Shown: piece by piece, positions 1 to 64,000 of the stretch
How the letters are laid out: every line of letters begins with the position of its first letter
How positions within the stretch are numbered: position 1 is the first letter of the stretch
Assembly (NCBI GenBank): GCA_000004985.1
Contig: GG738935.1
Strand: one strand, 5' to 3'
Length of the DNA stretch: 64,000 bases
From: Naegleria gruberi
Lineage: Eukaryota
Position numbers and translations under genes: made by a program
The notes under the pieces: generated by a model
What the model was told of the DNA's origin: nothing
What the model saw: the letters and a program-made list of their open reading frames with translations, nothing else
Databases searched by the model: none

Positions 1-1
1 A

Positions 2-3000
2 AGTCCTATTCAAGAAAGATTGGCCGAATATATTCAAGTTTATTATACCTATTCAACATCTAGTGAACAATATAAAATCAGAGAAGTATTGACAACGGAG
101 GATACTAATCCATGTATCATTCTATCAAATTTACTTTTACAAATTTCTAAAAAGAGTGTCAATGTGTTTGTTGAAGTATTTCAATGGACAAGTTTGTGGA
201 AGATTGTGATTGATATTTTCAAGAATTTGTCCAAATTTGATGAAGAAAGAATGAATATTGAACATTTTATTCAATTCTGCAATTTTACAAGTTTGTCTTT
301 TGGTAACATGTTTCTTCATGCTTCCAAGGATATTAGAAAATTGATAGAATTGAGTTCATCTAAGGTTTTTATGGAAATGATGCAATATTTGGAACAGTTT
401 GTAAATAGTGCTGAAAATGAATCAAAGAAATTTAAAACTTTGGAAAAGGTTGCAATTTTATATGTGATTGAAATTTATGTTTGGGGTCTCTTTACATCTC
501 TCCATTTAATTCCAAATTTGTTAATTGAATTCCAACATTGTGATGGATATGATTTGCTGAAGAAAGTTTTCTATGCCATTAACAATTCTGAGAAGAGCGA
601 ATCATCTCAAGATTGCTTTCTTTTACAATTCCAACAACAAAAAATGTTAACAATATTGCATGTAATGATTAATCTTGTTTTAGAATTGACAACACATATT
701 CAATTGGTTAATCAGGAAGAAGCTATTCAGGAACAACTTGGAAAGTGTAAGAGAAATCAACATGTTTTTGGGCTATTGGTCTATCTTTATAATCATACAG
801 ACATGTCCAAGATTGGAAGTGATTTTTTATGTAAAAGAGAGTTATTAGATCACTTACTCTCTAATTTGACACTTTTCCACGAGGAATATTTCAAAATTCT
901 TTACAATAGTGAACCTTTCAAGTATATTTGTGAGAATTTTACTTCTACATCAAAGGAAATGCAAATTCAAGTTTTAAAAACTTTTGATCACTACATTCAA
1001 TTATTCACTCTATTAGATTCATCTAATGAAACACAAGTTGATGAAAATTTAATATGTAGAGATTTTAATGAGTATCTCAAATTGTTACTGACCAATCATG
1101 ATATGTTTTTAGACTCAATTATGAGAGTTTGTAATCATTTGATATCTAAAATTCAGGACAAGTCCATTTATCACAAGATTCAACTACTTTTTAGAAATTC
1201 AGGATTTACAAAATTAATACTTCAATCTATTGATATCAAACAAAGAAATAATCAAGTTATGGCAAAACTAGTACAACTAATTTATTTATTCTTAGAAGGA
1301 AATTTAGATAATCACAAAGATTTTATGGGTCAATTAACTCCAAAGTCAAATCCACTCTACAAATTATTGTATGATGAAGAGTTGATTGGAGAAACATTAC
1401 CTGTCATCAAAATGATTGTTGTTAATGACAAATCACAAACATGGGACTTTATTATATCAGATTTATTGGAAATTATGTTTATTAACAATCTAGATGAATC
1501 TAGTTTCAATTCAATGTACTCTAACATTCATCAATCGCACAATTCAAGTGTTAAATTTTGTGAAAAGCACTTGAGAATGTGTGAAAAAATCTTATGCTGC
1601 ATTAGAAAAATGTTTTTGGAGAATGAAAATGTAAAGAATTCCTTTAGAAAATGTAAAGGATATGAAAAGATTATCAACTTACTTGTTCTAAATAGTACAA
1701 ATTTAGAATGTTACGATTTAGTCTTTTCCATTGTCCAATCATGTATTAATTTACTTATACTTTCAATGAATGAGAATTCAGACAATGAGATTTACTTTAA
1801 AAAGTTTATTACATTCTCTTCATTATTGTCTCCATTACACAAATGTGGATTTGTTAAGAGTTATGAACATGGTATTAATCTGACTATGAATTTGTTACAA
1901 TTCTCAGTTATGGACTATGGTTTATATGAACCAAATAATTCTGATAGATTTAGAAAATTAATTGAAGAAAAAGTTCTCTTATTTGAAAATCCTGAAATGA
2001 TTCCAGAGGTAATTCTTAAATTATATGGTAGAAATCTGAGTGAAATTGATCCAAAGTTATCAAATTTCCTTGTTGATATGCTTTTTAGACTTGTGAAATA
2101 TTCAACAAACAGACATCGTTTGTCTAGAGCTAAATCTCTTTTAATTCTAATGAAGGAATTTACAACAGTTCTATTGGAGCCTTCTCACTATCTTTCTAAT
2201 AGAATTACCAAATTATTAATGCTCCTAGGTGCTCACAATTTTTCTCCTCGTGAAATGCAATACTATTTTACATTGTTCACACCTGACAGATTGAATACTA
2301 TTATTCAATCATCAAATAATAATGGAAATTCCCTCACTAGTACCACTAATTCAAATAGTTTCATTTCAATTTTGAATAGCAGTGGTAACAGTGGTAGTAA
2401 CAGTAATAGTAATAGTACTGAAATGATTGCAAGTTCACCTCTTCCAATTCTACCTTCCACCAAAACAATTAATAATTTATTGAAGACATTACTTGAATTG
2501 GGTGAACAAACTTTTATTCCAAATTATTATATTGACTTTTCTCCTCTCAACAAGGACAAGGTATTCCGATATGATGATTTGACTCAACTCAAGAGTAAGA
2601 GATTGAGACTCTTCTCTAGCTCTTCAAGTAAGATGGCTCACGATAGAGAAGAAAGAATTTTACTGAAGAGAACACTTAATACTTTTTCATCAATTTTATT
2701 CCCAAAGATGAATTATTCTTCATGGCCGTCCGAGAAGGGACATACAACTACTTTGTGGTTCAGAATTGAAAGTAATTCCAATTCCAAGATTAGTTTATTC
2801 AGTTTCTCTTCTCATGTCAATTCAATGGTATTTAATGTTTCAATGACACCTGATATGAAATTGAATATAGAGATGGAAAGAACAAATGAAAAATTAGAAT
2901 GGACAGAAACATTTTCAAATTATGAATTCAAACTCTATCAGTGGTATTTTATTGGTATTAATCAACAATTAATTCAATTACAAGATAAGATTGAACACAA

Positions 3001-6000
3001 GTTTGGATTATTTGTAAATGGTTTTCATGTTCAGGAAGTTGTTCATCAAGAATCTATTGACAAATCTATTATGGATATGTTCAAATCATTCTTGAGTTTC
3101 TCTCAAACAAGTTTAGAATTTATTGTTATGGGATCAAATGCCTATGACATGTCAAAAACAGTTAATCAAACAATGAAGAGTGTTAATAAGAGATCAGGAT
3201 CATTGAAATCAACTCTTTCAATCAATACTTCAAATATTGCCTCCAACTCATCAACAAGCGTTGGTCTTCATATTCCTAGTCCAATCAATAATAATAACAC
3301 TACTAATAATTTATTATTGAATAGTGCTAGGAGTAGTTCCAGTAGTTTGAGTTCAAATACAGCACCAGTACATGGACATAATGCAAATGTAACAGCCCAA
3401 TCTCCTTCAGATGAAGATAATTCAGCACTAGCTAATCAACAAGAGAAATTATTCACTTGTCCAGCATTCCAACTTGGTAACATGTTCTTTATTGAAGAAT
3501 GCTTGAATGATGAAGAAATGTACATGATGTATCATTTGGGTCCTAATTATATGGGCAATTTTGATGAAGATTTATCTCAATACTTTTGTAATGAAATGAT
3601 TAATGAGGAAAGTGTTGTAAAATTCAAGAATAAGATTTACTATATGAAAGATTGCTCAAACAATGTAGGTTTGAGTCAATTAACAAACAGATTTGTTTTT
3701 GCATTTTCATCAGTGGATGCTAGTTTAATTACAAGAATAGCTCAACAATCACAATCAAATTCATTGGACAGTGTTGATATTGTTTTTAGTAATAATAAGA
3801 AAAAGAAGATGGCTTCCTCCAATACTAGTAGTAGCTCCAGCTCGACATCAAACAGCTCATCCAAGGTTGCAGCTACACCTTCTGATAGTAATGCCTCTAC
3901 ACCAATGTCTGTTGGTTCTCCAACTCCCTCTCCATCAACTGTTACTGCTTCCTCTTCCTCTAATAGCAATAACACTGCTTCTAGTGATGCTAGCTCTTCA
4001 AGTAGTAGTGGTAGTGGTAGTGGCAGTGGCAGTAGTAGCAATAGCAATGTTGTTTATAATGTTTCTGATATTAGATCATACATACCTAATAGAAATTACA
4101 ACAATGCCAATGCACTCAACTATCAAAAGACAACTAATTTTACTTCAATCAAGTGTTACCTTTCTGGTAAAACAACACTTGTATCAAAGTGTACATTTAA
4201 GGGTAATTTATATGTTATTGGAGGAATGAAAGCAATTTTAGGTCTTTATGCCAAGATGAAAGATCCATCAAGTAAGATTTACACACTCCTATTATTATCT
4301 TATTTGATGAAAAACAACTCGCTCAATACTTCTGAAATGCTAAGATTGGGAGGATATGACATGTTAAATTATCATTTCCTTTCATCTAAAGATAGTCAAT
4401 TTGAAATTACTCCATCAGTTCTATTAGCACTTTTAGTAATGTGTGGACTTGATATTCCAAATGATGTCATAGTCAATTCAGTGAATCTTAAGGTGAGAGA
4501 TATTTGTAAGCGCGGAGTTATTAATAATTTTATGGCATTTGAAAAACTCTTATTAGATTATAGAATTTGGCATACCAATGCTAAAGTTGATACTTTGAAG
4601 AAAATGTTAAAATGTTTGGCAGAGTTGGTTTCCTCTTCATTCAGATCTAAAGTTAATGAACATCACCGTGCTATTTTATTAACAACGGCAAATGGTGTTA
4701 AAAGATTGCTCTTTGCCATGTCTCAATCATATGTAGTTGGTGAAAAGATTGATTGGCCAATTAAGATTATTAATCCAACCATCAAGATTCTCAAATGCAT
4801 CATTCCAACACCAATTTCAATGACCTACGTTTATCCAATTGTTCAATATATTATTTTAACTCATCATCAAGATTATGCTCAATGGATGAATGAAAATAAT
4901 ATGAACAACAATTACATGCCACAATTAACAACAACAACAACAATAGGAACAAGTGAAGATGGTTCTAATAATCATCTAGACAGTCATTATGGAAATGTTG
5001 AAATTATTGAACCAAGAAAATCAGTATTGAATATGTTCTATAATTTGATAGAAGAGGCACCTGAAGATGTGTTGGAAGATTTCCACTCTGTTTTGCCAAC
5101 AGGACAAATTATTGCACTTTTAAATACCAAATCAAATCTTATAAGATGTATTCTATTGAAAATGTTAGGAGTTTACTTGTCGAGAAAGGAAACACTCAAA
5201 GATCAATTTATTAAGAGTAATGCTGCTCATTTATTGACATTACAATTGTTAGAAGTTGGAAATCCTTCTCTCTTAGAATTCCAAGTTATGTTTGATTTAA
5301 TGTTGGGTCTCTTCAATAATAATACGACAACTGCAGCAGCTGCTGATTATTCAAATGATTATATAGCATCTCCTGTTAAAACGAGACGAAACAGTATAAT
5401 TCTGAGTTCTGGTGCCACAAGTGGTGGTATTGATTCAATCGATGATTTATTAGAATTAGGAGAGGGTGATGATGATAAGACAGCCCTCCAGAGAACATCA
5501 CTTTTCCTTCCTACCTCAATTTCTCATGCAGCTTTCTTATTACCAAAATCTACATCAGGTTCTTGTTCTTCTAATGGTAGAGATTCTTCTGATTCTTCAC
5601 CAACAAAGAAGAGATCAAGATCAGTTTATTTCAAATCCATGAATGCTGCTACAATTGCTTCATCACCAACCAATACAAACACCGCTCTCAACTCTACTGC
5701 AACTAGTAGTAGTAGTAGTAGTACTACTTCTGGAAAATCGCTTCATATTCCTAGTAGTAGTGATAGTCCTATGGGATTTACAAACTATAATACTACACCA
5801 AAAGGTAGTAGTAGCAGCAGATATATCACTACTAATAGATTGAAGAATTCAATTTCTCTCATTAAATATGAATTCTCTCAATTTGAATTCAGAGAATTCC
5901 TCACACCAATTCTAAGACTCATACCATGTATTAAAGATATTGAGGAGAAGATTAACGTATTTGAAACTATTTGCAGACTTTTCAAGAATGGTGGTGAAAA

Positions 6001-9000
6001 ATTGAAGTTATACTTTTATGAAATCAAGGCTCATTGGTATATTCAAGTTTACTTGTCAAATTTACCAAAGGATAATCCACATACCAAAAAGTTTATCAAA
6101 CTCACATTGGACTTTATTATTGATTATGTTAATTATAGTATTTTAAATATTCCTAAACAATATTTGGGTCAATATGGTCTGAAAGGAAGTGTTGAAATAT
6201 TGACAAATATTTTACAATACCTTTTAGTGATGGAGAAGAGTTCTTATGATATTATTTTCATTCAAAATATGCAAAGATATATTTTACAAGGTGTTCTTGC
6301 CTTCTTCCAAAAGAATTATCTCTTCCATGAAAAATCCAAAACCTTGAAGAAGGATAAACAACTTCAAAAGAAGGAAAAAAAGATCAAAGGCCATTTGAGT
6401 GCTGTTTTCATTTCATTCTGTACTTGTGCAACTGACTATATTATTCAGTGGTTCGATTTACCTCCAGAACCACCAGTTACCAATGAGGAAACCACAACAG
6501 GCAAGATAAGTATGATGGGGTCATCTGCTATTGCACAAAAATATGGAAATATCAGTGGAACAAGAAGAAACATTACTAGAATGTTTGACGATTCTTCAAA
6601 TAATTCTTTGAATACTACTACTGGTTCACATACTCTGAAAACCTCAACTAGTATGATATTCGAAAAACAACACATTGAGGATGAATCTCCAACAGTTCAA
6701 TCAGAATCTAATAATACTGAAGACAACCCTCAACTTTCCCAATTCAAAAATGTTCAATTTATTGATAATTATGTGGGAACTGATGATACAACTCAAACCA
6801 AAACAGTCAAGATTCAACAAGATCAAGCTTGGGATCAAAGATCACTCTCTTCCAAGATATTCCACAATTATGAACGTACACTTTCACAAGATGCATCTTC
6901 ATCATCAGAAGAGGAAGAAGGAAATGATTCAACTCTCTTTTCACACAATATTCATGATATTTCAGGATTTATTTATTGGTTCATTGATTCTATTCGTAAA
7001 TGTCTTGTTATTCAAAAGAAGGGATCATCAAAATCAAGTAGAACTGGAAGTTTCTATGATGAAAATCAAGATTTCACACCAATTACTACACCTGAATTTA
7101 TTCTAGTAGAACAATTGAAGAGAATTTTCATGTTCTTATTGGATTCTAAACGTTCCAAACCTGATCATATATTCACACTTCTCCAACTTTTATACTTCTT
7201 CCCATTCCATAGTGAATTGATTATTCATGATCTATTACAAGAACCACCAGGTTATCAAGAGATGGTTAATTGTGGAAAGCTTTTGAAGAGTTTCTGTTCA
7301 GATACCAAGTACATTACCAGATTATTATTTAGAACTGCAAACTTGTTTGATAAGACTGATACTATTCTACCACAATTGAATAGAAAAGTTTGGAAAGTAA
7401 TAATTTCAACATGTAAAGATTATTTGAAGAAGAATATTTTCCCAAAAACATTTGATCCAAATGATCCAGATTTTGTGAGTATGGTTGAAGAAGCTTCAAC
7501 TGTTTCGGAGAATATTTCATCACTCATCTTTGAACCAAGTGTTATTGATCAAGTGAGAGAATGGGAATCTAATGAATTTTCAACCTTCAACTCTAAATTA
7601 ACTGCTGTGACAGAGGTAATTCTAAAATCAGAAGAATCAGACAAGAAGAAGGATTCAAATATTAGAAAGAATTTAAGAAATGAACAAACACAATTAGAAT
7701 TGAATAAGATTAAATATATGAAACCACACATGCTCAAATTGAAATCAATTAAGGATACAGATTTACAAGCTAGAAAACAATGGAAAATGCTTGTCAAGTT
7801 CATTCAAGAAGATGTCAGCTCCTTCAATGTTTATTTCCACACCACCAATTCATATTGTGATAAAACAATCAAGACAAGATCAACCATTACAACAACAAGA
7901 AGTCACGTCACTAAAGAAAATGATTATCACAGATTATCATTCTCTCCATATGATGATGAAACATTTGAAAATGTTGACTACAAGTTAGATTCAACATCTG
8001 GTCCAAATCGTGTCAGAATGAGAATGAAGAGACAATTGAAAAAGAGACCATTCAATATTGATGAATTCCAAAGTGAAACTCAATTAACAAATGTTCAATC
8101 ATCACAAAAGAAGAGATCAGTCAAATTTAGTGAGATTACAACTGTTCATGGTGGAAATGGTAGTAATACCAATTTGAATAATTCACAAGATGATGATGAA
8201 GTAACCAGTTCTTCAACTACAACAACAACAACATTGAATGAGAACTCTTATCACTTGTCAATTTCAACAATTATTTTAGAACCAAAGAAGTGTAAGAGAA
8301 TTACACCACTCAGAATTACGGAGGGTGATTTGATTTTAGGAGAAGATGGTGTCTACTTTATTGCTTCTTGCAGTTATCCATTGACAATTAGAACTAATTC
8401 TTCCTCTACAAATCATTCTAAACAATTGGAAATGAAAAAGACTTATAACTTTTCCTATGAAGAAATTAGAGAAATTCACAATCGTAGATATTTACTCAAG
8501 AACAATGCTTTGGAATTCTTCCTATTGAATGGTAAATCATTCTTCTTTGCATTTGATGATGGTGAAACAAGAGATAGAGTATTATCAATCCTTTCATCTC
8601 CCTCCTCTAGATTTAATTATCTAAGTTTAACTCCAAATTTGAACTTGTTAAATTTAGTTAACTATGAAGAAGAAGTTAATGGAAAACTAATCTTTAAGAA
8701 ATCAATTACTCAAAAATGGGTTGAAGGTACAATTAGTAACTTTGAATATCTTATGCATTTGAATATTCTAGCTGGTAGATCATTTAATGATTTGACTCAA
8801 TATCCAGTCTTTCCATTTATTTTAAGAGATTATGATAGTAAGGAACTTGATTTATCAGATCCAAATACATTTAGAGATTTAAAAAAGCCAATGGGTGCAT
8901 TGAATGAAAAACGTTTAGAAAAGATTATTCAACAATATGAAAATTTGAAAGATGTTGAAGATCAAATTCCATATCACTATGGAAGTCACTACTCTACTCC

Positions 9001-10588
9001 AATTGCTGTATCTTATTATCTTGTGAGAATGGAACCATTTACTAGAATTTTCTTTGAATTCAATGATGGAAAATTGGATTTACCAGATAGAACATTCCAC
9101 TCCTTAAAGAAATCTTGGGAATTATCATCAGGAGAAACTCAATCCAAATCAGATTTCAAAGAACTTACTCCAGAATTCTTCTACTTGCCAGAATTTTTAC
9201 AAAACAGAAATCGTATTGATTTTGGTATTTTACAAAATGATAAGAGTTTTGATGATGTAGAATTACCACCTTGGGCTAATGGTGATCCTGTTTTATTTAT
9301 TAGAAAGCATAGAAAAGCTCTTGAATCTGACTATGTTTCTCGTAATTTACATCACTGGATTGATTTAATATTTGGTTACAAACAACGTGGAGAATCTGCT
9401 ATTAACAGTTACAATGTATTCCATTACATGACTTATGAAGGTTCTCTAACTGATGAAGTTGATTTAATTGATGATCCAATTACAAGAGAAGCCAGATGGA
9501 CTCAAATCTGTACCTATGGTCAAACTCCAAAACAATTATTCAAAAAAGCTCACCCTGAACGTTATGCTACAACTAATCTTATGGGAGGTGAAGAAGATAC
9601 TATCAATGTCATTCCAATTACAAATTACATTTTCAAAGTTGCAAATGAATTATCTCCTGGAAATATTAGAATATTCAAAGAACCTGTTGCTGATATTTAT
9701 ATTAGAAATGATCAAACAACTCACAATAATAGTGTTATTGCTGTTGGAAAGTATAAGATTTTCATTCCTCCAAGTGGACAAGAACGTAGAAATTCACCTG
9801 TTTATCTATCTTATAGACATTGGGATAAAACATTGAGAATTGAAAAGTGGGATAATGGAAAGCAATTACACATCTTCCACTTTATGAATCAACCTGAAAT
9901 TTACAAATGTGCCAAATTCTCACGTGAAGGTGATATGCTAGTTGTTGGTACTAATATTGGAGCATTGCACGTTTTTAGAGTTAACAATAGAATTAAGATT
10001 CACAATAAGAATACTCCAGATACAACAAATGTTAATACTGATAAGGATAACAAATTCTTGGACCATGTTGCAACTCTGAGTGGTCATTCTGATAGTGTTT
10101 TATGTGTTGCCATCTCAACTGAATTTTCAATGATTATTAGTGGTTCTCGTGATTCTTGTATGATGATTTGGGATTTGAATAGATTTAGATTTGTTAAATC
10201 AATTAAGCATGATGGTAAAGTCACGTGCATTGCCACTTCACCAACAACAGGTGATATTGCCTCATTCTGTCAAAACAATGTAAATGGACAAAATCACTTG
10301 TATTTATGGACTGTTAATGGTGATTTGATTTCATATTGCAACATTAGAGCAAAGATTACATGTATGAAATTCACCTGGATGGATGAAGGTATCAATCAAA
10401 ATGTTCTTGTTTGTGGTTTGGCCAATGGTACTATTGCTATATTGGATGCTTTAGGTTTGAAGGTTATTTCTAAACTCAAAATTACTGACTATACTTCACC
10501 AATTAGATCAATTGAAATTAACTCTCCAATGACAGAGATTGTTGCTGGTGACGACAGAGGTTTTGTTGTGAGTTGGTACAAGAAATAA
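2..10588 (+). CDS. BEACH-domain protein with C-terminal WD40 repeats (LvsA/neurobeachin/LYST-like). 5' partial: the reading frame is open from the window edge. No introns in 10.5 kb.
   Basis: 3522-aa continuous ORF. Canonical BEACH domain (WVEGTISNFEYLMHLNILAGRSFNDLTQYPVFPFIL...HYGSHYSTPIAVSYYLVRMEPFT...WIDLIFGYKQRGE..NVFHYMTYEG) at about nt 8700-9560. A PH-like region precedes it and WD40 repeats follow (about nt 9860-10560). Stop TAA at 10586-10588. The track start at 20 is TTG; the frame is open upstream to the window edge, so the N-terminus lies outside the window. Confidence 0.9.
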   Translation, partial: SPIQERLAEYIQVYYTYSTSSEQYKIREVLTTEDTNPCIILSNLLLQISKKSVNVFVEVFQWTSLWKIVIDIFKNLSKFDEERMNIEHFIQFCNFTSLSFGNMFLHASKDIRKLIELSSSKVFMEMMQYLEQFVNSAENESKKFKTLEKVAILYVIEIYVWGLFTSLHLIPNLLIEFQHCDGYDLLKKVFYAINNSEKSESSQDCFLLQFQQQKMLTILHVMINLVLELTTHIQLVNQEEAIQEQLGKCKRNQHVFGLLVYLYNHTDMSKIGSDFLCKRELLDHLLSNLTLFHEEYFKILYNSEPFKYICENFTSTSKEMQIQVLKTFDHYIQLFTLLDSSNETQVDENLICRDFNEYLKLLLTNHDMFLDSIMRVCNHLISKIQDKSIYHKIQLLFRNSGFTKLILQSIDIKQRNNQVMAKLVQLIYLFLEGNLDNHKDFMGQLTPKSNPLYKLLYDEELIGETLPVIKMIVVNDKSQTWDFIISDLLEIMFINNLDESSFNSMYSNIHQSHNSSVKFCEKHLRMCEKILCCIRKMFLENENVKNSFRKCKGYEKIINLLVLNSTNLECYDLVFSIVQSCINLLILSMNENSDNEIYFKKFITFSSLLSPLHKCGFVKSYEHGINLTMNLLQFSVMDYGLYEPNNSDRFRKLIEEKVLLFENPEMIPEVILKLYGRNLSEIDPKLSNFLVDMLFRLVKYSTNRHRLSRAKSLLILMKEFTTVLLEPSHYLSNRITKLLMLLGAHNFSPREMQYYFTLFTPDRLNTIIQSSNNNGNSLTSTTNSNSFISILNSSGNSGSNSNSNSTEMIASSPLPILPSTKTINNLLKTLLELGEQTFIPNYYIDFSPLNKDKVFRYDDLTQLKSKRLRLFSSSSSKMAHDREERILLKRTLNTFSSILFPKMNYSSWPSEKGHTTTLWFRIESNSNSKISLFSFSSHVNSMVFNVSMTPDMKLNIEMERTNEKLEWTETFSNYEFKLYQWYFIGINQQLIQLQDKIEHKFGLFVNGFHVQEVVHQESIDKSIMDMFKSFLSFSQTSLEFIVMGSNAYDMSKTVNQTMKSVNKRSGSLKSTLSINTSNIASNSSTSVGLHIPSPINNNNTTNNLLLNSARSSSSSLSSNTAPVHGHNANVTAQSPSDEDNSALANQQEKLFTCPAFQLGNMFFIEECLNDEEMYMMYHLGPNYMGNFDEDLSQYFCNEMINEESVVKFKNKIYYMKDCSNNVGLSQLTNRFVFAFSSVDASLITRIAQQSQSNSLDSVDIVFSNNKKKKMASSNTSSSSSSTSNSSSKVAATPSDSNASTPMSVGSPTPSPSTVTASSSSNSNNTASSDASSSSSSGSGSGSGSSSNSNVVYNVSDIRSYIPNRNYNNANALNYQKTTNFTSIKCYLSGKTTLVSKCTFKGNLYVIGGMKAILGLYAKMKDPSSKIYTLLLLSYLMKNNSLNTSEMLRLGGYDMLNYHFLSSKDSQFEITPSVLLALLVMCGLDIPNDVIVNSVNLKVRDICKRGVINNFMAFEKLLLDYRIWHTNAKVDTLKKMLKCLAELVSSSFRSKVNEHHRAILLTTANGVKRLLFAMSQSYVVGEKIDWPIKIINPTIKILKCIIPTPISMTYVYPIVQYIILTHHQDYAQWMNENNMNNNYMPQLTTTTTIGTSEDGSNNHLDSHYGNVEIIEPRKSVLNMFYNLIEEAPEDVLEDFHSVLPTGQIIALLNTKSNLIRCILLKMLGVYLSRKETLKDQFIKSNAAHLLTLQLLEVGNPSLLEFQVMFDLMLGLFNNNTTTAAAADYSNDYIASPVKTRRNSIILSSGATSGGIDSIDDLLELGEGDDDKTALQRTSLFLPTSISHAAFLLPKSTSGSCSSNGRDSSDSSPTKKRSRSVYFKSMNAATIASSPTNTNTALNSTATSSSSSSTTSGKSLHIPSSSDSPMGFTNYNTTPKGSSSSRYITTNRLKNSISLIKYEFSQFEFREFLTPILRLIPCIKDIEEKINVFETICRLFKNGGEKLKLYFYEIKAHWYIQVYLSNLPKDNPHTKKFIKLTLDFIIDYVNYSILNIPKQYLGQYGLKGSVEILTNILQYLLVMEKSSYDIIFIQNMQRYILQGVLAFFQKNYLFHEKSKTLKKDKQLQKKEKKIKGHLSAVFISFCTCATDYIIQWFDLPPEPPVTNEETTTGKISMMGSSAIAQKYGNISGTRRNITRMFDDSSNNSLNTTTGSHTLKTSTSMIFEKQHIEDESPTVQSESNNTEDNPQLSQFKNVQFIDNYVGTDDTTQTKTVKIQQDQAWDQRSLSSKIFHNYERTLSQDASSSSEEEEGNDSTLFSHNIHDISGFIYWFIDSIRKCLVIQKKGSSKSSRTGSFYDENQDFTPITTPEFILVEQLKRIFMFLLDSKRSKPDHIFTLLQLLYFFPFHSELIIHDLLQEPPGYQEMVNCGKLLKSFCSDTKYITRLLFRTANLFDKTDTILPQLNRKVWKVIISTCKDYLKKNIFPKTFDPNDPDFVSMVEEASTVSENISSLIFEPSVIDQVREWESNEFSTFNSKLTAVTEVILKSEESDKKKDSNIRKNLRNEQTQLELNKIKYMKPHMLKLKSIKDTDLQARKQWKMLVKFIQEDVSSFNVYFHTTNSYCDKTIKTRSTITTTRSHVTKENDYHRLSFSPYDDETFENVDYKLDSTSGPNRVRMRMKRQLKKRPFNIDEFQSETQLTNVQSSQKKRSVKFSEITTVHGGNGSNTNLNNSQDDDEVTSSSTTTTTTLNENSYHLSISTIILEPKKCKRITPLRITEGDLILGEDGVYFIASCSYPLTIRTNSSSTNHSKQLEMKKTYNFSYEEIREIHNRRYLLKNNALEFFLLNGKSFFFAFDDGETRDRVLSILSSPSSRFNYLSLTPNLNLLNLVNYEEEVNGKLIFKKSITQKWVEGTISNFEYLMHLNILAGRSFNDLTQYPVFPFILRDYDSKELDLSDPNTFRDLKKPMGALNEKRLEKIIQQYENLKDVEDQIPYHYGSHYSTPIAVSYYLVRMEPFTRIFFEFNDGKLDLPDRTFHSLKKSWELSSGETQSKSDFKELTPEFFYLPEFLQNRNRIDFGILQNDKSFDDVELPPWANGDPVLFIRKHRKALESDYVSRNLHHWIDLIFGYKQRGESAINSYNVFHYMTYEGSLTDEVDLIDDPITREARWTQICTYGQTPKQLFKKAHPERYATTNLMGGEEDTINVIPITNYIFKVANELSPGNIRIFKEPVADIYIRNDQTTHNNSVIAVGKYKIFIPPSGQERRNSPVYLSYRHWDKTLRIEKWDNGKQLHIFHFMNQPEIYKCAKFSREGDMLVVGTNIGALHVFRVNNRIKIHNKNTPDTTNVNTDKDNKFLDHVATLSGHSDSVLCVAISTEFSMIISGSRDSCMMIWDLNRFRFVKSIKHDGKVTCIATSPTTGDIASFCQNNVNGQNHLYLWTVNGDLISYCNIRAKITCMKFTWMDEGINQNVLVCGLANGTIAILDALGLKVISKLKITDYTSPIRSIEINSPMTEIVAGDDRGFVVSWYKK
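4001..4038 (+). repeat. (AGT/GGT/GGC)n microsatellite encoding an SSSGSGSGSGSSS tract inside the BEACH CDS; part of a 200-nt Ser/Thr/Asn-rich low-complexity segment (3820-4040).
   Basis: agtagtagtggtagtggtagtggcagtggcagtagtagc read directly; the frame is preserved. Confidence 0.8.
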
Positions 10589-10615
10589 AACAATAAATTT
10601 GACTTGATAATAAAT

Positions 10616-12268
10616 TTAATCCTCCAAAATTGATTTGATTTTGTTGTCTGTTTCTTTTAATAAACCTTTCTTAATATTATTGAGCTCGTGATAAATTAAT
10701 TTGAAAACATCATCACCCAACCTCACAAATGTGTAAACTTGTGTGAATTGAATAAATTCATCCAAACAATCTCTCTTAGCTGCAATCATTGCCTTAAAGT
10801 ATGCTGCCACAACTTCTTTTGTGAATTGGAACTCTTCAGTCTTGGCACGTCTCATTAATAAATTAGCATCAATATAATTACCAGTCTTTTCGAAAATATT
10901 AAACATAATGATCAAGGTTTCCTCGTTAAATTTTCCAATGTGATGGAAAATTGTTTCAACTCTATCAAATCTTTCCTTAATCAAGCAATATTTCAATAGA
11001 CAATTTTGAATTTCCAAAACCTCAGTAACTCCACTCAACCCTACCAAATCATGGGCGACTTCAAAGATATCAATATATTTACCAACTCCAGGAATTTTAG
11101 ATTGAACTGAAGGATCGAATATATTCACATCTTCATTCAAAAATTCAAGGAATAACCTTATATAAACTTGATTGATATTTCCATTATTTAAAATGTTTTG
11201 GAAAATCTGTGCAAGTTGATCCTTGTCCATGATTCTGATAGCATTAATAATAGATTTAAATACCAATGGATGATTATAGAAAAATAGTGGTTCTACATTT
11301 TGAGTATCCGCCAGTAATACTTTGAAATTTTCAAACAAATTAGTTGGAAGAGCCTCTACATCAAGTACAAATGAATTGGCATACATGTCTCTTGTGTATT
11401 TTTCCCAATTTCCTTTTGTAAATAATTCATCTTTGAATGTGTCCTTCACCAAATTGAAGAAGGAATAAATTAATTTAGATGTTCTATTGTTGTATAAATT
11501 ACTACAAATGCTCTTGTACATTTGTAAAGTTGGCAATACTTCACCTGTTTGTAATTTAGTTAATAGAGGTTTAATATCATCATACATTGTTTCCTTTTCC
11601 ATAAATTTGAAAATAGCTTCAAAAACCTCAACAGTATATAATGAAATTGGTCGATTAATTAAAACTTCTCTAAAAATTGAAATACCCATATTATAGAATT
11701 GACATCTTCTCTCACCAAACATTTCATATAATTTAACAATATAAATTTCATTGGATTTTCCTTTAAATACCTTTTCAAGTGCACCTCTATGTTGTTTCAC
11801 TTGTTTATATTGAGATTCAATAGTACTGTGAATATTTCCTAAAATTGAAATTTTAAATAAATAAATATTCAACTCTGCAATGACATTCTTTGATTCCTCA
11901 CTATTTTCAACCTTTAATTGATTGGTAATCTCCTTACTGACAAAGTATGATTTTGATACAAATTCATTATCCACCAAACTAGTATTTTGTTCAACCATCT
12001 TTAAAGTACCATGTAAAACATTAACAATAGAATTAACATGTTCCGAAGCGTTAAATGTTTTTCTATTTAAATGTTCATGTAAATCTCCAACTGTAAGTGA
12101 TGAAACATCAATTATACTTTTGGTAGAATAATTTAAAACTCCCTCTCTACTATTGTAATTATTAGTATTAGCATTATTAGAAATATTTAATGATGATAAC
12201 CATCCAGACTTGGCATTCACTCTTCTTCCGATAATTGATGATGATGATGATGGAGTGAGAATTTTCAA
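10616..12268 (-). CDS. Hypothetical 550-aa protein, probably alpha-helical repeat (PPR/TPR-like), with a Ser-rich basic N-terminus suggestive of a mitochondrial presequence.
   Basis: Continuous ORF. N-terminus MKILTPSSSSSIIGRRVNAKSGW. The rest is rich in regularly spaced hydrophobic/aromatic helical segments. No recognisable catalytic motif. Confidence 0.35.
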   Translation of the reverse strand: MKILTPSSSSSIIGRRVNAKSGWLSSLNISNNANTNNYNSREGVLNYSTKSIIDVSSLTVGDLHEHLNRKTFNASEHVNSIVNVLHGTLKMVEQNTSLVDNEFVSKSYFVSKEITNQLKVENSEESKNVIAELNIYLFKISILGNIHSTIESQYKQVKQHRGALEKVFKGKSNEIYIVKLYEMFGERRCQFYNMGISIFREVLINRPISLYTVEVFEAIFKFMEKETMYDDIKPLLTKLQTGEVLPTLQMYKSICSNLYNNRTSKLIYSFFNLVKDTFKDELFTKGNWEKYTRDMYANSFVLDVEALPTNLFENFKVLLADTQNVEPLFFYNHPLVFKSIINAIRIMDKDQLAQIFQNILNNGNINQVYIRLFLEFLNEDVNIFDPSVQSKIPGVGKYIDIFEVAHDLVGLSGVTEVLEIQNCLLKYCLIKERFDRVETIFHHIGKFNEETLIIMFNIFEKTGNYIDANLLMRRAKTEEFQFTKEVVAAYFKAMIAAKRDCLDEFIQFTQVYTFVRLGDDVFKLIYHELNNIKKGLLKETDNKIKSILED

Positions 12269-12380
12269 AGCCTTGACCTATTTAATGCTAAAATTGATGT
12301 TTTCATTTTTTTAAAGTTTGCAAATCATTTTAATATATAATTTAAATAATATATTATTTAATACAGTGTTTGATGTTAAA

Positions 12381-13433
12381 TTACAATTGCTTCTTTATTG
12401 AGAGAATATCAGTGACTGGAATGTTCTTCACGCAACCAGTAAAAGTGAGAGAAGGTGTTTTTTTGTGTGAAGAAATTTCTTCAATGGACAAGTATTTCAA
12501 ATTTTCTAAAGTTGTCTTATCTTCAAACATTTTCGAAACTCTTCCCATAATGATTTTGCTTGTTGGTGCACCAACATTTAGTTGTTGAGATTGAGGTATT
12601 TTAATTTCCAATTGACAAACATTTCCAACTGAGAGCATTAATAATGATCCACTTCCAATAATACATGATGAATAGTAATCATAGTGATTGGATGGTGGTG
12701 ATTTGTAATCCTTCATAGCCCATGAAAATGTCAAAGATTGAATTGTTACTGAATTAGTTTGTTGTTGTGAATTAGTTTGTGAGAGAGGATTTGTTAATTT
12801 TTCAATGTAACAATCATTATCAATAGTGTTGACTTGATCATCATTTTCAACATAATATCCACATCTTTGTTTGAGTTCTTTAGCGTCACGAACAACAAAA
12901 ACTCTTCCAGTAATTGTATTAAGAGGAATTTCACCCTCTAAATCTGTCATATATCTTCTGAAATCATCCTTCTTTTTCATTAAATCCTCTCCTACTACAC
13001 CCATCATTGATTTAACCTCTTCATGGGATCTCAACATTTGTACTTTACATTTCTTAATATTTCCCATAAAAGTACAAGAATAAACACTTGTAATTTTACC
13101 TTCATGAATAGTTGGAGGTTCAGTTTGACTCACAAAAATGTTAAACTGAATAAAGTCTCCAATCCAAAACATTTGTTCCCTAACAATTTCATTGTTAGTC
13201 GACTTGTATGTTCTTTTAAAGCCTTTATAATATTTATTTCCGTCCTTTTCTGTTAGAAAGGTATGAAGAGTATCTTCGTATGTGACGGAATTTTGTGATA
13301 GATTAAATACTTGTTGATTTGTTGTGGTTGTTGTGGATGGTGTTGGTACCATAATCGAAGAATCAAAATCAAATGATTGTGGCACTGTACCACCTTGAAT
13401 AGGATTTGATGAAGATAAATCGAATGAAGTCAT
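12381..13433 (-). CDS. Hypothetical 350-aa protein, possible BAH-like domain.
   Basis: Continuous ORF. The segment FWIGDFIQFN...HEGKITSVYSCTFMGNIKKCKVQMLRSHEEV...ITGRVFVV loosely resembles the BAH pattern. Only 112 bp separate its stop from the upstream gene. Confidence 0.3.
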   Translation of the reverse strand: MTSFDLSSSNPIQGGTVPQSFDFDSSIMVPTPSTTTTTNQQVFNLSQNSVTYEDTLHTFLTEKDGNKYYKGFKRTYKSTNNEIVREQMFWIGDFIQFNIFVSQTEPPTIHEGKITSVYSCTFMGNIKKCKVQMLRSHEEVKSMMGVVGEDLMKKKDDFRRYMTDLEGEIPLNTITGRVFVVRDAKELKQRCGYYVENDDQVNTIDNDCYIEKLTNPLSQTNSQQQTNSVTIQSLTFSWAMKDYKSPPSNHYDYYSSCIIGSGSLLMLSVGNVCQLEIKIPQSQQLNVGAPTSKIIMGRVSKMFEDKTTLENLKYLSIEEISSHKKTPSLTFTGCVKNIPVTDILSIKKQL

Positions 13434-13688
13434 TTTTTTTAATTTTTATTTGAATGGCGGGAAATTTTAACTTAACGTTCACAAGGCTGATATAAAATTC
13501 TATCGTCATATTTCCATCATTTAAATTAAATCTAACTTGGTATTGTTCCAGCATTAACCACCTATAGTTTTATTCCATCATTAAAAGTCTAATTTATAGG
13601 CTTTACAAAATTTAAAAACTTGAACCAGAGTTTGCAATGCCTCTCAAATAAGTCTTTGGTTCGGAGAGGATTTTGTTCCTTCAAAAAA

Positions 13689-14818
13689 ATGTTCAAGTCT
13701 ACTGCTACTTCCACCCGTTCTGTTCTTCGCTCTGCTGTTCAAAAGCAAAGCATTGTCTCTTGCAGATCATTCCACCAATCTGCCATGTTGAATCAACACA
13801 GAGAAAAATTACGTATTGGTTTTATTGGTCTTGGTCAAATGGGTGCTAGGTAGGTATGAATTTAGGCTTTTCCGATACATGATATGATTAATTATCAATA
13901 ATAACAAATAGAATGGCTCCTAATCTCCTCAAGGCTGATTCCAACGCTTATGAAGTTTTTGCCTATGATGTTATGGATTCTAATATTGAAATGACCACCA
14001 AGAAACAATCAAAGATTAATGCTTGTAAATCTATCGATCAAATTATGCAACAAAATCCAGATTGTGTTATTACCATGTTGCCAACAACCAAGATTGTCAC
14101 TCAAGTTTATGATGAAGTTGTTTCATTAAAGAAGAAATATGGAGCTTCTGAAAAAATTAGAACTGTCTGTATTGATAGTAGTACTGTTGATCCAAAGACT
14201 GTTCAAGATATTGAACAATTAATCAAGAGAGAACAATTGAATATGAGTGTAATGGATGCTCCAGTCAGTGGTGGTGTTAATGGTGCTGAAAATGCAACCC
14301 TTACTTTCATGGTTGGTACTGATAATAAGGTTGATTTTGAATTTGCTCAAAAGAATATTCTCTCAAAGATGGGTAAATCAATTGTTTTGTGTGGAGAAAA
14401 AGTTGGTATGGGTCAAGTTGCCAAATTGTGTAATAACTTGGTTTTGGGTATCTCAATGGCTGGTGTCAGTGAAGCTTTAGTTTTGGGAACCAAATTGGGT
14501 ATGGATCCAAAGGTTTTGAGTCAAATCTTTGGTACCTCAACTGCTCAATGTTGGTCTGTTACTGCTTACAATCCATTCCCAGGTGTTATGGAAAATGTTC
14601 CAAGTAGTAGAAATTATGAAGGTGGTTTTGCTGTCAATTTGATGTTGAAGGATCTTGGTTTGGTCAATAGTGCTGCTAAGAATATTGATTATGATTTGGC
14701 TATGGGTCAACACGTTCAAGAATTGTACAAGCAAGCTTCTGAACATGGATTGGGTGGTAAAGACTTTGGTGCCATTCTCAAATATTTCCAAGAACAATTA
14801 GAAAACAAGCAAAAGTAA
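13689..14818 (+). CDS. HIBADH: 3-hydroxyisobutyrate dehydrogenase (HIBADH family), mitochondrial precursor. Two exons: 13689..13849 and 13912..14818.
   Basis: Exon 1 has an MTS-like N-terminus MFKSTATSTRSVLRS and the NAD-binding fingerprint IGFIGLGQMGAR. Donor GTAGGT at 13850 and acceptor ..AAATAG at 13911 (62-nt intron) restore the frame to ..GAR|MAPNLLK. Exon 2 carries the conserved C-terminal HIBADH region (FGTSTAQCWSVTAYNPFPGVMENVPSSRNYEGGFAVNLMLKDLGL). Confidence 0.9.
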
Positions 14819-15098
14819 CTCAATAATTTCAAATTTTATTTTTTAATTTATTTTTTTTAAAACACGTTTTTGGCTTACTTTGATCAACATAATTCTCTAC
14901 TACAATCGAGTTGATCAGTTAATTGTATTCCCATTATGATCATAATGAAATAAGAGAGCTTCCTGATTGTGTCTGTCCTATACCACCCAACTTATCTGAA
15001 ATAAAGGTCGTGTTCTTCATAAGAAGATCTGAAGAGAGAAAATTTGATCGTCATCATCAAGGCACAACAACAATAACAATAAAAAAACAACTAAAAAA

Positions 15099-17234
15099 AT
15101 GCTTTCACAATTGTTCTTCATACCTACACGTAAAAAGGACATTCTTCTGCGTATAGCAATTCTCGCAGCCATCTACGTCTTGGCTTTCTGTGTGAGGCTT
15201 TTTTCAGTATTTAGATATGAAAGTGTTATTCACGAATTTGATCCATACTTTAACTTTCGTTCAGCTAAATATTTAGTAGAAAATGGATGGTATGATTTCT
15301 ACAATTGGTTTGATGATTTCTCATGGTACCCAATTGGACGTGTGGTCGGAGGTACAGTATATCCAGGTATTCAAATCACTGCTGCTTTTATGTATTGGAT
15401 TTTAAGAGCCATCAATTTTACAGTAGACTTGAGAAATGTTTGTGTTTTGACTTCTCCATTCTTTGCTTCCAACACTGCTATGATTACTTATGCTTTTACT
15501 AACGAAATTTCCGGACCAAGTGCTGCTTTGGTATCATCAATTTTAGTTGCTCTTGTTCCTGGTTATATTTCTCGTTCTGTTGCTGGTTCTTTTGATAACG
15601 AAGGTGTTGCCATCTTTGCTTTGATTTGTACCTTCTACCTCTTTGTTAAGAGTGTTAGAACCGGATCACTTTTCTGGAGTGCTGTAGCTTGTTTGTCATA
15701 CTTTTACATGGTCAACGCTTGGGGTGGTTATGTTTTCATTATTAACTTGATTCCTGTCTATGTTTTAGTTTTATTAGTTACAGGAAGATTCTCCCATCGT
15801 TTATATGTTGCTTATAGTTCCTTCTATATTTTAGGTACATTGTTATCAATGCAAGTTAGATTTGTTAATTTCCAAGCTGTTCAAACAAGTGAACATTTGG
15901 GTGCTATGGGTGTTTTCATCTTACTTCAACTTGTTAACTTTGTTAATTGGATTAGATCACTTCTTGATGCTAAAATGTTCCAAAGATTATTCGGATTTGT
16001 TGTTTCTTCCTTTGTTTTAACTGCTGGTTTGGCAATCTTGATTGGAAGTGCTACTGGTTATATTGCTCCATGGACTGGTAGATTCTATGCTATGCTTGAC
16101 CCAACTTATGCCAAGAAACATATTCCAATTATTGCTTCTGTTTCTGAACATCAACCTACAACTTGGGCAAGTTTCTTCTTTGATTTACACATTTTGGCTT
16201 TATTGTTCCCTGTTGGTTTGTACTTCTGTTTCCGTGAATTGACTGAAGCTTCCATCTTTATCATTATGTATGGTATGTTCAGTGTTTACTTTGCAGGTGT
16301 CATGGTTCGTTTGATCCTTGTCCTTGCTCCTGCTGCTTGTGTTCTTTCTGGTATTGGTATTTCCAAGACTTTGAAGACTTACATGAGAGCTCTCAAAGCA
16401 AAGACTCCAAAACAAGAAACAACAACAACTGCTTCTCAAGATCCAAAGAAGAAGTCATCAACTCCAGAAAAGCCATCTCAAAATCCACTTCCAAAGGAAA
16501 TTGCTGCTATTATGGTTATTGCTATGACTTTCCTTTTGACTTTCTATGTTATTCACTGTGTTTGGGTTACTTCTGAAGCTTATTCTTCACCATCTATTGT
16601 TTTGGCTGCTCGTGGTCACAATGGTAGAAGAATTATTTTCGATGACTTTAGAGAAGCTTATTATTGGTTGAGTGAAAATACTAAACCAGATGCTAAGGTC
16701 ATGTCTTGGTGGGATTATGGTTATCAATTAACTGCTATGGCTAACAGAACTGTTTTGGTTGATAACAATACTTGGAACAATACTCACATTGCTACTGTCG
16801 GTAGAGCTATGGCTTCTAATGAAGCTAAGGCTTACAAGATTATGAGAGGACTTGATGTTGATTACGTTTTGGTTATTTTCGGTGGTGTTACTGGATATGC
16901 CTCTGATGATATCAACAAATTCTTGTGGATGGTTCGTATTGGTGGAAGTTGTTACTCTGAAATTAAGGAAGCTGATTATTTGTCTCCAAGAGGTGAATAC
17001 AGAATTGATGCTGGTGGTTCTCAAACCATGTTGAACTCATTGATGTACAAATTGAGTTATTACAAGTTTGGTGAAATGACCACAGAATATCAAAGACCAC
17101 CTGGATTTGATAGAGTTCGTCAAGTTGAAATTGGTAACAAGCAGTTTGAATTGGAACATATGGAAGAAGCTTTCACTTCTGAACATTACATTGTTAGAAT
17201 CTTCAAGGTTAAGAAGGAATCTAACAGATCATAA
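15099..17234 (+). CDS. STT3: Oligosaccharyltransferase catalytic subunit STT3 (711 aa, multi-pass membrane).
   Basis: ATG at 15099. Diagnostic motifs [35 protein letters not shown] and [35 protein letters not shown] (WWDYG and DK-type motifs). About 13 TM segments in the N-terminal half. Confidence 0.95.
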
Positions 17235-17472
17235 ATTGTAATCTTTAAAACTCTTGATATTTATATTAGTGAAATAACATTAATAAACAAAAAGTATATT
17301 AAATTACTGAACTATTTTTTTCACAATGCAATTTTCAGCTTACATTAACACAACGAACTGATAATAAGAGAGATATAGAATTTGATTGAAAATTATTTTG
17401 TAATAATTTATAATAAATTAAAATTGTGTTGGTGGAATTAGTTAAAAAATTAGGGAGGGAGATTTAGGAATA

Positions 17473-18159
17473 TTATACAATGTCTTCACTATTTACAATA
17501 TGTACAGATGCTTCTTTCATTTCTTGGAGGGCAATTTTTACAGAATCTTGTGACACTCCTCTACTAGCATCTTTGATTAAAAAAGTATTGTACCCCAGAG
17601 AAACAGAGTCCAAAGAGGTATATTTTACACAAACATCAAGAGCAACACCAGCAATATATGTATCAGTAATGCCATGGCTCTTAAGTATCTCGTCTAACTT
17701 GGTTTGATGTTTCTTATTATTATCGAAAAATCCACTGTATGAATCAACGTTGGTATTGCAACCCTTTTCTACTACAATATCATCATCTTCAACGATGAGA
17801 TCAGGATGAAATTCGGCACCTCTAGTTCCCTGCACACAATGCACAGGCCACATAATTTGTTCAGTTCCGTCTTCCATAATCTTTGTTGACATTACAGGCA
17901 TATCGTGATTAACAGCAAAACTGATATGGTTTCTAGGGTGGAAATCTTGGGTGAGTACGATCAAATCCCAATTTACTGATTGTCTAATGTTATTAAATAC
18001 TTCAATCACATCATTAGCATTATCTACAGCTAACGATCCTCCTTCCAGAAAGTCATTTTGTACATCTACTATAATCAAGGCTCTCTTACGGATCCTTCTT
18101 GGTGTTGGTTGTTCAACGGCAAAGCCATTGTTGAGGTGTAAGTTATATGTTGTGGTCAT
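17473..18159 (-). CDS. Nicotinamidase/pyrazinamidase (isochorismatase-family hydrolase, Pnc1-like).
   Basis: ATG at 18159. ALIIVDVQNDF (catalytic Asp), VVEKG (Lys) and GVALDVCVKYT (catalytic Cys) form the isochorismatase-family D-K-C triad, with an intervening metal-binding His-rich segment (FHPRNH). Confidence 0.85.
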   Translation of the reverse strand: MTTTYNLHLNNGFAVEQPTPRRIRKRALIIVDVQNDFLEGGSLAVDNANDVIEVFNNIRQSVNWDLIVLTQDFHPRNHISFAVNHDMPVMSTKIMEDGTEQIMWPVHCVQGTRGAEFHPDLIVEDDDIVVEKGCNTNVDSYSGFFDNNKKHQTKLDEILKSHGITDTYIAGVALDVCVKYTSLDSVSLGYNTFLIKDASRGVSQDSVKIALQEMKEASVHIVNSEDIV

Positions 18160-19507
18160 GTTTTTTTTTAGTTGAAGTTCTCTGTCATTGCATTCCTCGC
18201 TTGCTGATAAATTGCATTTGATGCGTTATTTTCGCTCTGAGAATTGAGAATTGGATATATTGGAACTTCCTTCAACGCATGGAAAATTGATGATCCAAGC
18301 CGTTTAAAAATAAACAAATGACGATGGCGGGAAAGTCACAGAGATGAACATTGAAATTCTCATGAAACCTTGCATAGGGCTTTGAGAATGAAACTTGTCA
18401 TCAATTAGCATGGGTAAAAAGATGTAAATTACAACTTGTAAATAATTAAGTAACAAATTGTAAATAACACAAAATGTTGAGAAAGATGAAGTTTCAATTT
18501 CGATTGTAAAAAGATGATAAAGAAAATGTTATACCAAAATTTGCACCAACCAATGCAACATAGAATGTTCAATAAATACGAAGGTGATCAACCCTTTCAA
18601 TTTCTTCAACAAACCTTACTGAACCAACAATCTCTCACCTGTAAAAAATCTTGTTTTTGACAATAATTGTAATACAATGGAAAATCTCACTGTATATCGG
18701 GCTGATTAGAGGAAAATTAATGATGAAGAATGTGATGATACAAGCGCGTAGCGAAACAATACCAATCCAAACAAGGTTGCATACGCTGATTGGCTTCCTT
18801 ATTTAATGATGTTACCTTAAAAATCCTTAATGATTCAACACCATTGAGAAAATGGAATCAGTTTTATTGGAGTATTGGTATTTTCCTCTCTTCTTTGATT
18901 AGATTATAACAAAACAACTTGAAGAGAAGTCATGCTTAAGTTGTTAATTGTTTTGTAAATAGATGGAAAATGGATTTTATGTTAAATGAATGACTACTTT
19001 CATGTACTATTTAAATATAATTGATTAAATTTGATCTCATAACCTTGCATCTAATAGTATCTGATGATTGCAATACATTTTTTAAGCTATTAATTCCTTA
19101 ATCAAGATTCAATTTAAACATGAGATTCAAAATTATAAGGATATTGCAAAACGAAATGATATTGCAACACTATTGTATCCAAAGATTATAGTGCATTGTT
19201 TATATCATCGTTGATTTCTTTTACCTGCCCAACAATGTAACCCGCCTTCATCATGATGATGGATCGGAGTGGGTTGTATCTTGTACAGCACCACGAATAG
19301 TTGTGTCGTCTTCCTTAAAAGAAACTTTAAATTTTCTCCTCCTCGATCAGTGAAAAAAGCATTAACAATCACCAAATTAACAACCAAACAAACACACGAA
19401 CAGGAGGCGCCTCACAACTTCTTTATTAAAAAAGAGAATCACACAATATTTCATCACCATCCTTTCATCAAAGATATCTGTACGCCTCTTGAAAAACAAT
19501 AGAGAAA

Positions 19508-19684
19508 ATGATGGATCAAGTTATTAGATATTTAAAAGATTGTGGTTTTGGATCGGACCAAATTAAACAATTATTAAGCGATAAGACAACCACTAAACAG
19601 TTTGAAGGAAGCCTTTCAAAATTATTAGAGACTCACTTTGATGAAAAAAAGAAGGAAACAATGCAACAACAGGAAAAGGTCTAA
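19508..19684 (+). CDS. Small 58-aa ORF (MMDQVIRYLKDCGFGSDQIKQLLSDK...). It shares an N-terminal motif with the F-box gene 250 bp downstream. It may be a paralog remnant, a separate small gene, or a first exon (GT follows the stop).
   Basis: ATG 19508 and TAA 19682-19684 read directly. Below the 60-aa track cut-off. The motif LKDCGFGSDQIKQLL matches LKDVGLSSDQIFQLL of the 19937 gene. Confidence 0.3.
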   Translation: MMDQVIRYLKDCGFGSDQIKQLLSDKTTTKQFEGSLSKLLETHFDEKKKETMQQQEKV

Positions 19685-19936
19685 ATTAGATGAGTTTAAC
19701 AAAGATGTACATTAGGTTTTAAAATTTTGTAGAGTTTAAAACAATGAAAACACACTATTTGCCAATCATAATATTCAATCTATTAACAAATTGTTGATAA
19801 TAACACACACTTGAAGAATAATCCATAGCTATGGTCAATCGAAGCCAAACAATTTGTATAAATATGTTGATATAACAAAAAATTATTATCTTTTAATTGT
19901 AAAATTATGACTTCTTAATTCTTTTAAACAAAAAAA

Positions 19937-21748
19937 ATGTCTCAAAAAGAACAAGAAGATAATCTCCTTCACAATTTAAAAGATGTTGGTTTGTCTTCGG
20001 ATCAAATTTTCCAACTCTTGATGGAGAAGGAAAAAACCCTTCAAAAACAGGAAGAAAGAAAAATCAAGGAATTAGAAAGTAATGGCAGACAAAGTACAAG
20101 CACTAGCCAATGCACAAATTCTAATCAAGACAATATTAGTAGAAAGAGAACACTTGAATCATCTCCAGCCATGTTATTAAATTTAATTAAGAAATCTAAG
20201 CGGAATGGTAAAACCTTGATGGATTTGTGTAACGATGAAATATTATTGATTTTTGAATATCTTTCAAACTTTGATGTATTTAAAATGTCACAATTATCTA
20301 AGGGATTTAGAGATTTAGTTGAACAAGTCAATGTATTACATTTGGTTACAAAAATAAGAAGTTCTACACTAATTCATTTTATGAACAGTAGATATTTTTA
20401 TAATATTCAAAAATTAATTATTGATATCACTATTCCTCATATTATTGCACAATCTGTTTTGACTTATTGTAATTCCAATAGATTGAAGGAACTAAAACTT
20501 ACTGTTGATGATAACTCTGAAGACACTCTTTCATTTTCCCAGTTCAAGGAATCATCATTCAAAAATTTGGAGAAGTTACATATTATTTGTGGAGAAAAAT
20601 ACGTAATCCAGTTGGATAATATCGAGCTATTCAATCTAACAGATTTGACAATTGATGGCGCTTGTTGCCCATTTCAATATTATTTAAATAAGCATGTTAA
20701 CAATATCACTAGATTGCATTTGGAAAAGGTTGAACATTGTACATTATCTGAACTTCCACTTGTTGAACTTAAACACTTAACTATAAGGGACAGTAATTTA
20801 TCAATAACAACTATTGCAAGCTTGTTAAATAATTCGGAATATTTGGAATATGTTAATCTCTTTAATGTTTATGGATTCGATAGTGATGAAGAGGACGAAG
20901 AGGAAGAGGACGATTCAATAGAAGTAGAATTACCTTCTTTACAAACTTTAATCATTAACAATGTTTGTCATACATTTACTTCTCTAATATTTAAATCAGA
21001 GATGCCAGATTTGAATTATTTCACAATTCAAAAGATGTTGAAATCAGATGCAGAAATATTAAAGGACAATGCATCTATTACATCTTTGAAAACGCTAAAA
21101 GTCGAGGAAGGGATTGAAGAAGGAGCCATGTCACTATTAGTGCAGTCTAGTACCTTCTTCAACGAAATAGAATGTATACGTATGGAATTTAAAAGTGAAA
21201 CAATAGATCCTAAATCTTTAGTGTATATCTCAAGCAAGCCTAATTTATTTCGTAACCTTACTGAATTGGTTTTACATACAATTGATGGCGGTAGTACAAT
21301 GGAAGGATATCAATCCTTCTTTACCTCTAAGAATATTTCTAATATCAAAAAATTATCTTTGGTATGTCCATGGGATTCTCAAGATTTGATTTTTTTAGCC
21401 AACACAACAGTTTTACCAGAGTTGACCAGACTAACCATTTTCGATACTCTCTATTATGAAAAATTTAATGATGATTTTTTCTCTACCTTTGCTAAAAATA
21501 GTAATTTCAAAAACTTGGAGGAGCTGAGAATTAGTTTCATTAATGATGATGGTATTAGAGAAATTTTAGACTCTCGCCATCTTAACAAATTGAAAAAGAT
21601 TGTTGTTAGTGAAATGGTTGTCACTGCTTGGGGATTCAAACAATTAGAGAATCGAGGATTGGAATGGACAACTTTTGAATCAATCAAAGAGGATTCTGAT
21701 AGCGAAGAGGAAGAAGAAGAAGAGGATGATGAGAATAGCGAACAATAA
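19937..21748 (+). CDS. F-box / leucine-rich-repeat protein with an acidic C-terminal tail (603 aa).
   Basis: F-box-like LCNDEILLIFEYLSNFDVFKMSQLSKGFRDLV, then LRR-like L-x-x-L repeats; acidic tail DSDSEEEEEEEDDENSEQ. ATG at 19937. Confidence 0.6.
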   Translation: MSQKEQEDNLLHNLKDVGLSSDQIFQLLMEKEKTLQKQEERKIKELESNGRQSTSTSQCTNSNQDNISRKRTLESSPAMLLNLIKKSKRNGKTLMDLCNDEILLIFEYLSNFDVFKMSQLSKGFRDLVEQVNVLHLVTKIRSSTLIHFMNSRYFYNIQKLIIDITIPHIIAQSVLTYCNSNRLKELKLTVDDNSEDTLSFSQFKESSFKNLEKLHIICGEKYVIQLDNIELFNLTDLTIDGACCPFQYYLNKHVNNITRLHLEKVEHCTLSELPLVELKHLTIRDSNLSITTIASLLNNSEYLEYVNLFNVYGFDSDEEDEEEEDDSIEVELPSLQTLIINNVCHTFTSLIFKSEMPDLNYFTIQKMLKSDAEILKDNASITSLKTLKVEEGIEEGAMSLLVQSSTFFNEIECIRMEFKSETIDPKSLVYISSKPNLFRNLTELVLHTIDGGSTMEGYQSFFTSKNISNIKKLSLVCPWDSQDLIFLANTTVLPELTRLTIFDTLYYEKFNDDFFSTFAKNSNFKNLEELRISFINDDGIREILDSRHLNKLKKIVVSEMVVTAWGFKQLENRGLEWTTFESIKEDSDSEEEEEEEDDENSEQ

Positions 21749-21923
21749 TTTTACTAATGCTTAATCAAACTGAAATTTTCTAGCGTTCATTGGAACTGAA
21801 ACCACTCCTTACCTTTTCATCTATTATATATCATTCATGCTTGAATGTTAGCTCAACATTAGTCTTAGAATTAAAACATGCACAGAAAACCATCAATTGT
21901 TCTATTATACTATTTACATTTAT

Positions 21924-22968
21924 TTACATTTTATTTGGTTTTAAGGTAATAATTACCAGCACTAGTGCCATTAGCAGAATTACAATTTCAAGAATTACTT
22001 TCATAAATCCCTTCTTAGTTTCTCCACCGTCATTTGAATCAAAGCTACTACTAGTATTCGAAACAGTTGATTCATTTCCATCACTGTCACTATCATCACA
22101 ATTCTCAATCATTTTCAATATTGATAGCATGTAATATATTCTGATCAGTGGTTTGATTTTCACACCAATTGCCTTATTCAAAATCACTCGCTCAATAAAT
22201 TTGGATTCCAAAATTGGTAGATTTTCTCCATATTTCAAAACAATTCCTTGTTCTTGCATGAATTGTTTTAGAAAATCTTGATTGGTGCAAAAGTTCAGTA
22301 TTGTGCTAATGATATTCCTTGTTAAACATTCTTGAGCTGTATTTCCATTCCTAGATTCTCTAATATTTACATCAATTCCATTCTCTATTAAATATTTAAC
22401 AATTTCAATACTATTGTAATGAGTGCAATAGTGTAACCATGAAAAATTGTGAGATTCTTCACAGATATCATTAATGTGAACTATTCCATTATCAATTAAG
22501 TATGTAGCACATTCCAAATTATTTACAAAACAACATTTTCTCATTGCTATCAATGGATTCAATCCAGAATCTATCAATACTTTCAATTCGTTCGCCTTCG
22601 TCTCCTTTCCAATACTTGTATCTTCAAGCATTTTACTATTTCCAGTTCCTTTATATCTTTCCTCTTCAACTCTATAACAAGTAATCATATTAGTAATTCT
22701 TCTATCTTTTGGAACTGACACAAAAACAGTCNNNNNNNNNNNNNNNNNNNNNNNNNNNNNNNNNNNNNNNNNNNNNNNNNNCCGATCTCAACATTCCATG
22801 AAATGTTCTTTCGAATAAAATTGCATGTGTGCGATCACTTTTATATGAAGTCAATGAAAGGTCAATACTTCCATCATCATAATCAATATCATTTTCATCA
22901 TTTTCTTCTTGTTGGCTCAATTTTTTCAAAGAGGCCGATGTTAATCTTGCATTTCTTGTTTTGTACAT
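21924..22968 (-). CDS. Ankyrin-repeat protein with a C-terminal transmembrane anchor. The CDS spans a 50-N scaffold gap (22732-22781), so the true length is unknown.
   Basis: ATG at 22968 (MYKTRNARLTSASLKK...). Downstream of the gap: ankyrin repeats (YLIDNGIVHINDICEESHNFSWLHYCTHYNSIEIVKYLIENGIDVNIRESRNGNTAQECL) and a C-terminal hydrophobic segment VILEIVILLMALVLVIITL. Confidence 0.6.
22732..22781. other. Scaffold gap (50 N) inside the ankyrin-repeat gene.
   Basis: Run of exactly 50 N. Confidence 1.
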
Positions 22969-23850
22969 TTTTTTATGAATTTTAAAATTTAAATTTTATT
23001 TTTAGAATTTATTGAAATTCAGAGAATTCCCAAGAGGAAACTATAAATAATTTTATGTGGTTACCTTACTGTTAATGTGGGTGAGATATTGGTCAAGTTG
23101 AATTGTGAAATGAGATTTTGTTTACAATGAAAATCAGTCAACTTGTAAAATATTAAATGTGCTTTTAGTTTAAATTTAAAAAATTGGTGGACATGTTGCT
23201 GTAGAATAATAACCTTGTAGCAAGAGTGAATGAATTCTTTTTTTTCGTATGAGCATTAGAAAGAGTTTATTGAACATTAAACTTTCCAGCAATGGTGTTG
23301 CAAATTAAGAGTTTTATCTGGTAGTAAGTAAATTCTATTAGTATTGAATCCGCAGAGGTCGACACTACTATTGGCTGGTCCAATTATATGAACAACAGAA
23401 TAATACATGGATATAATCAATTATTACTATTTTATAATGATAGAATTTATATAGTAACAACATTCAATATTGTGTTTGTACTAAATATCAGAAACATATC
23501 TTTGTATGTTAAGGAAATCCTTAGGGTAGAACGACAATGTTTTAAGGCCCTATTATGATCTCTTTTTCATTATTCAATCCATGGAAAGATAACTCTTTTG
23601 AGCCTTACTTGATGTTAGTCATCAGTTGAATAATTATTGGAGAGGTATTTGGTGATTATTGTTATCCTCACTGTCGATTATTTCCCCGTGTATATTTCAC
23701 CACCCCAATAGATTTGGTGATAGTGATGTAAAGATGACAAATAATTAAAGATATTATCGTTATGACGAATGTTTATGATTTATTGGATGATATTCTCTCT
23801 GAGGAGAGATACCAATACTGAAATCCAAGAACCCAAGATCAATTGCTTTT

Positions 23851-24006
23851 TTAACATTTTTCACCACAACGAATGCACTTGACAGAGTAAGAACCATTCT
23901 TAGTGTTGGTCTTTTTACAATTGGAACACATGGTAAATCTACAACCCTTACCACACTTGTACCCACAGGTGAAATTGGATGAAGAACAGACGTCACACTT
24001 GGTCAT
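23851..24006 (-). CDS. Small Cys-rich protein (51 aa, 10 Cys in CxxC pairs), metallothionein-like or zinc-ribbon-like. Not in the ORF track (below 60 aa).
   Basis: Translated by hand from ATG (complement of 24004-24006) to TAA (complement of 23851-23853): MTKCDVCSSSNFTCGYKCGKGCRFTMCSNCKKTNTKNGSYSVKCIRCGEKC. The overlapping track ORF 23760..23996 is in another frame and looks spurious. Confidence 0.4.
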   Translation of the reverse strand: MTKCDVCSSSNFTCGYKCGKGCRFTMCSNCKKTNTKNGSYSVKCIRCGEKC

Positions 24007-24241
24007 TTTTTTATGTTTGTTATTTTGTCCTCTTGATAATTAGCACGAGTTCATTAAATAGCAATTTTATTGTGAGACATTTATTCACCTTCTAAAATAT
24101 GATTAGATCTGAGATAAATAAAAGGGTGCTCTGAAATTTTGTCAACTGAGTTCCAGGGATTTCCTTGAACTTTTACCATGTTCATGCATTTACCATGTTC
24201 ATGTGAAATCAATTAAAAAATTATTACGCTCGCCACGTTTA

Positions 24242-24312
24242 CCGTCTCGGGAGGAATCGAACCTCCGTCAATGGATTCAAAGTCCACTATGCTACCATTA
24301 CACCACGAGACG
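24242..24312 (-). tRNA. tRNA-Gln (anticodon UUG), 71 nt, CCA not encoded.
   Basis: The reverse complement folds as a cloverleaf: acceptor CGTCTCG/CGAGACG, U8, D-arm GGTGTAATGGTAGCA, anticodon stem GTGGA/TCCAT with loop CTTTGAA (anticodon TTG), T-arm GGAGG-TTCGATT-CCTCC, discriminator G. The 5' base is C (C1:G72), which is unusual for eukaryotic tRNA-Gln, so the exact ends are uncertain by a nucleotide. Confidence 0.75.
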
Positions 24313-24538
24313 AGCACATTAACGTCAAATTATTAATTGTATTGTTTCTAAAAATTTTTGAAACAGGCAAAGAATTGTTTACCGTTCAACGGAGTGGTGA
24401 TGGTACTTTTTCGTTTGTAACAATTAAAATAATAAATGATTTGTTTACATCTGCTTTTATTGTGACTTCCAACAGCATCCAAGTACACTTGCGTGTTGAA
24501 ACTTGGAGTATTGGTGTGGAGAATTTGGTTCAGAGGAT

Positions 24539-25186
24539 TTATGGATAAATCTTTTGTGGCTTACCCATGGTTGCCTTAATGTTGGCAGCACCAACGTTTT
24601 GCCAGTTCTTCTTCAACAAGGAAACCAAGAAGTTCAAAGCAATAGTTACGTTTTGTTGGACTTCTTCTTCTGGCATTTCAACGTTACCAATAGCAGTAGC
24701 CAAGTTAATTTCCTTCTTCAATTGGAATTTGACAGTCTTCTTCAATTCTTCAATCTTAGCAGGGATATCATCATTTTGACCCAAGACGAGAGGGAACTTA
24801 CCGGCCTTGGACAAACCAGGACCTAACAATCTAGGAATTCTCTTGATCAAAGAGTCAGAAGCCAAGAAAGCATCATAGGAGTCAGCCAACTTCTTGACAA
24901 TCTTCTTGTTCTTATTGGTATTCTTCAAGTCATCAACAGTCTTGAATGGGATACCTAATTCCTTTGCACGTTCGCAATGGTTGTGGTCACCCAAAATACA
25001 GACCTTCAAGTTCTTCTTGACGTAGTTTGGCAACTTCAAAGAACCATTGAAACGCTTATCCTTGGATGGATCGTAGTTCTTCAATTTGATTTGGAGATCA
25101 ACGGTTTGAACGAATTTTCTCTTATTCTTATCAGTCAAAACCTTTTGAACGCTTTCTCTGAGATCGTCACTGCTCAACTTGGACAT
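24539..25186 (-). CDS. RPL10A: 60S ribosomal protein L10a (uL1).
   Basis: ATG at 25186. 215 aa matching the uL1/L10a family throughout (MSKLSSDDLRESVQKVL..RKFVQTVDLQIKLKNYDPSKDKRFNGSLKLP...LGDHNHCERAKELGIPF...RLLGPGLSKAGKFP). Confidence 0.95.
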   Translation of the reverse strand: MSKLSSDDLRESVQKVLTDKNKRKFVQTVDLQIKLKNYDPSKDKRFNGSLKLPNYVKKNLKVCILGDHNHCERAKELGIPFKTVDDLKNTNKNKKIVKKLADSYDAFLASDSLIKRIPRLLGPGLSKAGKFPLVLGQNDDIPAKIEELKKTVKFQLKKEINLATAIGNVEMPEEEVQQNVTIALNFLVSLLKKNWQNVGAANIKATMGKPQKIYP

Positions 25187-25522
25187 TTTAGATGTACTTG
25201 GTGTGGGTTAATAAAATTGAAGGGAAAAATAGGATACTCACTTTCTGTTTTTTTTTCAGCAAATTTTTAAAATATTTTGCACAGTTGCTTTTTACAATGA
25301 AAATATTTTTAGCAAGTATTTAGGCACACCAGCCAAATTCAACATATTTTTTCACCTTCAATTCTCTGAACGAAAATCAATTTTTTAAGATATTTAACCA
25401 TTGTAAACACTTGTATATCTTCAATCTGCTCCTTATTCTTTTTCCTCGTATCCTTTCACTCTTGCTTCTCTAATCAATCTGTAAGAAGGTTCATACTTAA
25501 AAATTAAAGAAACAAAGAAAAA

Positions 25523-26644
25523 ATGCAAACAGTCAACTTGAACCATGATGAAATGTTGATCGCTGCTCTATTTTCACTTGATCATCGAGACATGTTGCTC
25601 GGGAACATCTTCCCCTTCTGTTCCAAGTCTCAATTAATTGGAGAAATAATGCTCGTCTGCAAAAGATGGTTCAATATCGGTTTGGAGGTGGAAATACATT
25701 TCAAACATAAACAATCATTCAATTGTGAAATCAAGTATCATTATACTTGGGTGGACTATTGTCAATCATTATCGAGTCACTTTGTTACCGAGTTGAATTT
25801 CATCAAACCAAAAGTGGAAACCATAGAGACAATGATCAGCAGTTCATCTTTTACAAAATTAAAAAAGTTAAGGATGGGTTGCTGTGGTAATGAAGAGGAT
25901 AATTGCATAATCATATTGGAATTGATTGAAAAATCAGAGTTTGCCAATCGTGTTAACTTCCTCGAATTGGAAAGCTTTAAAATGGGAGATGAGGGGATAA
26001 AAATCATTGCAGAAGGTACTAAATTCAAAAATTTAACTAAATTGAGCCTATGGTTCTGCAATATCACTCTTGAGGGGTTTAAAATGTTGGCATCCAATTC
26101 TAAATTTTCAAAACTTGTAAAACTAACTTGTACAGAACTAGGTGATGAGGGATTCAAATACTTTTGCCAAAGTCCACACTTTTCCAATATTGAATATCTC
26201 AATGTTGGCCTCGGTTCGCTTTCTAATTTAGGCATGCAATATTTCGCCTCGAGTCCATACTTGAAAAAAGTCAAAACCTTACTATTGGACAGTAATGATT
26301 TTACTGCTGAAGGAGTAAAATCAATATGTCAAAGTGATAACATACAAAGTGTAGAATATTTGGAAATGGAATACTCTCCAATAGGAGATGATGGAGTGAA
26401 ATATTTGGCTGAAAGTCCAAAGATGAGAAATTTGAAATGTTTAGGAATTGCTTCAACTGATACAGGAAACCAAAGTGCAAGATATATTGTGGATTCACCA
26501 TATTTGGAAAACCTTTGTGAGCTCTATTTCGAGCACGATTTTTATTTGGATCCCTTTTATTATGGACAGGTTATCGCTGAAGAAGGAGAGCAATTATTGG
26601 CAAAATTTAACAAGCAAAAAATCAACACTGAGGCAGGGTTATAA
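25523..26644 (+). CDS. F-box-like / RNI-type leucine-rich-repeat protein (373 aa).
   Basis: N-terminal F-box-like DEMLIAALFSLDHRDMLLGNIFPFCSKSQLIGEIMLVCKRWFNI, followed by about 8 RNI-like LRRs (LNVGLGSLSNLGMQYFASSPYLKKVKTLLLDSNDFTAEGVKSI..). Confidence 0.6.
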   Translation: MQTVNLNHDEMLIAALFSLDHRDMLLGNIFPFCSKSQLIGEIMLVCKRWFNIGLEVEIHFKHKQSFNCEIKYHYTWVDYCQSLSSHFVTELNFIKPKVETIETMISSSSFTKLKKLRMGCCGNEEDNCIIILELIEKSEFANRVNFLELESFKMGDEGIKIIAEGTKFKNLTKLSLWFCNITLEGFKMLASNSKFSKLVKLTCTELGDEGFKYFCQSPHFSNIEYLNVGLGSLSNLGMQYFASSPYLKKVKTLLLDSNDFTAEGVKSICQSDNIQSVEYLEMEYSPIGDDGVKYLAESPKMRNLKCLGIASTDTGNQSARYIVDSPYLENLCELYFEHDFYLDPFYYGQVIAEEGEQLLAKFNKQKINTEAGL

Positions 26645-26697
26645 TTTTCAGAATAATATTCAATTTATTTTCAATTAAAATCACAACTTGGCAAAAG

Positions 26698-26733
26698 TGG
26701 AGTCATAGGGAATCGAACCCTAGACCTTCTGCA

Positions 26734-26764
<31 letters not shown>

Positions 26765-26770
26765 AACCCC
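26698..26770 (-). tRNA. tRNA-Ala (anticodon UGC), 73 nt.
   Basis: Reverse complement GGGGTTATAGCTCAGTTGGTAGAGCGTCTGCTTTGCATGCAGAAGGTCTAGGGTTCGATTCCCTATGACTCCA. Acceptor carries the G3:U70 Ala identity pair, D-arm GCTC/GAGC, anticodon loop TTTGCAT (TGC), T-loop TTCGATT, discriminator A. Confidence 0.9.
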
Positions 26771-26938
26771 TTCTTGAGTATTTTACTAAAACAATACCCT
26801 AGCAGTAACAATACCAGTAACTGTTTTCTTTTGCGTTGTTATGGAAGTTTATTACACCACTATGGAAACACTTTCAAATTCAATTGCAACCTTCAATAAA
26901 TGATAATTATATATAATCATGATTCATAAAAAAAATAC

Positions 26939-27592
26939 TTGAAAATGAATTTTACAAACATTACCATTAGAAAACCATCACTTACCACTGAAGATGATGT
27001 TTCTCTCTTGACCTCCGTTGCCAAGACATTATTTTACGAAGCATTTCATCAAGATAACACTGAAGAAAATATGAGAGATTATTTAGAACAAGCATTTAAC
27101 ACAACACAACAAGTGAAAGAATTGACCGATCCTAATGTGTATCTTTCATTTATTCAAGTTGATTATGATAATGCATTGGAAGAGTATCTAAAACAAAAGT
27201 GCACTCCTGAAAGAATTGAATTCCTAGATTCGAATATGTCCTTTTATGAATCTAATCAAAAGAAACTTGTCATTGCTTATAGTAAATTGAACTATGGCTC
27301 ATTCGAACCATGTTTGAAATATCAAAATAAGGAAACTATTGAATTATGTAGATGTTATGTATTGAAGGAATTCCATGGAACATCAATCGCTCACAAACTA
27401 ATGCAAGAATGTTTGAGAGTTGCAAGGGAGGAATTTGGTGGAGTTTGTAAATCAATTTGGTTGGGAGTTTGGGAACATAATTTGAGAGCTAAGCGATTTT
27501 ATGAAAAATTCAAGTTTGAAAAGGTTGGTGAGCATGTTTTTGTGATGGGAGATGATCCACAAAGAGATGAAGTTTATGAATTAATTTTGTAA
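26939..27592 (+). CDS. GNAT-family N-acetyltransferase (217 aa).
   Basis: C-terminal acetyl-CoA-binding core CRCYVLKEFHGTSIAHKLMQECLRVAREEFGGVCKSIWLGVWEHNLRAKRFYEKFKFEKVGEH matches GNAT motifs A/B (..V...G.G....L......A...G......L.V...N..A..FY.K.GF). Confidence 0.65.
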   Translation: MKMNFTNITIRKPSLTTEDDVSLLTSVAKTLFYEAFHQDNTEENMRDYLEQAFNTTQQVKELTDPNVYLSFIQVDYDNALEEYLKQKCTPERIEFLDSNMSFYESNQKKLVIAYSKLNYGSFEPCLKYQNKETIELCRCYVLKEFHGTSIAHKLMQECLRVAREEFGGVCKSIWLGVWEHNLRAKRFYEKFKFEKVGEHVFVMGDDPQRDEVYELIL

Positions 27593-27646
27593 CTTGACAA
27601 GGTGTGAAAATTTATTGTTAAATAAAGATATTTATTAATTGGTTAC

Positions 27647-28204
27647 CTAAAAACCAAGGAATGAAACAATGGCAAAAATCAAAGCAACAGCAGAAACACC
27701 AATCATTTGAGCATTACTTTGCTTAACACATTTTTGAACAATGTTATAGCTTGATTGACAAGTGTCAACTGGAATAGCTACACCACTAGCACCAGAAGTA
27801 CCAGCAGTAGTACAGGCAGTATCAGTATAAGTAATCCATCTACATTCATTGGTATACTTGTATGAGTATGAGCCAGAAATATAGCAGGCACCCAATTTAT
27901 AACGAGTGACAGATTTAACATCACCAACACATGTGCTATTATCATATTCAGAGGTGAACATGAATCCATTAACAGTGGATGGATAGGCAGAGACACAAGC
28001 ACTTGTATAGTAATAATTCTTAGTGGCAGTACAAGCAGTGGTAGCATTAGATCCAGTACAAGCAGATGCAGGAACAGTCTTTTCATAGACATAGTTGGCA
28101 GCTGAACAAGAGCTATCAGTAAAGTAGGTGAAGGTTTGGTATTGAGCAGAGACAAGACCTAACAGAGCAATGAATGCAGCAATGAATAAGAGAGTTGATT
28201 TCAT
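27647..28204 (-). CDS. Secreted, probably GPI-anchored Cys/Thr/Tyr-rich small surface protein (about 185 aa).
   Basis: Start moved to the ATG at 28204 (MKSTLLFIAAFIALLGLVSAQ, a signal peptide). 10 Cys in the mature region, Thr/Ser-rich. The C-terminus (SNAQMIGVSAVALIFAIVSFLGF) is hydrophobic after small residues, typical of a GPI-attachment signal. The antisense track ORF 27778..28155 is rejected. Confidence 0.55.
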   Translation of the reverse strand: MKSTLLFIAAFIALLGLVSAQYQTFTYFTDSSCSAANYVYEKTVPASACTGSNATTACTATKNYYYTSACVSAYPSTVNGFMFTSEYDNSTCVGDVKSVTRYKLGACYISGSYSYKYTNECRWITYTDTACTTAGTSGASGVAIPVDTCQSSYNIVQKCVKQSNAQMIGVSAVALIFAIVSFLGF

Positions 28205-28564
28205 TTTGTTTTTCTGTTGAGTTGTGTGTAATTCAATGTTGTGTGATGTTTTATAGGCCAAGTGCTTTTCTCAGTTTACCAAAAGAAACATTGAAAATGA
28301 ACCATTTATGGTCAGTAAATTTGTTTAATCTCTCAGAGCAAGGTTGATATGTTACATGAGTAAAATACTGTTCTGGTATCATGTCAACATTTTACCTTCC
28401 TTACCCTCAAATCCATCAAGGAATAAACTCACCTAAAATGGCTAGTAGTTGTTTTGTAACCATGAGGTCAACTTGTTGTGAATACATTTTACAATAAATT
28501 GTTTTCATGTTAAATTATTTATTGTTAACATGTTATTACTTCTACATTAATACTATTATTACAA

Positions 28565-30103
28565 TTATCTTTGAGGAATATCTGGTAAATAATTTCCAAG
28601 ACTATACTTGCTGTTTACAGAGTTCTTTTCAAGATAAACTCTATAGACATCTTCGTATTGATTGAATGGACACAAACAACAACCACCTTCACCTCTTTGT
28701 GGTTCATCTGCAGCAGATGCTTTTGAAGATTCCTTTCTCAACCAAAAGGCTCTGTCGAAGGATTTCAAAAGAATTTCATCAGCCTTTCCTTCATCATCAA
28801 AATAGTTTGGATACTTGTCCTTAATAGTATTATAGAATGAATCTAATTCGGCGTGAGTGTTGAATTTAACAGAGTTAACATTATTAAAAAGAGGCTTTAA
28901 CTTGTCAGTTAATTCCATACTCATATCACAAACACCCTTCTTCTTCAAGTTATCAATGTAAATCTTTGAGGCTCCTTTCAATTTACTCTCAAAATCAATT
29001 CCAATCTTTTCCAAAACAGCTTGGGTAACTGTAATTGAAAATTTTAAATAAAACGTATAATGAATTATAGACACTTACAGTGTTGGCAGTTATTCTTCTT
29101 GTTATCATAGGTTTGTGTTCCATTCCATTCACAACAAACTTGAGCAATCATATCCAAGCAGCGGTGAATATCAGTTTCCTTTGTAATCATTACAAGATCG
29201 AAGGCAAAAATGGCCTTTGATGACGAATTCTTTCTTACAATAGCAAGAGCATTATCATTCCATTCGACATACCAATTTCCGACAATTAAAGCAGTGTGAA
29301 ACATTCCAAATTGTAAATCTTTTGTAAAATTGAGAGTGTGACCAAGTCTTCTAATCAATCTCATATGTGATGATTGTTCTAATTCAGTAAGCACAAACTT
29401 GATTCTCAATCCAGGTTTTGTATGTTTGTTTCCTCCCATAGCTCCCATTCCTAAATCTTGATCCATTTCTGTGGCTGGGTTAAAGAATTTGTATTTAAAT
29501 CTATCAGTGAGAACACAATTTTGTGCAATAGTTTGAATTTTCTTTGGGTCAACTCCTTCAACTTTTCTCAACTTATCCACACAATAACCGACCCATTGCT
29601 TTTCGATATCTGTCAATTTGTTATCAGGAAATTTTGGAACAGCACTCTTATGGTTGATATTAGATCGATGATATGAAGTAATATCTTCAGAAACACCTTC
29701 AGTTAAATCTCTATTCAATTGCTCATCAACTTCAAAGGAGAGAGTTTCATAGTTCCGAGATGTTTTATCATCACTGTCGTTTGGTGTATTACTATCGCCA
29801 GAAGGATTATTGCTACTACTAGTTCCATTAGATGAAGAAAATTCCGTATTATGACTAGAGAAGGCTGATGAATTCTTTTGTTTTGGATCTTCACCAGCAT
29901 CGTCATCGTAATCATTAGAGAAGGATTGAGCTGTTATTATTTGTTGTTATTTGTTGTTATTGTTATTGTTATAATAAATATTCAATGATGATGATTAATA
30001 TCAAAACGTGATGATCAGTGGTTGAAAATTATCTATGGATGATGAACAGCGGAAATAACCTACCTGGACTAACGCTCGAAAACAGTCTACGAATGAAAGA
30101 CAT
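28565..30103 (-). CDS. LRAT/HRASLS (NlpC/P60 superfamily)-like protein; 3-exon model 30103..30064, 29930..29079, 29028..28565.
   Basis: Exon 1 MSFIRRLFSSVSP ends with donor GTAGGT (complement of 30058-30063); the 133-nt intron ends at ..AACAG. Exon 2 holds an acidic Ser-rich linker and the H-box FHTALIVGNWYVEW, and ends ..CQH with donor GTAAGT (complement of 29073-29078); the 50-nt intron ends at ..TTACAG. Exon 3 continues F-TQAVLEKIG... The catalytic-type motif NCQHF (compare NCEHF of the LRAT/H-rev107 family) is assembled across the exon2/exon3 junction. Track ORFs 29065..29718 (which starts at TTG) and 28565..29074 are the two halves. Confidence 0.5.
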
Positions 30104-30189
30104 TTTTATTGGTGATGAAAAAATCCAAGTACCCACCGCCAATACGTGTTAGTGTTTGAAATCTCTTCTGTTACTAGTCCATTCATGAA

Positions 30190-31602
30190 TTATTGGTTAT
30201 GTGAAGATTGAGTTGCTGTCTTTGTCTTTTGAGTTAATGGAGCTATGGTTGCTAGAACGTGTTGAATTCTGTCCTTGTTGGATCTGGAAATTGATGGTGA
30301 TGGAAACAGTTCAGAGTGATCATAATCACCACCTTCCATAATGTTTTTCGTAACTCTATCAATTTCTTGGGAAATGAAAGGTGAGAGAAGCTTCTTTCGT
30401 TCCTTACTTTCTAATTCTCTCTTAGCTAGCATCAACTTATGCTGGTTAATGGTTTGTTTAATATGGTTAATTTGATTCCTAGATTTTAACTCATATGCAT
30501 TTGGTTCAAACTCAGTCTCTTCATAGTGATGGACTGATACATTGGATAGATCCATTTTGCTTTGATTGTGAGTGATATCATTTTCATTAATATTCTATTC
30601 CATTAATTGTATTTGATATTCAATATGACATTTGAATAACTTACCACAAGAGATTGCCACTCTTTAGCGTTAGCTCTCTCAAATTTAGTGTTTGAACCTC
30701 CACTTAGTGTTACTTTTGATTTTGAAAACATTGATTTTGGAGTAGTTGTTCCTGCTGATCTAGGTTTAAGAGTAGTTTTCTTTTGAGAGGTTGTCTTTGA
30801 TTCATTCTTTGGAGTCTGTGATTGCTGTTGCTTAATAATTGTTGAAATGCTGCTGATTGGTGTGATATTTTGAGCCATTAAATAGTCATCACTATACGCC
30901 TGTTTCTTTCTTGCACTAGCACGATCCGAAGACTTTGGTGTTTCCAATGATTGAAATGCTGATGATATGATTACATTTCTAGACTCTGATACTGTCTTTG
31001 AGGGAGTCGTTCCAGTATTATCTTTCCTTTTCAGAATATCAGAAATGTTAACGCTCACTGTTGCTGGCTGATTATGGACGATGAATAATGTTTGAAGGAG
31101 TTGGAGTTTGTTCAAATGTTTTAGGTTCACTTGTTGAGAAATGAGAAGGAGTATGATACTTAGGAGTGGATGGATGTTGACTAGTAAGAAGAGCATTCTC
31201 ACTTTCAAAGCTTCTGCTATGACTTGATGAAACACTCTGATTAGAAGGTGAATTACATTTGCTGCTGTTACTAAAATTACAAGGGCTTGTTGTTTTTAAG
31301 CTATCATTTACATTGGATTCATTAATAATTTGTGTAATTAATAATTTGGTTGTGCTTCCTCTTCTCACCATTTGTGGTTTTGGTCCATCGACCTTCTTCA
31401 TCAATAAACTAGCTGGTGATGTATAAGGAACACCAGTAATTGAAAATATTTTGGAGGTTTTCTGTATGGATCCACTTGGATTTTCCAACAAGTTTGATAA
31501 TAATACATGATCCTCGTTGATGTTTTCTTCTCCATTTTCCTCAGCCTTAGAACTCTCCTCAATATTGTTGTTGTGACTCTTCATTGTGTGAGAGTTTTCC
31601 AT
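30190..31602 (-). CDS. Ser/Thr-rich low-complexity protein. The model has one GTAAGT intron (30644..30595) and an apparent +1 frameshift near 31072-31080, so it is either a sequencing indel or a pseudogene.
   Basis: First ATG at 31602 (MENSHTMKSHNNN..); the frame-1 ORF stops at 31072. A frame-2 ORF of similar composition continues to 30645, where donor GTAAGT and acceptor GGAATAG (50-nt intron) join it in frame to the third ORF (..NINENDITHNQSKMDLSNVSVHH.. to stop at 30190). No legitimate intron joins frames 1 and 2; the only GT..AG candidate there is 22 nt and was rejected. Confidence 0.3.
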
Positions 31603-31986
31603 TTTTTTGAAATGTTTAAAGCTATAACCGTCGTCAGTTGAACGACTCAATAGTAACTCTTACTATAATCATAACAATACATTAAGGTTGTCTCCAATTG
31701 CTGTATCTCGTTTTGAACACTCTAATCAGTTCATCATTGAGCCATTGAATTCATCAAATTAATAAAACTAATTTTAAAAGCTTCAAATAATACTAAGCTA
31801 ATAGTTTCTAATGGAAACGCTTTGACCCAGTAAGCTAACCTTCCTTTCCGTAATCATCATGATCATTCAATTATTAAAACCATTCATTAAATATTTAAAT
31901 TTTCAATGCAGCAAAGAATGACGTCACAGTTTCGGTTTGCGCTTTTTTGAAAACTACGTGTTTGAACAAATTCCTCATCAAAAAAA

Positions 31987-33197
31987 TGTCCCAACAACAA
32001 GAGGAGAGTGTTGCTGCAACATCTTCTGCAAGTGTTGTTCCATCATCATCGGCAGTGAAAGTTAATAATCAAGGCATGATCGTACCTTGTGAATTTGTAG
32101 TATATGCAACCTTGTTTCTTCGTGAGTTTAATAGAGTGATTATTGGAGGAGGAGGTGGACACGGAATACCAAACAAAATAATTGTTTTAAAGTTTGATTA
32201 TGAACAAAACAGTGAAAAGCCAGTTACTGTTGAGTGTGATTTTGAAACAGGAGATGAAGTTGTTTGGAATTTGAAATATGAAATTATTAATGATATTCCT
32301 CATATTGTTTATGCATCATTGGACAAAATACACTTGCTTCAATACAACATTTCAGAAAAACAATTCAAAGAATTGGATTCAAATACATTGTACAGTAATA
32401 TTGATGATTTGGGAAAGAAAATTTGTGATATTAATTCTAATGGATACATTGTAGCAAACGATGATAATAATACTCTTTATTTATACAAGATTGAAGATGA
32501 GAAAATGAAATTGATTACTTCTGTTGAACAAATTACCAAAAAGAATATTAGTGATATGAGTTTATCGAGAGACAATATTTTGGGTATTATTTCAGAGGAT
32601 AAGGCTATTAAAATCCTTCAATTGAAGGAGGATTTAACATTCCAAGTTCTCTTCTCCAATGGAATTCCAAATATTACTCAATATCCAAAGCAAGATTTCA
32701 AATTATGTGCATTCCCAAATAATAGCAATGTATTTTATACACTTCATACATCAAGGTCGTGTCCAACATTTATTTCTACATACAAGGTTGAGAATGGTGT
32801 TGTGACTCAAGATTCTACAAGAGAATTGTTAAAGAGACCAGCAACAGCATTTTCTGTTTTAATTGAAGATGGAAAGGAATATATTTCTTTGGGTGTTGAT
32901 GGAGGTGTTCAATTATTCAAACAAGGAAAACATATTGGAAAGAAGCTTAATATCCATAGTGAAGCCATTACATGTATGAGTATTTGTAAAGATACGGTAA
33001 CAGATAAGGCCTCAAAGAAAACTCAACAAGTACACATAAGCAGTGGTTCGATTGACAGATCTATCTCTGTTCAACATTTGAGTGCTAACAAGACAATCTC
33101 TACATCTTACTTGACCTACTTGCTCTACATTGTTGCCTTAATTTTGCTTATTTTTGCAGTTTTGTACGCTAAGGTACATTATGGAGCAAAGGAATAA
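31987..33197 (+). CDS. SEC12: Sec12/PREB-like guanine-nucleotide exchange factor for Sar1 (WD40 propeller with C-terminal TM anchor).
   Basis: Start moved to the ATG at 31987 (MSQQQEES; the track start 31947 is TTG). The glycine-loop motif VIIGGGGGHGIPNKIIVLKF matches the PREB/Sec12 GGGG..G(I).N loop. About 350 aa of beta-rich repeats follow, then a single C-terminal TM LTYLLYIVALILLIFAVLYA with a short tail; this is a type-II ER membrane topology like Sec12. Confidence 0.6.
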
Positions 33198-33211
33198 ATT
33201 TATTCAAATTA

Positions 33212-36089
33212 TTACACTTTTTGGTTTAAAATTGTGAAAAGTCTGATTTGCTTGGAATCAACCCAAGGAACACGTGTTGACATCTTGACATAAACACATC
33301 CCCAAACAAAAGTAATAATAAATGTATCAATCTTTGGATTTCCTTGGAAAGTTCTAATGATAATTGTGTGAGGAACAGGTAATAAACCAACCAAAGTAGT
33401 ATTCTTCAAATATACAATAACATCTTCCTCAGTAGCATATTCCTTAGAACAAATTCTTTCAATATCAGGTGAAAGAGTATTAATAAGTGTAATGATAGTA
33501 TAAATTGGAAGTCTTGGTCTCCATGATTGAACCCATTCATGTGTTGGTAGGAAAGGTTCAGGTAATGGTTGATTTTGATTTTCAGCAATCTTCTGTTCAT
33601 GTCTCTTTAAAATAGCTGTTCTAATTGGTTCCAATTCTGGATCCTTTTCAAGATCTTGGAAGAGTTTACCTCTTCTAAGAATTGAATAAATAACATGCAC
33701 ATTTCCTTCATATTGGTATTGAATGATATTGTTAAAAACTTCTAATAATAGGGCTACAAATTGATGATTTCTTTCACTACTGTAAAGGAATCTTGGAGAG
33801 GCAAATGCTTCGAATAAGTTCAAAAGTTTAACACTTGAAAGCATGGTTAAGGATTTGGTATAAGGAGAAATGTTGGCAATGATGGTGAGCATACAATCGT
33901 ACAATCCACGAATGGCTCCCTTATCAGTAACCATGACCTTGTTAAAGAACAAGATCAACAAATCAGCATAGTTACCTTCGAATGCAGGAACATCTAATGG
34001 AGCTGTGATCTTGTATGGTTGATTGAGGGCAACACCGAATTCTCTGTTACCACTCAATAATAAAACAGTGAATGAGGCTAATTGAACAATAGGGAATTTG
34101 GTAATTTGCTTACTATGAAGTTGGATGATGAAAAGCAAAGGAACCAAAAGATCAGTAATATTCAATTCCTTACAAGCAAAGATTCTGAAAACTGGAGCTT
34201 CTCCAAGAATCAACCAGAAGAGCAACAAAACTTCCTCATAGAATTCAATCAATTTTTGAGAACTTGGTAAATATGTATAATGAGAATCAACAACATTTCT
34301 CAAGAGAAGTGTAAGCTTGGAATATAAATGAGTCATATCTACAGTATTGTTGAATTGATGTTGTAAAATTTGATGATAAATATTAGTTTGATTCTTTGGC
34401 TTGTGTTGCAACAACACTGACATCATGTGCAGAGAGGTTTCGATATATTGAGTGTAGTAATCAGTGAAAAGTTGGGATGAATATGGAAGAGAACCTCTTG
34501 GATCATAAGCTGTCACAAAATTCAACAAAGAGTAGAGTAAATTATGAGCATTTGGAATCTTGTCAGAAACAGCAATACTCAAGAATTTGTTATCATATTC
34601 AGCGCAGATTTCAGCATCCTGGTATAAAACACTTGAGAAACAGGTGAGCATACATCTCAAAATATCATTTCTATTTTCCATTTGCTCCCATGATGCAGAA
34701 CGGAGTGGCTTACCATGTGTGGCCATACCAGTTTGCCACAAAACTGATTCATCCAAAGTATCAGTCTTAATCAAAATTTGTTCTTCGTGCAATTGACTAA
34801 TTGGAACAGTAAAATCAGGAAGGAACAAACATCTCATCAAAGTTTGAATCATAACTTCAGCAAGACTGGTTGTAAGATTAGTGTCAGCAATTTTCAAAAT
34901 TGGAAGAAGTTTGCTGGCTGATTCTTGAGTAGTTTGAACAACTGATGTGGATTCTTGTTGAACTGGTTCTTGAGAAGCTTCAACTGGTGTAGCTTCTTGT
35001 TGAGTTGTTTCTTCTTTAACTTCCTCTTGTTTTGGTTCCTCTGGAGTTGTTTCTTTAACTTCCTCTTTTGGTTCTTCCTTGGTTTCTTCTTGTTTTGGTT
35101 CCTCTGGAGTTTCTTCAACTGTTTCAGTGGTTGTTGATGATTCTTCAGTTGTAGAAGCTTGACTAGAAACCTCTGTTGGTGTTTCAGTTTTTTCTTCCTC
35201 AACTACTTTTTCCTCTTCCTTTGCATTTCCTCCCTTCTTATTCTTTTTCTTATTCTTCTTTTTCTTTTTAGAACTTGTTTCAACAACTGGTTTTGGTGTT
35301 TCCTTTGGTGTTTCTTTTGGAGTTTCCTTTGGAACTTCAGGTTCCTTTTCCTTGACAGGTTCTTCAACCTTTGGTTCTACTGTTTCCTTTGGTGGTTCAG
35401 TAGTAGATTCTGTTGATTTTTCTTCTGTTGTTACTTCTGGTTGTTCTTCTAATTTTTCTTCAACTTTTTCCTTCAATTGTTCAATTCCTTGTTTGATTTG
35501 TTCGATTTGTTCAGTTGTTGCAGTTGAAGCTGGTTCTGTTGGATTTTCTTCCGATGGAGTTGTGGTAGTTGTGTCTGGTGTTGTTTCCTGTTGTTTTGTT
35601 TCTTCTTGCTTTGTTTCGATTGGTTTTGTGGCCCCACCAACTACAGATTGCAAACCTGCAGATCCAGGTAAGACATTATTAAAGAACAAATCAGTAACAA
35701 ATCCATCATTATCATGTTCAAAAACAAAAGGAAGAATCCTTGTTAATAGGTGAAGAGAATTCTTGGCGCTAGTACTCTCAGCAGAGTAATTCTTTGGCTG
35801 TGAAAAAAGGTATAATTGTTCAATACACTATTATCATTGCACAATAGGAGATAAATTTAACATTAAATTTTGTAAAGCTTACCTTATATATTATCGTTCC
35901 TAGATTCGCAGGTTGTGATATTCTCAAAGAACGAATATCATCAGGTGTAATAATCGAGAAAATATCATCAATAGACAAAGGTTGGATGAATAGATGTTTC
36001 CAAAAATTGTGTTCATTGTGCTTTATGTAATTTTCTCCCAACTTGGAGAACATAGTCTTGAATTCAATCTTTGAATCGGATGATCCCAT
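33212..36089 (-). CDS. HID1: HID1 (Golgi HID1/DMC1-family) homolog. Two exons, 36089..35883 and 35797..33212, with a large K/E/P/T-rich insertion.
   Basis: Exon 1 MGSSDSKIEFKTMFSKLGENYIKHNEHNFWKHLF...ANLGTIIYK has an N-myristoylation-type MGxxxS start, as HID1 does, and ends with donor GTAAGC (complement of 35877-35882). The 85-nt intron has acceptor CACAG (complement of 35798-35801). Exon 2 PKNYSAESTSAKNSLHLLTRILPFVFEHDNDGFVTDLFFNNVLPGS... matches the conserved HID1 N-terminal region (LLTRVLPYIFED..). The remaining roughly 560 aa are Hid1/Dymeclin-type helical. Track ORFs 35820..36089 and 33212..35689 are the two exons. Confidence 0.7.
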
Positions 36090-36431
36090 TCTTGATGATC
36101 AATTAATGTTTCTTCTTGTTTTAATGTGAGGTGATGATGAACAAAAAGATTTAATTCGTCTTTTGATCAAAGTAACAAAAATTTTTAATTTTTTTTATAT
36201 CGAAAATGCTTCTAATTGATACTGCTCTGGCCAAAGGCAAAAGAAAAATGACGTCAGAAACAAGGCTGTGTGAGTCATGACCTGAAGAATAGCACAACTA
36301 TAAATCCTTTATTGATTCTAATAAAAATCACTAATAATAATACAATAATAATGATATTTATCAAAGCCTATTTTAATTTATGTTTATTAAACTTCGAGTC
36401 TTTTGAGGAAGGTTAATTGTTTTTGAAAAAA

Positions 36432-37189
36432 ATGTCATCTAAACAACAACCCTTTTCTTTCCAGTCCATTGCTTTGGGTCGGAAAAGTGCAACAACCACT
36501 TCTGCATCAGAGACTTCCTCTCCCGAGAAAATTGTATTAGAAAAATTGTATGAATTATATCATAAAAAGTTTTTGGAAAAAGTAAAGGAATGGAATCGAG
36601 TACATGAAAAGAGCATTGAACATTTTTCGGAATATATTCAATTAATTCAATTATTAAATAGAGTAAAACCAAATACTGAGAATGAGTTGAGTCAATCATT
36701 ATCAAATGATTCTACCATGATGGATATTTCAATTACTAAAAAGCTCAAACAGGCTCATTCATCTCTTTTGGAATGTATTGAAGAATGTAGGTTTCATCAT
36801 TATTATTGAAAATTTACAATTTTTCAGTCTTTACAATTGTATATGATTTGAAGGAAGTGGTGAGTGAAATGAAACTAAAAATCCAAGAAAGTCAATCATC
36901 TAATTCAGATATTAGTAAAAGTATTTTGGCATTGTCAGAGAAAGGTGACTATAACATGTTAAGTAATGCTTTTGATTATGTGAGGTATGCCACCACTTAC
37001 CTGCGCATGTTAGAAAATGAATTGGATTTCAAAACGATTACCTTCCAAAGTTTGAACGAATTAGAATCTCAATATGTCCTCAATACCTACATGATTGCTT
37101 GGAAGAAACAATCCTTCATTGATGAGAATAAGCTTCGCCAATTAGAAATGGAATATCACATGCACGACAAGGCCACAACCAATCTTTGA
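36432..37189 (+). CDS. Hypothetical coiled-coil protein, about 250 aa; two exons 36432..36786 and 36828..37189.
   Basis: ATG at 36432 (MSSKQQPFSF; the track start 36417 is TTG). Donor GTAGGT at 36787 and acceptor TTTTCAG at 36827 (41-nt intron) join ..LLECIEE-FTIVYDLKEVV.. in frame. This merges track ORFs 36417..36809 and 36806..37189. Confidence 0.45.
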
Positions 37190-37393
37190 GCTAATTGTCA
37201 TTCCACACTTGACATCTTTTTTACTAGTATCTTCTTGATCCATAAGAAACTCAAGAAAGATATTGGATCTGATTTTTTGATAGTATCTCGATTATTAATA
37301 CTTTCCAATCAAAACTTAATAGTGAAAGTCATAACCTAAAAATCTTCCAAATTCTGACAAGATTATTTTGGTCATTAAACAACAATAACAAAA

Positions 37394-39473
37394 ATGCTCA
37401 ACAATCCAACAGAGTCGGAGAGGACGAATGCAATACAATATGGAGATTTAATCGGTACTGATGTTGTTTCCAATGCTAATAAACAACAAGAAATTTCAGA
37501 AAATGTGAATAGTCATCATCATGATGCTAATCAAATCATTAATAATACCGAAATTGTTGATGATCAACGCCAGAATAAATCAAATCCGAATAATACTACC
37601 AACACAACCACCACAACAACATCTACAGCTGTAAATAATAATAATAACAAAATCGAGGAAGAAGAAGAATTGAATGAAACTACACGCGATATTATTCAAA
37701 AAATTAGAAAATTAGGAGAGGAACCATCATCACCAACTGAATCACCATATATCGATTTTGCGGTAGATTGTGACTGTACAGTTGCAGGAGCTGCTCTTAG
37801 GAATGGAATGGATATTGACGATTTCCTAAATGCCAATCCCGAATATTCACTATTGGATAGACTTGATGGAGGAACAAAAGTTAAAATTAAGAATGAAAAA
37901 CACTTTGAACAAAGAATTAGAAGAGAGGAACGTAAATCACAAATCTATACACTAATGAAACAGTTGGAAGATGAGGAAAGAAAACAGGAGGAAAGGAAAA
38001 AGAAGGAGGAATCGGAACGTCTTGCTTTGCAAATTCAATCACAACAGGCAGTTCTCCAAGAAATTGGTAGAAGGAGCAGAGCATCTTCTAATGCTGCAAA
38101 TAAGGAATCACACCTGACAACATCAGCATTCAACTTTGCTGATAACGTTGTTGAATCAGTTGGAAATACTGCTGTTAATATTGCCTCTGGTGTTGCACAT
38201 GGAGTAGGAAATGTCACAAGAGCTTCAACTAATGTGGTTGGCTCTGTTGCTTCAGGTATGGCCACTGGAGTGGGAACAGTTGCTTCGGGAGTTTCAAATG
38301 GTGTAGGAACAGTTGCCTCAGGTGTTGGTAGTGTGGCTGAATCTGTTGCTTCAGGAGTTGCATCCGTTGGTAAAGGTTTTTGGAATATTGTAGGATTTAG
38401 AAGTAGATCTGGATCAAATGCTCAACCATTCGTTGAAGAATTGGATGATCGCTCACCACCAATTAGCCCTAACAATTCAAGCCCTAAACAAACCGTTTCC
38501 ACAACCACCACTACTAGCAATATAGAAGTGGAAAGGACAAGAGGAAGATCTAGCTCCTTCCTCTCTATCCTTCCATTTACTGGTGAAGTTATTGAGCCAT
38601 ATATTACACCTCCCCAAAAGTCATCTGCTACCTCAAAAACAGTTGGCACTCCAACTGAGGATCACAATCATCTTTCAACAAAATCTGGAAGCCCACCAGT
38701 CCAACAATTCCACTACCCAAAGAATTTACATCACGATATGATGATGCACTTTAAGACTCCACAAGTTTTAGAGGCCACTAGTCCAGTTTCATTGAAAGAA
38801 TCACAATTGAGGGAATTATCTCTTTCATTCCCTCTAAGGTTCCGTAATAAGAATTTAGTTTTATTGTACTCTACCCAAGAACATGGTATCAGCTTACTTA
38901 CATTGTACAGAAAAGTTGCTGAAAATCAACCAATAATTATTGTAGTGGAAACAACACATGGCGAAGTATTTGGAGCCTTTTTAACTTGCGAGATTGAATT
39001 GACAAAGAGAGTAAGTTTTTTCACAATTTTGACACATTTTACAATTACTATAATAGGATAAATATTATGGAGATGCTGAGTCTTTTGTTTTCAAATTTGA
39101 CAAACAAAAAGAAGAGGAAGAAAAGGAAGAACCTGAAGATCATGAAGATTTTGTCCTTGTAGAACACCCACTTAAAGATAACAAACCACAACCAACCATT
39201 CATGCCTACAAATGGATGAAGACAAATGAATATTTCCAATTGTCATCTGCAAAACAATTAGCAGTTGGTGGAGGAGGAGATGGATTTGCCTTTACGTTGG
39301 ATGCCGATCTTAAATATGGATCTTCACACAAAAGCGAAACCTATGGAAATGATCCACTCACTTCGACAACAGACTTTGAAATTTATTCAGTTGAGGCGTT
39401 TACACTAGAGACACTCACCACTCATTCCTCAGCACATCTTACAAAGCATCAATCTCTAAAGTTGATTAATTAA
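37394..39473 (+). CDS. OXR1/NCOA7-like protein with a C-terminal TLDc domain; two exons 37394..39010 and 39057..39473. It has a degenerate LysM-like segment and an internal 11-residue Gly/Val/Ala/Ser repeat.
   Basis: TLDc hallmarks LVLLYSTQEHGISLLTLYRKV....PIIIVVETTHGEVFGAFLTCEIEL and, after a 46-nt GTAAGT...TAATAG intron, YYGDAESFVFKF....YFQLSSAKQLAVGGGGDGFAFTLDADLKYGSS..NDPL.....FEIYSVEAF. Repeat VGNVTRASTNV/VGSVASGMATG/VGTVASGVSNG/VGTVASGVGSV/AESVASGVASV at about nt 38155-38390. Confidence 0.8.
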
Positions 39474-39746
39474 TAAATTATTGAGTTGAATTGATGTCAT
39501 AACAAGTAATTTCTGGATCATATTTGAGAAAGGTTTTGTTTATTTTATTGTGGAATGGTTCATAAATAAGGGTCGAATTATTTAAATAGTATCATTGATA
39601 GAATACAAGCAGCCACTGACACTGTAACATTATCTTCTCCATATATCTGGACAAGTTTAGTTTTCTTTGGTCCTTCAGATGAAACTGCCTCAATAACAGT
39701 ACAAATTCTTTTTTAACCTTAGTATTAAATTTCATTTGAAAATCAC

Positions 39747-40573
39747 TTACAAATTAATAATAAACAATTGAGTCACATTGTCAAATGTTGAAAATGAAAG
39801 AATGCCATTCACTTCAAAATATCTCAGATAAATAAAACTGAAAATAAATCCACCCAAAAACATTCCCAAACTTCCAACCAATGATTTTGAATTAGAGAAT
39901 CTAAAACTATCTCCATAACTTCTTCCAATAATATCTGCAAATCCATCACCTCCACACAAGATCATTAACGAAACTATTGCTTTTGGATCATTTCTCCAAA
40001 AGAGAACAGTACTCAACACAAATACCAATCCATAAATTGTGGGTCCTTTGAGAATTTCCTTTGGATCTCCAGATCTCGATAATGTCCTAACAAGTAATTC
40101 ATTCTTTGCAATACCCAATCCTATTCAAATATTATAATTTTCATTAAATTCATTACAATCAAATATTAATTATTAAATCAAACATTAATAAATCCAAAAA
40201 TCAAACACAAACCCAACAAGACAAAATAAAAAGTCAAAAATCCAGGAACCAAAGCACATATCACTCTCGATTTCAATGAATTTCCCTCAAATAAATTCCA
40301 AAACAACAAGTAAACAGGTCCCATGAATATATGAACCAATTTTCTTCTCACCTTCTCTGGTAACAATTTCCCAATCAATTCCAATCCAATCAATGTTGCC
40401 ACCGATCCAACAATTGTTATCAATAGGGCCACAAAATCCCTACTCGAATCCTTGTCTGCATCCAACCAAACCATTGCTTGTTGTAATATTTGCATTAGAC
40501 AATTATTAATCCAAAGAAAGGTTGAATCGAGTGGGAAATTGTTTTGATCACCGTTCCGAGCCAGCATGTTCAT
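39747..40573 (-). CDS. CTP-dependent polyprenol kinase of the VTE5/farnesol-kinase/dolichol-kinase family (about 245 aa, multi-pass membrane); two exons 40573..40213 and 40120..39747.
   Basis: ATG at 40573. Exon 1 has RKLVHIFMGPVYLLFWNLF (family RK.VH motif) and ends ..FVLLG with donor GTTTGT. The 92-nt intron ends with acceptor GAATAG. Exon 2 LGIAKNELL...EILKGPTIYGLVFVL...LMILCGGDGFADIIGRSYG carries the GDG.AD..GR catalytic signature. The spliced junction VLLGLGIAK mirrors the LLGLGLYK of plant VTE5. Confidence 0.7.
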
Positions 40574-41252
40574 TTCAGTTGAGATGTAACAGTAGTAGTG
40601 TGATGATGAGTATTTGAATGAGAAAAATCTGTGTGTGTTTTACTCTCTATTTTTTTTAAAAAGCCCAAAAGAATACTTTGTAATGTTCATTCATATATTT
40701 GTACTTTTAATTTCTTGACATGGTAATTTGACACTTGATTTGGTTCTTCATTATTAATTGTTTTACACAGCCAAATTATCATGTTCATTTATTAATCCTC
40801 TCCTTAACAGCCATGATAATTTGTGTGTCCACATTTTTTCATTCATTTGGTTTAATAGCCAAACACTAAATTATGAGGTAGCCTCGGAATAAAATTCGAA
40901 TTGACTACGAATTGATTCGCCAGTGCTGCTTGAAGCGTGTTTTGTATTTTTGTTGATGATGGTTCGCCAACTTATGGGACCAACCATGGCATCCTTATTT
41001 ACAATTTCTTAACCACCTCAATATTATTTATTAGGAGACTCTTTTGGTTTTGACAAATAAGTCTTGCCAACCCTCATTTTTAGATAAAATTACTAAACGC
41101 GGTACCAGCAGAGGTAAAGTCAAATATTTTCCCTGAATTGTATGGATAAGAAACTAATCATGTTAAGATAAACACAAGTAAAAACAGATATGGATATCAA
41201 AGTATTCATATAGTGCACATATGATTTTGAATAATAAATTAAACTTAAAAAA

Positions 41253-42392
41253 ATGTCAACAAGTGCTTCTTCATCAACCGTTCAACAAGTTGTTAGAAAG
41301 AGCTTTCAATTTGAAGTTTTGGGATTTTTGGAATCAGTCTTTAAACAAAAAACAGGATGTCCTCGACAATCTCTCATCGTTCCGAAGGCTAGAGGAAGAC
41401 TTTTATTAAAATTTGGAGGTTTTACAAGCAATACACAACATTTTGTGGAGGGTTTGGAAGGATTTTCTCACATTTGGTTATTCTGGGTTTTCCATCAAAA
41501 TAATAATTTAGCTGCTCCGAATGATGAAAATGATAATGCAGCATCATCAGGGACAGAATTAACCAAATTTCAAATGATGCAAAAGGCTAAAGTTCGTCCA
41601 CCAAGAATGAACGGAAAGAAAATTGGTTCCTTGAGTTGTAGAGCTCCATATAGACCAAATCCTTTAGGAATGAGTGTTGTTAAATTGGATAGAATTGAAA
41701 GAGATGAAAATAATAATGCAATTTTACATTTATCAGGAATTGATTTAGTTGATGGAACTCCTATTGTTGATATTAAACCATACATTCCAGAATATGATAT
41801 GGTTATGGAACAACCTCTCTCATTACCTCTTCTTAAAGAAATTGTGAAGAAATATTTTGAAGAAAACTCGGAAAACTCAACAAAGAAACGAAAGACTGAT
41901 GAAGAAACTAGTTCATCAATTCCAAGTGCCTCCACTGTTGAACTCGATGATAGTACTGATAGTAATTTATTTGCCAAAGTTGCAGATTGGATGGAAAATA
42001 TGCCAAGAAAACAACAAGAAATTACACAAGTGAAATTCACAGAACGATCATTAGAAATGATTGAAACTCTATTGAAAAAATCCACATTTTACAAGACAGT
42101 CGATGAAGTTAAATCACTCTTTGAAGATTTAATTAAATTAGATCCAAGAAGCAAATATCGTAGAGAGAAATGTCAAGAAGAACTCTTTGGAATTCACGTT
42201 GATGTTTTCAATATTTTGTGTCGAGTGAATGAGAATGTCTGTACAATTGAAGAGATTGAAGATTGGAGTAATGGATCACCATATACTAAAGAAGAGCTCA
42301 AAGAAAGGACAAAGAGACACAGAAATGCAATGAAAGAAGCCAAACTCAAACAGCAAGAAAGTTCAACAGAACAACCATCCAAAGATGAATAA
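41253..42392 (+). CDS. TRMO: tRNA (adenine37-N6)-methyltransferase TrmO/TsaA (YaeB/UPF0066 family) with a long charged C-terminal extension.
   Basis: ATG at 41253. Family signature RAPYRPNPLGMSVVKLDRIE....LHLSGIDLVDGTPIVDIKPYIPEYD matches the TsaA beta-barrel core (RPNPIGLS.VKL....L.V.G.DLLDGTPVLDIKPY). Confidence 0.8.
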   Translation: MSTSASSSTVQQVVRKSFQFEVLGFLESVFKQKTGCPRQSLIVPKARGRLLLKFGGFTSNTQHFVEGLEGFSHIWLFWVFHQNNNLAAPNDENDNAASSGTELTKFQMMQKAKVRPPRMNGKKIGSLSCRAPYRPNPLGMSVVKLDRIERDENNNAILHLSGIDLVDGTPIVDIKPYIPEYDMVMEQPLSLPLLKEIVKKYFEENSENSTKKRKTDEETSSSIPSASTVELDDSTDSNLFAKVADWMENMPRKQQEITQVKFTERSLEMIETLLKKSTFYKTVDEVKSLFEDLIKLDPRSKYRREKCQEELFGIHVDVFNILCRVNENVCTIEEIEDWSNGSPYTKEELKERTKRHRNAMKEAKLKQQESSTEQPSKDE

Positions 42393-42437
42393 AACTTGGA
42401 TTGGCGCCAAATAAATTAAATAATTTTTATTAAAAAA

Positions 42438-42809
42438 ATGCCAGAACAACCAGTGGTCGATCTTGAAAAGGCCATAACACAAGAGGAAAACAACATTTTT
42501 GAAAAGGTGAAACAAAGTGGAGAAATGGAAAGATTAAAGGAATTATTAAAATTGAGATTGGAAGAAAATGGATGGCATGCTAGAGTTTCGGAAGCCTTTA
42601 AAAAAACAATGGAAGAACAAGAGTTTGGACAACTATCGATACCAGGAATAGTACATGATATGCTTCCAATCGCAAGATCCGAGATTCCTACAAGTGTAAA
42701 AGTTGAAGTTATACAACAAATTAATAATTTTCTTTCTAAAGATCTAGAGTATGCTGATTTGTTTTCGATAACCACAACCCCACAGCCAACAACACCTCCT
42801 AAAAAGTAA
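42438..42809 (+). CDS. ENY2: ENY2/Sus1 transcription and mRNA-export factor (SAGA DUB module / TREX-2 subunit) with a short Thr/Pro tail.
   Basis: ATG at 42438. GEMERLKELLKLRLEENGWHARVSEAFKKTMEEQEFGQLSIPGIVHDMLPIARSEIPTSVKVEVIQQINNFL aligns with ENY2 (GERERLKELLRAKLIECGW.....[34 protein letters not shown]). Confidence 0.85.
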   Translation: MPEQPVVDLEKAITQEENNIFEKVKQSGEMERLKELLKLRLEENGWHARVSEAFKKTMEEQEFGQLSIPGIVHDMLPIARSEIPTSVKVEVIQQINNFLSKDLEYADLFSITTTPQPTTPPKK

Positions 42810-43243
42810 ATACTACCCGATATTTTGTGCTGGATTGATTAATAACAATATAGATAATAATTATTTAAAAATTGAAGAGCTTGATCGGAATCAAGGAACC
42901 ATAAGTGATATGTCTTGCACTGTACTTACATGTATTATAAAAATGATTTTTAACTTATTTCAATAATATTTATTAATTATTATTACGATGACCTTCATTA
43001 ATTATTACATTTACTTTGAATTCATTAATGGAATTTTAATAAAATGGTTATGGAACATTAATAGGTGCCAAGTTAGTTTCCCGCCACAAAACTCAACTAC
43101 AGCACGTTACTGAACACCTCAAAGATGGATAAAAAAAACAACAACGTGAGTGGTAGGTTGATTAATAAACATCATGATGTGCTAATCGGAATGAAGAAGC
43201 TGGTGCTTTCTATGATACCTATTATGAGAGAAAGGAAGCCACT

Positions 43244-43966
43244 ATGGCAATGGCAAGGCCAAAACCAAAAACTCAGGAAGAGCAATTTGCTCAAACCGAG
43301 AGGGACATGATTGAAAAGGAGGAAAGAAAAAGATTATATTTAAATAGGAATTATGAAGTACTGAAGGCTGATGCAGAAGTGGCCCTTAAATTGCAACAAG
43401 ATTTATTGGATCAATTCTACTATGAGGATTTGAGAATGAGTTATATACAGGAACGAAGGGAGGAAATAAGGTCTAAACTTCATGAGAGAAGGTTTCAAAG
43501 ACAGCAATTGGAGCAATCTCTCTTATTGGATATGCCTGCAGGAACTAATAGACATCATCTCAACTCTCTAAAAGATAGAGAACACTTGACAAAGTCTCTT
43601 AATACATTTTCTGAAAGCATGATGAATGCCGAAGCATTGAAAACAACAAAGAGAAACACACTCAACCCAGAATACGACCAAGCATTTTGTGAATATTTGT
43701 ACAATAATAAGGATGTGTTACTGAGTAGACATTTACACAGAGATAGAGATAGACAATTCAGAACCCTACAACAAACAAAGAGAACCATCATGGAAGAAGA
43801 TATTGGAACACCTTTCATTAAACAAAAAAAGAAACAAGACCAAGAACGAAAAAAGCAGGAAGAATACCAAGATAAGAAAAAGACTGGTGTTATTGCTGAC
43901 AACAAGGAAGTGTTTGAAGTCATGTCTGAAATTTCCAGGTTTGAGACTGGTTACAATTCAGATTAG
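43244..43966 (+). CDS. Hypothetical charged coiled-coil protein (240 aa). A possible short upstream exon at 43125-43145 (MDKKNNN + GTGAGT) could splice to 43229.
   Basis: Continuous ORF from ATG 43244 (MAMARPKPKTQEEQ..), rich in R/K/E/Q heptads. The upstream exon is inferred only from a GTGAGT donor after ATGGATAAAAAAAACAACAAC and a TATGAG acceptor; it is not required for an intact ORF. Confidence 0.4.
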   Translation: MAMARPKPKTQEEQFAQTERDMIEKEERKRLYLNRNYEVLKADAEVALKLQQDLLDQFYYEDLRMSYIQERREEIRSKLHERRFQRQQLEQSLLLDMPAGTNRHHLNSLKDREHLTKSLNTFSESMMNAEALKTTKRNTLNPEYDQAFCEYLYNNKDVLLSRHLHRDRDRQFRTLQQTKRTIMEEDIGTPFIKQKKKQDQERKKQEEYQDKKKTGVIADNKEVFEVMSEISRFETGYNSD

Positions 43967-44213
43967 GCATGCCAATATTAAACTTTAATTTTTGCAATCT
44001 AACAAACCATTCAGTTGTTCAATTAACAAGCTTTTTTTAGCTTGATGTTCAATTAGTTGCATCAACACCAAACAAATCAAAAATTTACAAAAAAATTTAC
44101 GTCACTTGTTTTTGACTCCTTTTTGCAGCAAAAAGCACATCACAACATTGTTCAGTGGTCGTACTTTACTAACATCATACAAAAAGACAATACATTGTAT
44201 ATAGCTTATTAAA

Positions 44214-45153
44214 ATGAGTTCTTCATCATCGGCACGTATCTTGATAAATCAATTGAAGAAGATGCAGAAGGAACCTGTTGAAGGCTTCACTGTTGAATTG
44301 ATTGATGAATCGGATGTTTACAAGTGGAGATTCTTTATTAAAGGACCATCAGATACTCCTTTTGAGAATGGTATTTATGTTGGAACCATTGATTTCCCTG
44401 AAGATTATCCATTCTCTCCACCAGTTCTTACCTTCGTAAGCGAATTCTGGCATCCAAATGTTTACACAGGTAAGTTTATATGAAGGAATTGTTATTGGAT
44501 CATCGGATTGTTTTATAATAATAATAATATTGTATTGTTTTATAATAATAATAATATTGTATATTAATAGACGGAAAAGTTTGTATTAGGTATGTTTGCA
44601 CAGCTTATTGGAAAATATTAAACAAAATTAAAGTATTTTACACCCTCCTGGAGAAGATGAAATGTCTGGAGAAAGGTTTGTAAATCTACTTGATTGGAAT
44701 TTATTAATATGATCAAATTATTGTTTAATAATTAACTTGATCAATCAACAATTTTATTTTTAATCTAATCACACTATAATCAACAGACCTGAGGAAAGGT
44801 GGAATCCAACCCAAACACCAGAAACTATTCTTCTTTCTGTTATTTCAATGTTATCTGATCCTAATTTTTCATCTCCTGCTAACGTTGATGCTTCAGTTGA
44901 GTGGAGAAATAACAAGAAGGGATTTTTGGATAGATGTAAAAAGCTTGCTGAAAAGGCCAACAACTCACTTCCACTTGGATTCGCTATGCCAGAGCCTTTC
45001 AGATACAAGCCAGAACCACAAACTCCACAAAATCTTGATGATGAGGACTTTGAATTTGAAATTGATGAGGACGAAGTAATGGATGACGATGATGATGATG
45101 ATTTGGAAGGGTTGACTGAGGAGGAGCTTGCCCAATTGGAAGAAGATGATTAA
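44214..45153 (+). CDS. CDC34: Ubiquitin-conjugating enzyme E2 of the CDC34/UBE2R-type (acidic-loop insertion and acidic tail); 4 exons 44214..44469, 44571..44589, 44634..44675, 44787..45153.
   Basis: Exon 1 ..[26 protein letters not shown]...[25 protein letters not shown] (HPN motif). Donors GTAAGT (44470), GTATGT (44590), GTTTGT (44676) and acceptors AG at 44570, 44633, 44786 were all read directly and keep the frame. Assembled core [61 protein letters not shown] matches CDC34 ([46 protein letters not shown]..). Exon 2 is a 19-nt microexon encoding (D)GKVCI with the active-site Cys. Acidic tail [23 protein letters not shown]. Confidence 0.85.
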
Positions 45154-45181
45154 ACCCTGTACATATTCATGTGAAATAAAT

Positions 45182-46101
45182 TTAATGCCTTAATTTTTCA
45201 TAGAGTTCATATCTCTTATTTGGAAGGGTTGGAATTTGAGATCTGACAGTAGTAACTTGGTCCAAGTCAATCTCAGTTACAGACACAGATTCAGATTCAT
45301 CATGTTCCTTGATAATATCTCCTAGTGGATTGGATATTAAACTGTGTCCATACGCAACATAACCAGCTTGCTCATCTCTGGCAGGTGAACACAATACGGT
45401 GAATATTTGATTGTCGACAGCTCTTCCCCTGGCCAATAAATTCCAATGGAGTGGTCCTGTGACCTTATTGAAAGCAGCTGGGAATACCATCATATTAATA
45501 TTTCTTTGAGTTTGATAAATAGATGCTAATTCAGGGAATCTAATATCAAAACAAATTCCAATACCAATTTTAGCATTGAATTCTGGCATTTCAAATGAAA
45601 GTAAATCTGATCCTGGTGACAATACTTCTGATTCTTTAAATTTCAAAGTTGGTGTATCCAATTCAAATAAGTGAATCTTATCAAATCTTCCAACAGTTTT
45701 TCCATCTCTATCAAACACAAAACAACTATTAAACATTTTATCCACAGTTTGAGATTTAGTTGGTATAGATCCAGCAATTAAATAAATATCATTTTCCTTG
45801 GCTGCTTTTGACATTTCATTCAATGTTGGAGAATCACTTGGATCCTCAGCATATTGTTTAAAGAATTGTGTTCCGTATGGACTTTCACATTCCGATCATG
45901 ATCAACAATTCAACATCCACAATAAATTATTCCTTTCCACAATCAAATCATCACCACCTACCTATTAAAACATTCGGGAAGTACAACCAAATCAGCACCC
46001 ATCTCCTTCACCTTTTTAATCTTATCGATTGCATTTTTAATATTTCTGCTCTTATCGGCCGTGACCATAAATTGACATAATCCAACACGAAGTTTTCTCA
46101 T
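45182..46101 (-). CDS. NIT2: Omega-amidase NIT2 (nitrilase/CN-hydrolase superfamily); two exons 46101..45962 and 45881..45182.
   Basis: Exon 1 MRKLRVGLCQFMVTADKSRNIKNAIDKIKKVKEMGADLVVLPECFNS (catalytic Glu in LPECFNS); donor GTAGGT (complement of 45956-45961), 74-nt intron, acceptor GAAAG. Exon 2 PYGTQFFKQYAEDP...IGIGICFDIRFPELA (catalytic Cys in GICFD) ..FPAAFN. Together these give the E-K-C triad of the CN-hydrolase family and close similarity to NIT2 (LPECFNSPYGTKYFPEYAE). Confidence 0.85.
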
Positions 46102-46251
46102 TTTTTTTAAAACTTTATTCTTTTTATTAAATAGTATTATTACAATTTATACTAAGTTACAACAACAATATACCAATAAAGATCTTTTAAGGCTTTGCAT
46201 TTTTTGGTTATCCAAAATTACAGTGAGTTCCAATTTGGCGCCTTAAAAAAA

Positions 46252-47395
46252 ATGTCTTCCATTCACAGAAAAAAGCTGGAGGTGAGCACTGATAGCATAT
46301 TTATTGAGGTCGGAAGGAAGACACACACTATAGGAACTGATCATCACGATGATGAAAGTGTTGCTAATAAGAGGAAAAAGGTTAAAAAAGAAATTCCTCA
46401 ACATTTACCACCTCCGAAACAGCCCTTATTTTGGAACAAGTATAAGATTGCACTGCCCTCTGTGGCAGAATATATAACAATGTTCGGATGGTTGGTAGCA
46501 GCTGCTATTTGTTCTTCGTATATTGTTTATTCGGTCGATTCTTTTGTTTCATCGAGGAATAATCCAACCACTGCCACTAGTTATGTGGAAAGTGTGCCAA
46601 TGTATTTTCCAGCAGTTACTGTTTGTAATTGGAATGCAATGGTATCTTGTGATTATTGTAATTTAACATTGAAATATGCAACGAGAGTGAATGGTAAGAG
46701 TGGAGTGGTGGAGGATTTTGATTTTCATCATGATACAGTTCAAATCTTTCAACATGGACAATTGTTTAACTGTTTGGTGTTTAATAATGGATCAAATTCA
46801 AGGATTCAAGGTTAGTAGTATTTTTTGAAATGAGAGACGTATTATTTATCTGATATAGCTACCGAAATTGGATATGCAGGAACAATATCCTTCTATTTTA
46901 GGGTCCCTCCTGAATCAAGAGATTCTCGTTTTGGATTACAAATTTCATTTCATGAGAATGGAACTGTTCCAAGTGTATTTTCTGAAACGAATTGTGCAAT
47001 CTCTGGTTATGATAACTATTATTCTTTAACTAAGGTTTTCACGAAACGATTAAAACCAAACAGTGAAGGTGGATTACACTCAATAAGGTGGACTTCTCAA
47101 CTTTCAATGGTAGAGCTCACTCAGACTGAGAATGATATTGTTGTTATTTCAGTGGCCTATTCAACCTTGAATCTGCATGTCATTACTGAGATTTATAATA
47201 ATTCCTATGAAGGCTTATTCGGACAGATATCAGGAATACTTGGAATATTGTAGGTTTCAATTTCTGATTTCAAATTGGCATTAATATTTGATAAGTATGG
47301 GATTGGATATTTTGAAATTCATTAGAGGAGTTTTACTCACCCCTTATTCTCTCAAACAACGATCAATAAGAAGACTTTGGGAAAACTTCAACTAG
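46252..47395 (+). CDS. Degenerin/ENaC/ASIC-superfamily-like channel subunit with a compact ectodomain; 3-exon model 46252..46810, 46859..47249, 47296..47395.
   Basis: Cytoplasmic N-terminus, then TM1 IALPSVAEYITMFGWLVAAAICSSYIVYSV, then the post-TM1 hallmark FPAVTVCNWN (compare FPAVTLCNLN of ASIC and FPAVTICTLN of ENaC) at nt 46605-46634. Ectodomain is about 200 aa. Pre-TM2 TLNLHVITEIYNNSYEGLFGQISGILGIFMGLDIL resembles ASIC ALNYETIEQ...GLFIGASILTVLE (beta12/TM2 with G-x-S filter region). Introns: GTTAGT 46811..46858 and GTAGGT 47250..47295. The exon 3 acceptor choice (47295 versus 47324) is uncertain. Confidence 0.5.
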
Positions 47396-47501
47396 ATTCA
47401 GTTAAAGTTTAATTTGAAACAGATTTTTCTCACAATGAAGAAGTGAGAATCGAAATGGACTATAATATATGAAAATCTATGGTTTTTAGGTAGATCCTAG
47501 T

Positions 47502-49121
47502 TTAATTCATACGAATGATTTTGAAAACAATAGCAATACCAACAATTTGAATTATCAAGATAATTACGAATGGTAAATCTATAAATATTTCCCTAGATTC
47601 ATTCAAAACAAAAGAGAATAATAATGGAGCAATAGCCCTGCCAATAATTGATATAGAACCCAAACATCCATTAAGTGTGCCTTGTTCCTCTGGTTTGTTA
47701 AATATTGATATAATCAAGCTAGTTCTTAAAGCATCCTCTTTAGCACCAATAAGCAATAGCAGCATTCCAAAATAAATTAAATCTCCACTCGGACACAGAA
47801 TGAAATAAAGGGATAATAGGGCAGTGAAAATACAAGTCAGTAAGAGAGCATGCTTTTCACTATTCCTAGAAATTTTCAAAATCAGCTTTGACAATAAGGA
47901 ATTTGACAAAATTGCACAAAGCCCCAAAATTGTGAGTAAATAACCATTGTCACTAGGTGTGAAATGGTACTTATACCTAGTAAATTGAGTAATTGTGGAA
48001 AAGAATGCAAATGATGAAATTGTACTCAATAGTTTTGTAATAATTAGAAAAATTAAAACCTTTTCACCAGAAAATAATATCTTAACAATATATTTAAATG
48101 GAAAAACAAGTTGATCGAAAATAGTAGTGTTACTCTTTCCGTTAGATTGAGTAACATGTTCATGTAAATATTTAAAAAGTACAAAGGTCGAAAATAGTGA
48201 CACTAGTAAAATTAATCCGAATACAGTAGCAATATCCATAAATTTTAAAACTAGTGCACTGATTATTGATCCAATAGTTGTTGAAAGTCCCATAATAGCA
48301 ACTACATATGAAAATAAATTAGATAAATTTCCAAATATTCCAGAATCCTTATTACTTTCACTATTACTATAATGATAATTTGAAATTAATGAATTGATTA
48401 ATGGAATAATATCCAAGGCAAATCCTTGAATCACACATGCGATTGCATACAGAACTATACTATTCTTTTTTATCCAAACAATCGGAGAAATCAATTCTTC
48501 ATCTTTCCAAGAAATCAATCCAGAAAGAGTCAAATAAATAATAAATATCACATTGTAAAGTATTGAAAATATTATCAAAAACCTCTTCTTTCCATACTTG
48601 TCCGATAAGTTTCCCACAATTGGACTAATACAAAAGAATATCAAACATGGAAATGAATTAAAAAAACCAAACATAAACGTTGCAAAATGTGAATCTCCAT
48701 ATGCTGCTATATAAACTCTTTCAAAAAGCTCAAAAGCAATAGGATTCAACAATCCAAAGGTAAGAAAATACAAAAACAAGTAAAAGTACAATATGCAATA
48801 ATCTTTAACACTTGTTGTATTACCTTCCAATGATGATGATGGTGTTCGATCCTTTGGCTGTTGTATTTTCACTAACATACAATCTCCTTCTCCTCCCGAT
48901 AATTGTTCTTCATCTTCATCATCATCAAGAAGAAGATTATTAATATTTTGTTCCTCATCCTTGTCATCTTCATGATGCAGTGCTTCCTCCGAGCGTGTTG
49001 CTTTTACCTGTTGATGTTGATGATTATGGATGGGTTTCTCTTCATCCAAATCAGGCATTTTTTTTGTACAAACAACTTGCAAATTACCCAAATTTTCAGA
49101 TAATGAAATATTTGCATGCAT
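47502..49121 (-). CDS. Major facilitator superfamily transporter (HIAT1/MFSD14- or TetA-like), about 12 TM.
   Basis: MFS loop 2-3 signature PIVGNLSDKYGKKRFLIIF (G.LsD..GR.) plus about 12 hydrophobic segments. The N-terminus is acidic and His-rich. The first ATG at 49121 is MHANISL; a second ATG (MPDLDEEK) in A-rich context may be the real start. Confidence 0.6.
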   Translation of the reverse strand: MHANISLSENLGNLQVVCTKKMPDLDEEKPIHNHQHQQVKATRSEEALHHEDDKDEEQNINNLLLDDDEDEEQLSGGEGDCMLVKIQQPKDRTPSSSLEGNTTSVKDYCILYFYLFLYFLTFGLLNPIAFELFERVYIAAYGDSHFATFMFGFFNSFPCLIFFCISPIVGNLSDKYGKKRFLIIFSILYNVIFIIYLTLSGLISWKDEELISPIVWIKKNSIVLYAIACVIQGFALDIIPLINSLISNYHYSNSESNKDSGIFGNLSNLFSYVVAIMGLSTTIGSIISALVLKFMDIATVFGLILLVSLFSTFVLFKYLHEHVTQSNGKSNTTIFDQLVFPFKYIVKILFSGEKVLIFLIITKLLSTISSFAFFSTITQFTRYKYHFTPSDNGYLLTILGLCAILSNSLLSKLILKISRNSEKHALLLTCIFTALLSLYFILCPSGDLIYFGMLLLLIGAKEDALRTSLIISIFNKPEEQGTLNGCLGSISIIGRAIAPLLFSFVLNESREIFIDLPFVIILIIQIVGIAIVFKIIRMN

Positions 49122-49241
49122 GAAAACACATTACTGCAATTTTATTGCTTCAAACATGCTCATCAGTTTCGAATGAATAAACATGTTGGAAAGAGGCGTA
49201 ATATTATAACTTTATTATTCGAAATTTCTTTTGTTATTCAA

Positions 49242-49576
49242 TTAGTTTGAAAAAAACTGGTCCATAGAGGGAAGAGTTTCAAAAACGACATGCTGAACTC
49301 GAGAATGATATTCTCTCATTAATTCTGTGTTAACTAACTTTTCATTTGAATTTTGATAAATATTGTAAAAGAATTTCAAATTCTTCAATAATTTATGAGA
49401 AATCGCATTGGTTGTAGAATCAAGATCTGATTGTTCCATAACAAATTTCCCTCAATTTCTTGTAAATAATTCAAAATTTCTTCTCTTGACAAATCTTTTA
49501 AATTTTGATTGTAAATAAAGAAATTTCCAAATTCGGTAAATTTCTGATTTGCCTTTTGTTGCTCCAATTCATACAT
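49242..49576 (-). CDS. Possible small gene of about 120 aa, split into two overlapping track ORFs by a 1-nt frame shift, lying between the cyclase-like gene and the MFS gene. Doubtful.
   Basis: MYELEQQKANQKF...EGNLLWNN then frame +1 ..DLDSTTNAISHKLLKNLKFFYNIYQ..SMDQFFSN. No intron signal explains the shift. Confidence 0.2.
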
Positions 49577-49584
49577 CCATTCTA

Positions 49585-51603
49585 TTAGAATTTGATTAGA
49601 AAATAGTTGAAATTCGCAAACTTACCATCACCTTCTATTGCCTTTTCCTTATTAATTTCAAAAACAATAGACGAAACTCCATTCGAATTTTCATCCGAAT
49701 CTAGTAACAGCTTATCAACTGGTCGATACACAAAATGATGTTTCGTATTCTCGTTCAATGTACTCTCATCACAAACAATGTTACAATGTAGCGAAGAAGC
49801 AAGTAAGGATAATTTCTCTGCATTCGAAGGAACATTTCCAACAATAGTAAATATACGAAACGAATGAGTTCCCAAATTTCCTGAATTGCTCTTTCCAGAA
49901 CTAACGCCAATAGAGCATTGAATATGGGATTGAGAAGTTTTGTTGATTGTAGAAATGAGCTTTCTCAGTTTCAAAGCAGCTTCTAAGGCAAGAATATTCG
50001 AAGACTTTCTTCCAATTCCATCCGAAACATAAATTTGATAGTCATCGACTGTTATTACTTGTAAGTCGCCTTGAATATTCTTTGCAATGACTGTCATTCC
50101 AGAAATAATCTTTGCAAACAAGTTTCCAACATCAACACTATTCAACTCTTTCGAATATTTCTCAAGTTTCACCCTAATGACTGAGCATTGTTTTCTATTC
50201 AACCCTATCTTAAACAAAGAATTACTCGTCTCTTGGATTTTCGAAATCATTGATGAGTTTGATTCCAAAACTCCATCATGTTGAGATTCTAATTCTGATG
50301 AAGCTTCATGTTTAGTTTGACTTTCTACACCATTTTTCTCAAGTTCAATACATCGTAATTGAAGGAAAACACTCTCTGGTATGAATGTTTTAATTTCATT
50401 CAGCCAAACTGTCATTTCATAAAGATACATATAAATTGTGTCAACTTCTGAAAATTTGCTTCCTGAAATGTTAACATTTTCAAGTTCCATAGTTTTGATT
50501 TTTCTAAACTCTTTTTCTAGAATTGTAAATGGATGAGTGACAGTATGGCTTATCAAAATTGACATTATAACACCAAATATGATAATGAGAATGGTGATAC
50601 CAACAGAAACTCCAGAAGTTATATTCGAAACTAGCTCAATTTCCTTCTTCTCAACCACAACAAAGACATTCCACTTTAGGTTGACTAAAGAAAAGTCCAA
50701 TTTCACAACAAAATGATTTTCCACTTCGAAAAACGATGGAGCTGCTTCCCAACTACCAAATTTCTTAAAAGAACTTTCTAATACGAATCCAGCATCCGAA
50801 TCTATCAAATCAAAAATAGAAACTCTAGAGAAACCATCCAAAGCAGTAGTGTTGATATTCCCTCCAATAACCATATTGTTTGTTTCTGCCACAATTACAA
50901 AACCATTTTTCAAAACGTCAACTGTCTTGAGAAATGTCTGAATAATTCTTAATGAAATATTTGTCTTGGCAAATCCAACTACCTGCTTCACACCCATCAT
51001 GTATAAACTTGGTTCAAACAGTTTAACACAATAATAGGTCGTGTAACTTGGATTTCCTGGAATTGCATATGGAATTCCAAAAGCTCCGTCAAGATTTTTG
51101 AAATTGGATAAAGTGACAGTCCAATAACTTTGTGAGATTGTTTCATAGTTCGGGCTTTTAGTGACCATTTTAGTTGAAGTGATATTTGGTGATTGGGTGT
51201 TTAGTCCAATTGCATATAGAACTTTCTCGTCTATTGGTTTCGTATACCAAACTGGAAACTCGCCACCAATTAGTCCAAAAACATTAACACTATTGAGCGA
51301 ATCATTGAAAAATAAACCAATACCGTAAGGTTTGAATCTAATAAACATTTTGTGCAAATACGAAAGTGATGGAATCTTTGGAATAATCTGCAAATTGAAG
51401 TCATCAGCAATAGATTCAGTTGCTGCAATATATGGTCTCAATTGACCATCCATATAATGTAAAACTGAATCTCCAACACTTGACATGAGCTCAAATGACA
51501 TGAAACTCATTGCTTCCCTTGATCCAACAAATGAAGTCAACCAGATCATGAGAGAACAGGTCAATAACAATGTGGTGATGAGAATAATGATAAATGTGCG
51601 CAC
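49585..51603 (-). CDS. Receptor-type nucleotide cyclase-like protein: signal/TM N-terminus, Cache-like ectodomain of about 300 aa, single TM, and a C-terminal class-III cyclase-homology domain with degenerate catalytic motifs.
   Basis: N-terminal hydrophobic RTFIIILITTLLLTCSLMIWLTSFVGS (the track start is GTG; an ATG 30 nt upstream is in another frame, so the start is uncertain). Ectodomain with Cache-like segments (YYCVKLFEPSLYMMGVKQVVGFAKTNISLRII). TM ITSGVSVGITILIIIFGVIMSILI. The C-terminal QCSVIRVKLEKYS....VIAKNIQGDLQVITVDDYQIYV....IQCSIGVSSGKSNSGNLG..FRIFTIVGNVPSNAEKL follows the CHD pattern (..VTILF.DIVGFT....VK.IGDAYM....GIH.G.VVAGVIG......Y...GDTVN.ASRM), but GDAYM is DDYQI and the terminal GD.VN is GN.VP, so it may be a pseudo-cyclase. 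Confidence 0.45.
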   Translation of the reverse strand: MRTFIIILITTLLLTCSLMIWLTSFVGSREAMSFMSFELMSSVGDSVLHYMDGQLRPYIAATESIADDFNLQIIPKIPSLSYLHKMFIRFKPYGIGLFFNDSLNSVNVFGLIGGEFPVWYTKPIDEKVLYAIGLNTQSPNITSTKMVTKSPNYETISQSYWTVTLSNFKNLDGAFGIPYAIPGNPSYTTYYCVKLFEPSLYMMGVKQVVGFAKTNISLRIIQTFLKTVDVLKNGFVIVAETNNMVIGGNINTTALDGFSRVSIFDLIDSDAGFVLESSFKKFGSWEAAPSFFEVENHFVVKLDFSLVNLKWNVFVVVEKKEIELVSNITSGVSVGITILIIIFGVIMSILISHTVTHPFTILEKEFRKIKTMELENVNISGSKFSEVDTIYMYLYEMTVWLNEIKTFIPESVFLQLRCIELEKNGVESQTKHEASSELESQHDGVLESNSSMISKIQETSNSLFKIGLNRKQCSVIRVKLEKYSKELNSVDVGNLFAKIISGMTVIAKNIQGDLQVITVDDYQIYVSDGIGRKSSNILALEAALKLRKLISTINKTSQSHIQCSIGVSSGKSNSGNLGTHSFRIFTIVGNVPSNAEKLSLLASSLHCNIVCDESTLNENTKHHFVYRPVDKLLLDSDENSNGVSSIVFEINKEKAIEGDGKFANFNYFLIKF

Positions 51604-52611
51604 AGAAATGATTCCACCACATTTTGTTTTTTGGATGGGTTTGATAACTGATCTTTCTTCTACAATAGTTTCATCATTCTAATAGAAATGGTGGAATGTT
51701 ATTGGAAATATGTCTTAGAACAAACCTTTTGGAATGAATCAATAGGTTGAATTTTCATTCTTTTTTTGATCTTGTGTGAGTTCATTACCATTGCTATTCG
51801 AAAGTTTAGAATGCAATTTGAAATAATGAATTTGGTGATAGATTCGAAAGACTGCTTGTGATTGAGGTGGTTTCAATTCAAATCATCACTAATTTAAGAA
51901 TAACTGTTTGCCTGATAAGAGCTCTAGTTCATTTTCCATCTCTTTCGAATATATTATTCGATTCAATCCCATCTCTCTTCCAAACATATTGTTTTCATTC
52001 ACTATAAACAATCAAAGTTTCTTCATCATAATTTTTAAAAGAACCTCATTTCATTTAATACGAATCTGATTCAAACTTGTTGCACCTCTCAACAGGTCAA
52101 ACTAAAGAACAGTAATAATAAAGGGAGCCTGAATCCAAGCGTTTTAAACAATGTAAAGATCCATTAGACAAGCTTTGAAAGGTTCCTAATGGCAATATGA
52201 ATTAGAGAAAGTAATGATGCTAAGGAATTAATGATGCCACTCTTGATTTGCTTGGGAAGATGAAGTATGAACTTTATAACTCAAGTATTATCATGATAAT
52301 TAGAGAGTGATAATGTGCGTGATAAGCTTTCTGTTGGGTTCATCCTTTTCAATCAACATTGTCTCGATTGGAAAGTTTTGTCTACACAAGATAGATCCAT
52401 ACCAGTTTAATTAAACTCATTTACAATATTATTGTAATCTTACCAATTATTATCAAGACAATATGACCAATACAACAGAACATGAGAGGATACCGGCATA
52501 TTCTTGAAACACACATTTCTTTTCCAATTTGCACGTTGAATAGTGATTTTCCTTTAAATTTCAACAACTATTTCATTTCTATTCTAAACATTCTGAAAAA
52601 ATTAAACAATA

Positions 52612-52940
52612 TGAATAAGATTTCTTTCTGTATTGTCCTTGCTTTGGTTCTCTTGCTTGCTTGTGCTGTTAGTGCTCAACAACAAGAAAAATCATCCAAC
52701 TCGGTTTCTCTTTTGAGAGATATTATTCGTAGAATGTATCCAAATGCCTCTGATAGTCAAATTGTCAAGAAATTGTTCCCAAGTGTTAGAAAGTTGAAGA
52801 AGAAGGCAAGTGATAAGTTGCTTAATTTGATTTCTTCTTTGAGTGATTCACAAGGATCTGATTGTTCAAAGTATTGTGCTGGAAGTACTGGAGATTACAA
52901 GATTTCATGCTTGCAACATTGTCACCGTAATAATTTGTAA
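52612..52940 (+). CDS. Small secreted protein (109 aa) with signal peptide and a C-terminal 4-Cys module (CSKYCAG...CLQHC).
   Basis: Start moved to the ATG at 52612 (MNKISFCIVLALVLLLACAVSAQQQE). A basic K-rich middle precedes the Cys module. It is convergent with the large receptor gene, 95 bp away. Confidence 0.45.
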
Positions 52941-53035
52941 TTTCGTGATGAGTGAGCTGGTAGTCCCACATTGAAACCAAAAGTGTTGAATAAAGGTTAT
53001 TATTTGGCTTCAAACTGATGTCTAGGATGTTATGA

Positions 53036-56000
53036 TTAGATAGACATTCCAACCTTTGAGGTGAATTTTTCTCGTTCTGATTTCAATTTTTGCCAAGAGG
53101 TATAATCTTTAGAAACTCCAAATCTTGAGTAGGTATCAGAAAGGTTTAGTACAATGTCGCTTTTTAAAGTGTCCAAAGCTGTTAAAAATTCTGATTGTGA
53201 AGCTTGTTTTTCAAATAGAGATATGAATAGTTTTCTGGTAGGATTTGGAATATTGACTTCAAGGGGACTAGATGCACTCAAATATTTATCGCGGAAAGCT
53301 GAACAATCTTTGATAAGATTGGAAGATGTGTTGAGTTCCAAAATTTCATTGTAACATTTCAGATTCTCAAGGGAGAATTCTTTTGTACAAAAATTTTCGA
53401 ATAATTTGGCACCCAATTCATCACTCAATAATTCTACTAATTCTTGAGTAGCATCCTGTTCCTTCTTGACTGAATTTCTGTAATTTTTAAAGTAGAAAAT
53501 GAGTGACAATCCTCCAAATACGAAAATGTACAACACAAAGTAAACTACTGTGAGAATCAATCTGATAATTTCCATAATTAATGAGATTTCAAAGGTTGAA
53601 ACAGTAGTACTCAACTTGGTGCTGTAATTTGAAGTAAAAAGCCCAAGATTTACAATACCGAATACATAGGAAGATACCAATACTAACAGACATATAATGA
53701 ATAGTAGAGTTTCAGATCTGAATAAAAGTGGATCGTCCATGATAAAGAATCTATAACCGTTCGATGAGTATTCCTTGACCAGCTTCACAGCCTCTTCAAC
53801 TGAAATTATGTCCTTCTTATCTTTTCGACTTGGAACATCTTGCAATTCCACAGTTGACTCTTTCAATCCACTATAGGAACCAGCTTTAGATTTGTTCATT
53901 TTCATGTATCTGTTATAACTCAAAATCAAATCCAAAACGAACATGACAGAAAGAGCTACCAATGCAAGAACTAATATAGCTCCAATAAAACTGGAGGTAG
54001 CTATCGTATAGATTTTAGAGGTTAGTCCAGAAGAGTTGTCAATTACCTCTTGTGAAATTCTAGCAGCTGCCATTCCTCCCATGTAGAGGAAGATGAATAC
54101 AAAGAGTAAAAGAACAGAAACAATGTAAATACCTTTAGAGGTGATGATATTCAACAATTGGAGAGATTTTGTTTCTGATCTTTGCAATAGGGAATACATA
54201 TTTCTGAGGAGATGATATCTTGTAGTTTGAATTAAAAAGGAGAGAACACTAATGCTGAGAGCTACTCCCAAAATGGTAGAAGAAATGTAGGTCAATGAGT
54301 TGAGTGCTATTGGAGAGTAATCAGATCCTGAAACAGAATATCCAAGCATGACAGCGCTTTTTGTGACACTTCCCAAAAGAGCGTCCAAGAAAATGCATAC
54401 CATTCCAATGAAAGGAGCAACATATTTAGCTTTGATTGGCTGCTGATTTCTGTAAATGAATAGCAAAATGAGCATGACCAAACTAACAATGCAGATAATA
54501 AACCCAATACCTATTTGGAATCCCCACAACACGTGATAGGCAGTCTTTTGCTCAGAGGTATAGTTTTTGATATTTGACAAATCTTGGCTTAGTTCTACAA
54601 ATACAGCAAATTGAGTTGTGTGGTATGCCTTCATATTAATCGAGTAGTAAATTGTTCCATTGACATCTTTTGTTGAGTAGCTGCTGACAGTACATCCATT
54701 TGTTCTCCAATCCGATACTGTTTCATTCCAATATCTACAAGTAATATTCTCCATGGAAATGTTGTTAGTTTTGAGAATTGAATCCAAACTAGATGCTTCT
54801 ACCTCAAAGTTCAATGAAATTGGATCTGAAAGATCTGAAAGTGGAAAATATTCTCCGCCATTATCAATACATCTCAAAGACAATACGTTACTGACAATTT
54901 GTGAGCTGTTATCTTGATTCTTGTCGGAATTTGGATTCTCACTGTAGAGCACATATTCTGTACCAAATAGATCAGAATCGCTCACTGCTTGCTTCTTTCC
55001 TTGAACCACAGTTCCTGGCGGAACAGTTATGGCATTTGAGCTACCCATGACCACCTCACTACTGTTATAAGTCGATCCATAATCTTTTCTAACAATGAAG
55101 GTCAACTTGTCAGTGATGAGAGTTTTTTCCTCTGAAGGTGAAATGGAATCCACAATTGAAGCTGAAAGTAATTTGATAGAACTGATAAGCTTTGACCTAA
55201 TGGATTGGTTGATTTGGATTATATTGGATAAGGAAGAGCATACACTAGAAATGAATGAGGAGTCAATTCTACCCAATGGTTGATTTTTAGAACTTTCTCC
55301 TGTGAATGAGTTGGATCTTGCATCAATTCTAATAATGTTAACAAACTTTTGAATTCCACTCACAATGTCACTCTCCATATCGATGGCCATTGTTGACAGA
55401 TATTGAGTCGCATTGAAAGACCACATTTCCAAAATTTTAGCTGCAACCATGATATTCGAAACTGCCTTTGAATATTCAGTCTTGTTATTTGGATTAGTGA
55501 TTGGTGTTTCAATAGTGTTCAACAATGAAATAAACACTCCAAATGCTGATCTCTGAATGAGGTCAATATATTTTGGATCACCTCCATCATAGGCTTTCTG
55601 TACCATTCCCATGAGTGATTTGATTTGAAACGAATCGACGGTACCCTGAATAACTCTATTCCTTAAATTTTCCATGAATGGATAAACAGAATCGAGAGGA
55701 ACTGGACAAACACACATTCCACCACTCAAAACAAACACCCTATTCAATCCATAATATCTATCATAAACGAATAGCACTGGATTTTGTCTATATTCCAATG
55801 GTGCATTATCCAAAATCATTGTATTATTAAAATGTTCTGCATTTCTTAGAGAAAATCCTGGAGGAAGGTAGGATTTGTGTAGCTTGCTGGAAGAATATGG
55901 TGTAATCTGAACTACATATTGTGAAAGTTCAGAATTTGGAATGTCAGCCATTCCTGATTTAATGACAACATCTGAACCACCTGTCAAACGAGTAGCAAGT

Positions 56001-57193
56001 TTTGCATTCACATAACCAAAGGCAAACATCAAGTTGGAATCTGCTGGAGTATTAGATTGATCGTCATACACAAATGGTGCTGTGACATTGAAGGTGAATT
56101 CTATTGTCATCTTTTCCACAAGTGGTGAAATTGAAAATACTGAATTAAATTGAGCAAATTGAGGGAAAAATCTTTTTGGTGTTTTCAAATAAATATCATT
56201 CGATCTTCCAATCATGATTGAAGTAGCACTTGTGCTATTCCACCATTTGGCAACACATGAAATTCTATAAACAGAGTCAAAATCAAAATCTGCATCTTCT
56301 GAGAAGGTCAACATGGAAATTCCCAATTGATTGGTTTGCTCTCTATCCTGAAGATAGTTAGTGACTTTCTCATAATTTCCCAACGTATTCTTAATCAAAC
56401 TAGTCTTTGAAAGAGAGCTTTTCATTTCCATTGTTTTATCACTTATTTTCACAATGTCCCAATTATATCTAATATTGGCATTTGAATTTTTCAATTTAGT
56501 ATTCAACTTGGCATTGATAAAAAAACTCTTCTTCATTGGCATGAATCTTTCACCTGTTTGTGAATCGATAGCTGGCTCGGGAAGCATTGGATTCATGGTT
56601 GAAAACGAAGGCATAGACAAATTTAGAGCCATCATTGAGTATCCACTCGTCAGAACAGTGTCCGTTCGATTTGTATTAAAAACATCAATCTCAATTTGTG
56701 ACAGAACTGGATTTGCCACTCCCAACACTGAACTCAGCACATTTAATAAAACTCCAGATTGCAATCCCATATTCACAACAAAAGTTCCCTCTATAAATTG
56801 TGCTGTTTTTGGTGATACTTTCACTGTGACTGTTTGTGAGAGCAGATCAACAGTCGGCAAATCACATGTGAAAAATTCCACTAAACTTGTTGAATTTGAC
56901 AAGAGTGGTGACACCAAAACTCCACAATTTATCACCTGGAATGTAGGTAGCAAGGGAATTGTCTGAAGACCTATTATTTGTGTCTTGATATAAAAATAGG
57001 GCGTTGTAGTAGTGGTCTGATATCGGTTCGTGCCAGAGATTGTGGCCGATGGATAAGAGATGAGAAAAGTTTTAGGTGTGGTTGAGTAGATAAAGTTAAA
57101 AATTGATGTTTGGAACGCGAGGATTGTTTGTGAGAAACTGCAACAACCCAATAAGAGGAGAAGAATGATGGCAGTTGCCAGTTTAGATGACAT
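53036..57193 (-). CDS. Giant receptor (1385 aa): signal peptide, 830-aa ectodomain ending in a GPS/GAIN-like motif, 7 TM helices, and a C-terminal RGS domain (adhesion-GPCR-like with an RGS fusion).
   Basis: ATG complement of 57191-57193 (MSSKLATAIILLLLLGCCSFSQT), immediately 3' of a 50-N gap. GPS-like CRYWNETVSDWRTNGC...YYSINMKAYHTTQFAVFVE (compare C..W.....W...GC......HL|T.FAVLM) at about nt 54600-54750. Seven hydrophobic helices between nt 53500 and 54560, with a roughly 90-aa ICL3. The RGS box ELVELLSDELGAKLFENFCTKEFSLENLKCYNEILELN...FRDKYLSASSPLEVNIP at about nt 53080-53430 matches the RGS consensus (F..FL..EFSEENL.FW.....Y). Confidence 0.6.
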   Translation of the reverse strand: MSSKLATAIILLLLLGCCSFSQTILAFQTSIFNFIYSTTPKTFLISYPSATISGTNRYQTTTTTPYFYIKTQIIGLQTIPLLPTFQVINCGVLVSPLLSNSTSLVEFFTCDLPTVDLLSQTVTVKVSPKTAQFIEGTFVVNMGLQSGVLLNVLSSVLGVANPVLSQIEIDVFNTNRTDTVLTSGYSMMALNLSMPSFSTMNPMLPEPAIDSQTGERFMPMKKSFFINAKLNTKLKNSNANIRYNWDIVKISDKTMEMKSSLSKTSLIKNTLGNYEKVTNYLQDREQTNQLGISMLTFSEDADFDFDSVYRISCVAKWWNSTSATSIMIGRSNDIYLKTPKRFFPQFAQFNSVFSISPLVEKMTIEFTFNVTAPFVYDDQSNTPADSNLMFAFGYVNAKLATRLTGGSDVVIKSGMADIPNSELSQYVVQITPYSSSKLHKSYLPPGFSLRNAEHFNNTMILDNAPLEYRQNPVLFVYDRYYGLNRVFVLSGGMCVCPVPLDSVYPFMENLRNRVIQGTVDSFQIKSLMGMVQKAYDGGDPKYIDLIQRSAFGVFISLLNTIETPITNPNNKTEYSKAVSNIMVAAKILEMWSFNATQYLSTMAIDMESDIVSGIQKFVNIIRIDARSNSFTGESSKNQPLGRIDSSFISSVCSSLSNIIQINQSIRSKLISSIKLLSASIVDSISPSEEKTLITDKLTFIVRKDYGSTYNSSEVVMGSSNAITVPPGTVVQGKKQAVSDSDLFGTEYVLYSENPNSDKNQDNSSQIVSNVLSLRCIDNGGEYFPLSDLSDPISLNFEVEASSLDSILKTNNISMENITCRYWNETVSDWRTNGCTVSSYSTKDVNGTIYYSINMKAYHTTQFAVFVELSQDLSNIKNYTSEQKTAYHVLWGFQIGIGFIICIVSLVMLILLFIYRNQQPIKAKYVAPFIGMVCIFLDALLGSVTKSAVMLGYSVSGSDYSPIALNSLTYISSTILGVALSISVLSFLIQTTRYHLLRNMYSLLQRSETKSLQLLNIITSKGIYIVSVLLLFVFIFLYMGGMAAARISQEVIDNSSGLTSKIYTIATSSFIGAILVLALVALSVMFVLDLILSYNRYMKMNKSKAGSYSGLKESTVELQDVPSRKDKKDIISVEEAVKLVKEYSSNGYRFFIMDDPLLFRSETLLFIICLLVLVSSYVFGIVNLGLFTSNYSTKLSTTVSTFEISLIMEIIRLILTVVYFVLYIFVFGGLSLIFYFKNYRNSVKKEQDATQELVELLSDELGAKLFENFCTKEFSLENLKCYNEILELNTSSNLIKDCSAFRDKYLSASSPLEVNIPNPTRKLFISLFEKQASQSEFLTALDTLKSDIVLNLSDTYSRFGVSKDYTSWQKLKSEREKFTSKVGMSI

Positions 57194-57196
57194 TTT

Positions 57197-57246
57197 NNNN
57201 NNNNNNNNNNNNNNNNNNNNNNNNNNNNNNNNNNNNNNNNNNNNNN
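57197..57246. other. Scaffold gap (50 N), 3 nt upstream of the receptor gene ATG.
   Basis: Run of exactly 50 N. Confidence 1.
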
Positions 57247-57414
57247 CAGAATAAAAAGAAAATTTTTAAGACTCCAAAATTCTTGATGATTAACGTTAAA
57301 ATAAAAATAACTCAAGCAAAAAATAATGCACAGAAAAAGTATATAAATGTTGCAGTTAAATAAGTTACTTTCCCCACAACAAAAAAAACAAACAAAATAA
57401 CAATATCAATACAA

Positions 57415-58349
57415 ATGACCAGACAATTGACTCATGGAAGACAACCAGTCCATGGAACTGAAGTCTCATACAGCAAATATGCCTCCATCTTTTTCAATAT
57501 GATTAATCAATTCATCCCTCTTGCTGCAAGGATAGCAATGACCCATTTTCATGTTAACTTTCTTGTTCAAATGTTGATCCTACCACCAGTATATCTTATT
57601 TTTGGTGGAAGATGGACTCTGTGCTTTCACAATTTACTACATCAAGAAGATTCATTGAATTCAATAATTGATCTTTTTCTTGGAGTTGGTTTTGGTCACT
57701 TTTTAACATTCGATCCAGCAAAGGCTGCCCATGATGCTGATCACAATTTCAACTATGGCCAAGGGAGCAGAAAGTACTCTATGGACACCACACAAGATTA
57801 CTTGGCACCAGCTGATGTTCTAGATACAGACATAAGCAAATCCTGAAAAGAGATCCTGATTATTGGTTTAAATCATCTCCAGATCGTTGGGTATTATTCA
57901 TGAGATGTTCTGTATTTGATTTTCATTATATCAGTTTTTATTTGAAGAAGAGAGACATGAAGTGGAAATATGCTCCAATGTACTTTGCAAGATTGGTATT
58001 GCTCTTGGCTCCATTCTTGATAATGAATCCTATTGATTATTTAATGCATTTGGTAATGTGTAGACTTGTCATGACTGTAATCTTTATGGTGTTTACAACA
58101 TTAGCTCATGAAGAAGGATGGTTCGATTCAATGGTTGACAAGTTTTATCCTTTCCAAAAATATGTGGATATTAATCTTGTTCTTGAAATTTTGATTGGAT
58201 ATCACGTTCATCATGTTAACGAGCATGACAATCATCATATTTTCCCAAAGAGAGATGTCAGCATGTTGGAACAAATTAGTGTCCCAAGAAGAATGGTCAA
58301 CTTGTTTGCAAATTGTTTCTCCAAGTTTGTCAATTATTCATTCTCCTAA
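57415..58349 (+). CDS. His-box membrane protein of the fatty-acid-hydroxylase/sterol-desaturase type. It is split into two track ORFs by a 1-nt frame change near 57816-57846, so it may be an indel error or a pseudogene.
   Basis: ORF A (57415..57846) has TM segments plus FHNLLHQ and AAHDADHNFNYGQ. The frame of ORF B is open from 57816 and carries IGYHVHHVNEHDNHHIFP (HxHH/HxxHH boxes) after three more hydrophobic segments. No GT..AG intron joins the frames. Confidence 0.3.
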
Positions 58350-58642
58350 TTAATGAAAAGAAAGTCATCCTCCACAAACTATTCAACCATTACTCAACCA
58401 GTTGCTATTCTCAAAGATATGTAAAGTCACAATTCTTTGTAAATTTTCATCATTATTAAATTATACCTATTTCTACTATTTCTACTATTAACATGTTAAA
58501 TCGTCTTGTAGAACTTCAGAAATTCAGTGTTGAAATAAATCCAGTAAAAGCGAGACATAGTCAGCTCTCAAGCAGCTCCAAGTCCAATACTTACATAGAG
58601 GAGGGGATAAATGTATTTAATCTTTAAAATATTTTCTCATTA

Positions 58643-59566
58643 TTATTGAGAGAATTTAATGAAACAATCAAATAATTTGTTGGTAAATCGATATGGTTTT
58701 GGTGGATATAAATGTCTTTTGAAAAACCAAAAGCAATCATCAATAGTTGGTCTCTGTTCTGGATCTTCACTTGTCATTTGATCAATGAAACTGTTCACAA
58801 GTGACAATATTGAATCTGAAACCTTAACCCGTTCCAATATTTGAGAAATAGTTATTCCCAACGAATAAATATCCAAACTTGGTAAATAGTCAAATTCCTC
58901 ATCACCAATTCTTATTTCTGGAGCTTTGATTTCTGAATTATAGGGCTCTTCCTTATAACCAATTTGACATGAACTCCAAGTTCCTCCCAATTTCACAAAA
59001 TATTTCCCTTCCTCATCAGAATAGATATGTATATGAAATGGAATGATATTTCTGTGAACAAATCCTTGTTCATGCAATGATTTCACACCCTTAATTAGTT
59101 GTAAAACCCACTCCAATAAAATCTGATCACTCTCATTGCAATGAATAACCTTCTCGCCATTCAAAAATTCTAGAAGAGAGCACTCAGATTTTGGAATAAC
59201 AATTTCAAGTTTTGAAAAGGATTCTTCCACAATTTGATGATCATTTCTCAATATTTCAACTTCAAGATAGCTGTCAGATATTTGATTATCAGGAACCTGT
59301 TCAAAAATAACATCTACCATCGGAACGAGATAGGGAGAAGATTTCACAATTAAATTCATAAAATATTCATTCCCAGATTGAAATGAATACATGAAGAATT
59401 CCTTGTCTGTGTTCTTTTCTTTGACAGTCGAGACCAAAAAACCTGAACCATTCTGATTGATGCTAATGACCTCATATTCCTTCTTGCTTTTGCAAAGAGA
59501 GGATGTAGAATGGTTGTTTAACATTTTTTTAAAGTGTGAAACAAAACGTGATTGATATTTCAACAT
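58643..59566 (-). CDS. Protein-kinase-like domain protein, predicted pseudokinase.
   Basis: The C-lobe is recognisable: HEQGFVHRNIIPFHI has the catalytic-loop HRD replaced by HRN, and VKLGGTW has no DFG. APEIRIG (APE), DIYSLGITISQIL (subdomain IX) and DPEQRPT (subdomain XI) are present. The N-lobe Gly-loop is degenerate (NQNGSGFLV) and the VAIK lysine is unclear. Start moved to the first ATG at 59566; the track start is TTG. Confidence 0.5.
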   Translation of the reverse strand: MLKYQSRFVSHFKKMLNNHSTSSLCKSKKEYEVISINQNGSGFLVSTVKEKNTDKEFFMYSFQSGNEYFMNLIVKSSPYLVPMVDVIFEQVPDNQISDSYLEVEILRNDHQIVEESFSKLEIVIPKSECSLLEFLNGEKVIHCNESDQILLEWVLQLIKGVKSLHEQGFVHRNIIPFHIHIYSDEEGKYFVKLGGTWSSCQIGYKEEPYNSEIKAPEIRIGDEEFDYLPSLDIYSLGITISQILERVKVSDSILSLVNSFIDQMTSEDPEQRPTIDDCFWFFKRHLYPPKPYRFTNKLFDCFIKFSQ

Positions 59567-60190
59567 AACCAAATAAACCTGGTTTTACTTTAGATTTAGA
59601 ACAATACATGAAGTTTCTTCTTTGTGAGTTCAGCTTTAAAGACGAGGAAAAGTTTCGTCTACATTTTTCATGACAGAGTTCCTTCTATTTTTTGAAACCT
59701 GTACTGGTAATCTGACATTCTAATTGTATGCAATCAACACCTAAAATCTTACATTCCAAAATGAACTTGTTTCTTAAACTGAAAAAAAATGGACAAACTT
59801 GATCATACGCAAATAAATAAGCCACAACCAAATGCTCAAAAAGAAGATATTCATTCGAAAGAGAGCATACTGGAGAAAATGAGAAGGGAAGGAAGGTTAA
59901 TAGAAATACAATTATCACCAGCAGAAGCCGAAGAATATTATGAAATGCATGCTTGAGATTCGCAAAACTTAACCTAAATGCCTAAACCTTCAAAAACATT
60001 CAATAACTTTGATGGTAGGGGAGAATGCCATCTTGTATTGTCAAGGAGATGATGATTGATCAAGAAAGAACAGGTGTTGATAAGGTAATTTATCATTTTT
60101 GCTTCTTGTTGGAGATGGTTATTTCAAACACCTAATACAACATTCTCAAAAAGATTCTTTCTCCTTTTCACCTTATTAATAATTGAAATT

Positions 60191-60240
60191 NNNNNNNNNN
60201 NNNNNNNNNNNNNNNNNNNNNNNNNNNNNNNNNNNNNNNN
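60191..60240. other. Scaffold gap (50 N) on the 3' side of the TNP2-like element.
   Basis: Run of exactly 50 N. Confidence 1.
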
Positions 60241-60289
60241 TACCGTTTAACAATTTGAAAAATACCCTTGGAAAATTTAACAATATCAC

Positions 60290-62109
60290 CTAAACATTAT
60301 GAGTGTCAGCAACCTTTGAAAAAAAAAGATACAAACCATGTTCGTATTGGAAGGTGAATTGTCTCACCCTTTTCAAACTGGTCATTTGATGAATGGACCA
60401 ATTCTCCAAAGCCTTATGATCCATGTTGGCCTTTCCTCCATAGATGGAGGAAGTAAGAGAGCCCATCAAATCCTCCAACATGAACGTAGAGTTGGTATAG
60501 AGAGGGCCCAAATTCCATATCGATCTTGTTTTAAAACAATCAATATTATATGAAATTGTTGCATTCTGAATAACTAGTAGAGTACTTACAATGGAAAGTG
60601 AAGAACAGTATGAGAGGCCATTGTAATATCCTCCTCACCAAATTCAATTTCCACACTTCGCAGCAAGTTGAATGCCATTTGCAATAGACTTGCCTTGGCT
60701 TGCTCACTCTTCTCACTAGGATTCATGATGAGTCCTATAAAAGTTTCGACACTTTTTAAAATGTTAAAGTGGTTTTCAGAAATAATATTCTTGAAAACAT
60801 CCTTACAATAGGCAAACAACATGTAGTATTCAATAGCTTTGAACTTTGCAGCCTCATTCAAGGAACGAATCTCTCTGTGATACATGGATGGAGTTTCAAT
60901 AAGTTTGATGCGTTCTTTCAATTGTTAAACACCAAGGGGTTGAGTTCATATTTTTCCTTCACCACAATACTTACCATCAATGCTGGGAATTAAAGTCTTG
61001 TACAATGAACAAATATTCTTCAAAATCTTTTTACAAAGACCCTCTAAAAGATTGTGCAAAATATCACAGGCTACCTGAGTAGTCCATCTAAAATAGCTGA
61101 GCTTGAGGAGAATTGAAATGCCAATCACACCATCGAAGGAAGAAATCTCATTTTTTTGCAACTTGCAAAACTGTGGCATCATGTTATTCCAAACTCTATT
61201 GACTCCACTATTACAACTCGAATTTCCTACACAATACAATACACCAGTGTTTTCTCCCTTCTTTTCTCCTGTATGTAGACACCATCTACAACCACACAGG
61301 CCCGAGTGACCATTGATTTGCAAGAGATCTTTTGCAGCAACCAAATCGACAATCATTTGAAAGAGGCGAACCTAGTAACAAATCCAATTATTTGTTTCAC
61401 ATGTATATAATAATAATAATTGGCTTGTTGTCCAATGAATCACACAATCAACTTACTTTTAGAAAGAATTTACATCCTCCCTTGGTAACAATAGTCAAAC
61501 CCTTGTCCAATTCATTGAGTTCATCTATAAATTTGGACAAGAGTATTTGATAGGGTATTTTGTGGTTTGCATATGCTGCCAATGAAGTCAATGGATAGGA
61601 AAATCTGTGTTTCAATCCAATCTCATTTATCCAAAAGAAGAGAGGATTGATGGATTTAGAGTTGGACTTGTTGACAGAGCCACCATCAGTGCCAGCACTA
61701 ATGGTGAGGCAAATAGTGTTGGGATCATCTCGAATGACCCACTTGTCTGTAATTCTCTTATACTCGACCCCATCAACACAGTCCTTAATGAAATGTTTCT
61801 GGCCCACTGTAGGAATGTTCGTATCAGTAGCTGCAGATAGGTGTGATTGGAATCTTCTCAAGCCTACCCTATCAACCATATTCGATATGCACGAGGCAAT
61901 ACTTTTAGTCCAAAAGTGTTGAATATTCTCCTTGTTCAATACACCCTCAACACTACACTGCTCGCAGGAACAAGCCTTCAGAGTTTCACCTTTAATAATT
62001 GTCAAATGCTTTGAACAATAAAACACCTTTTCATACTCATTGTTGACATTGTGAATTCTACTGATGAGAATATCTAGGGTTGGAATCTTTTTTCCAATCG
62101 CCGAGTACT
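60290..62109 (-). mobile_element. TNP2-family (Transposase_21 + DUF4218; EnSpm/CACTA-like) transposase gene with three GTAAGT..AG spliceosomal introns. The N-terminus is lost in an assembly gap, and the locus is bounded by 50-N gaps at 60191-60240 and 62110-62159.
   Basis: Exons (minus strand) 62109..61457, 61371..60975, 60914..60590, 60524..60290 with introns of 85, 60 and 59 nt (donors at 61456, 60974 and 60589, all GTAAGT). The spliced frame is continuous across all four track ORFs (61448..62026, 60946..61356, 60586..60921, 60290..60511). Transposase_21 core: DGVEYKRITDKWVIRDDPNTICLTISAGTDGGSVNKSNSKSINPLFFWINEIGLKHR...YQILLSKFIDELNELDKG (compare NVRLGLSTDGFNPFG..S.YSVWPVILVNYNLPPW....YLRPLIDELKELWEG). 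A C/H-rich segment CGCRWCLHTGEKKGE..VLYCVGNS and a DUF4218-like ACDILHNLLEGLCKKILKNI follow. Confidence 0.6.
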
Positions 62110-62159
62110 NNNNNNNNNNNNNNNNNNNNNNNNNNNNNNNNNNNNNNNNNNNNNNNNNN
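62110..62159. other. Scaffold gap (50 N) interrupting the 5' end of the TNP2-like transposase ORF.
   Basis: Run of exactly 50 N; the transposase frame is open right up to the gap. Confidence 1.
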
Positions 62160-62306
62160 ACATTCTCTATTTATTATATAGTCCTATTACTAGTATTTAC
62201 TCCATAGTATTTTCAATAATTATTACTCCTTCTCCATAATTATTTTGATTCTGCTATTACTCTATTACTCTTTCGTGTTACTTATCCCAATTGAAAAACA
62301 ACAACA

Positions 62307-63119
62307 ATGGCTCATGCAAGATTATGCCAAGTTGAACAGAATGTTATTGATGTTCAACAACAATGTAAAGTTTCATGTTCTTCACTCATCAGTTGTGAAG
62401 AAACTGAAAAATCATCAACTACCAAAACTCTGCAGTCCTGTCTGCAGAGTAATTCGAGTCCAAAACCTTCTCTCATCCTAACTGTGTGTAAGAATGGTAA
62501 GGAGTATTCAATGAGGAAGAGGGAAAACAAGTCCACAAAACGACCATCCAACAGATTGGAGGAAACTCAAAAATCCAAACGTCGTCACTTGGAAGACTTT
62601 CCTCTTGTTTTAACTCCAGTTTGCTCCTCTTTCAATCTTCAATCACAAGATTCAATTTACTCACCAATCATCATTACTCCATGCACCAGCAATTTGAATG
62701 ATATTACCACAGAAATCTCTGGTATGCCTATTACTCCAAAGAGTTCCTCTGAAATAAGTGCTAGTTGTGATGAATTCTCTCAAAGCGATTCAGAAGAGCC
62801 GTCATCTGTTGCTACTGTTGATTCCCGTACGACTCAAAACACTAGACACCGTTCTAATTCTAATATTGTTCAAACTTCTTCTGAAGTTTCCACACCAGTC
62901 ATTCCATTAACTAGTTCGACAATTACACCATACTCCTCCACAACAACTTGCTCCATAACCTCCCAATTCGATTCCCTTTCTTCTCCTTCCTCTCCTTTGT
63001 CTTCGTGCCATCCATCTGAAAATTACACTGATGACGAAATTAATATTTTCTTCAATAGTTGGATGGATTGTTACGAACTCAAAAAGAAACAATTCATTAA
63101 TTCGAGAAATAAATTATAA
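62307..63119 (+). CDS. Hypothetical Ser/Thr-rich 270-aa protein (Cys-containing N-terminus, basic patch KSKRRHLE, S/T-rich C-terminal half).
   Basis: ATG at 62307 in A-rich context; continuous ORF; no recognisable domain. Confidence 0.4.
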   Translation: MAHARLCQVEQNVIDVQQQCKVSCSSLISCEETEKSSTTKTLQSCLQSNSSPKPSLILTVCKNGKEYSMRKRENKSTKRPSNRLEETQKSKRRHLEDFPLVLTPVCSSFNLQSQDSIYSPIIITPCTSNLNDITTEISGMPITPKSSSEISASCDEFSQSDSEEPSSVATVDSRTTQNTRHRSNSNIVQTSSEVSTPVIPLTSSTITPYSSTTTCSITSQFDSLSSPSSPLSSCHPSENYTDDEINIFFNSWMDCYELKKKQFINSRNKL

Positions 63120-63681
63120 CAATTGTGAAAGACAATGTAATCATTTATGTCTGTTGCCTTACTTTCATCTTTAAGCCGCACCACTGTCAAATATACAAAC
63201 AGCTTGGCTTTCAGATTGGTCAGAGCATAACCGGTTTTCTTGACGGCAACCCCAAAAAGAAGAGAAAGAAGATATTCAACAGGTTTAGGGGGTCGGGATT
63301 TTAATATTCTCATGTCTTGTTTACTATTTGATTGGGAGATGGCAGACAAAAGTTGCCACATTGCATACCAGCAGATTATTCTAAATGTTCTTGAGTTTCC
63401 CTTGTAAATGACGAAAAAGAAGAGAACATTTCCAAGAAATGGTTGTTTGAATTTGTAATTGAGAAACTTGTAACACTCTTCTGGATTCTTCCAAACATTG
63501 TAAAGAATAATTAAATTGTTCTCCTCACTTGCTTGTGAATTGCTTTAGAAATGATGAATGAATTTGAAAAATTCCAACTTACAATACTCTGCTGACGTCC
63601 TGAGTACGTCATACGAAAACATTTCTTACCAACTTGCTTGTTCAATGTTCATTCTCTTTCTATTGTTTAATAGTAGAAAAA

Positions 63682-64000
63682 ATGCTTCAACAACCAACAG
63701 GTTCATCCTCTCAAGTTGATGAAGATGTTGATGATCAACCAAATGAAAATGTTTTAAATGATGTTTCGGAAAGAGTAGTTTCTACTAATAATGTAGATGA
63801 AATAGGACCATTTAAATTGGGTGATTCTTCATTGGATCATGTAACTGATGTTCCCGAAGATGTTTTAATTCTCATATTTTCATTCCTTGAATATAGGGAA
63901 ATTATTTTAAATATTTCATTGGTAAATTCAACCTTTTTGTATACATCGAGGAATGATGCATTGTGGAAACAATTTATTAGAAATAAAAAATTCATCTCAA
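63682..64000 (+). CDS. F-box protein, 3' partial (runs off the window end).
   Basis: ATG 63682; acidic N-terminus then F-box VPEDVLILIFSFLEYREIILNISLVNSTF..ALWKQFI. Confidence 0.55.
   Translation, partial: MLQQPTGSSSQVDEDVDDQPNENVLNDVSERVVSTNNVDEIGPFKLGDSSLDHVTDVPEDVLILIFSFLEYREIILNISLVNSTFLYTSRNDALWKQFIRNKKFIS

What the first reader, a model, noticed from the sequence alone, without database searches (positions are those of the whole stretch)
46252..47395. Degenerin/ENaC/ASIC-like channel gene with a half-size ectodomain
The 3-exon gene encodes a two-TM protein with intracellular termini. Its post-TM1 motif FPAVTVCNWN is almost identical to the FPAVT(L/I)C(N/T)LN motif of ASIC/ENaC. Its pre-TM2 palm strand and TM2 (TLNLHVITEIY...GLFGQISGILGIFMGLD) follow the ASIC beta12/GAS-filter/TM2 layout. 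The ectodomain is only about 200 aa, against more than 350 aa in animal members. The family is essentially metazoan, with only scattered protist members reported. A compact member in this AT-rich protist would be a useful minimal ENaC-fold model. Exon 3 depends on a GTAGGT donor that overlaps the in-frame TAG.
Basis: partly seen in the sequence, partly recalled or inferred. Interest (0 to 1): 0.7.

Follow-up and report, generated by a model that had tools for sequence, protein, structure and literature searches.

The report
Compact ENaC/ASIC-like channel gene, Naegleria
This is a real, apparently unannotated three-exon gene of the amoeba Naegleria gruberi that encodes a stripped-down relative of animal ENaC/ASIC sodium channels, one more copy of a gene family already known in this organism but never studied functionally.

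Summary
Exons 46252-46810, 46859-47249 and 47296-47395 (+) splice in frame to a 349-aa protein with two transmembrane helices. It matches Pfam ASC (PF00858) at E=3.2e-11, 43.4 bits against a cut-off of 23.6.

Exon 3 and the 47295 acceptor are supported by four lines:
- perfect conservation in a 96%-identical relative, whose introns diverge;
- an intronless paralog with the same TM2 spacing;
- a C-terminal ...GLDxLKxxRG...FN* tail shared across the family;
- a neighbouring gene with the same GTAGGT...AAG intron type.

Two canonical motifs are missing. There is no pre-TM1 His-Gly, and the TM2 G-x-S filter reads G-L-D followed by a nearly invariant Lys, so Na+ selectivity cannot be assumed.

ENaC/degenerin genes in N. 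gruberi were reported in 2011 (recalled, not verified here). This is therefore a new member of a known kind, of moderate interest.

The parts
46252..46810 (+). Exon 1. It encodes the poorly conserved cytoplasmic N-terminus (aa 1-70), TM1, the FPAVTVCNWN motif and the first beta strands, up to aa 186 plus 1 nt.
   Evidence: The ORF starts at the first ATG. The same ATG and frame are kept in the 96%-identical contig L003, where the indels are 6 and 3 nt.
46811..46858 (+). Intron 1, phase 1, 48 nt, GTTAGT...TAG.
   Evidence: Splicing restores the conserved '...A(T/N)xxGY(A/G)G(T/S)' continuity seen in intronless relatives. Divergence from L003 is 16% with non-triplet indels, against about 3% in the exons.
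46859..47249 (+). Exon 2. It encodes the rest of the beta-domain (RFGLQISFHE, ETN, DNYY strands), the long pre-TM2 strand and the first half of TM2.
   Evidence: P0004 from L003 is 96% identical over this exon.
47250..47295 (+). Intron 2, phase 2, 46 nt, GTAGGT...AAG. The donor overlaps the in-frame TAG at 47251-47253.
   Evidence: There are 4 substitutions in 46 nt against L003, while exon 3 is identical. The same F|MGLD junction occurs in N. gruberi paralog P0003, and read-through or stop at the same site in P0001 and P0006. An identical GTAGGT...AAG phase-2 intron is confirmed in the neighbouring CN_hydrolase gene.
47296..47395 (+). Exon 3. It encodes the second half of TM2 (MGLDILKFIRGVLL), a basic cytoplasmic tail and the stop codon (…RRLWENFN*).
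   Evidence: It is 100% identical in L003. The motif GxDxLKxxRG…(K/R)(S/T)…FN* is conserved across 41 aligned family members. The paralog in L001 (gene 2) has no intron here and reads GMIGLMMGIDILKMLRG...WDTFN* with the same spacing.
46462..46560 (+). TM1 helix (aa 71-103 by transfer from the model; hydrophobic core about aa 74-96).
   Evidence: Hydropathy. Helix 71-103 in the AlphaFold model of P0010 was mapped by pairwise alignment.
46606..46635 (+). Post-TM1 motif F119-PAVTVCNWN-128. It contains the invariant Cys125.
   Evidence: It aligns to FPAVTICN of ENaC gamma, ASIC1, ASIC5, FaNaC and PDPNaC1. C125 is found in 41/41 members, P120 in 37, N126 in 39 and N128 in 38.
46759..46788 (+). Beta-ball strand QLFNCLVFNN. 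It carries the invariant Cys174 and Asn178, equivalent to 'GNCYTFN' in ASIC and ENaC.
   Evidence: It aligns to ENaC gamma 'GNCYTFNN' and FaNaC 'FNCFTFN'. C174 and N178 are found in 41/41 members.
47137..47193 (+). Long pre-TM2 palm strand IVVISVAYSTLNLHVITEI (beta12 equivalent).
   Evidence: It aligns to the strand preceding TM2 in ENaC, ASIC5, FaNaC and BRTNaC1. It corresponds to strand 281-299 in the model.
47206..47359 (+). TM2 / pore helix (aa 303-338; interrupted in the genome by intron 2). Key positions are Q309 (0'), G319 (10'), D321 (12'), K324 (15') and R327 (18').
   Evidence: Helix 304-339 in the model. Column counts are G319 41/41, D321 34/41, K324 40/41 and R327 24/41.

Best explanation
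The locus is an intact, selectively maintained three-exon gene of Naegleria gruberi. It encodes a 349-aa subunit of a DEG/ENaC/ASIC-superfamily channel reduced to the superfamily's conserved core: a cytoplasmic N-terminus, TM1, an almost purely beta ectodomain of about 208 aa (palm plus beta-ball, without the helical finger, thumb and knuckle), TM2, and a short basic cytoplasmic tail.

By homology (inferred), three subunits, possibly mixed with some of the 8 or more paralogs, assemble around a central pore lined by TM2, and movements of the lower palm strands open the gate.

The pore differs from animal members. The G/S-x-S ring is G-L-D. The residue three positions later is a nearly invariant Lys, and the Glu that sets Na+ selectivity in ASIC (18') is usually Arg. 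The pre-TM1 His-Gly re-entrant loop motif is absent. The channel is therefore most likely not an ENaC-type Na+-selective pore, and its selectivity (cation non-selective, divalent or anion) is open.

The stimulus is unknown. With no acidic pocket or thumb, ASIC-style proton sensing is not available. Ionic, pH or osmotic/mechanical cues acting on the palm are the most plausible for a freshwater amoeba (inference).
For: Gene model:
- The splice is in frame.
- The ortholog in L003 keeps the same model, with 9 synonymous against 5 non-synonymous codon changes and only in-frame exon indels. Its introns diverge 9-16% while exon 3 is identical.
- The C-terminal TM2 and tail are conserved family-wide and are contiguous in an intronless paralog.
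- A control intron with the same GTAGGT...AAG signals lies in the neighbouring gene. Splicing it gives one continuous CN_hydrolase match, profile positions 1-255 of 256.

Family membership:
- Pfam ASC scores 43.4 bits against a cut-off of 23.6.
- 62 of 63 relatives match ASC.
- The family profile hits FaNaC, ASIC and ENaC chains at E 5e-12 to 4e-7.

Fold:
- The AlphaFold model of P0010 (47% identical, only 1-2-aa gaps) has pLDDT 86.3, above 95 in the core. Its ectodomain has 11 strands and one 4-residue helix.
- Foldseek gives E about 1e-12 to ASIC1a and to PAC.

Topology:
- Basic residues flank both helices on the N- and C-terminal sides.
- Four N-x-S/T sequons and the conserved cysteines lie in the loop.

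Organism:
- The window ORF at 12384-13433 (-) is exactly N. gruberi XP_002668962.1.

Pore residues:
-, using the numbering and functional roles given in PMC5449180.
Against: - There is no transcript, proteomic or functional evidence.
- The structure is that of a homolog, not of this protein, and is a monomer. Trimer formation and channel activity are inferred.
- The HG and G/S-x-S motifs, which matter for conduction in animal channels, are absent. A non-conducting or very different function cannot be excluded.
- The AAG acceptor and the 46-nt intron are supported only by comparison.
Confidence: 0.85

Rival explanations
1. By descent it is an ASC-family protein, but it works like PAC/TMEM206. 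In this reading it is a compact trimeric anion-permeable channel, possibly acid- or volume-related, whose selectivity is set by the conserved TM2 lysine (K324) and arginine (R327) rather than by acidic residues.
For: - It is the same size as PAC, 349 aa against 350 aa.
- K324 is present in 40/41 family members, and R327 replaces the Glu at 18' that determines Na+ selectivity.
- In PAC a TM2 lysine governs anion selectivity, and K319E makes the channel cation-selective (PMC7904269).
- The family profile detects PAC TM1-beta1 at E 5.6e-7. hhalign gives 87.6% probability.
Against: - D321 sits at the constriction position, and D/E309 lies at the outer mouth in most members. Both are acidic and favour cations.
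- D321 and K324 are spaced i and i+3, so they could simply pair with each other.
- Positional equivalence of K324 with PAC K319 was not established.
Confidence: 0.3
2. The gene ends at the TAG at 47251, as in the public N. gruberi model of the paralog P0001. It would then be a decaying pseudogene, or would yield a protein without a complete TM2 that cannot form a pore.
For: - The TAG is in frame directly after ...GILGIL.
- The annotated paralog model P0001 stops at the same place.
- No RNA evidence is available.
Against: - Exon 3 is 100% conserved against L003, while the intron carries 4 changes in 46 nt.
- The exon 3 peptide carries the most conserved motif of the family, with G319 in 41/41, K324 in 40/41 and a terminal FN.
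- N. gruberi P0003, the N. fowleri proteins and an intronless metagenome paralog all contain the joined sequence.
- The same donor and acceptor type is functional in the neighbouring gene.
- 9 synonymous against 5 non-synonymous changes argue for purifying selection.
Confidence: 0.04
3. It is a membrane protein with the ENaC fold that does not conduct ions. It could be an extracellular-ligand sensor, an adhesion molecule, or an auxiliary or regulatory subunit of other paralogs.
For: - It lacks the HG and G/S-x-S motifs.
- Charged D, K and R residues lie within TM2.
- The window protein has also lost the 0' acidic residue (Q309) and one Cys pair that most relatives keep.
Against: - The glycine-rich TM2 pattern (G308, G312, G315, G319) and the pre-TM2 strand are conserved as in conducting family members.
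- All characterised proteins with this fold (ENaC, ASIC, FaNaC, PAC and others) are channels.
Confidence: 0.1

Closest known systems
DEG/ENaC/ASIC superfamily (Pfam ASC, PF00858), e.g. human ENaC gamma (6WTH), chicken/human ASIC1 (6AVE, 7CFS), ASIC5, FaNaC
   Same: - Two-TM topology with a cysteine-containing ectodomain.
- The FPAVTxCN motif after TM1, and the 'CxxFN' beta-ball strand with the conserved Cys partner.
- A long palm strand leading into a Gly-rich TM2, and an acidic residue at 0' in most relatives.
- A Pfam hit above the gathering score.
   Different: - The ectodomain is about 208 aa, against about 350-450 aa.
- There are no helical finger, thumb or knuckle domains, so no acidic pocket and no protease-sensitive finger.
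- There is no pre-TM1 His-Gly motif.
- TM2 reads G-L-D..K..R instead of G/S-x-S..T..E.
- TM2 is predicted as one continuous helix.
- The host is a heterolobosean amoeba, not an animal.
PAC / ASOR / TMEM206 proton-activated chloride channel (7JNA, 7SQG, 8FBL; Pfam PF15122)
   Same: - About 350 aa, with two TMs and a compact beta-domain that has almost no peripheral decorations.
- A conserved lysine in TM2.
- Weak but detectable sequence similarity in TM1-beta1 ('HPVMSVSYKE' against 'nPttsvsyee').
   Different: - There is no Pfam TMEM206 match, and identity is only 9-11%.
- The FPAVTxCN and CxxFN motifs and the cysteines are of ASC type.
- PAC has a helix-turn-helix insertion (PMC7904269), whereas the model has only a 4-residue helical turn.
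- Anion selectivity is shown for PAC and untested here.
Small metazoan DEG/ENaC channels with solved structures: PDPNaC1 (9JF7, 421 aa) and BRTNaC1 (8YMR, 431 aa)
   Same: - They are reduced-size members of the same family.
- BRTNaC1 also departs from G-x-S (G-I-C) at the filter position, as shown in the HMMER alignment.
   Different: - They are still 70-80 aa longer and come from animals.
- They do not share the D..K..R TM2 pattern or the ...FN* tail of the heterolobosean clade.
Annotated heterolobosean paralogs and orthologs: N. gruberi XP_002678414.1, XP_002680309.1, XP_002680183.1, XP_002682191.1, P0001 and P0003; N. fowleri FDP41_006660/006661; N. lovaniensis C9374_010561; Willaertia magna ABK040_012151
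   Same: They share the compact architecture, motifs and C-terminal tail at 37-66% identity, and several share the phase-2 intron in TM2. All are unnamed 'predicted' or 'hypothetical' proteins that carry Pfam ASC.
   Different: - This locus has no protein in the public collection. Neither the 349-aa model nor the 317-aa model is present, and no hit close to 100% identity was found.
- It is a singleton between a CN_hydrolase gene and an MFS gene, not part of a tandem pair.
- It has Q instead of D/E at 0' and lacks one Cys pair.

Membership tests
DEG/ENaC/ASIC (Pfam ASC PF00858) | Significant match to the family profile above the curated threshold | tested here: met
   E=3.2e-11, 43.4 bits against a cut-off of 23.6, in 3 collinear stretches. 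62 of 63 relatives also match.
DEG/ENaC/ASIC (Pfam ASC PF00858) | Two transmembrane helices flanking a large extracellular loop, with both termini cytoplasmic | tested here: met
   Hydropathy peaks lie at about aa 74-96 and 305-331. Helices 71-103 and 304-339 appear in the model of the 47% homolog. Basic flanks lie on the terminal sides, and four N-glycosylation sequons and the conserved Cys lie in the loop. Topology is inferred, not measured.
DEG/ENaC/ASIC (Pfam ASC PF00858) | Post-TM1 FPxVTxCN motif, with its Cys paired to the beta-ball 'CxxFN' Cys | tested here: met
   FPAVTVCNWN (aa 119-128) and FNCLVFNN (aa 172-179) align to the ENaC, ASIC and FaNaC motifs. C125 and C174 are invariant in 41/41 members. 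The disulfide itself is inferred.
DEG/ENaC/ASIC (Pfam ASC PF00858) | Palm plus beta-ball ectodomain fold | tested here: met
DEG/ENaC/ASIC (Pfam ASC PF00858) | G/S-x-S ('GAS belt') motif in TM2 | tested here: not met
   The aligned position reads G319-L-D321. Asp is present in 34/41 family members and Ser in none of the top residues. Only the Gly (10') is kept, in 41/41.
DEG/ENaC/ASIC (Pfam ASC PF00858) | Pre-TM1 His-Gly motif (re-entrant loop lining the lower pore; PMC7308080) | tested here: not met
   No 'HG' dipeptide occurs upstream of TM1 in the window protein or in any of the aligned family members whose pre-TM1 region could be located (34 of 41). The N-terminus is unconserved and of low confidence in the model.
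DEG/ENaC/ASIC (Pfam ASC PF00858) | Acidic residues at 18' and 21' of TM2 that confer Na+ selectivity (PMC5449180) | tested here: not met
   18' is R327 (Arg in 24/41) and 21' is L330.
DEG/ENaC/ASIC (Pfam ASC PF00858) | Helical finger, thumb and knuckle domains (typical of animal members) | tested here: not met
DEG/ENaC/ASIC (Pfam ASC PF00858) | Trimeric assembly and amiloride-sensitive cation conduction | not testable with these tools
   Only monomer prediction was available, and there is no functional assay.
PAC / TMEM206 (Pfam PF15122) | Match to the TMEM206 profile | tested here: not met
   At E<=10 the window protein hits only ASC. PF15122 is not among the families hit by the 63 relatives at E<=0.01.
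PAC / TMEM206 (Pfam PF15122) | Compact subunit of about 350 aa: two TMs plus a 12-stranded beta-domain with minimal decoration | tested here: met
PAC / TMEM206 (Pfam PF15122) | Pore-lining TM2 lysine that sets anion selectivity | tested here: inconclusive
   K324 is nearly invariant, in 40/41 members. Its structural equivalence to PAC K319 and its effect on selectivity were not established.

The most novel reading that the evidence does not exclude
The heterolobosean clade, including this gene, may be the 'core-only' form of the trimeric ENaC-fold channels and a sequence-level bridge between DEG/ENaC and PAC/TMEM206. Those two families are currently described as unrelated in sequence. On this reading the clade has a charge-inverted pore (D at 12', K at 15', R at 18') that gives it a selectivity unlike any characterised DEG/ENaC channel, for example anion-permeable or divalent-selective. 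That would imply a single ancient origin for both families, before the divergence of Discoba and animals.
Probability: 0.2. Interest if true: 0.75.

Novelty: new member of a known kind. Interest (0 to 1): 0.42.

Why it matters
The locus adds a correctly spliced, complete gene model (including TM2) to a Naegleria gene family whose public models are often fused or truncated at exactly this intron.

More broadly, the family is the smallest DEG/ENaC-type protein set seen here: about 280 ordered residues, with no finger, thumb or knuckle. That makes it a natural minimal scaffold for three questions. Which parts of the fold suffice for trimerisation and gating? What does the GAS belt / E18' region do when replaced by D..K..R? 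Do DEG/ENaC and PAC share ancestry?

It also bears on the unresolved origin of the family outside animals. A 2023 survey listed only heterokont and filasterean-related homologs and did not mention Naegleria (PMC10507113).

None of this is unprecedented. The presence of the family in N. gruberi is public knowledge, and PAC already offers a solved compact version of the fold.

Tried and rejected
- Alternative exon 3 acceptor at 47324. Rejected: it shifts the frame, gives no stop, and loses the conserved GLDxLK motif.
- TAG-terminated 317-aa model. Rejected on conservation grounds.
I did not submit it to structure prediction, which states the same restriction. I therefore searched with exon pieces plus P0001/P0002 and modelled the N. 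fowleri homolog P0010 instead.
- Looking up the N. gruberi locus annotation through the look-up of encoding contigs failed for P0001 and for three window ORFs. 'Unannotated' therefore rests on the absence of any hit close to 100% identity in the protein collection.
- The afdb50 fold library was unavailable, so the taxonomic spread of structural relatives could not be read.
- Naming divergent family members: the 10 sampled are unnamed metagenome or Logan contigs of 1-3 kb. Spread beyond Heterolobosea therefore remains unknown.
- Literature: Studer et al. 2011 is not held. Searches for Naegleria with ENaC or degenerin found no paper that characterises these proteins. One 2013 survey of mechanosensitive channels discussed N. 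gruberi only for Piezo.
- A full-length PAC profile for profile-profile comparison could not be built. The last homolog search returned only exon-sized PAC fragments, so hhalign was limited to TM1-beta1.
- A second ASC paralog in the window: none was found by tblastn with all family proteins.
Full report
**1. Observation**

The region was read directly.
- The first ATG is at 46252.
- The reading frame runs to 46810, where GTTAGT begins a 48-nt intron ending TAG at 46858.
- Exon 2 (46859-47249) ends two bases into a codon, at a GTAGGT donor whose TAG is in frame.
- A 46-nt intron ends AAG at 47295.
- Exon 3 (47296-47395) closes the frame with ...RRLWENFN*.

The spliced CDS is 1050 nt and encodes 349 aa. 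Using the alternative acceptor at 47324 breaks the frame. Hydropathy shows two hydrophobic segments, about residues 74-96 and 305-331, separated by about 208 residues.

**2. Family assignment**

hmmscan against Pfam gives a single family. ASC (PF00858) scores E=3.2e-11 and 43.4 bits against a curated cut-off of 23.6, in three collinear stretches.

phmmer against PDB sequences gives only weak hits (E about 0.03), but every hit with E below 1 is a DEG/ENaC-family chain: ENaC gamma, ASIC1/2/5, BRTNaC1 or PDPNaC1.
- FPAVTVCNWN aligns to FPAVTICNINP.
- LFNCLVFNN aligns to GNCYTFNN.
- The pre-TM2 strand plus TM2 aligns to the corresponding ENaC segment.

**3. Organism and annotation status**

A window ORF at 12384-13433 (-) is exactly Naegleria gruberi XP_002668962.1, so the window is N. 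gruberi. Neither the 349-aa model nor the TAG-terminated 317-aa model is in the 15-billion-protein collection. Homology searches return no hit close to 100% identity. The best are N. gruberi paralog P0001 at 66% and a metagenome fragment, P0004, at 96%. The locus therefore appears to have no public protein model. This is inferred, because the N. gruberi gene table itself could not be retrieved.

The flanking genes are a CN_hydrolase (NIT2-like) gene on the minus strand and an MFS transporter on the minus strand. The MFS neighbour is conserved in contig L003. No second ASC copy lies in the window.

**4. Is exon 3 real?**

Five independent comparisons say yes.
1. Contig L003, from a closely related Naegleria in a metagenome, keeps the same three-exon model in frame (354 aa).
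   - Exon divergence is about 3%, with indels of 6, 3 and 6 nt.
   - The introns diverge 9-16%, with non-triplet indels in intron 1.
   - Exon 3 is 100% identical, although intron 2 just upstream carries 4 changes in 46 nt.
   - Codon changes are 9 synonymous against 5 non-synonymous.
2. N. gruberi paralog P0003 contains ...GQIAGIIGIF|MGLDVLKMLRG...WDNFN, the same junction.
3. In metagenome contig L001, a second tandem copy has no intron here and reads GMIGLMMGIDILKMLRGALEVPYSIHHKTIRNIWDTFN* with identical spacing.
4. Across 41 aligned family members the exon 3 peptide holds the most conserved positions of the protein: G319 in 41/41, K324 in 40/41, D321 in 34/41 and a terminal F-N.
5. The neighbouring CN_hydrolase gene has an 80-nt phase-2 intron with the same GTAGGT donor, also overlapping an in-frame TAG, and the same AAG acceptor. 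Splicing it turns two partial Pfam matches (134 and 26.8 bits) into one continuous match covering profile positions 1-255 of 256, at 179.8 bits.

The public model P0001 stops at the equivalent TAG and fuses two tandem genes.

**5. The family**

An exhaustive profile search of 1.84 billion representatives found 110 proteins at E<=1e-3 and 76 at E<=1e-10. Most are 280-400 aa. Hits of 679 and 739 aa, a size typical of animal members, appear only near E=1e-3.

Named members are all heterolobosean. They comprise several N. gruberi proteins, a tandem pair in N. fowleri, N. lovaniensis and Willaertia magna, and all are called 'predicted' or 'hypothetical' protein. The more divergent members sit on unnamed metagenome contigs of 1-3 kb. 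62 of 63 members match Pfam ASC. The compact size is therefore a property of a whole clade, not an artefact of this locus.

**6. Fold**

I modelled N. fowleri P0010 instead, with a 63-sequence family alignment. P0010 is 350 aa and 47% identical over residues 70-349, and its ectodomain alignment has only three gaps of 1-2 aa.

The model has mean pLDDT 86.3 and pTM 0.72, with blocks above 95 from residue 80 to 320. It shows:
- TM1 at 71-103;
- eleven strands and one 4-residue helix in the ectodomain;
- a continuous helix at 304-339.

Foldseek gives E about 4e-13 to ASIC1a and about 2e-12 to PAC/ASOR. TM-scores normalised to the target are 0.44 for ASIC and 0.61-0.68 for PAC.

The ectodomain is thus the palm/beta-ball core alone. 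Profile alignments show what is missing:
- FaNaC 149-216 (finger) shrinks to about 26 positions.
- FaNaC 316-527 (a stretch that holds the thumb and knuckle) shrinks to about 42 positions.
- ASIC5 293-408 shrinks to about 24 positions.

**7. What differs from animal channels**

- No His-Gly motif occurs before TM1 in any family member where that region could be located. In ASIC this motif forms the re-entrant loop of the lower pore (PMC7308080).
- In TM2, using the ASIC numbering of PMC5449180:
  - 0' is D/E in 35/41 members but Q in this protein;
  - 10' Gly is invariant;
  - 12' is Asp instead of Ser;
  - 15' is Lys (40/41) instead of Thr;
  - 18' is Arg (24/41) instead of the Glu that controls Na+ selectivity;
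  - 21' is Leu instead of Asp.
- In PAC, a TM2 lysine sets anion selectivity, and K319E converts the channel to cation selectivity (PMC7904269).

The ion selectivity of the Naegleria proteins is therefore open, and 'sodium channel' is not justified. D321 and K324 could equally form an intrahelical pair.

**8. Mechanism**

Shown or well supported:
- an intact gene under purifying selection;
- ASC-family membership by profile;
- a two-TM, core-only ENaC fold in a close homolog.

Inferred by homology:
- trimeric assembly, perhaps heteromeric given the 8 or more paralogs and the tandem pairs;
- a central pore lined by TM2;
- gating by movement of the lower palm strands.

Not known: the stimulus and the selectivity. 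Without a thumb, finger or acidic pocket the ASIC proton-sensing apparatus is absent. I consider ionic, pH or osmotic/mechanical sensing through the palm most plausible for a freshwater amoeboflagellate, but this is conjecture.

**9. Comparison with what is known, and novelty**

From memory, Studer et al. (Physiol Genomics 2011; 43:844) reported ENaC/degenerin homologs in N. gruberi. The reference exists but the paper is not held. The paralogs also carry Pfam ASC in public databases. A 2023 survey of non-metazoan Deg/ENaC lists heterokonts and Tunicaraptor and does not mention Naegleria. No held paper characterises these proteins.

This gene is thus a new, apparently unannotated member of a known but unstudied group. 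The compact architecture and the D..K..R pore are features I could not find described.

**10. Side observation: similarity to PAC**

The family profile detects PAC/TMEM206 chains at E=5.6e-7. The match covers TM1 and the first strand, 'KHPVMSVSYKEVDRYDAPG' against 'knnPttsvsyeeeeplefPav'. hhalign of the N-terminal sub-alignment against PAC exon fragments gives 87.6% probability and E=3.5e-6.

PAC is described as lacking discernible sequence homology to ASIC/ENaC (PMC7904269). This hint of a bridge deserves a proper full-length profile-profile test, which I could not run because full-length PAC homologs were not retrieved.

**11. Verdict**

- The organism is N. gruberi.
- The filter reads G-L-D, not G-A-S.
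- The HG motif is absent.
- The presence of the family in this organism is already known.

Interest is moderate, at 0.42.

Noticed in passing
P0001 (N. gruberi 'predicted protein', 492 aa); not in the window: The public model is a fusion of two tandem paralogs. The first copy lacks TM1 and the second ends ...GIIGIL at the same TAG/GT donor, so TM2 is cut off. XP_002672040.1 (1563 aa) also carries a family domain at its extreme C-terminus and looks like a fusion. Gene models of this family in N. gruberi need re-annotation.
   Followed up: partly
window 45182-46101 (-), intron 45882-45961: This is a NIT2-like carbon-nitrogen hydrolase gene. It has an 80-nt phase-2 intron with GTAGGT...AAG signals, and its donor also overlaps an in-frame TAG. 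The spliced protein gives one continuous Pfam CN_hydrolase match (positions 1-255 of 256, 179.8 bits).
   Followed up: yes
window 47502-49121 (-): This is a single-exon 539-aa MFS_1 transporter ORF (E=1.6e-22), convergent with the channel gene. The pairing is conserved in metagenome contig L003. The exact 539-aa sequence is not in the protein collection, so the public model, if there is one, differs.
   Followed up: partly
family profile A5/A6 against PDB chains 8H8D, 8FBL, 7JNA (PAC/TMEM206): The family shows sequence-level similarity to the proton-activated chloride channel in TM1 and the first beta strand. hmmsearch gives E=5.6e-7 and hhalign gives 87.6% probability. PAC is described in the literature as having no discernible sequence homology to ASIC/ENaC.
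   Followed up: partly
L001 3674-4893 and 5079-6147 (JGI metagenome 3300002220): Two tandem family genes lie on a contig from an unidentified organism, between a SET-domain gene and a pseudouridine synthase gene. Intron positions differ between the paralogs. Gene 1 has a 38-nt phase-0 intron 4 nt downstream of the window's intron 2 site. Gene 2 has none there, but has a 40-nt intron after '...DYRW'.
   Followed up: partly
L005 6001-6610 (Willaertia magna GCA_041937235.1, ABK040_012151): The annotated 178-aa model covers only the C-terminal half of the protein. No obvious upstream exon with TM1 or FPAVT was seen among ORFs within 1.2 kb. It is either a mis-modelled gene or a gene fragment.
   Followed up: no
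window 46666-46716 and 46903-46911 (aa 139-155, about 202-205): This copy lacks the second cysteine pair that most members carry (consensus L-x-x-C ... C; here LKYATRV...EDFDF). It also lacks a Pro-Val dipeptide present in L003 and most relatives (PPVPESRD against PPESRD).
   Followed up: no
window 20-10588 (+): A very long uninterrupted ORF of 3522 aa occupies the first 10.6 kb of the window. It was not examined.
   Followed up: no

What the first reader, a model, noticed from the sequence alone, without database searches (positions are those of the whole stretch)
49585..51603. Receptor-type cyclase-like gene with a Cache-like ectodomain and degenerate catalytic motifs (possible pseudo-cyclase)
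The topology is that of a receptor adenylyl/guanylyl cyclase: N-terminal signal, about 300 aa extracellular, one TM, then a C-terminal class-III cyclase-homology domain. The metal- and substrate-binding signatures are altered: GDAYM is ITVDDYQIYV, and the GDTVN segment is GNVPS. The ectodomain has Cache-like features (MGVKQVVGFAKTNISLRII). A Cache-coupled and possibly catalytically dead cyclase would be a distinct sensor type. The start codon is also ambiguous, since an ATG 30 nt upstream is out of frame.
Basis: partly seen in the sequence, partly recalled or inferred. Interest (0 to 1): 0.55.

Follow-up and report, generated by a model that had tools for sequence, protein, structure and literature searches.

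The report
Cache receptor with dead cyclase domain
This is a three-exon gene of a Naegleria-like amoeba for a membrane receptor with a bacterial-style Cache ligand sensor outside the cell and, inside, a domain that keeps the fold of a cAMP/cGMP-making enzyme but lacks most residues needed for catalysis; it belongs to a large family of such receptors that I could not find described.

Summary
The ORF at 49585-51603 (minus strand) is real, but it is only the middle exon of a larger gene. The model is exon 1 at 51758-51726, a 47-nt intron, exon 2 at 51678-49626, a 44-nt intron, then exon 3 from 49581. The window comes from a heterolobosean amoeba; the best named homologue is from N. gruberi (61% identity).

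The protein has a short cytoplasmic N-terminus, TM1, a dCache ectodomain of about 300 aa and TM2. After TM2 come a HAMP-like helix pair, a cyclase-transducer-like helix and a disordered linker of about 45 aa. The C-terminal part is a class III cyclase-homology domain (CHD), a conserved DEWMYEL motif and a helical tail.

None of 120 representative relatives keeps more than 3 of the 6, yet the gene is under purifying selection (dN/dS 0.18). Relatives with a homologous sensor and a canonical CHD also exist.

The window copy carries a 7-nt deletion that frameshifts the tail. The topology, the start codon and the claim of uniqueness need correction.

The parts
51726..51758 (-). Exon 1: ATG plus 10 codons (MKIQPIDSFQK), the true start of the gene
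   Evidence: The sequence ends in AAG|GTTTGT. The N-terminus matches the homologues MKVQP.../MPTKIQP.... It is identical in the second isolate L001.
51679..51725 (-). Intron 1 (47 nt, GTTTGT...TTCTATTAG)
   Evidence: The in-frame 'stop' TAG at 51681-51679 is the splice acceptor. A 1-nt indel between the isolates (47 versus 46 nt) is tolerated here only.
49626..51678 (-). Exon 2 (aa 12-695 plus the first base of codon 696).
   Evidence: tblastn of the spliced protein recovers 51687..49627.
51526..51600 (-). TM1 (aa 38-62), a signal-anchor helix preceded by about 37 cytoplasmic residues
   Evidence: Hydropathy scan. The alignment to homologues shows conserved cytoplasmic C-x-G-C/I-S residues before it. 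In the AF2 model it is a continuous helix running into the stalk helix.
50626..51525 (-). Extracellular dCache-type ligand-binding domain (aa 63-362) with five N-x-S/T sequons
   Evidence: Foldseek to PctC/PctA/Mlp24/Tlp1 dCache domains, E 1e-7 to 1e-5, TMt 0.6-0.72. Profile against PDB chemoreceptor ligand-binding domains, E=1.1e-5. Pfam dCache_1 sub-threshold. Sequons.
50542..50616 (-). TM2 (aa 366-390)
   Evidence: Hydropathy scan and AF2 helix.
50350..50541 (-). HAMP-like helix-connector-helix and cyclase-transducer-like helix (aa 391-454; THPFTILEKEF...SEVDTIYMYLYEMTVWLNEIKTFIPESVFLQLRC)
   Evidence: AF2 secondary structure. Family-wide near-invariant Pro7, Glu35, Phe56 and Pro58. Af1503 HAMP structures are hit only at E about 0.3, so HAMP identity is suggestive and not proven.
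50224..50349 (-). Low-complexity, predicted disordered linker (aa 455-496) inserted between the transducer helix and the cyclase-homology domain
   Evidence: pLDDT is below 50 here. The distance from the Pro of FxPE to the Gly before strand beta1 is 59 aa here, and 39-120 aa (median 67) in 130 relatives. Canonical relatives have no such insert.
49636..50223 (-). Class III cyclase-homology domain (aa 497-692) with a degenerate active site
50167..50169 (-). Lys515 at the position of the first metal-binding Asp (strand beta1)
   Evidence: Alignments; codon AAA verified.
50044..50058 (-). Val552 (position of the substrate-binding Lys) to Asp556 (second metal Asp, retained)
   Evidence: Alignments; codons verified.
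49813..49848 (-). Thr622 (substrate Asp/Thr position), Ser629 (catalytic Asn position) and Lys633 (catalytic Arg position)
   Evidence: Alignments; codons verified.
49582..49625 (-). Intron 2 (44 nt, GTAAGT...TCTAATAG), phase 1, splitting codon Glu696 inside the DEWMYEL motif
   Evidence: It is identical in L001. The spliced product restores the DEWMYEL motif found in the homologues.
49385..49581 (-). Exon 3 as encoded in the window: EWMYELEQQKANQKF...EIEGNLL, then 17 frameshifted residues and TGA at 49387-49385
49436..49450 (-). Site of the 7-nt deletion (between two TTAT repeats) relative to isolate L001, which causes the frameshift
49242..49441 (-). Remainder of exon 3 in the ancestral frame (MEQSDLDSTTNAISHKLL...FFSN, TAA at 49244-49242). 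It is still open and homologous to the family's C-terminal helical tail

Best explanation
The locus is a three-exon gene of a Naegleria-like heterolobosean. It encodes a two-pass membrane receptor of bacterial design.

Architecture (shown):
- An extracellular dCache domain sits between TM1 and TM2.
- A HAMP-like helix pair and a cyclase-transducer-like helix (FxPExV) follow TM2.
- After a disordered linker of about 45 aa comes a class III cyclase-homology domain (CHD).
- The CHD is followed by an almost invariant DEWMYEL helix and a helical, weakly TPR-like tail.

Catalytic status (substitutions shown; loss of activity inferred):
- The CHD keeps the cyclase fold but has lost 4 of the 6 catalytic residues. 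The first metal-binding Asp is Lys, the substrate Lys is Val, the transition-state Asn is Ser and the Arg is Lys. It also lacks the VKGK phosphate-binding hairpin.
- It therefore cannot make cAMP or cGMP by the canonical two-metal mechanism, either as a homodimer or as either half of a heterodimer.
- The whole family shares this state while staying under purifying selection.

Mechanism (inferred):
- The CHD plus DEWMYEL/tail module is a non-enzymatic output or scaffold domain, that is, a pseudo-enzyme.
- Ligand binding to the Cache domain would be relayed through TM2 and the HAMP-like segment.
- The relay would change how the dimeric pseudo-cyclase/tail module binds a partner or a nucleotide.

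State of this copy (shown):
- The copy in this window has a 7-nt deletion that truncates the conserved tail.
For: Gene model:
- Splice sites and homologue N- and C-termini support the three-exon model.
- An indel between isolates is tolerated only in the intron.

dCache:
-.

CHD homology and fold:
-, and Pfam hits in 19 of 32 relatives.

Catalytic positions:
-.

Family-wide loss:
- 0 of 120 complete representatives keep more than 3 of the 6 residues.
- The Me1 position is Asp in only 3 of 130.
- The canonical beta1 motif and the GDxVNxAxR motif are each matched in only 2 of 155 sequences. These are three proteins in total. Two of them share only the sensor half, and the third matches the beta1 pattern about 400 residues N-terminal of its DEWMYE motif.

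Functional constraint:
- dN/dS is 0.18 (12 synonymous, 8 non-synonymous changes; P=2e-4) between two isolates.

The module as a unit:
- DEWMYE is found in 95 of 155 relatives, and Trp203 is invariant.
- A long linker is present in all 130 relatives with coverage.
- The same C-terminal module is attached to other N-terminal regions, for example ankyrin repeats.
- CHD and tail fold as one unit, with pTM 0.87.

Canonical counterparts:
- Relatives with a homologous sensor have an intact catalytic hexad and no linker: P0136 from Willaertia, and P0076 and P0147.
Against: - No biochemical data exist.
- Non-canonical class III cyclases with unusual substrate-binding residues are known to be active, so sequence alone cannot prove inactivity.
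- Asp556 (second metal site) and Thr622 are retained, and Lys633 is a conservative replacement of Arg.
- An output module reused behind many different sensors is what one expects of an enzyme.
- The proposed partner or nucleotide binding is pure inference. No partner is known.
- The full-length model of the window protein is of modest confidence (pLDDT 57), and HAMP identity is not established.
- The high-confidence CHD model is of the 61%-identical N. gruberi homologue, not of the window protein itself.
Confidence: 0.7

Rival explanations
1. It is an active, non-canonical or heterodimer-dependent cyclase. The degenerate CHD would pair with a canonical CHD from a paralogous dCache cyclase, as in mammalian C1/C2 or sGC alpha/beta, or it would use alternative residues, so the receptor would still signal through cAMP/cGMP.
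For: - Canonical dCache cyclases with a homologous sensor and HAMP half exist in the same lineage (P0136 from Willaertia). They could dimerise through the shared sensor and helical parts.
- Asp556 and Thr622 are retained and Arg is replaced by Lys.
- The fold and the dimer-arm GNxG motif are conserved.
- Public databases name family members 'adenylate cyclase'.
Against: - The protein could not supply a complete half-site of either kind. The metal-donor half needs both Asp residues (Me1 is Lys). The substrate half needs Lys, Asn and Arg (here Val, Ser, Lys).
- No relative among 120 has more than 3 of the 6 residues.
- The 39-120 aa disordered insert uncouples the CHD from the transducer helix.
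- No paralogue lies in the window.
Confidence: 0.15
2. The CHD is a regulatory nucleotide- or small-molecule-binding domain that binds without turnover, like the forskolin or pseudo-symmetric site of heterodimeric cyclases or the P. aeruginosa cyclase-like ATP-binding protein. Output would then depend on intracellular ligand occupancy rather than on a protein partner. This is a sub-variant of the pseudo-enzyme reading.
For: - The pocket-forming fold is retained and under constraint.
Against: - Pocket residues are highly variable across the family. The Me1 position is K/R/H/T/E/Y... and the Asn position is E/S/N/K/Q/D. This argues against one conserved ligand.
- The best-conserved residues lie outside the pocket: GNxG, RPVD and DEWMYE.
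Confidence: 0.2
3. The copy in this window is a dying gene (a recent pseudogene or null allele), or the frameshift is an assembly error. In either case the as-written C-terminus is not biologically meaningful.
For: - A 7-nt deletion between TTAT repeats at about 49442 shifts the frame. It replaces the last 68 residues of the conserved tail with 17 unrelated ones.
- The lost part contains family-conserved positions (columns 260, 266 and 292 of A4).
- Three substitutions cluster within 20 nt of the indel.
Against: - The rest of the gene shows purifying selection against the other isolate (dN/dS 0.18).
- Both introns and all upstream domains are intact.
- The old frame is still open to its original stop, so any inactivation is very recent.
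- Read data are not available to tell a real allele from an error.
Confidence: 0.3

Closest known systems
Bacterial-type dCache-(HAMP)-class III adenylate/guanylate cyclases. Examples: M. tuberculosis Rv2435c and N. gruberi D2VLR9/D2V3A4, listed by Upadhyay et al. 2016 (PMC4822843); Willaertia magna KAL9647366.1 (P0136)
   Same: - Two-TM topology with an extracellular dCache domain, a membrane-proximal helical relay and a C-terminal class III CHD.
- The sensor half is demonstrably homologous (family profile against P0136, P0076 and P0147 at E 1e-22 to 1e-34).
- The GN[FL]G and C/Y-R-x-[VIL]-D motifs are shared.
   Different: - Those proteins keep the full catalytic set (FxD, KYIGD, T, VNxxAR, VKGK) and pass Pfam PF00211 at 56-88 bits.
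- The window protein has K, V, D, T, S, K at the six positions and no VKGK.
- It scores below the Pfam threshold.
- It has a 39-120 aa disordered insert before the CHD, and a DEWMYEL motif plus helical tail after it.
P. aeruginosa CyaB catalytic domain (PDB 3r5g), a class IIIb adenylyl cyclase and the closest solved structure
   Different: CyaB has all the catalytic residues. Sequence identity is only about 14-16%.
Degenerate or non-catalytic cyclase-homology domains: the pseudo-symmetric site of mammalian AC C1/C2 and of sGC alpha/beta (established knowledge), and the P. aeruginosa cyclase-like ATP-binding protein 6yii
   Same: The cyclase fold is retained while catalytic residues are lost. 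6yii is retrieved by both the profile and the fold search.
   Different: - In C1/C2 and sGC each subunit still supplies a complete half of one active site. Here neither half is complete.
- 6yii is a soluble bacterial transcription-regulator module, not a Cache-coupled eukaryotic membrane receptor.
dCache ligand-binding domains of bacterial chemoreceptors and kinases (PctA/B/C, Mlp24/Mlp37, Tlp1, TlpQ, HK1S-Z)
   Same: A long stalk helix plus two stacked PAS-like modules between two TM helices.
   Different: - Sequence identity is only 9-13%.
- The output is a pseudo-cyclase rather than an MCP or kinase module.
- By eye, the Arg two residues before the conserved Trp of the amino-acid-binding motif is absent (QSYW). 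This rests on recalled knowledge of the motif and was not formally tested.

Membership tests
Class III nucleotidyl cyclase (catalytically competent adenylate/guanylate cyclase) | Cyclase-homology-domain fold and detectable sequence homology | tested here: met
Class III nucleotidyl cyclase (catalytically competent adenylate/guanylate cyclase) | Pfam PF00211 gathering score (21.9 bits) reached by the protein itself | tested here: not met
   20.6 and 20.2 bits, E about 4e-4. 19 of 32 family members match at E<=0.1, best 2.9e-11.
Class III nucleotidyl cyclase (catalytically competent adenylate/guanylate cyclase) | Two metal-binding aspartates (beta1 FxD and beta2-3 GD) | tested here: not met
   The first is Lys515 and the second, Asp556, is retained. 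Family-wide, the first position is Asp in only 3 of 130.
Class III nucleotidyl cyclase (catalytically competent adenylate/guanylate cyclase) | Substrate-defining Lys (or Glu) and Asp/Thr (or Cys) | tested here: not met
   The Lys position is Val552. The Asp/Thr position is Thr622, as in class IIIb.
Class III nucleotidyl cyclase (catalytically competent adenylate/guanylate cyclase) | Transition-state-stabilising Asn and Arg on helix alpha4 (GDxVNxAxR) | tested here: not met
   The sequence is GNVPSNAEK: Asn is replaced by Ser629 and Arg by Lys633. No N-x3-R occurs near this site in any of 125 relatives.
Class III nucleotidyl cyclase (catalytically competent adenylate/guanylate cyclase) | Measured cyclase activity | not testable with these tools
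   Needs an enzyme assay.
dCache_1 extracellular sensor domain | Long N-terminal helix followed by two PAS-like alpha/beta modules, located between two TM helices | tested here: met
   AF2 secondary structure (ectodomain blocks mostly pLDDT 65-89). Foldseek top 50 are almost all dCache domains, E down to 3e-7, TMt up to 0.72. TM helices.
dCache_1 extracellular sensor domain | Pfam PF02743 gathering score (45 bits) | tested here: not met
   The window protein scores 10.8 bits, E=0.35. 6 of 9 close relatives are sub-threshold, best E=8.9e-5. The sensor-homologous relative P0147 reaches 53.6 bits.
dCache_1 extracellular sensor domain | Sequence-profile similarity to solved dCache ligand-binding domains | tested here: met
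   The 16-sequence ectodomain profile hits chemoreceptor ligand-binding domains 6mni (E=1.1e-5) and 7w0w (E=9.2e-5), then Mlp24/37, 3c8c and 3li8 weakly.
dCache_1 extracellular sensor domain | Known ligand-binding motif (e.g. the amino-acid motif Y-R-W-Y-D) | not tested
   Visual inspection only. The invariant QSYW lacks the Arg two residues before the Trp. No formal alignment to PctA was made.
HAMP domain | Two amphipathic helices joined by a connector of about 14 residues directly after TM2, with a conserved Pro in helix 1 and Glu at the start of helix 2; recognisable by profile | tested here: inconclusive
   The helix-connector-helix is present in the AF2 model. Pro7 and Glu35 are near-invariant in 28 relatives. 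Six Af1503 HAMP entries are hit over positions 3-50, but only at E 0.28-1.2. There is no Pfam HAMP hit.
Unnamed discoban 'DEWMYEL' pseudo-cyclase receptor family (as defined here) | Degenerate CHD directly followed by a [DE]EW[ML]YE motif | tested here: met
   DEWMYEL is restored by splicing intron 2. The motif is present in 95 of 155 relatives and the Trp is invariant.
Unnamed discoban 'DEWMYEL' pseudo-cyclase receptor family (as defined here) | Long variable linker between the FxPE transducer helix and strand beta1 of the CHD | tested here: met
   59 aa here; 39-120 aa (median 67) in 130 relatives.
Unnamed discoban 'DEWMYEL' pseudo-cyclase receptor family (as defined here) | Complete C-terminal helical tail of about 110 aa | tested here: not met
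   In the window the tail is cut by the 7-nt frameshift. It is intact in isolate L001 and in all homologues.

The most novel reading that the evidence does not exclude
The CHD plus DEWMYEL/TPR-like module is a previously unrecognised, non-enzymatic signalling output domain. It would have been derived from a class IIIb cyclase and expanded across Discoba (Naegleria, Willaertia, Acrasis, Entosiphon) and some other protists. There it would couple bacterial-type extracellular sensors (dCache and others) to eukaryotic pathways through partner binding rather than cyclic nucleotides. This would be a 'pseudo-cyclase receptor' class analogous to pseudokinase receptors. It would also mean that the often-quoted cyclase counts for Naegleria genomes overstate the number of real enzymes.
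Probability: 0.45. Interest if true: 0.6.

Novelty: new variant of a known kind. Interest (0 to 1): 0.42.

Why it matters
- Naegleria genomes are repeatedly described as encoding about 80-100 or more adenylate/guanylate cyclases used for environmental sensing (e.g. PMC9928731). If a large block of these, at least 83 clusters at 50% identity, are catalytically dead, the size and logic of cyclic-nucleotide signalling in these amoebae need revising. This includes the pathogen N. fowleri, which has members of the family.
- The family would be a natural system for asking what a cyclase fold does when it no longer cyclises.
- The family also shows a bacterial Cache sensor being reused in a eukaryote with a new output.
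- For annotation, public records call these proteins 'adenylate cyclase' or 'guanylate cyclase domain-containing protein' without noting the missing catalytic residues.

Tried and rejected
- Single-exon reading with the GTG start or the ATG at 51622: rejected. The frame is open upstream to a splice acceptor, and the homologues extend N-terminally.
- Cleaved signal peptide plus a single TM: rejected in favour of TM1/TM2.
- My first hand alignment put the Lys and second-Asp positions one residue off (I553, D557). The HMM alignment to CyaB and a MAFFT alignment with canonical relatives corrected this to V552 and D556.
- Two of the three word-indexed homologue searches with alignments returned almost nothing.
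- The afdb50 fold library was unavailable.
- Exact-match look-ups of window proteins and of P0002 found no contigs, so species identity and synteny could not be checked.
- A search for the run accession ERR1078381 in the literature found nothing.
- Literature searches for a described pseudo-cyclase family, the DEWMYE motif or Naegleria cyclase catalytic residues found nothing relevant.
- HAMP could not be confirmed by profile.
- A short intron as the cause of the exon 3 frame change was considered by eye and rejected, because the only GT...AG pair there would give an intron of about 16 nt.
- No paralogue was found in the window.
Full report
**Source and context**

The window is AT-rich (GC about 0.32) and eukaryotic. 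Its large ORFs encode a BEACH-domain protein, STT3, an F-box protein, dymeclin/Hid1, a TLDc protein, an MFS transporter and a large receptor with a C-terminal RGS domain.

The target protein's relatives are from Naegleria gruberi (61% and 46% identity), N. lovaniensis and Willaertia magna. An assembled contig from run ERR1078381 (L001) is 98.3% identical in DNA over 2.9 kb. The source is therefore a Naegleria-like heterolobosean. I could not name the species, because the window's proteins are not on record.

**Checking the observation**

It is not the whole gene.

- *5' end.* Upstream of the GTG the frame stays open and encodes NDETIVEERSVIKPIQKTKCGGIISV, which aligns with the cytoplasmic N-termini of homologues. 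The frame 'ends' at a TAG within TTCTATTAG, a good 3' splice site. A donor, AAG|GTTTGT, lies 47 nt further up and is preceded by ATG AAA ATT CAA CCT (MKIQPIDSFQK). This matches MKVQP/MKVYP/MPTKIQP in the Willaertia and N. gruberi proteins. The only indel between the two isolates in this region is 1 nt inside this intron.
- *3' end.* The ORF's last 13 residues are read-through into a 44-nt GTAAGT...AATAG intron. Splicing joins ...AIEGD to EWMYELEQQKANQKF, a motif shared by all homologues.
- *Frameshift.* Exon 3 then changes frame. Relative to L001, the window lacks 7 nt (between two TTAT repeats, about 49442). As written, the protein is 760 aa and ends in 17 unrelated residues (stop at 49387-49385). 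With the 7 nt restored it is 810 aa and collinear with its homologues to the stop at 49244-49242.

Between the two isolates, exon 2 has 12 synonymous and 8 non-synonymous differences, giving dN/dS 0.18 (P=2e-4 against neutrality). The gene has therefore been under purifying selection.

**Anatomy (810-aa numbering)**

| Region | Residues | Evidence |
|---|---|---|
| Cytoplasmic N-terminus | 1-37 | |
| TM1 | 38-62 | |
| Ectodomain (dCache) | 63-362 | |
| TM2 | 366-390 | |
| HAMP-like pair and transducer-like helix | 391-454 | |
| Disordered linker | 455-496 | |
| Cyclase-homology domain | 497-692 | |
| DEWMYEL motif and helical tail | 695-810 | |

- *Ectodomain.* In the AlphaFold model of exon 2 (mean pLDDT 57, but mostly 65-89 in the ectodomain) it is a long helix followed by two alpha/beta modules.
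  - Foldseek against the PDB returns almost only dCache ligand-binding domains (PctC/PctA, Mlp24/37, Tlp1, TlpQ, HK1S-Z; E 1e-7 to 1e-5, target TM up to 0.72).
  - Independently, a 16-sequence ectodomain profile hits chemoreceptor ligand-binding domains at E=1.1e-5 and 9.2e-5.
  - Pfam dCache_1 gives sub-threshold hits in 6 of 9 relatives.
- *After TM2.* There is a helix-connector-helix with a near-invariant Pro and Glu, as in HAMP. Profile support is weak, with Af1503 HAMP hit only at E about 0.3. Next comes a helix with an invariant F-x-P-E-x-V motif. This resembles the 'LPxxVA' transducer element that immediately precedes canonical cyclase domains (established knowledge).
- *Linker.* A low-complexity, low-confidence stretch follows. 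The Pro of FxPE is 59 residues from the Gly before strand beta1. In 130 relatives the distance is 39-120 residues, median 67. Canonical relatives lack this insert.

**The cyclase-homology domain**

On its own the protein scores just under the Pfam threshold: 20.2-20.6 bits against 21.9. A profile of 26 diverse family members matches P. aeruginosa CyaB at E=2.1e-18 across the whole catalytic domain. It also matches sAC, OaPAC, Cya2, Rv1625c, mammalian ACs and GCs.

**Catalytic positions**

Three independent alignments agree: HMM against OaPAC, HMM against CyaB, and MAFFT with CyaB and three canonical relatives.

| Canonical role | Canonical residue | Window residue |
|---|---|---|
| First metal site (FxDIxGFT) | Asp | Lys515 |
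| Substrate binding (KxxGD) | Lys | Val552 |
| Second metal site | Asp | Asp556 (kept) |
| Substrate position | Asp/Thr | Thr622 |
| Transition state | Asn | Ser629 |
| Transition state | Arg | Lys633 |

The VKGK hairpin is replaced by an acidic loop. The protein therefore lacks both a complete metal-donor half and a complete substrate half of an active site.

**The family**

An exhaustive HMMER search of 1.84 billion representatives with the family profile found 2865 hits at E<=1e-3, 609 at E<=1e-10 and 83 at E<=1e-30.

- About 55-60 of the best 150 are full-length (dCache to tail).
- Many others share only the TM2-to-tail part, behind different N-termini such as ankyrin repeats.
- Named members come from N. 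fowleri, N. lovaniensis, N. gruberi, W. magna, Acrasis kona, the euglenozoan Entosiphon and the provoran Apiculatamorpha, plus metagenomes. Sources call them 'guanylate cyclase domain-containing protein', 'adenylate cyclase' or 'class 3 adenylate cyclase'.
- Among 120 representatives covering all six positions, none keeps more than three canonical residues and 102 keep zero or one. The first metal position is Asp in 3 of 130.
- An alignment-free motif scan finds the canonical beta1 motif and the GDxVNxAxR motif in only 2 of 155 sequences each. [DE]EW[ML]YE is in 95 of 155.
- The motif-positive sequences are three proteins in total. Two of them, P0076 and P0147, match the family only in the sensor half. 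The third, P0100, matches the beta1 pattern near its N-terminus, about 400 residues upstream of its DEWMYE motif.
- P0076, P0147 and Willaertia KAL9647366.1 (P0136) carry Pfam-significant, fully canonical class IIIb CHDs (56-88 bits) with no long linker and no DEWMYEL.

The pseudo-cyclase family therefore appears related to, and probably derived from, genuine dCache-class IIIb cyclases of the same lineage. This last step is an inference from shared motifs such as GN[FL]G and [CY]R-x-[VIL]-D; no tree was made.

**Mechanism**

*Shown:* the domain order, the cyclase fold, the substitutions, family-wide loss of the catalytic residues, purifying selection, and reuse of the module behind different N-termini.

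*Inferred:*
- The receptor dimerises like other dCache/HAMP/CHD proteins.
- Ligand binding outside is relayed through TM2 and the HAMP-like segment.
- Output is not cyclic-nucleotide synthesis but a change in how the CHD-DEWMYEL-tail module engages a partner or an intracellular ligand.

The tail gives weak TPR hits in several members, which is compatible with a protein-binding role. I put about 0.7 on 'non-catalytic pseudo-cyclase receptor'. Within that, I cannot decide between partner binding and nucleotide binding.

The active or heterodimeric cyclase rival (about 0.15) is weakened because neither half-site is complete. It is not excluded without an assay. Separately, there is a real chance (about 0.3) that this particular copy is a recent null allele or carries an assembly error, because of the 7-nt frameshift.

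**Comparison with what is known**

- Cache-coupled cyclases are known in bacteria, and two N. gruberi examples are tabulated by Upadhyay et al. 2016 (PMC4822843).
- Degenerate cyclase domains are known as the pseudo-symmetric halves of heterodimeric cyclases, and as a bacterial ATP-binding module (6yii).
- I found no description of a Cache-coupled, fully degenerate CHD family with a DEWMYEL/tail module. That literature library does not cover subscription journals, so absence is not proof.

I therefore class the locus as a new variant of a known kind. It works like a Cache/HAMP receptor on the input side. It is a structural member of the class III cyclase superfamily, but it fails the catalytic membership tests.

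**Verdict**

The gene boundaries, topology and start needed correction, and the feature is family-wide rather than unique. Interest is moderate (0.42). The finding is solid and has annotation consequences for Naegleria 'cyclase' counts, but function remains inferred.

Noticed in passing
window 53036-57193 (-): The neighbouring 1385-aa ORF has an N-terminal signal-like segment, a very large Ser/Thr/Asn-rich ectodomain, a multi-TM region and a C-terminal RGS domain (Pfam RGS, E=2e-9). It looks like a receptor-RGS fusion lying directly upstream of the pseudo-cyclase receptor gene.
   Followed up: partly
window 49423-49442 (-) versus L001 2827-2852: Besides the 7-nt indel, three substitutions cluster within 20 nt just downstream of it (49430, 49426, 49423). 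They change EQAGHDS to EQSDLDS in the old frame. This looks like a local mutational hotspot or a complex event.
   Followed up: partly
window 52103-52111 and 52250 (intergenic, upstream of the gene): The second isolate has about 12 extra nucleotides in three small insertions, plus one further 1-nt insertion. Indels are concentrated in the 5' intergenic region.
   Followed up: no
Public homologues P0002 (N. gruberi NAEGRDRAFT_80465), P0005 (N. lovaniensis C9374_012432), P0006 and P0009 (W. magna): The deposited gene models look faulty. P0002 starts inside the ectodomain and lacks TM1. P0005 and P0006 lack a conserved dCache segment. P0009 lacks TM2 and the first HAMP-like helix (alignment). Annotation of the family is unreliable.
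   Followed up: partly
window 47502-49121 (-): The downstream neighbour is an MFS transporter (Pfam MFS_1, E=1.6e-22). It has an acidic/His-rich low-complexity N-terminal extension of about 110 aa.
   Followed up: no
window 52482-52940 (+): A 152-aa ORF with an internal signal-like hydrophobic stretch and a Cys-rich C-terminus lies between the two receptor genes. It has no Pfam match. It may be a small secreted protein or may not be a gene.
   Followed up: no
window 20-10588 (+): A 3522-codon uninterrupted ORF encodes a BEACH/PH-BEACH/WD40 protein and is cut by the window start. An intron-free stretch this long is notable in a genome whose neighbouring gene has two introns of about 45 nt.
   Followed up: no
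Relatives P0055 and P0127 (metagenome; JGI name 'ankyrin repeat protein/class 3 adenylate cyclase'): In P0055 at least, N-terminal ankyrin repeats lie in front of the dCache domain and pseudo-cyclase module (Pfam). P0127 carries the same source name but was not scanned. Cytoplasmic ankyrin repeats ahead of TM1 are an unusual addition for a Cache receptor.
   Followed up: partly

What the first reader, a model, noticed from the sequence alone, without database searches (positions are those of the whole stretch)
53036..57193. 1385-aa adhesion-GPCR-like receptor with GPS/GAIN motif and a fused C-terminal RGS domain
A single intronless ORF combines a signal peptide, a large ectodomain, a GPS-like autoproteolysis motif (C..W.....W..NGC ... 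YHT|TQFAVFV) directly before 7 TM helices, and a clear RGS box at the C-terminus (LFENFCTKEFSLENLKCYNEI...). Receptor-RGS fusions such as plant AtRGS1 are self-inactivating G-protein modules. Combining one with an adhesion-type GAIN domain is unusual and could be an undescribed signalling architecture.
Basis: partly seen in the sequence, partly recalled or inferred. Interest (0 to 1): 0.7.

Follow-up and report, generated by a model that had tools for sequence, protein, structure and literature searches.

The report
Naegleria GAIN–7TM–RGS receptor, known family
This is a real, intact gene of the amoeba Naegleria gruberi for a surface receptor that joins an adhesion-receptor-type self-cleaving (GAIN) domain, seven membrane helices and a G-protein "off-switch" (RGS) domain. 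The design is one of a large Naegleria family already noted in the literature, so it is a divergent new member and not a new kind of signalling protein.

Summary
Window 53036..57193 (-) is one 1385-codon ORF with a signal-peptide-like N-terminus, a roughly 840-aa ectodomain, a GPS-like motif ending in HT|TQFAVFV, seven hydrophobic helices and a C-terminal RGS box (Pfam RGS 38.2 bits, cutoff 23.9).

- **Organism:** the window is Naegleria gruberi; eight neighbouring ORFs match its proteins exactly.
- **GAIN domain:** real. The AF2 model's best PDB matches are BAI3, BAI2 and latrophilin GAIN crystal structures (E as low as 2e-9). The family profile hits ADGRL3 at 1e-10.
- **Not undescribed:** at least 73 cluster representatives among the top 150 (the nine named ones are Naegleria gruberi, N. 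lovaniensis and Willaertia magna) share GAIN+7TM+RGS. Bosch et al. 2022 reported 28 7TM-RGS proteins in N. fowleri, several with GPS motifs.
- **What is particular here:** this copy alone, against 78 relatives, lacks both distal GPS cysteines, so its GPS falls below the Pfam cutoff. Its ectodomain has no known domain. The ORF seems absent from public protein sets.

Most likely function: a receptor-GAP whose ectodomain and 7TM regulate RGS action on Gα. Moderate-to-low interest; a new member of a known kind.

The parts
53036..57193 (-). Complete 1385-codon ORF including the stop codon: N. gruberi GAIN-7TM-RGS receptor
   Evidence: ORF. (organism). (family).
57116..57193 (-). Signal-peptide-like N-terminus, residues 1-26 (MSSKLATAIILLLLLGCCSFSQTILA)
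   Evidence: Hydropathy peak 2.24 at residues 9-27. The cleavage position is inferred by eye; no predictor was run.
55577..57115 (-). Distal ectodomain, residues 27-539. No recognised domain. Shared only with three to four close relatives (P0016, P0018, P0088).
   Evidence: Pfam finds nothing at E<=1. Homology extends to P0016, P0018 and P0088. The whole ectodomain (residues 1-870) carries 15 N-x-S/T sequons.
55145..55573 (-). GAIN subdomain A, helical, residues about 541-683
   Evidence: AF2 model helices 2-144, pLDDT about 75-88. Foldseek aligns about 330-350 columns to the BAI3, BAI2 and latrophilin HormR-GAIN structures.
54593..55129 (-). GAIN subdomain B, beta-sandwich, residues about 689-867, ending in the GPS
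   Evidence: AF2 strands 150-328. Foldseek 4dlo E=2.3e-9, 8oek 7.5e-9, 8vti 2.9e-6. Family profile against ADGRL3 7wy5_R, E=1.2e-10.
54596..54739 (-). GPS motif, residues 819-866: C819..W822..W829..G833-C834 ... M854-K-A856-Y-H858-T859|T860-QFAVFV. The two distal cysteines are replaced by Met and Ala.
   Evidence: Pfam GPS 13.4 bits, below 22.5. Of 78 relatives, 75 match the full CxCxH[T/A]TxF pattern, and none of the other three lacks both cysteines. No CxC is hidden in the other reading frames.
54614..54622 (-). Putative autoproteolysis triad H858-T859|T860 (H-X-T)
   Evidence: These columns are invariant in 30 of 30 aligned members. HTT occurs in 73 and HAT in 3 of the 76 relatives that match the site pattern. 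Cleavage itself was not tested.
54596..54616 (-). Stachel-like last GAIN strand, T860-QFAVFV (compare the aGPCR consensus TxFAVLM)
   Evidence: AF2 strand 322-328 of model 1. F862 and F865 are invariant. In the 7TM-only model this segment has pLDDT below 50, so it is not predicted to dock.
53501..54532 (-). Seven-transmembrane domain, hydrophobic cores at residues 888-1231
53723..53923 (-). Long cytoplasmic loop between TM5 and TM6, residues 1091-1157, K/R- and D/E-rich. It ends in the family motif DDPLxFRxE.
   Evidence: 12 K+R, 10 D+E. Low pLDDT at model positions 566-590. Conserved F1158 and R1159.
53099..53437 (-). RGS box, residues 1253-1365, with EFSLEN, EVNIP and NLSDTYSRF motifs
   Evidence: Pfam PF00615 38.2 bits. 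PDB RGS16 and RGS8 alignments. Foldseek RGS8 2ode_D TMt 0.82, rmsd 2.0. Family conservation.
57197..57246 (.). Run of 50 N ending 4 nt upstream of the start codon (assembly gap or mask). The promoter and 5'UTR cannot be read.

Best explanation
The gene encodes a member of the lineage-expanded heterolobosean (Naegleria/Willaertia) family of GAIN-7TM-RGS proteins: cell-surface receptor-GAPs.

**Shown here.**
- An N-out/C-in polytopic protein.
- A secreted ectodomain ending in a GAIN fold directly before TM1.
- A 7TM bundle with a GPCR fold.
- A cytoplasmic RGS box that keeps the motifs aligning with the G-alpha-contacting segments of R4-type RGS proteins. In RGS4 numbering, from my own knowledge of the RGS4-Gi-alpha-1 structure, E1276/N1277 correspond to E87/N88, N1314 to N128, and D1353/R1357 to D163/R167.

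**Inferred mechanism.**
- The RGS box accelerates GTP hydrolysis on one or more of the many Naegleria G-alpha subunits. Some of these self-activate, according to Bosch 2022 for N. fowleri.
- Events at the ectodomain (ligand binding or mechanical pull on the N-terminal fragment) are passed through the GAIN/Stachel region and the 7TM. They change how well the tethered RGS box reaches G-alpha-GTP.
- Signalling is therefore gated by switching a GAP on or off, as in AtRGS1, and not by catalysing nucleotide exchange.

**This copy in particular.** The H-X-T triad and the Stachel-like strand are intact, but both cysteines of the CxC element are lost. Neither canonical GAIN-B disulfide can form. Self-cleavage is uncertain, and this copy may act as an uncleaved receptor.
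For: - **Architecture and topology:**
- **GAIN fold and homology:**
- **RGS:** Pfam hit above cutoff, alignments to RGS16 and RGS8, conserved EFSxEN / EVN / NLxDTxSRF columns across 30 members, and a close structural match to RGS8 bound to Gi-alpha-3 (2ode_D, TMt 0.82).
- **Family:** 397 representatives at E<=1e-3 and 51 at <=1e-30. Of the 150 best, 73 are colinear GAIN-B+7TM+RGS. Nine of ten representatives looked up carry names: N. gruberi paralogs, N. lovaniensis and Willaertia magna.
- **Biochemical precedent:** the RGS domains of N. fowleri 7TM RGS2-4 have GAP activity on Nf G-alpha-2, 3, 5 and 7 and bind the transition-state form. Some of those G-alpha subunits self-activate (PMC9283941).
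- **G-alpha repertoire:** N. gruberi is credited with 44 G-alpha subunits (PMC8584482).
Against: - No expression, cleavage or GAP data exist for this gene.
- The ORF is not in the public protein collections searched, so even its transcription is unverified.
- GPS is below the Pfam cutoff, and both distal cysteines are missing.
- AF2 does not dock the Stachel into the 7TM pocket (pLDDT below 50).
- How, or whether, the ectodomain controls the RGS box is unknown even for the N. fowleri proteins (Bosch 2022 discussion).
- A GPCR-fold 7TM could also act as a GEF.
Confidence: 0.6

Rival explanations
1. It is a true G-protein-activating receptor (a GEF) of adhesion type. Removal of the N-terminal fragment exposes the TQFAVFV tethered agonist and activates G-alpha. 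The cis-linked RGS box only sharpens or terminates the response, giving a self-limiting GPCR.
For: - GAIN domain with an intact H-X-T triad and a Stachel-like strand directly before TM1.
- Naegleria also has G-alpha subunits with slow, exchange-limited cycles that would need a GEF (PMC9283941).
Against: - No sequence relationship of the 7TM to adhesion/secretin or any other solved GPCR.
- No adhesion GPCR among the top structural matches.
- The Stachel is not docked in the AF2 model.
- The characterised precedent for 7TM-RGS fusions, AtRGS1, acts as a GAP and is not known to act as a GEF (PMC9283941, PMC8584482).
Confidence: 0.2
2. This particular copy is a degenerating or non-signalling paralog. 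Having lost both GPS disulfides it no longer cleaves or senses, and it serves at most as a membrane anchor for a constitutive GAP or as an adhesion molecule. It may be on the way to becoming a pseudogene.
For: - It is the only sequence among itself and 78 relatives that lacks both distal cysteines, and it has a 4-residue insertion in the preceding strand.
- GPS is below the Pfam cutoff.
- The ORF is absent from public protein sets.
Against: - The 1385-codon frame is intact in a 32-36% GC genome (P about 1e-45 by chance).
- All other invariant family positions are retained: C819, W829, G833, C834, HTT, F862, F865, P927, R992, D1088, F1158, R1159 and the RGS contact motifs.
- AF2 still models a confident GAIN-B sandwich (pLDDT 80-88 around the GPS).
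- Uncleaved aGPCRs such as BAI2 and BAI3 are functional (PMC13062082).
Confidence: 0.15
3. The single ORF is an artefact that joins two genes, so the RGS part belongs to a separate transcript, or the region is mis-assembled.
For: - A 50-N run lies just upstream of the ATG, and there are three more in the window.
- The N. lovaniensis counterpart is annotated as two adjacent gene models, C9374_004092 and C9374_004093.
Against: - The frame is uninterrupted from signal peptide to RGS.
- 73 independent representatives from several species have the same colinear GAIN-B+7TM+RGS order, with the RGS box starting right after TM7.
- The N. lovaniensis split falls in the ectodomain, not between the 7TM and the RGS: P0017 (860 aa) itself carries GPS+7TM+RGS.
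Confidence: 0.03

Closest known systems
Naegleria fowleri 7TM RGS proteins (Nf 7TM RGS1-4 and 24 others; Bosch et al. 2022, J Biol Chem, PMC9283941)
   Same: Same genus and same architecture: a complex extracellular N-terminus, a GPS motif, seven TM helices and a C-terminal RGS box. The RGS boxes of three members (Nf 7TM RGS2-4) were shown to be selective GAPs for Naegleria G-alpha subunits. Our protein belongs to the same sequence family as N. gruberi, N. lovaniensis and Willaertia members.
   Different: - The N. fowleri examples carry EGF-like and lectin domains; this ectodomain has no recognisable domain.
- This copy has lost the CxC cysteines of the GPS.
- I could not align it directly to the named N. 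fowleri proteins, because their sequences were not retrievable here.
Arabidopsis AtRGS1 (the prototype 7TM-RGS receptor-GAP)
   Same: A seven-TM N-terminal half fused to a cytoplasmic RGS box that deactivates a self-activating G-alpha. Signalling occurs by relieving the GAP (as summarised in PMC9283941 and PMC8584482).
   Different: - AtRGS1 has no large ectodomain and no GAIN/GPS (my own knowledge).
- Whether the two 7TM domains are specifically related was not tested, because no AtRGS1 sequence or AlphaFold library was available.
Metazoan/holozoan adhesion GPCRs (class B2: latrophilins ADGRL1/3, BAI/ADGRB2-3, ADGRG1/G6, and others)
   Same: - A GAIN domain (subdomains A and B) immediately before TM1.
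- A GPS with conserved C..W..W..GC, an H-X-T triad and a TxFAVxx Stachel-like strand.
- Foldseek E=2e-9 to BAI3 GAIN, and family profile E=1e-10 to ADGRL3.
   Different: - The 7TM is not 7tm_2-like by Pfam, by profile search or by structural ranking.
- The family uses HT|T, not HL|T.
- This copy lacks both distal cysteines.
- aGPCRs carry no RGS box and act as GEFs.
Polycystin-1 / PKD-REJ family (GAIN + 11TM)
   Same: A GAIN/GPS before the first TM helix. Six of 30 aligned family members carry a Pfam REJ domain and two carry PKD domains. The only word-index hits of the family profile were cnidarian PKD-REJ-like proteins.
   Different: This protein has no REJ, PKD or PLAT hit and no polycystin channel-like region. 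It has seven hydrophobic TM segments, not eleven.
GPR158/GPR179-RGS7-G-beta-5 complexes (class C orphan receptors that anchor an RGS protein)

Membership tests
7TM-RGS receptor-GAPs (Naegleria 7TM RGS family / AtRGS1-type architecture) | C-terminal cytoplasmic RGS box that passes a curated domain threshold | tested here: met
   PF00615 38.2 bits against a cutoff of 23.9, residues 1253-1365. Hits to RGS16, RGS8 and RGS2 in the PDB. Foldseek TMt 0.75-0.82 to RGS1, RGS8 and RGS16.
7TM-RGS receptor-GAPs (Naegleria 7TM RGS family / AtRGS1-type architecture) | Seven TM helices N-terminal to the RGS box, with a topology that puts the RGS in the cytoplasm | tested here: met
   [not shown]
7TM-RGS receptor-GAPs (Naegleria 7TM RGS family / AtRGS1-type architecture) | Sequence homology across 7TM+RGS to other Naegleria family members | tested here: met
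   phmmer E=5.8e-185 to N. gruberi XP_002671458, 1.2e-172 to N. lovaniensis C9374_004093, 3.4e-110 to Willaertia magna. 51 representatives at <=1e-30.
7TM-RGS receptor-GAPs (Naegleria 7TM RGS family / AtRGS1-type architecture) | G-alpha-contact residues of the RGS box retained (RGS4 E87/N88, N128, D163/R167 equivalents) | tested here: met
   EFSLEN (E1276, N1277), EVNIP (N1314) and SDTYSRF (D1353, R1357) align with the corresponding RGS16 segments. They are invariant or nearly invariant in 30 members. The RGS4 numbering comes from my own knowledge.
7TM-RGS receptor-GAPs (Naegleria 7TM RGS family / AtRGS1-type architecture) | GAP activity on a cognate G-alpha | not testable with these tools
   Shown only for the RGS domains of N. 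fowleri 7TM RGS2-4 (PMC9283941).
Adhesion GPCR (class B2) | GAIN domain (subdomains A and B) directly preceding TM1 | tested here: met
   The AF2 model has helices then a beta-sandwich ending 13 residues before the TM1 helix. Foldseek top hits are the BAI3, BAI2, CL1 and ADGRL3 GAIN structures, E=2e-9 to 3e-6. Family profile against ADGRL3, E=1.2e-10.
Adhesion GPCR (class B2) | GPS motif that passes the Pfam PF01825 threshold | tested here: not met
   13.4 bits against a cutoff of 22.5 in this protein. The threshold is met in its closest relatives (26.9-27.5 bits). 26 of the 30 aligned family members give a GPS hit at E<=0.01.
Adhesion GPCR (class B2) | H-X-S/T catalytic triad and a hydrophobic tethered-agonist strand (TxFAVLM-like) | tested here: met
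   H858-T859-T860 followed by QFAVFV. These columns are invariant in the family.
Adhesion GPCR (class B2) | Four conserved GPS cysteines forming the two GAIN-B disulfides | tested here: not met
   C819 and C834 are present, but the CxC positions are M854 and A856. Of 78 relatives, 75 match the full CxCxH[T/A]TxF pattern and none lacks both cysteines.
Adhesion GPCR (class B2) | Secretin/adhesion-type 7TM (Pfam 7tm_2, PF00002) | tested here: not met
   - No 7tm_2 hit in this protein at E<=1.
- None in 30 full-length members at E<=0.01.
- None in 20 isolated 7TM segments at E<=10.
- The 7TM profile finds no GPCR in the PDB at E<=10.
Adhesion GPCR (class B2) | Autoproteolysis at the GPS and Stachel-dependent activation | not testable with these tools
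   AF2 leaves the free Stachel undocked (pLDDT below 50), which is not informative either way.
Polycystin-1 / PKD-REJ proteins | REJ and PKD domains, a PLAT domain after TM1, and an 11-TM polycystin-type membrane region | tested here: not met
   No REJ, PKD or PLAT hit in this protein. It has seven TM segments. REJ and PKD occur only in some paralogs.

The most novel reading that the evidence does not exclude
The heterolobosean family, including this gene, couples a genuine GAIN/Stachel module to a 7TM that is not of the adhesion (class B2) type and that drives an RGS GAP instead of a GEF. If so, one of two things follows. Either the GAIN-7TM junction arose at least twice, or it predates Holozoa. 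[quoted passage not shown] It would also mean that tethered-agonist or mechanical gating is portable to a receptor-GAP. This copy, without the GPS disulfides, would be a natural experiment in cleavage-independent GAIN function.
Probability: 0.35. Interest if true: 0.6.

Novelty: new member of a known kind. Interest (0 to 1): 0.33.

Why it matters
For this single gene, little changes. It adds a divergent and apparently unannotated member to a family already reported in N. fowleri.

The family as a whole deserves more attention than the one paragraph it has had.
- It shows that a real GAIN domain sits in front of a GPCR-fold 7TM in Discoba, far outside Holozoa, and that the output there is an RGS GAP.
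- That bears on when the GAIN-7TM module arose.
- The N. fowleri authors frame G-protein signalling components as possible drug targets in that pathogen (PMC9283941).

A member that keeps H-X-T but has lost both GPS disulfides is a convenient test case for what the disulfides contribute to cleavage.

Tried and rejected
- **Word-indexed homology search.** It failed three times (whole protein, family alignment A1, 7TM alignment A3). It returned nothing, or only cnidarian PKD-REJ-like proteins, although the family members are in that collection. The exhaustive HMMER search was used in its place.
- **Dictyostelid origin.** This was my first guess from the AT-richness. It was rejected by exact matches of eight window ORFs to N. 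gruberi proteins.
- **Loss of CxC as a frameshift or sequencing artefact.** Rejected, because the other two frames carry stops and no CxC.
- **Paralogs or a G-alpha gene inside the window.** tblastn of the protein against the window found only itself. Pfam scans of 17 other ORFs found no G-alpha or RGS.
- **Public gene model at this locus.** Not possible to see. The exact protein is not on record, a neighbour look-up returned only a 3-kb metagenome contig, and another neighbour is not on record.
- **AFDB50 fold search** (for AtRGS1-type relatives): unavailable.
- **Background papers.** Anantharaman 2011 and Bradford 2013 are not held in the library.
- **One large alignment call** failed internally.

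Full report
**What is in the sequence.** Window 53036..57193 on the minus strand is a single ATG-initiated ORF of 1385 codons. At the local base composition (32-36% GC) a stop-free run of this length has a chance probability near 1e-45. C819-x2-W-x6-W-x4-C834 ... YHT|TQFAVFV lies at residues 819-866, and LFENFCTKEFSLENLKCYNEI lies in the C-terminal part. A run of 50 N ends 4 nt upstream of the ATG, so the 5' boundary rests on the signal-peptide-like N-terminus and on the similar length of the paralog P0016.

**Organism.** Eight other ORFs in the window are exact matches to Naegleria gruberi predicted proteins on one 87-kb contig (EFC36199-EFC36219). They include STT3, a nicotinamidase and a 3-hydroxyisobutyrate dehydrogenase. 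The remaining genes are ordinary eukaryotic genes: a BEACH-domain giant, dymeclin/Hid1, TrmO, an MFS transporter, F-box, ankyrin and LRR proteins.

**Domain checks.**
- Pfam finds RGS (PF00615) at residues 1253-1365 with 38.2 bits, above the 23.9 cutoff. It finds GPS only sub-threshold (13.4 bits against 22.5) and finds no 7TM family.
- phmmer against PDB sequences returns only R4-type RGS domains such as RGS16, RGS8 and RGS2.
- Hydropathy gives the N-terminal signal-like segment plus seven segments between residues 885 and 1237.
- K+R counts are 2/5/12/4 in the predicted cytoplasmic loops and tail against 0/1/1 outside. This fits N-out/C-in and places the RGS box in the cytoplasm.
- The RGS motifs EFSLEN, EVNIP and SDTYSRF align with the RGS16 segments that correspond, in RGS4 numbering from my own knowledge, to E87/N88, N128 and D163/R167. 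They are invariant or nearly so across the family.

**The family.**
- An exhaustive HMMER search with residues 186-1385 found 397 cluster representatives at E<=1e-3 and 51 at <=1e-30. Most align from about 220 residues before the GPS through to the end of the RGS box.
- Nine of the ten representatives I looked up carry names: N. gruberi paralogs (XP_002671458, 42% identity; XP_002675075; XP_002671779), N. lovaniensis proteins and a Willaertia magna protein. One N. lovaniensis pair, C9374_004092 and C9374_004093, consists of adjacent gene models that together look like the ortholog.
- Of 30 aligned members, 29 have Pfam RGS and 26 have a Pfam GPS hit at E<=0.01 (best 5.5e-11). Their ectodomains carry EGF/teneurin-EGF, REJ, PKD, RCC1 or NHL modules.
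- With local HMMs, 73 of the 150 best representatives have GAIN-B+7TM+RGS, 27 have 7TM+RGS only and 44 have RGS only.
- No representative is more than 50% identical to the query, and the exact protein is not on record. The ORF therefore seems to lack a public gene model. This is an inference.

**The GAIN domain is real.**
- A family profile hits adhesion-GPCR chains in the PDB: ADGRL3 at 1.2e-10, then ADGRG6, G1, F1, E5, CELSR1 and others. The matches span GAIN subdomain B, the GPS and TM1.
- An AF2 model of residues 540-1385 (mean pLDDT 79.9) shows a helical subdomain, a beta-sandwich ending in the TQFAVFV strand, seven TM helices and a helical RGS bundle.
- Its best Foldseek matches in the PDB are the GAIN/HormR crystal structures of BAI3 (2.3e-9), BAI2, latrophilin-1 and ADGRL3. 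RGS1, RGS8 and RGS16 follow (TMt 0.75-0.82).

**The 7TM is a GPCR fold but not an adhesion-type one.**
- A profile of the Stachel-plus-7TM region (alignment A3) finds no GPCR among PDB sequences even at E<=10.
- None of 20 isolated 7TM segments matches any Pfam 7TM family at E<=10.
- Foldseek gives only weak, mixed hits (Smoothened, class A, class B1) and no adhesion GPCR in the top 50.
- The free Stachel is not confidently placed in the model.

**What is special about this copy.**
- In the GPS alignment all 29 relatives read CxCxHTT.F..F. This protein reads M-K-A-Y-HTT-QFAVF and has a 4-residue insertion in the preceding strand.
- Across 78 relatives, 75 match the full CxCxH[T/A]TxF pattern, one has lost one cysteine together with its apparent partner, and none has lost both.
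- The change is not a frame artefact.
[quoted passage not shown] Cleavage competence here is therefore open.
- The family uses H-T|T where aGPCRs typically use H-L|T.
- The distal ectodomain (residues 27-539) has no detectable domain, and only three to four close relatives share it.

**Comparison with the literature.**
- Bosch et al. 2022 (PMC9283941) catalogued 28 7TM-RGS proteins in N. fowleri. They noted that a number carry GPS motifs and EGF or lectin ectodomains 'reminiscent of the adhesion GPCRs'. They showed that the RGS domains of three of them are selective GAPs for Naegleria G-alpha subunits, some of which self-activate.
- De Mendoza et al. 2014 (PMC3971589) already listed 7TM-RGS architectures in many bikonts.
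- The architecture is therefore described, although only briefly. No other paper in the searchable library links Naegleria with GAIN or GPS terms.
- A 2025 survey concludes that the GAIN-7TM module arose in stem holozoans. In the parts I read, its sampling lists no Naegleria or other Discoba, and 'Naegleria' does not occur in the text (PMC12716839). The heterolobosean family qualifies that statement, either as an independent fusion or as evidence for an older junction.

**Most likely mechanism.**
- Shown: the architecture, the topology, the GAIN, GPCR and RGS folds, and the conservation of the RGS contact motifs.
- Inferred: the protein is a receptor-GAP. Its RGS box deactivates Naegleria G-alpha-GTP at the membrane. 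Ligand binding or force on the ectodomain, relayed through the GAIN/Stachel region and the 7TM, changes that activity. This follows the AtRGS1 logic and the N. fowleri biochemistry.
- Whether this copy self-cleaves is unknown.
- Rivals, scored separately in the report sections: a true GEF-type GPCR with a cis-RGS brake; a degenerating, non-sensing paralog; and a gene-fusion artefact, which is very unlikely given 73 colinear relatives.

**Verdict.** The gene is a new member of a known kind, and its interest is about 0.33. That interest comes mainly from the little-studied family and its evolutionary implication, not from this gene alone.

Noticed in passing
window 53036-57193 (-): The 1385-aa product is not in the 15-billion-protein collection as an exact sequence. 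No 50%-cluster representative exceeds 46% identity to it, although neighbouring N. gruberi genes are present. The ORF therefore appears to have no public gene model.
   Followed up: partly
window 22732-22781, 57197-57246, 60191-60240, 62110-62159: Four runs of exactly 50 N (assembly gaps or masks). One ends 4 nt upstream of the start codon of the gene studied, which hides its promoter and 5'UTR.
   Followed up: no
window 49585-51603 (-): The next gene downstream on the same strand is a 672-aa ORF. It has an N-terminal hydrophobic segment, a second one mid-protein, and a sub-threshold adenylate/guanylate cyclase catalytic domain (PF00211, 20.6 bits against 21.9). It is probably one of the very large Naegleria cyclase family. 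Any functional link to the 7TM-RGS gene is unknown.
   Followed up: partly
window 52482-52940 (+): A small ORF sits between the cyclase-like gene and the receptor gene. From its internal Met (MNKISFCIVLALVLLLACAVSAQQ...) it looks like a small secreted, cysteine-containing protein of about 110 aa. It has no Pfam hit.
   Followed up: no
P0017 and P0088 (N. lovaniensis C9374_004093 and C9374_004092): The likely N. lovaniensis ortholog is annotated as two adjacent gene models: a 441-aa distal ectodomain and an 860-aa GAIN+7TM+RGS. This suggests a split or mis-modelled gene. It retains the CSCDHTT GPS.
   Followed up: partly
family members P0087 and P0028: Other natural GPS variants exist in the family. 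P0087 reads CGCDHTG, so it has no +1 Ser/Thr and is presumably non-cleavable. P0028 has lost one distal Cys together with the Cys of the G-C motif, an apparently coordinated loss of one disulfide.
   Followed up: no
[not shown]
   Followed up: partly
window 20-10588 (+): A 3522-aa ORF with PH-BEACH, BEACH and WD40 domains (neurobeachin/LYST-like). It starts at the window edge, so it probably begins upstream.
   Followed up: no
window 58643-59572 (-): A 309-aa ORF with a partial protein kinase domain (PF00069, 35.2 bits, profile positions 95-194 only). It may be a truncated kinase, a pseudokinase or a multi-exon gene.
   Followed up: no
window 24241-24313 (-) and 26697-26770 (-): tRNA-Gln(TTG) and tRNA-Ala(TGC) genes.
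   Followed up: no
tool behaviour (against 31, 38): The word-indexed protein search returned none of the Naegleria family members. They are in its collection and are up to 46% identical to the query. For this eukaryotic family, a negative result from that tool is not evidence of absence.
   Followed up: yes

Follow-up and report, generated by a model that had tools for sequence, protein, structure and literature searches.

The plant CACTA elements leave target-site duplications of 3 bp and the Transib elements duplications of 5 bp, and it was from the CACTA/Mirage/Chapaev/Transib clade that RAG1 arose. CACTA/EnSpm, Mirage and Chapaev make up the CMC superfamily (Yuan and Wessler 2011, summarised in PMC4079192 and PMC12730594), in which the usual termini are 5'-CAC(TA)...GTG-3' and, for Chapaev, CAC...GTG with duplications of 3–4 bp (PMC4079192). 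For the wider clade, CA..TG termini and duplications of 2–5 bp have been described, together with a set of transposase motifs common to CACTA/EnSpm, Mirage, Chapaev and also Transib: a DDE core with C(2)C and [D/C/H]-x2-4-H located between the second Asp and the Glu (PMC12730594). Transposable elements are scarce in the Naegleria genomes, one estimate giving 0.28% in both N. gruberi and N. fowleri (bioRxiv 10.64898/2026.06.24.734286), and in N. lovaniensis RepeatModeler/RepeatMasker lists 38 'CMC-EnSpm' copies that account for 0.23% of the genome (PMC6125883, Table 3). These repeats come from the same genus and carry the same superfamily label, and the class is therefore already on record in Naegleria; the label is an automated one, and the paper describes no ends, duplications or genes for these elements.

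The locus lies on the minus strand at positions 60191–62159 of a 64-kb stretch of N. gruberi DNA, the whole of which was analysed and is referred to here as the window. We consider it likely that this region is an internal fragment, truncated by gaps and holding about 70% of the coding sequence, of a CMC transposase gene that belongs to a Naegleria clade of cut-and-paste transposons. The window DNA is AT-rich and eukaryotic, and contains four runs of 50 N (starting at 22732, 57197, 60191 and 62110), indicating that gaps are common on this scaffold. The transposase piece is the 1,869 bp (60241–62109) between the last two of these runs, which are the two flanking gaps reported in a first-pass annotation made from the DNA letters and taken there as a possible sign of a repetitive locus. 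That annotation had also joined four minus-strand ORFs through three GTAAGT..AG introns, and the joining holds. GTAAGT donors are present at 61456, 60974 and 60589, and the AG acceptors that restore the frame are unique, giving introns of 85, 60 and 65 nt; the first two lengths agree with the earlier reading and the third, given there as 59 nt, is corrected. The spliced frame begins at the 5' gap edge and remains open for 535 codons, as continuous as had been claimed, and the motifs quoted from it (LTISAGTDGG, INPLFFWINEIGL and FIDELNELDKG) are all present. It is identical in sequence to the N. gruberi protein XP_002668972 (NAEGRDRAFT_76136, deposited as a 'predicted protein'; P0001), whose gene model contains these three introns too; the splicing pattern is therefore real. 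The deposited gene model is 459 aa long and starts at the first Met past the gap. The features of the locus are collected in Table 1.

Table 1. Features of the transposase gene copy in the window, in the direction of transcription; catalytic and zinc-binding roles are predicted
Feature	Position	Strand	Remarks
50-N scaffold gap, 5' of the gene	62110..62159	.	the gene's 5' end is hidden here (~172 codons when judged against N. fowleri); the remainder of the element may be as well
Exon A, partial	61457..62109	-	frame runs open up to the gap; 62107-62105 is the first complete codon
Exon A, Cys cluster	C31, C46, C48, C51	-	window protein numbering
Exon A, first catalytic Asp D141	codon 61687-61685	-	'GTDGG'; invariant
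Exon A, conserved E162		-	'WINE'
Intron 1, 85 nt	61372..61456	-	GTAAGT..TAG, phase 0
Exon B	60975..61371	-	open frame
Exon B, second catalytic Asp D226	61347-61345	-	'VDLVA'
Exon B, C(2)C zinc motif C245/C248	61290-61279	-	
Exon B, D320-x2-H323 motif	61065-61054	-	'CDILHNLLEG'
Intron 2, 60 nt	60915..60974	-	GTAAGT..AAG, phase 1
Exon C	60590..60914	-	'FKAIEY' motif with E378 (60831-60829), best candidate for the third acidic residue
Intron 3, 65 nt	60525..60589	-	GTAAGT..AAG, phase 2; acceptor AG 60526-60525
Exon D as annotated	60290..60524	-	stop codon 60292-60290
Alternative 3' end (candidate)	exon D to 60337; 47-nt intron 60336..60290; fifth exon 60289-60241	-	fifth exon runs into the gap
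50-N scaffold gap, 3' of the gene	60191..60240	.	~50-60 C-terminal codons of N. fowleri have no counterpart in the window

The extent of the truncation can be judged against a 727-aa homologue from N. fowleri (P0162), with which the window frame shares 45% identity (E=2e-154), a similarity far beyond chance. The window fragment aligns to residues 179–666 of this protein (approximately 173–680 when the unaligned ends are extrapolated), leaving about 172 N-terminal and 50–60 C-terminal residues without a counterpart. The loss of the N-terminus at the gap had been foreseen in the first-pass annotation; judged by the alignment, the gene is truncated at its 3' as well as its 5' end, in both cases at a gap. 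A candidate fourth intron (GTTTGT..TTTAG) may carry the frame past the annotated stop codon and into the 3' gap, a model that rests on few aligned residues. If the N. gruberi copy has the layout of its N. fowleri counterpart, approximately 2.4 kb of the element would be out of view 5' of the fragment and about 0.85 kb 3' of it, and we infer that the ends of the element and its partner gene would be concealed in the gaps, in the arrangement seen in N. fowleri.

A short contig of this kind might also be a dead relic, the immobile remnant of an old insertion, or an orphan of the assembly that was misplaced in scaffolding. The piece is merely 1,869 bp long with gaps on both sides, three of the four gaps in the window are crowded into 5 kb, a sign that assembly may be poor here, and the annotated stop codon cuts the protein about 55 residues short of the N. 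fowleri homologue. However, the 1.6 kb of spliced coding sequence contains neither a frameshift nor a stop and all of the key residues are kept, whereas one of the N. fowleri copies carries a 1-nt frameshift, and the introns of the window gene are similar in style to those in the rest of the window. We regard a relic or a misplaced contig as very improbable.

The first-pass annotation had placed the gene in the Transposase_21/DUF4218 family (TNP2/EnSpm) and had named a Transposase_21 HMM hit as the test of that assignment. Formally the test fails. A Pfam scan of the 535-aa window protein returned no transposase family at E<=1, with both Transposase_21 (PF02992) and DUF4218 (PF13960) unmatched, and scans of the full-length N. 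fowleri protein and of two metagenome relatives (P0003 and P0004) likewise gave no Transposase_21 or DUF4218; the UniRef label of the N. fowleri protein is 'DUF4218 domain-containing protein'. A search of solved structures by sequence also found nothing, and two scans of JGI metagenome contigs (with the single protein, then with an alignment) gave no confirmed relatives. What survives of the assignment is a kinship at the level of the superfamily. A family profile made from an alignment of the six closest relatives was searched against 1.84 billion representative proteins and recovered 2,411 of them at E<=1e-3 and 671 at E<=1e-10. When 60 of these profile neighbors were sampled, 51 matched Transposase_21 (best E=3e-18), 42 DUF1258, 10 DUF4218 and 7 Plavaka. 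The prevalence of Transposase_21 among the neighbors places the window protein in the CMC superfamily; in sequence terms, its link to Transposase_21 is through the family profile only.

The pattern of conserved residues is in keeping with this placement. In N. fowleri numbering, the first Asp (D293) is conserved in 66 of 66 aligned sequences, D378, C397/C400, D/E466-x2-H469 and a Gly are each conserved in 65 of 66, and position 522, the glutamate of a 'KA.E' motif, is acidic (E or D) in 52 of the 56 sequences extending to this column. The window protein retains the conserved set intact as D141, D226, C245-x2-C248, D320-x2-H323 and E378. All of the elements by which CMC catalytic and zinc motifs are recognized, namely two Asp residues, a third acidic residue, C(2)C and [D/C/H]-x-H, can thus be found in it. 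A second candidate for the third acidic position, the Glu of 'LLEGL', is conserved within the Naegleria clade only. This restriction makes E378 the likelier choice, and from the alignment we consider it most likely to be the third catalytic residue.

The 727-aa N. fowleri homologue was modelled with AlphaFold2 from a 66-sequence alignment, and pLDDT exceeds 90 over approximately residues 110–650. Only two kinds of solved structure match the model significantly: RAG1 (best E=1.4e-8, over about 600 columns) and the Transib transposase of Helicoverpa (H. zea; E=8e-6). The remaining matches have E>0.7. The RAG1 and Transib structures (6dbu, 6oem, 6pqn and others) share 10–12% sequence identity with the N. 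fowleri protein, at TM-scores of 0.4–0.55. The second Asp and the C-x2-C motif are separated by 19 residues in N. fowleri (D378 to C397), the same spacing as in mouse RAG1, where we take the corresponding residues to be D708 and C727. The predicted fold thus fits a member of the clade containing Transib and RAG1. Two differences should be kept in view: (i) the RAG1 system includes a RAG2-like partner and there is none in the Naegleria family and (ii) the third acidic residue and the second pair of zinc ligands are placed in the Naegleria protein as candidates.

In the mechanism that we propose, the enzyme would be an RNase-H-fold DDE transposase of RAG1/Transib-like architecture, in which D141, D226 and most likely E378 would coordinate the metal ions and a zinc module composed of C-x2-C and D-x2-H would be inserted between the second Asp and the Glu. 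On a complete element, the transposase would cut the element out after binding its short terminal inverted repeats and then reinsert it elsewhere, with a 2-bp target-site duplication as the expected result.

Complete elements can be seen in N. fowleri. In one assembly (GCA_008403515.1), the homologues that cluster at 90% identity come from at least seven loci, spread over five contigs; five of the loci were examined (L001, L006, L007, L008 and L009). At least four copies are full length, approximately 4.9 kb with sharp borders and 95–99.6% identical to one another (L006:8073-12995 and the corresponding copies in L001, L007 and L008), and the copy in L009 is a derivative with an internal deletion. 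The elements end in 17-bp terminal inverted repeats, CCCGAGCACTCGAAATT (CCCG...CGGG), with the first base of the left repeat in L001 being T rather than C. All five insertions are flanked by a 2-bp target-site duplication (TT, CT, TA, CA and AG), for which the probability by chance is about 1e-6. Each element comprises two divergent genes, one for the 727-aa transposase, with two introns, and one for a 499-aa partner protein with a coiled-coil tail. The partner has no Pfam domain beyond coiled-coil noise, and a homologue search with it returned N. fowleri copies only. In L001 the transposase has lost one T from a T-run, and as a consequence of this 1-nt frameshift the copy is split into two annotated 'genes'. 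The family is clearly mobile in N. fowleri, as a multi-copy, 4.9-kb element that has been active recently. We found no paper describing the ends, the duplications or the partner gene of the Naegleria element.

Further relatives come from metagenomes. Three contigs from two samples (L002, L003 and L004) encode proteins that are 40–53% identical to the window protein; metagenome relatives at 48–53% identity are closer to it than the N. fowleri protein, at 45%. On all three contigs a divergent gene homologous to the partner is also present (E=1e-18 to 1e-7). In L002 a perfect 20-bp inverted repeat, CCCGTACGAGAGTTTTTTTA, brackets both genes and starts with CCCG, like the N. fowleri ends. Its flanks are AA and CA, with no clean 2-bp duplication. 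A fourth contig (L005) is too short to show its neighborhood.

Several properties distinguish the Naegleria clade from the described CMC elements: (i) its transposases fall below every Pfam model of the superfamily; (ii) N. fowleri and one metagenome element have CCCG...CGGG termini; (iii) the duplication in N. fowleri is 2 bp, as opposed to 3 bp for plant CACTA and 3–4 bp for Chapaev and (iv) the second gene of the N. fowleri element is divergently transcribed and has no recognizable domain. A strict plant CACTA/En-Spm anatomy, with CACTA termini, a duplication of 3 bp and a single transcription unit giving both TNPA and TNPD, does not describe the complete N. fowleri copies, and the CACTA-type termini and 3-bp duplications anticipated in the first-pass annotation are replaced in these copies by the ends and 2-bp duplications described above. 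At the same time, the likeness to CMC elements is substantial. The Naegleria protein has a DDE core with C(2)C and [D/C/H]-x2-4-H, its profile neighbors match Transposase_21, DUF1258 and DUF4218, and the N. fowleri elements have short terminal inverted repeats, a second encoded protein and an intron-containing transposase gene. Their 2-bp duplication also lies inside the 2–5 bp range of the clade (PMC12730594).

It is conceivable, although we are doubtful, that the Naegleria clade constitutes a distinct and unnamed lineage of the CACTA/Mirage/Chapaev/Transib group, defined by CCCG...CGGG termini, 2-bp duplications, an obligatory divergent partner lacking known domains and a transposase that is beyond the reach of Pfam yet RAG1-like over its full length. 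The N. gruberi copy would then be the only representative in that species or a derivative retained by the host. As it stands, the locus in the window is an ordinary mobile-element remnant and no new kind of system. A transposase fragment is to be expected even in the genome of a protist with few transposable elements, the gene was already annotated and the import for biology at large is small. The more practical consequences concern annotation. NAEGRDRAFT_76136 can be re-labelled as a transposon gene, as can some ten N. fowleri entries now called 'hypothetical proteins' (FDP41_002016/002017, 010536/010537, 010941, 003763-003765 and others). A recently active 4.9-kb element is now defined in the pathogen N. 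fowleri and might be used to mark strains or as a genetic tool, and a discoban branch with unusual termini is added to the clade.

Two questions to address for the window gene are (i) what its introns reveal about its history and (ii) whether it is part of a mobile element or a gene retained by the host, the two possibilities raised in the first-pass annotation. For the first question, intron 1 is not found in N. fowleri or, to the extent visible, in the metagenome relatives, and is therefore specific to the lineage of the window gene. Intron 2 is kept in position in all six lineages of the family. Introns 2 and 3 interrupt the same codons in the same phases in N. fowleri and in L002–L004, while L005 stops before intron 3 and shows intron 2 alone. 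Because they are shared across lineages, these two introns are old features of the element lineage.

For the second question, the gene could be a domesticated transposase, that is, a host gene present once in N. gruberi that descends from a CMC element and is kept for a cellular function, with the gaps falling beside it by coincidence. Neither the 64-kb window nor a search of 15 billion public proteins contains a second N. gruberi copy; the four-exon frame is intact with its conserved catalytic and zinc residues all present; intron 1, and perhaps intron 4, is specific to this lineage; and the genes adjoining it are ordinary host genes, whose products are a large RGS-domain membrane protein, a kinase-like protein and an F-box protein. 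Introns are, however, normal in the transposase genes of eukaryotes and hence are no pointer to domestication, and two of the three seen here were inherited from the element lineage. Synteny, proposed earlier as a check for domestication, is lacking: when a 22-kb N. fowleri locus was compared with the 64-kb window, the transposase was the only gene in common, and the neighborhood is thus not shared. Among the relatives that can be read, a homologue of the partner gene adjoins the transposase in four lineages (N. fowleri, L002, L003 and L004), and terminal repeats are present in two (N. fowleri and L002); N. fowleri alone shows duplications and multiple copies, including near-identical copies with intact ends at unrelated sites. 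On balance we find domestication unlikely and consider that the window gene more likely belongs to a mobile element, though one of a family without CACTA ends, and we infer that the N. gruberi copy may be mobile now or may have been so recently. Within the window itself there is no evidence of mobility, both ends of the gene being in gaps. The visible part, free of disabling mutations, would fit a gene retained by the host as well as it would a young element.

Two weak matches in the window, at 44.8 and 42.4 kb, were considered as second copies and dismissed, as they sit in ordinary-looking host ORFs, which by eye we take to be those of a putative E2 ubiquitin-conjugating enzyme and an ENY2-like protein. 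An ORF beyond the 5' gap (62307–63119) was likewise rejected as the partner gene (HMM search negative; hhalign probability 0.08%); it has a short 'SWMDC' motif in common with the N. fowleri partner. The visible flank at 59400–60190 lacks a CCCG-type terminal repeat, and the best inverted alignment between the visible flanks is unconvincing. A solitary ...GGTCGGG at 63294–63297 is a possible lead.

The 4.9-kb DNA transposon of N. fowleri ATCC 30894 is recently active. Its copies are 95–99.6% identical to one another, end in 17-bp inverted repeats (CCCGAGCACTCGAAATT) and are associated with 2-bp target duplications. It carries two divergently transcribed genes, whose products appear in the current annotation as hypothetical proteins with no relation to each other.

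In the copy at locus L001, a T-run within 11985–12040 is one T shorter than in L006 (GAGTACTTTATG versus GAGTACTTTTATG), which shifts the reading frame shortly past conserved intron 3, and the transposase gene there is annotated as two, FDP41_010536 and FDP41_010537. The missing T could be a real mutation or a long-read homopolymer error. An internal-deletion derivative at locus L009 lacks element positions about 272–561 and 1898–3987. It is present twice, once to each side of a stretch of 10 N and both times with the same left flank, a pattern that suggests a duplication made in assembly and not two separate insertion events.

The partner protein is conserved in the N. fowleri copy L006 and in three metagenome contigs (L002, L003 and L004), where its gene is likewise transcribed divergently from that of the transposase. 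No Pfam domain was found in it. It combines a common central region, which has an 'EEF.VG....WSW' motif at its end, with a linker of low complexity and a tail that forms a coiled coil, and it may be a DNA-binding or regulatory protein of the element.

Coordinates of element copies, partner genes and neighbouring genes
Feature	Location	Strand or orientation	Details
Element copy	L006:8073-12995		N. fowleri VFQX01000028.1
Element copy	L001:8240-13115		
Element copy	L007:8072-12904		
Element copy	L008:4832-9856	reverse	
Internal-deletion derivative	L009:4381-9124		N. fowleri VFQX01000003.1
Partner gene	L002:1142-2788	(-)	
Partner gene	L003:563-2131	(-)	
Partner gene	L004:232-822	(-)	
Partner gene	L006:8415-9914	(-)	
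1,385-aa ORF, intron-free	window 53036-57193	(-)	C-terminal RGS domain, Pfam E=2e-9
Kinase-like ORF	window 58643-59572	(-)	Pkinase E=1e-8
F-box gene, start at window's end	window 63850-63999	(+)	

Outside N. fowleri, both genes of the metagenome relative on L002 are enclosed by a perfect 20-bp inverted repeat, CCCGTACGAGAGTTTTTTTA (867–886 and 5948–5967), which begins with CCCG, as do the N. fowleri element ends; the dinucleotides flanking it are unequal (AA and CA). In the window, the sole ...CGGG within 1.8 kb to the right of the 5′ gap is at 63294–63297 (GGTTTAGGGGGTCGGG|ATTTTAAT), 178 bp downstream of the ORF at 62307–63119. This position could conceivably be an element end, provided that its counterpart is hidden in a gap.

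Of the sequences that fall closest outside the Naegleria clade, the Filamoeba sp. transcriptome sequence P0011/P0155 ranks third, after two metagenome proteins (P0008 and P0009). This amoebozoan sequence is an expressed transcript, and related elements are therefore transcribed in other amoebae. N. fowleri itself also encodes a fragmentary superfamily member that is more divergent, the 135-aa protein FDP41_010108 (P0017).

Of the neighbouring genes in the window, the kinase-like ORF, a short distance downstream of the 3′ gap, has HRN in place of HRD in its catalytic loop and is therefore possibly a pseudokinase. The start of the RGS-domain ORF adjoins the gap at 57197–57246; by eye, the N-terminus of its product resembles a signal peptide, and several segments look hydrophobic.
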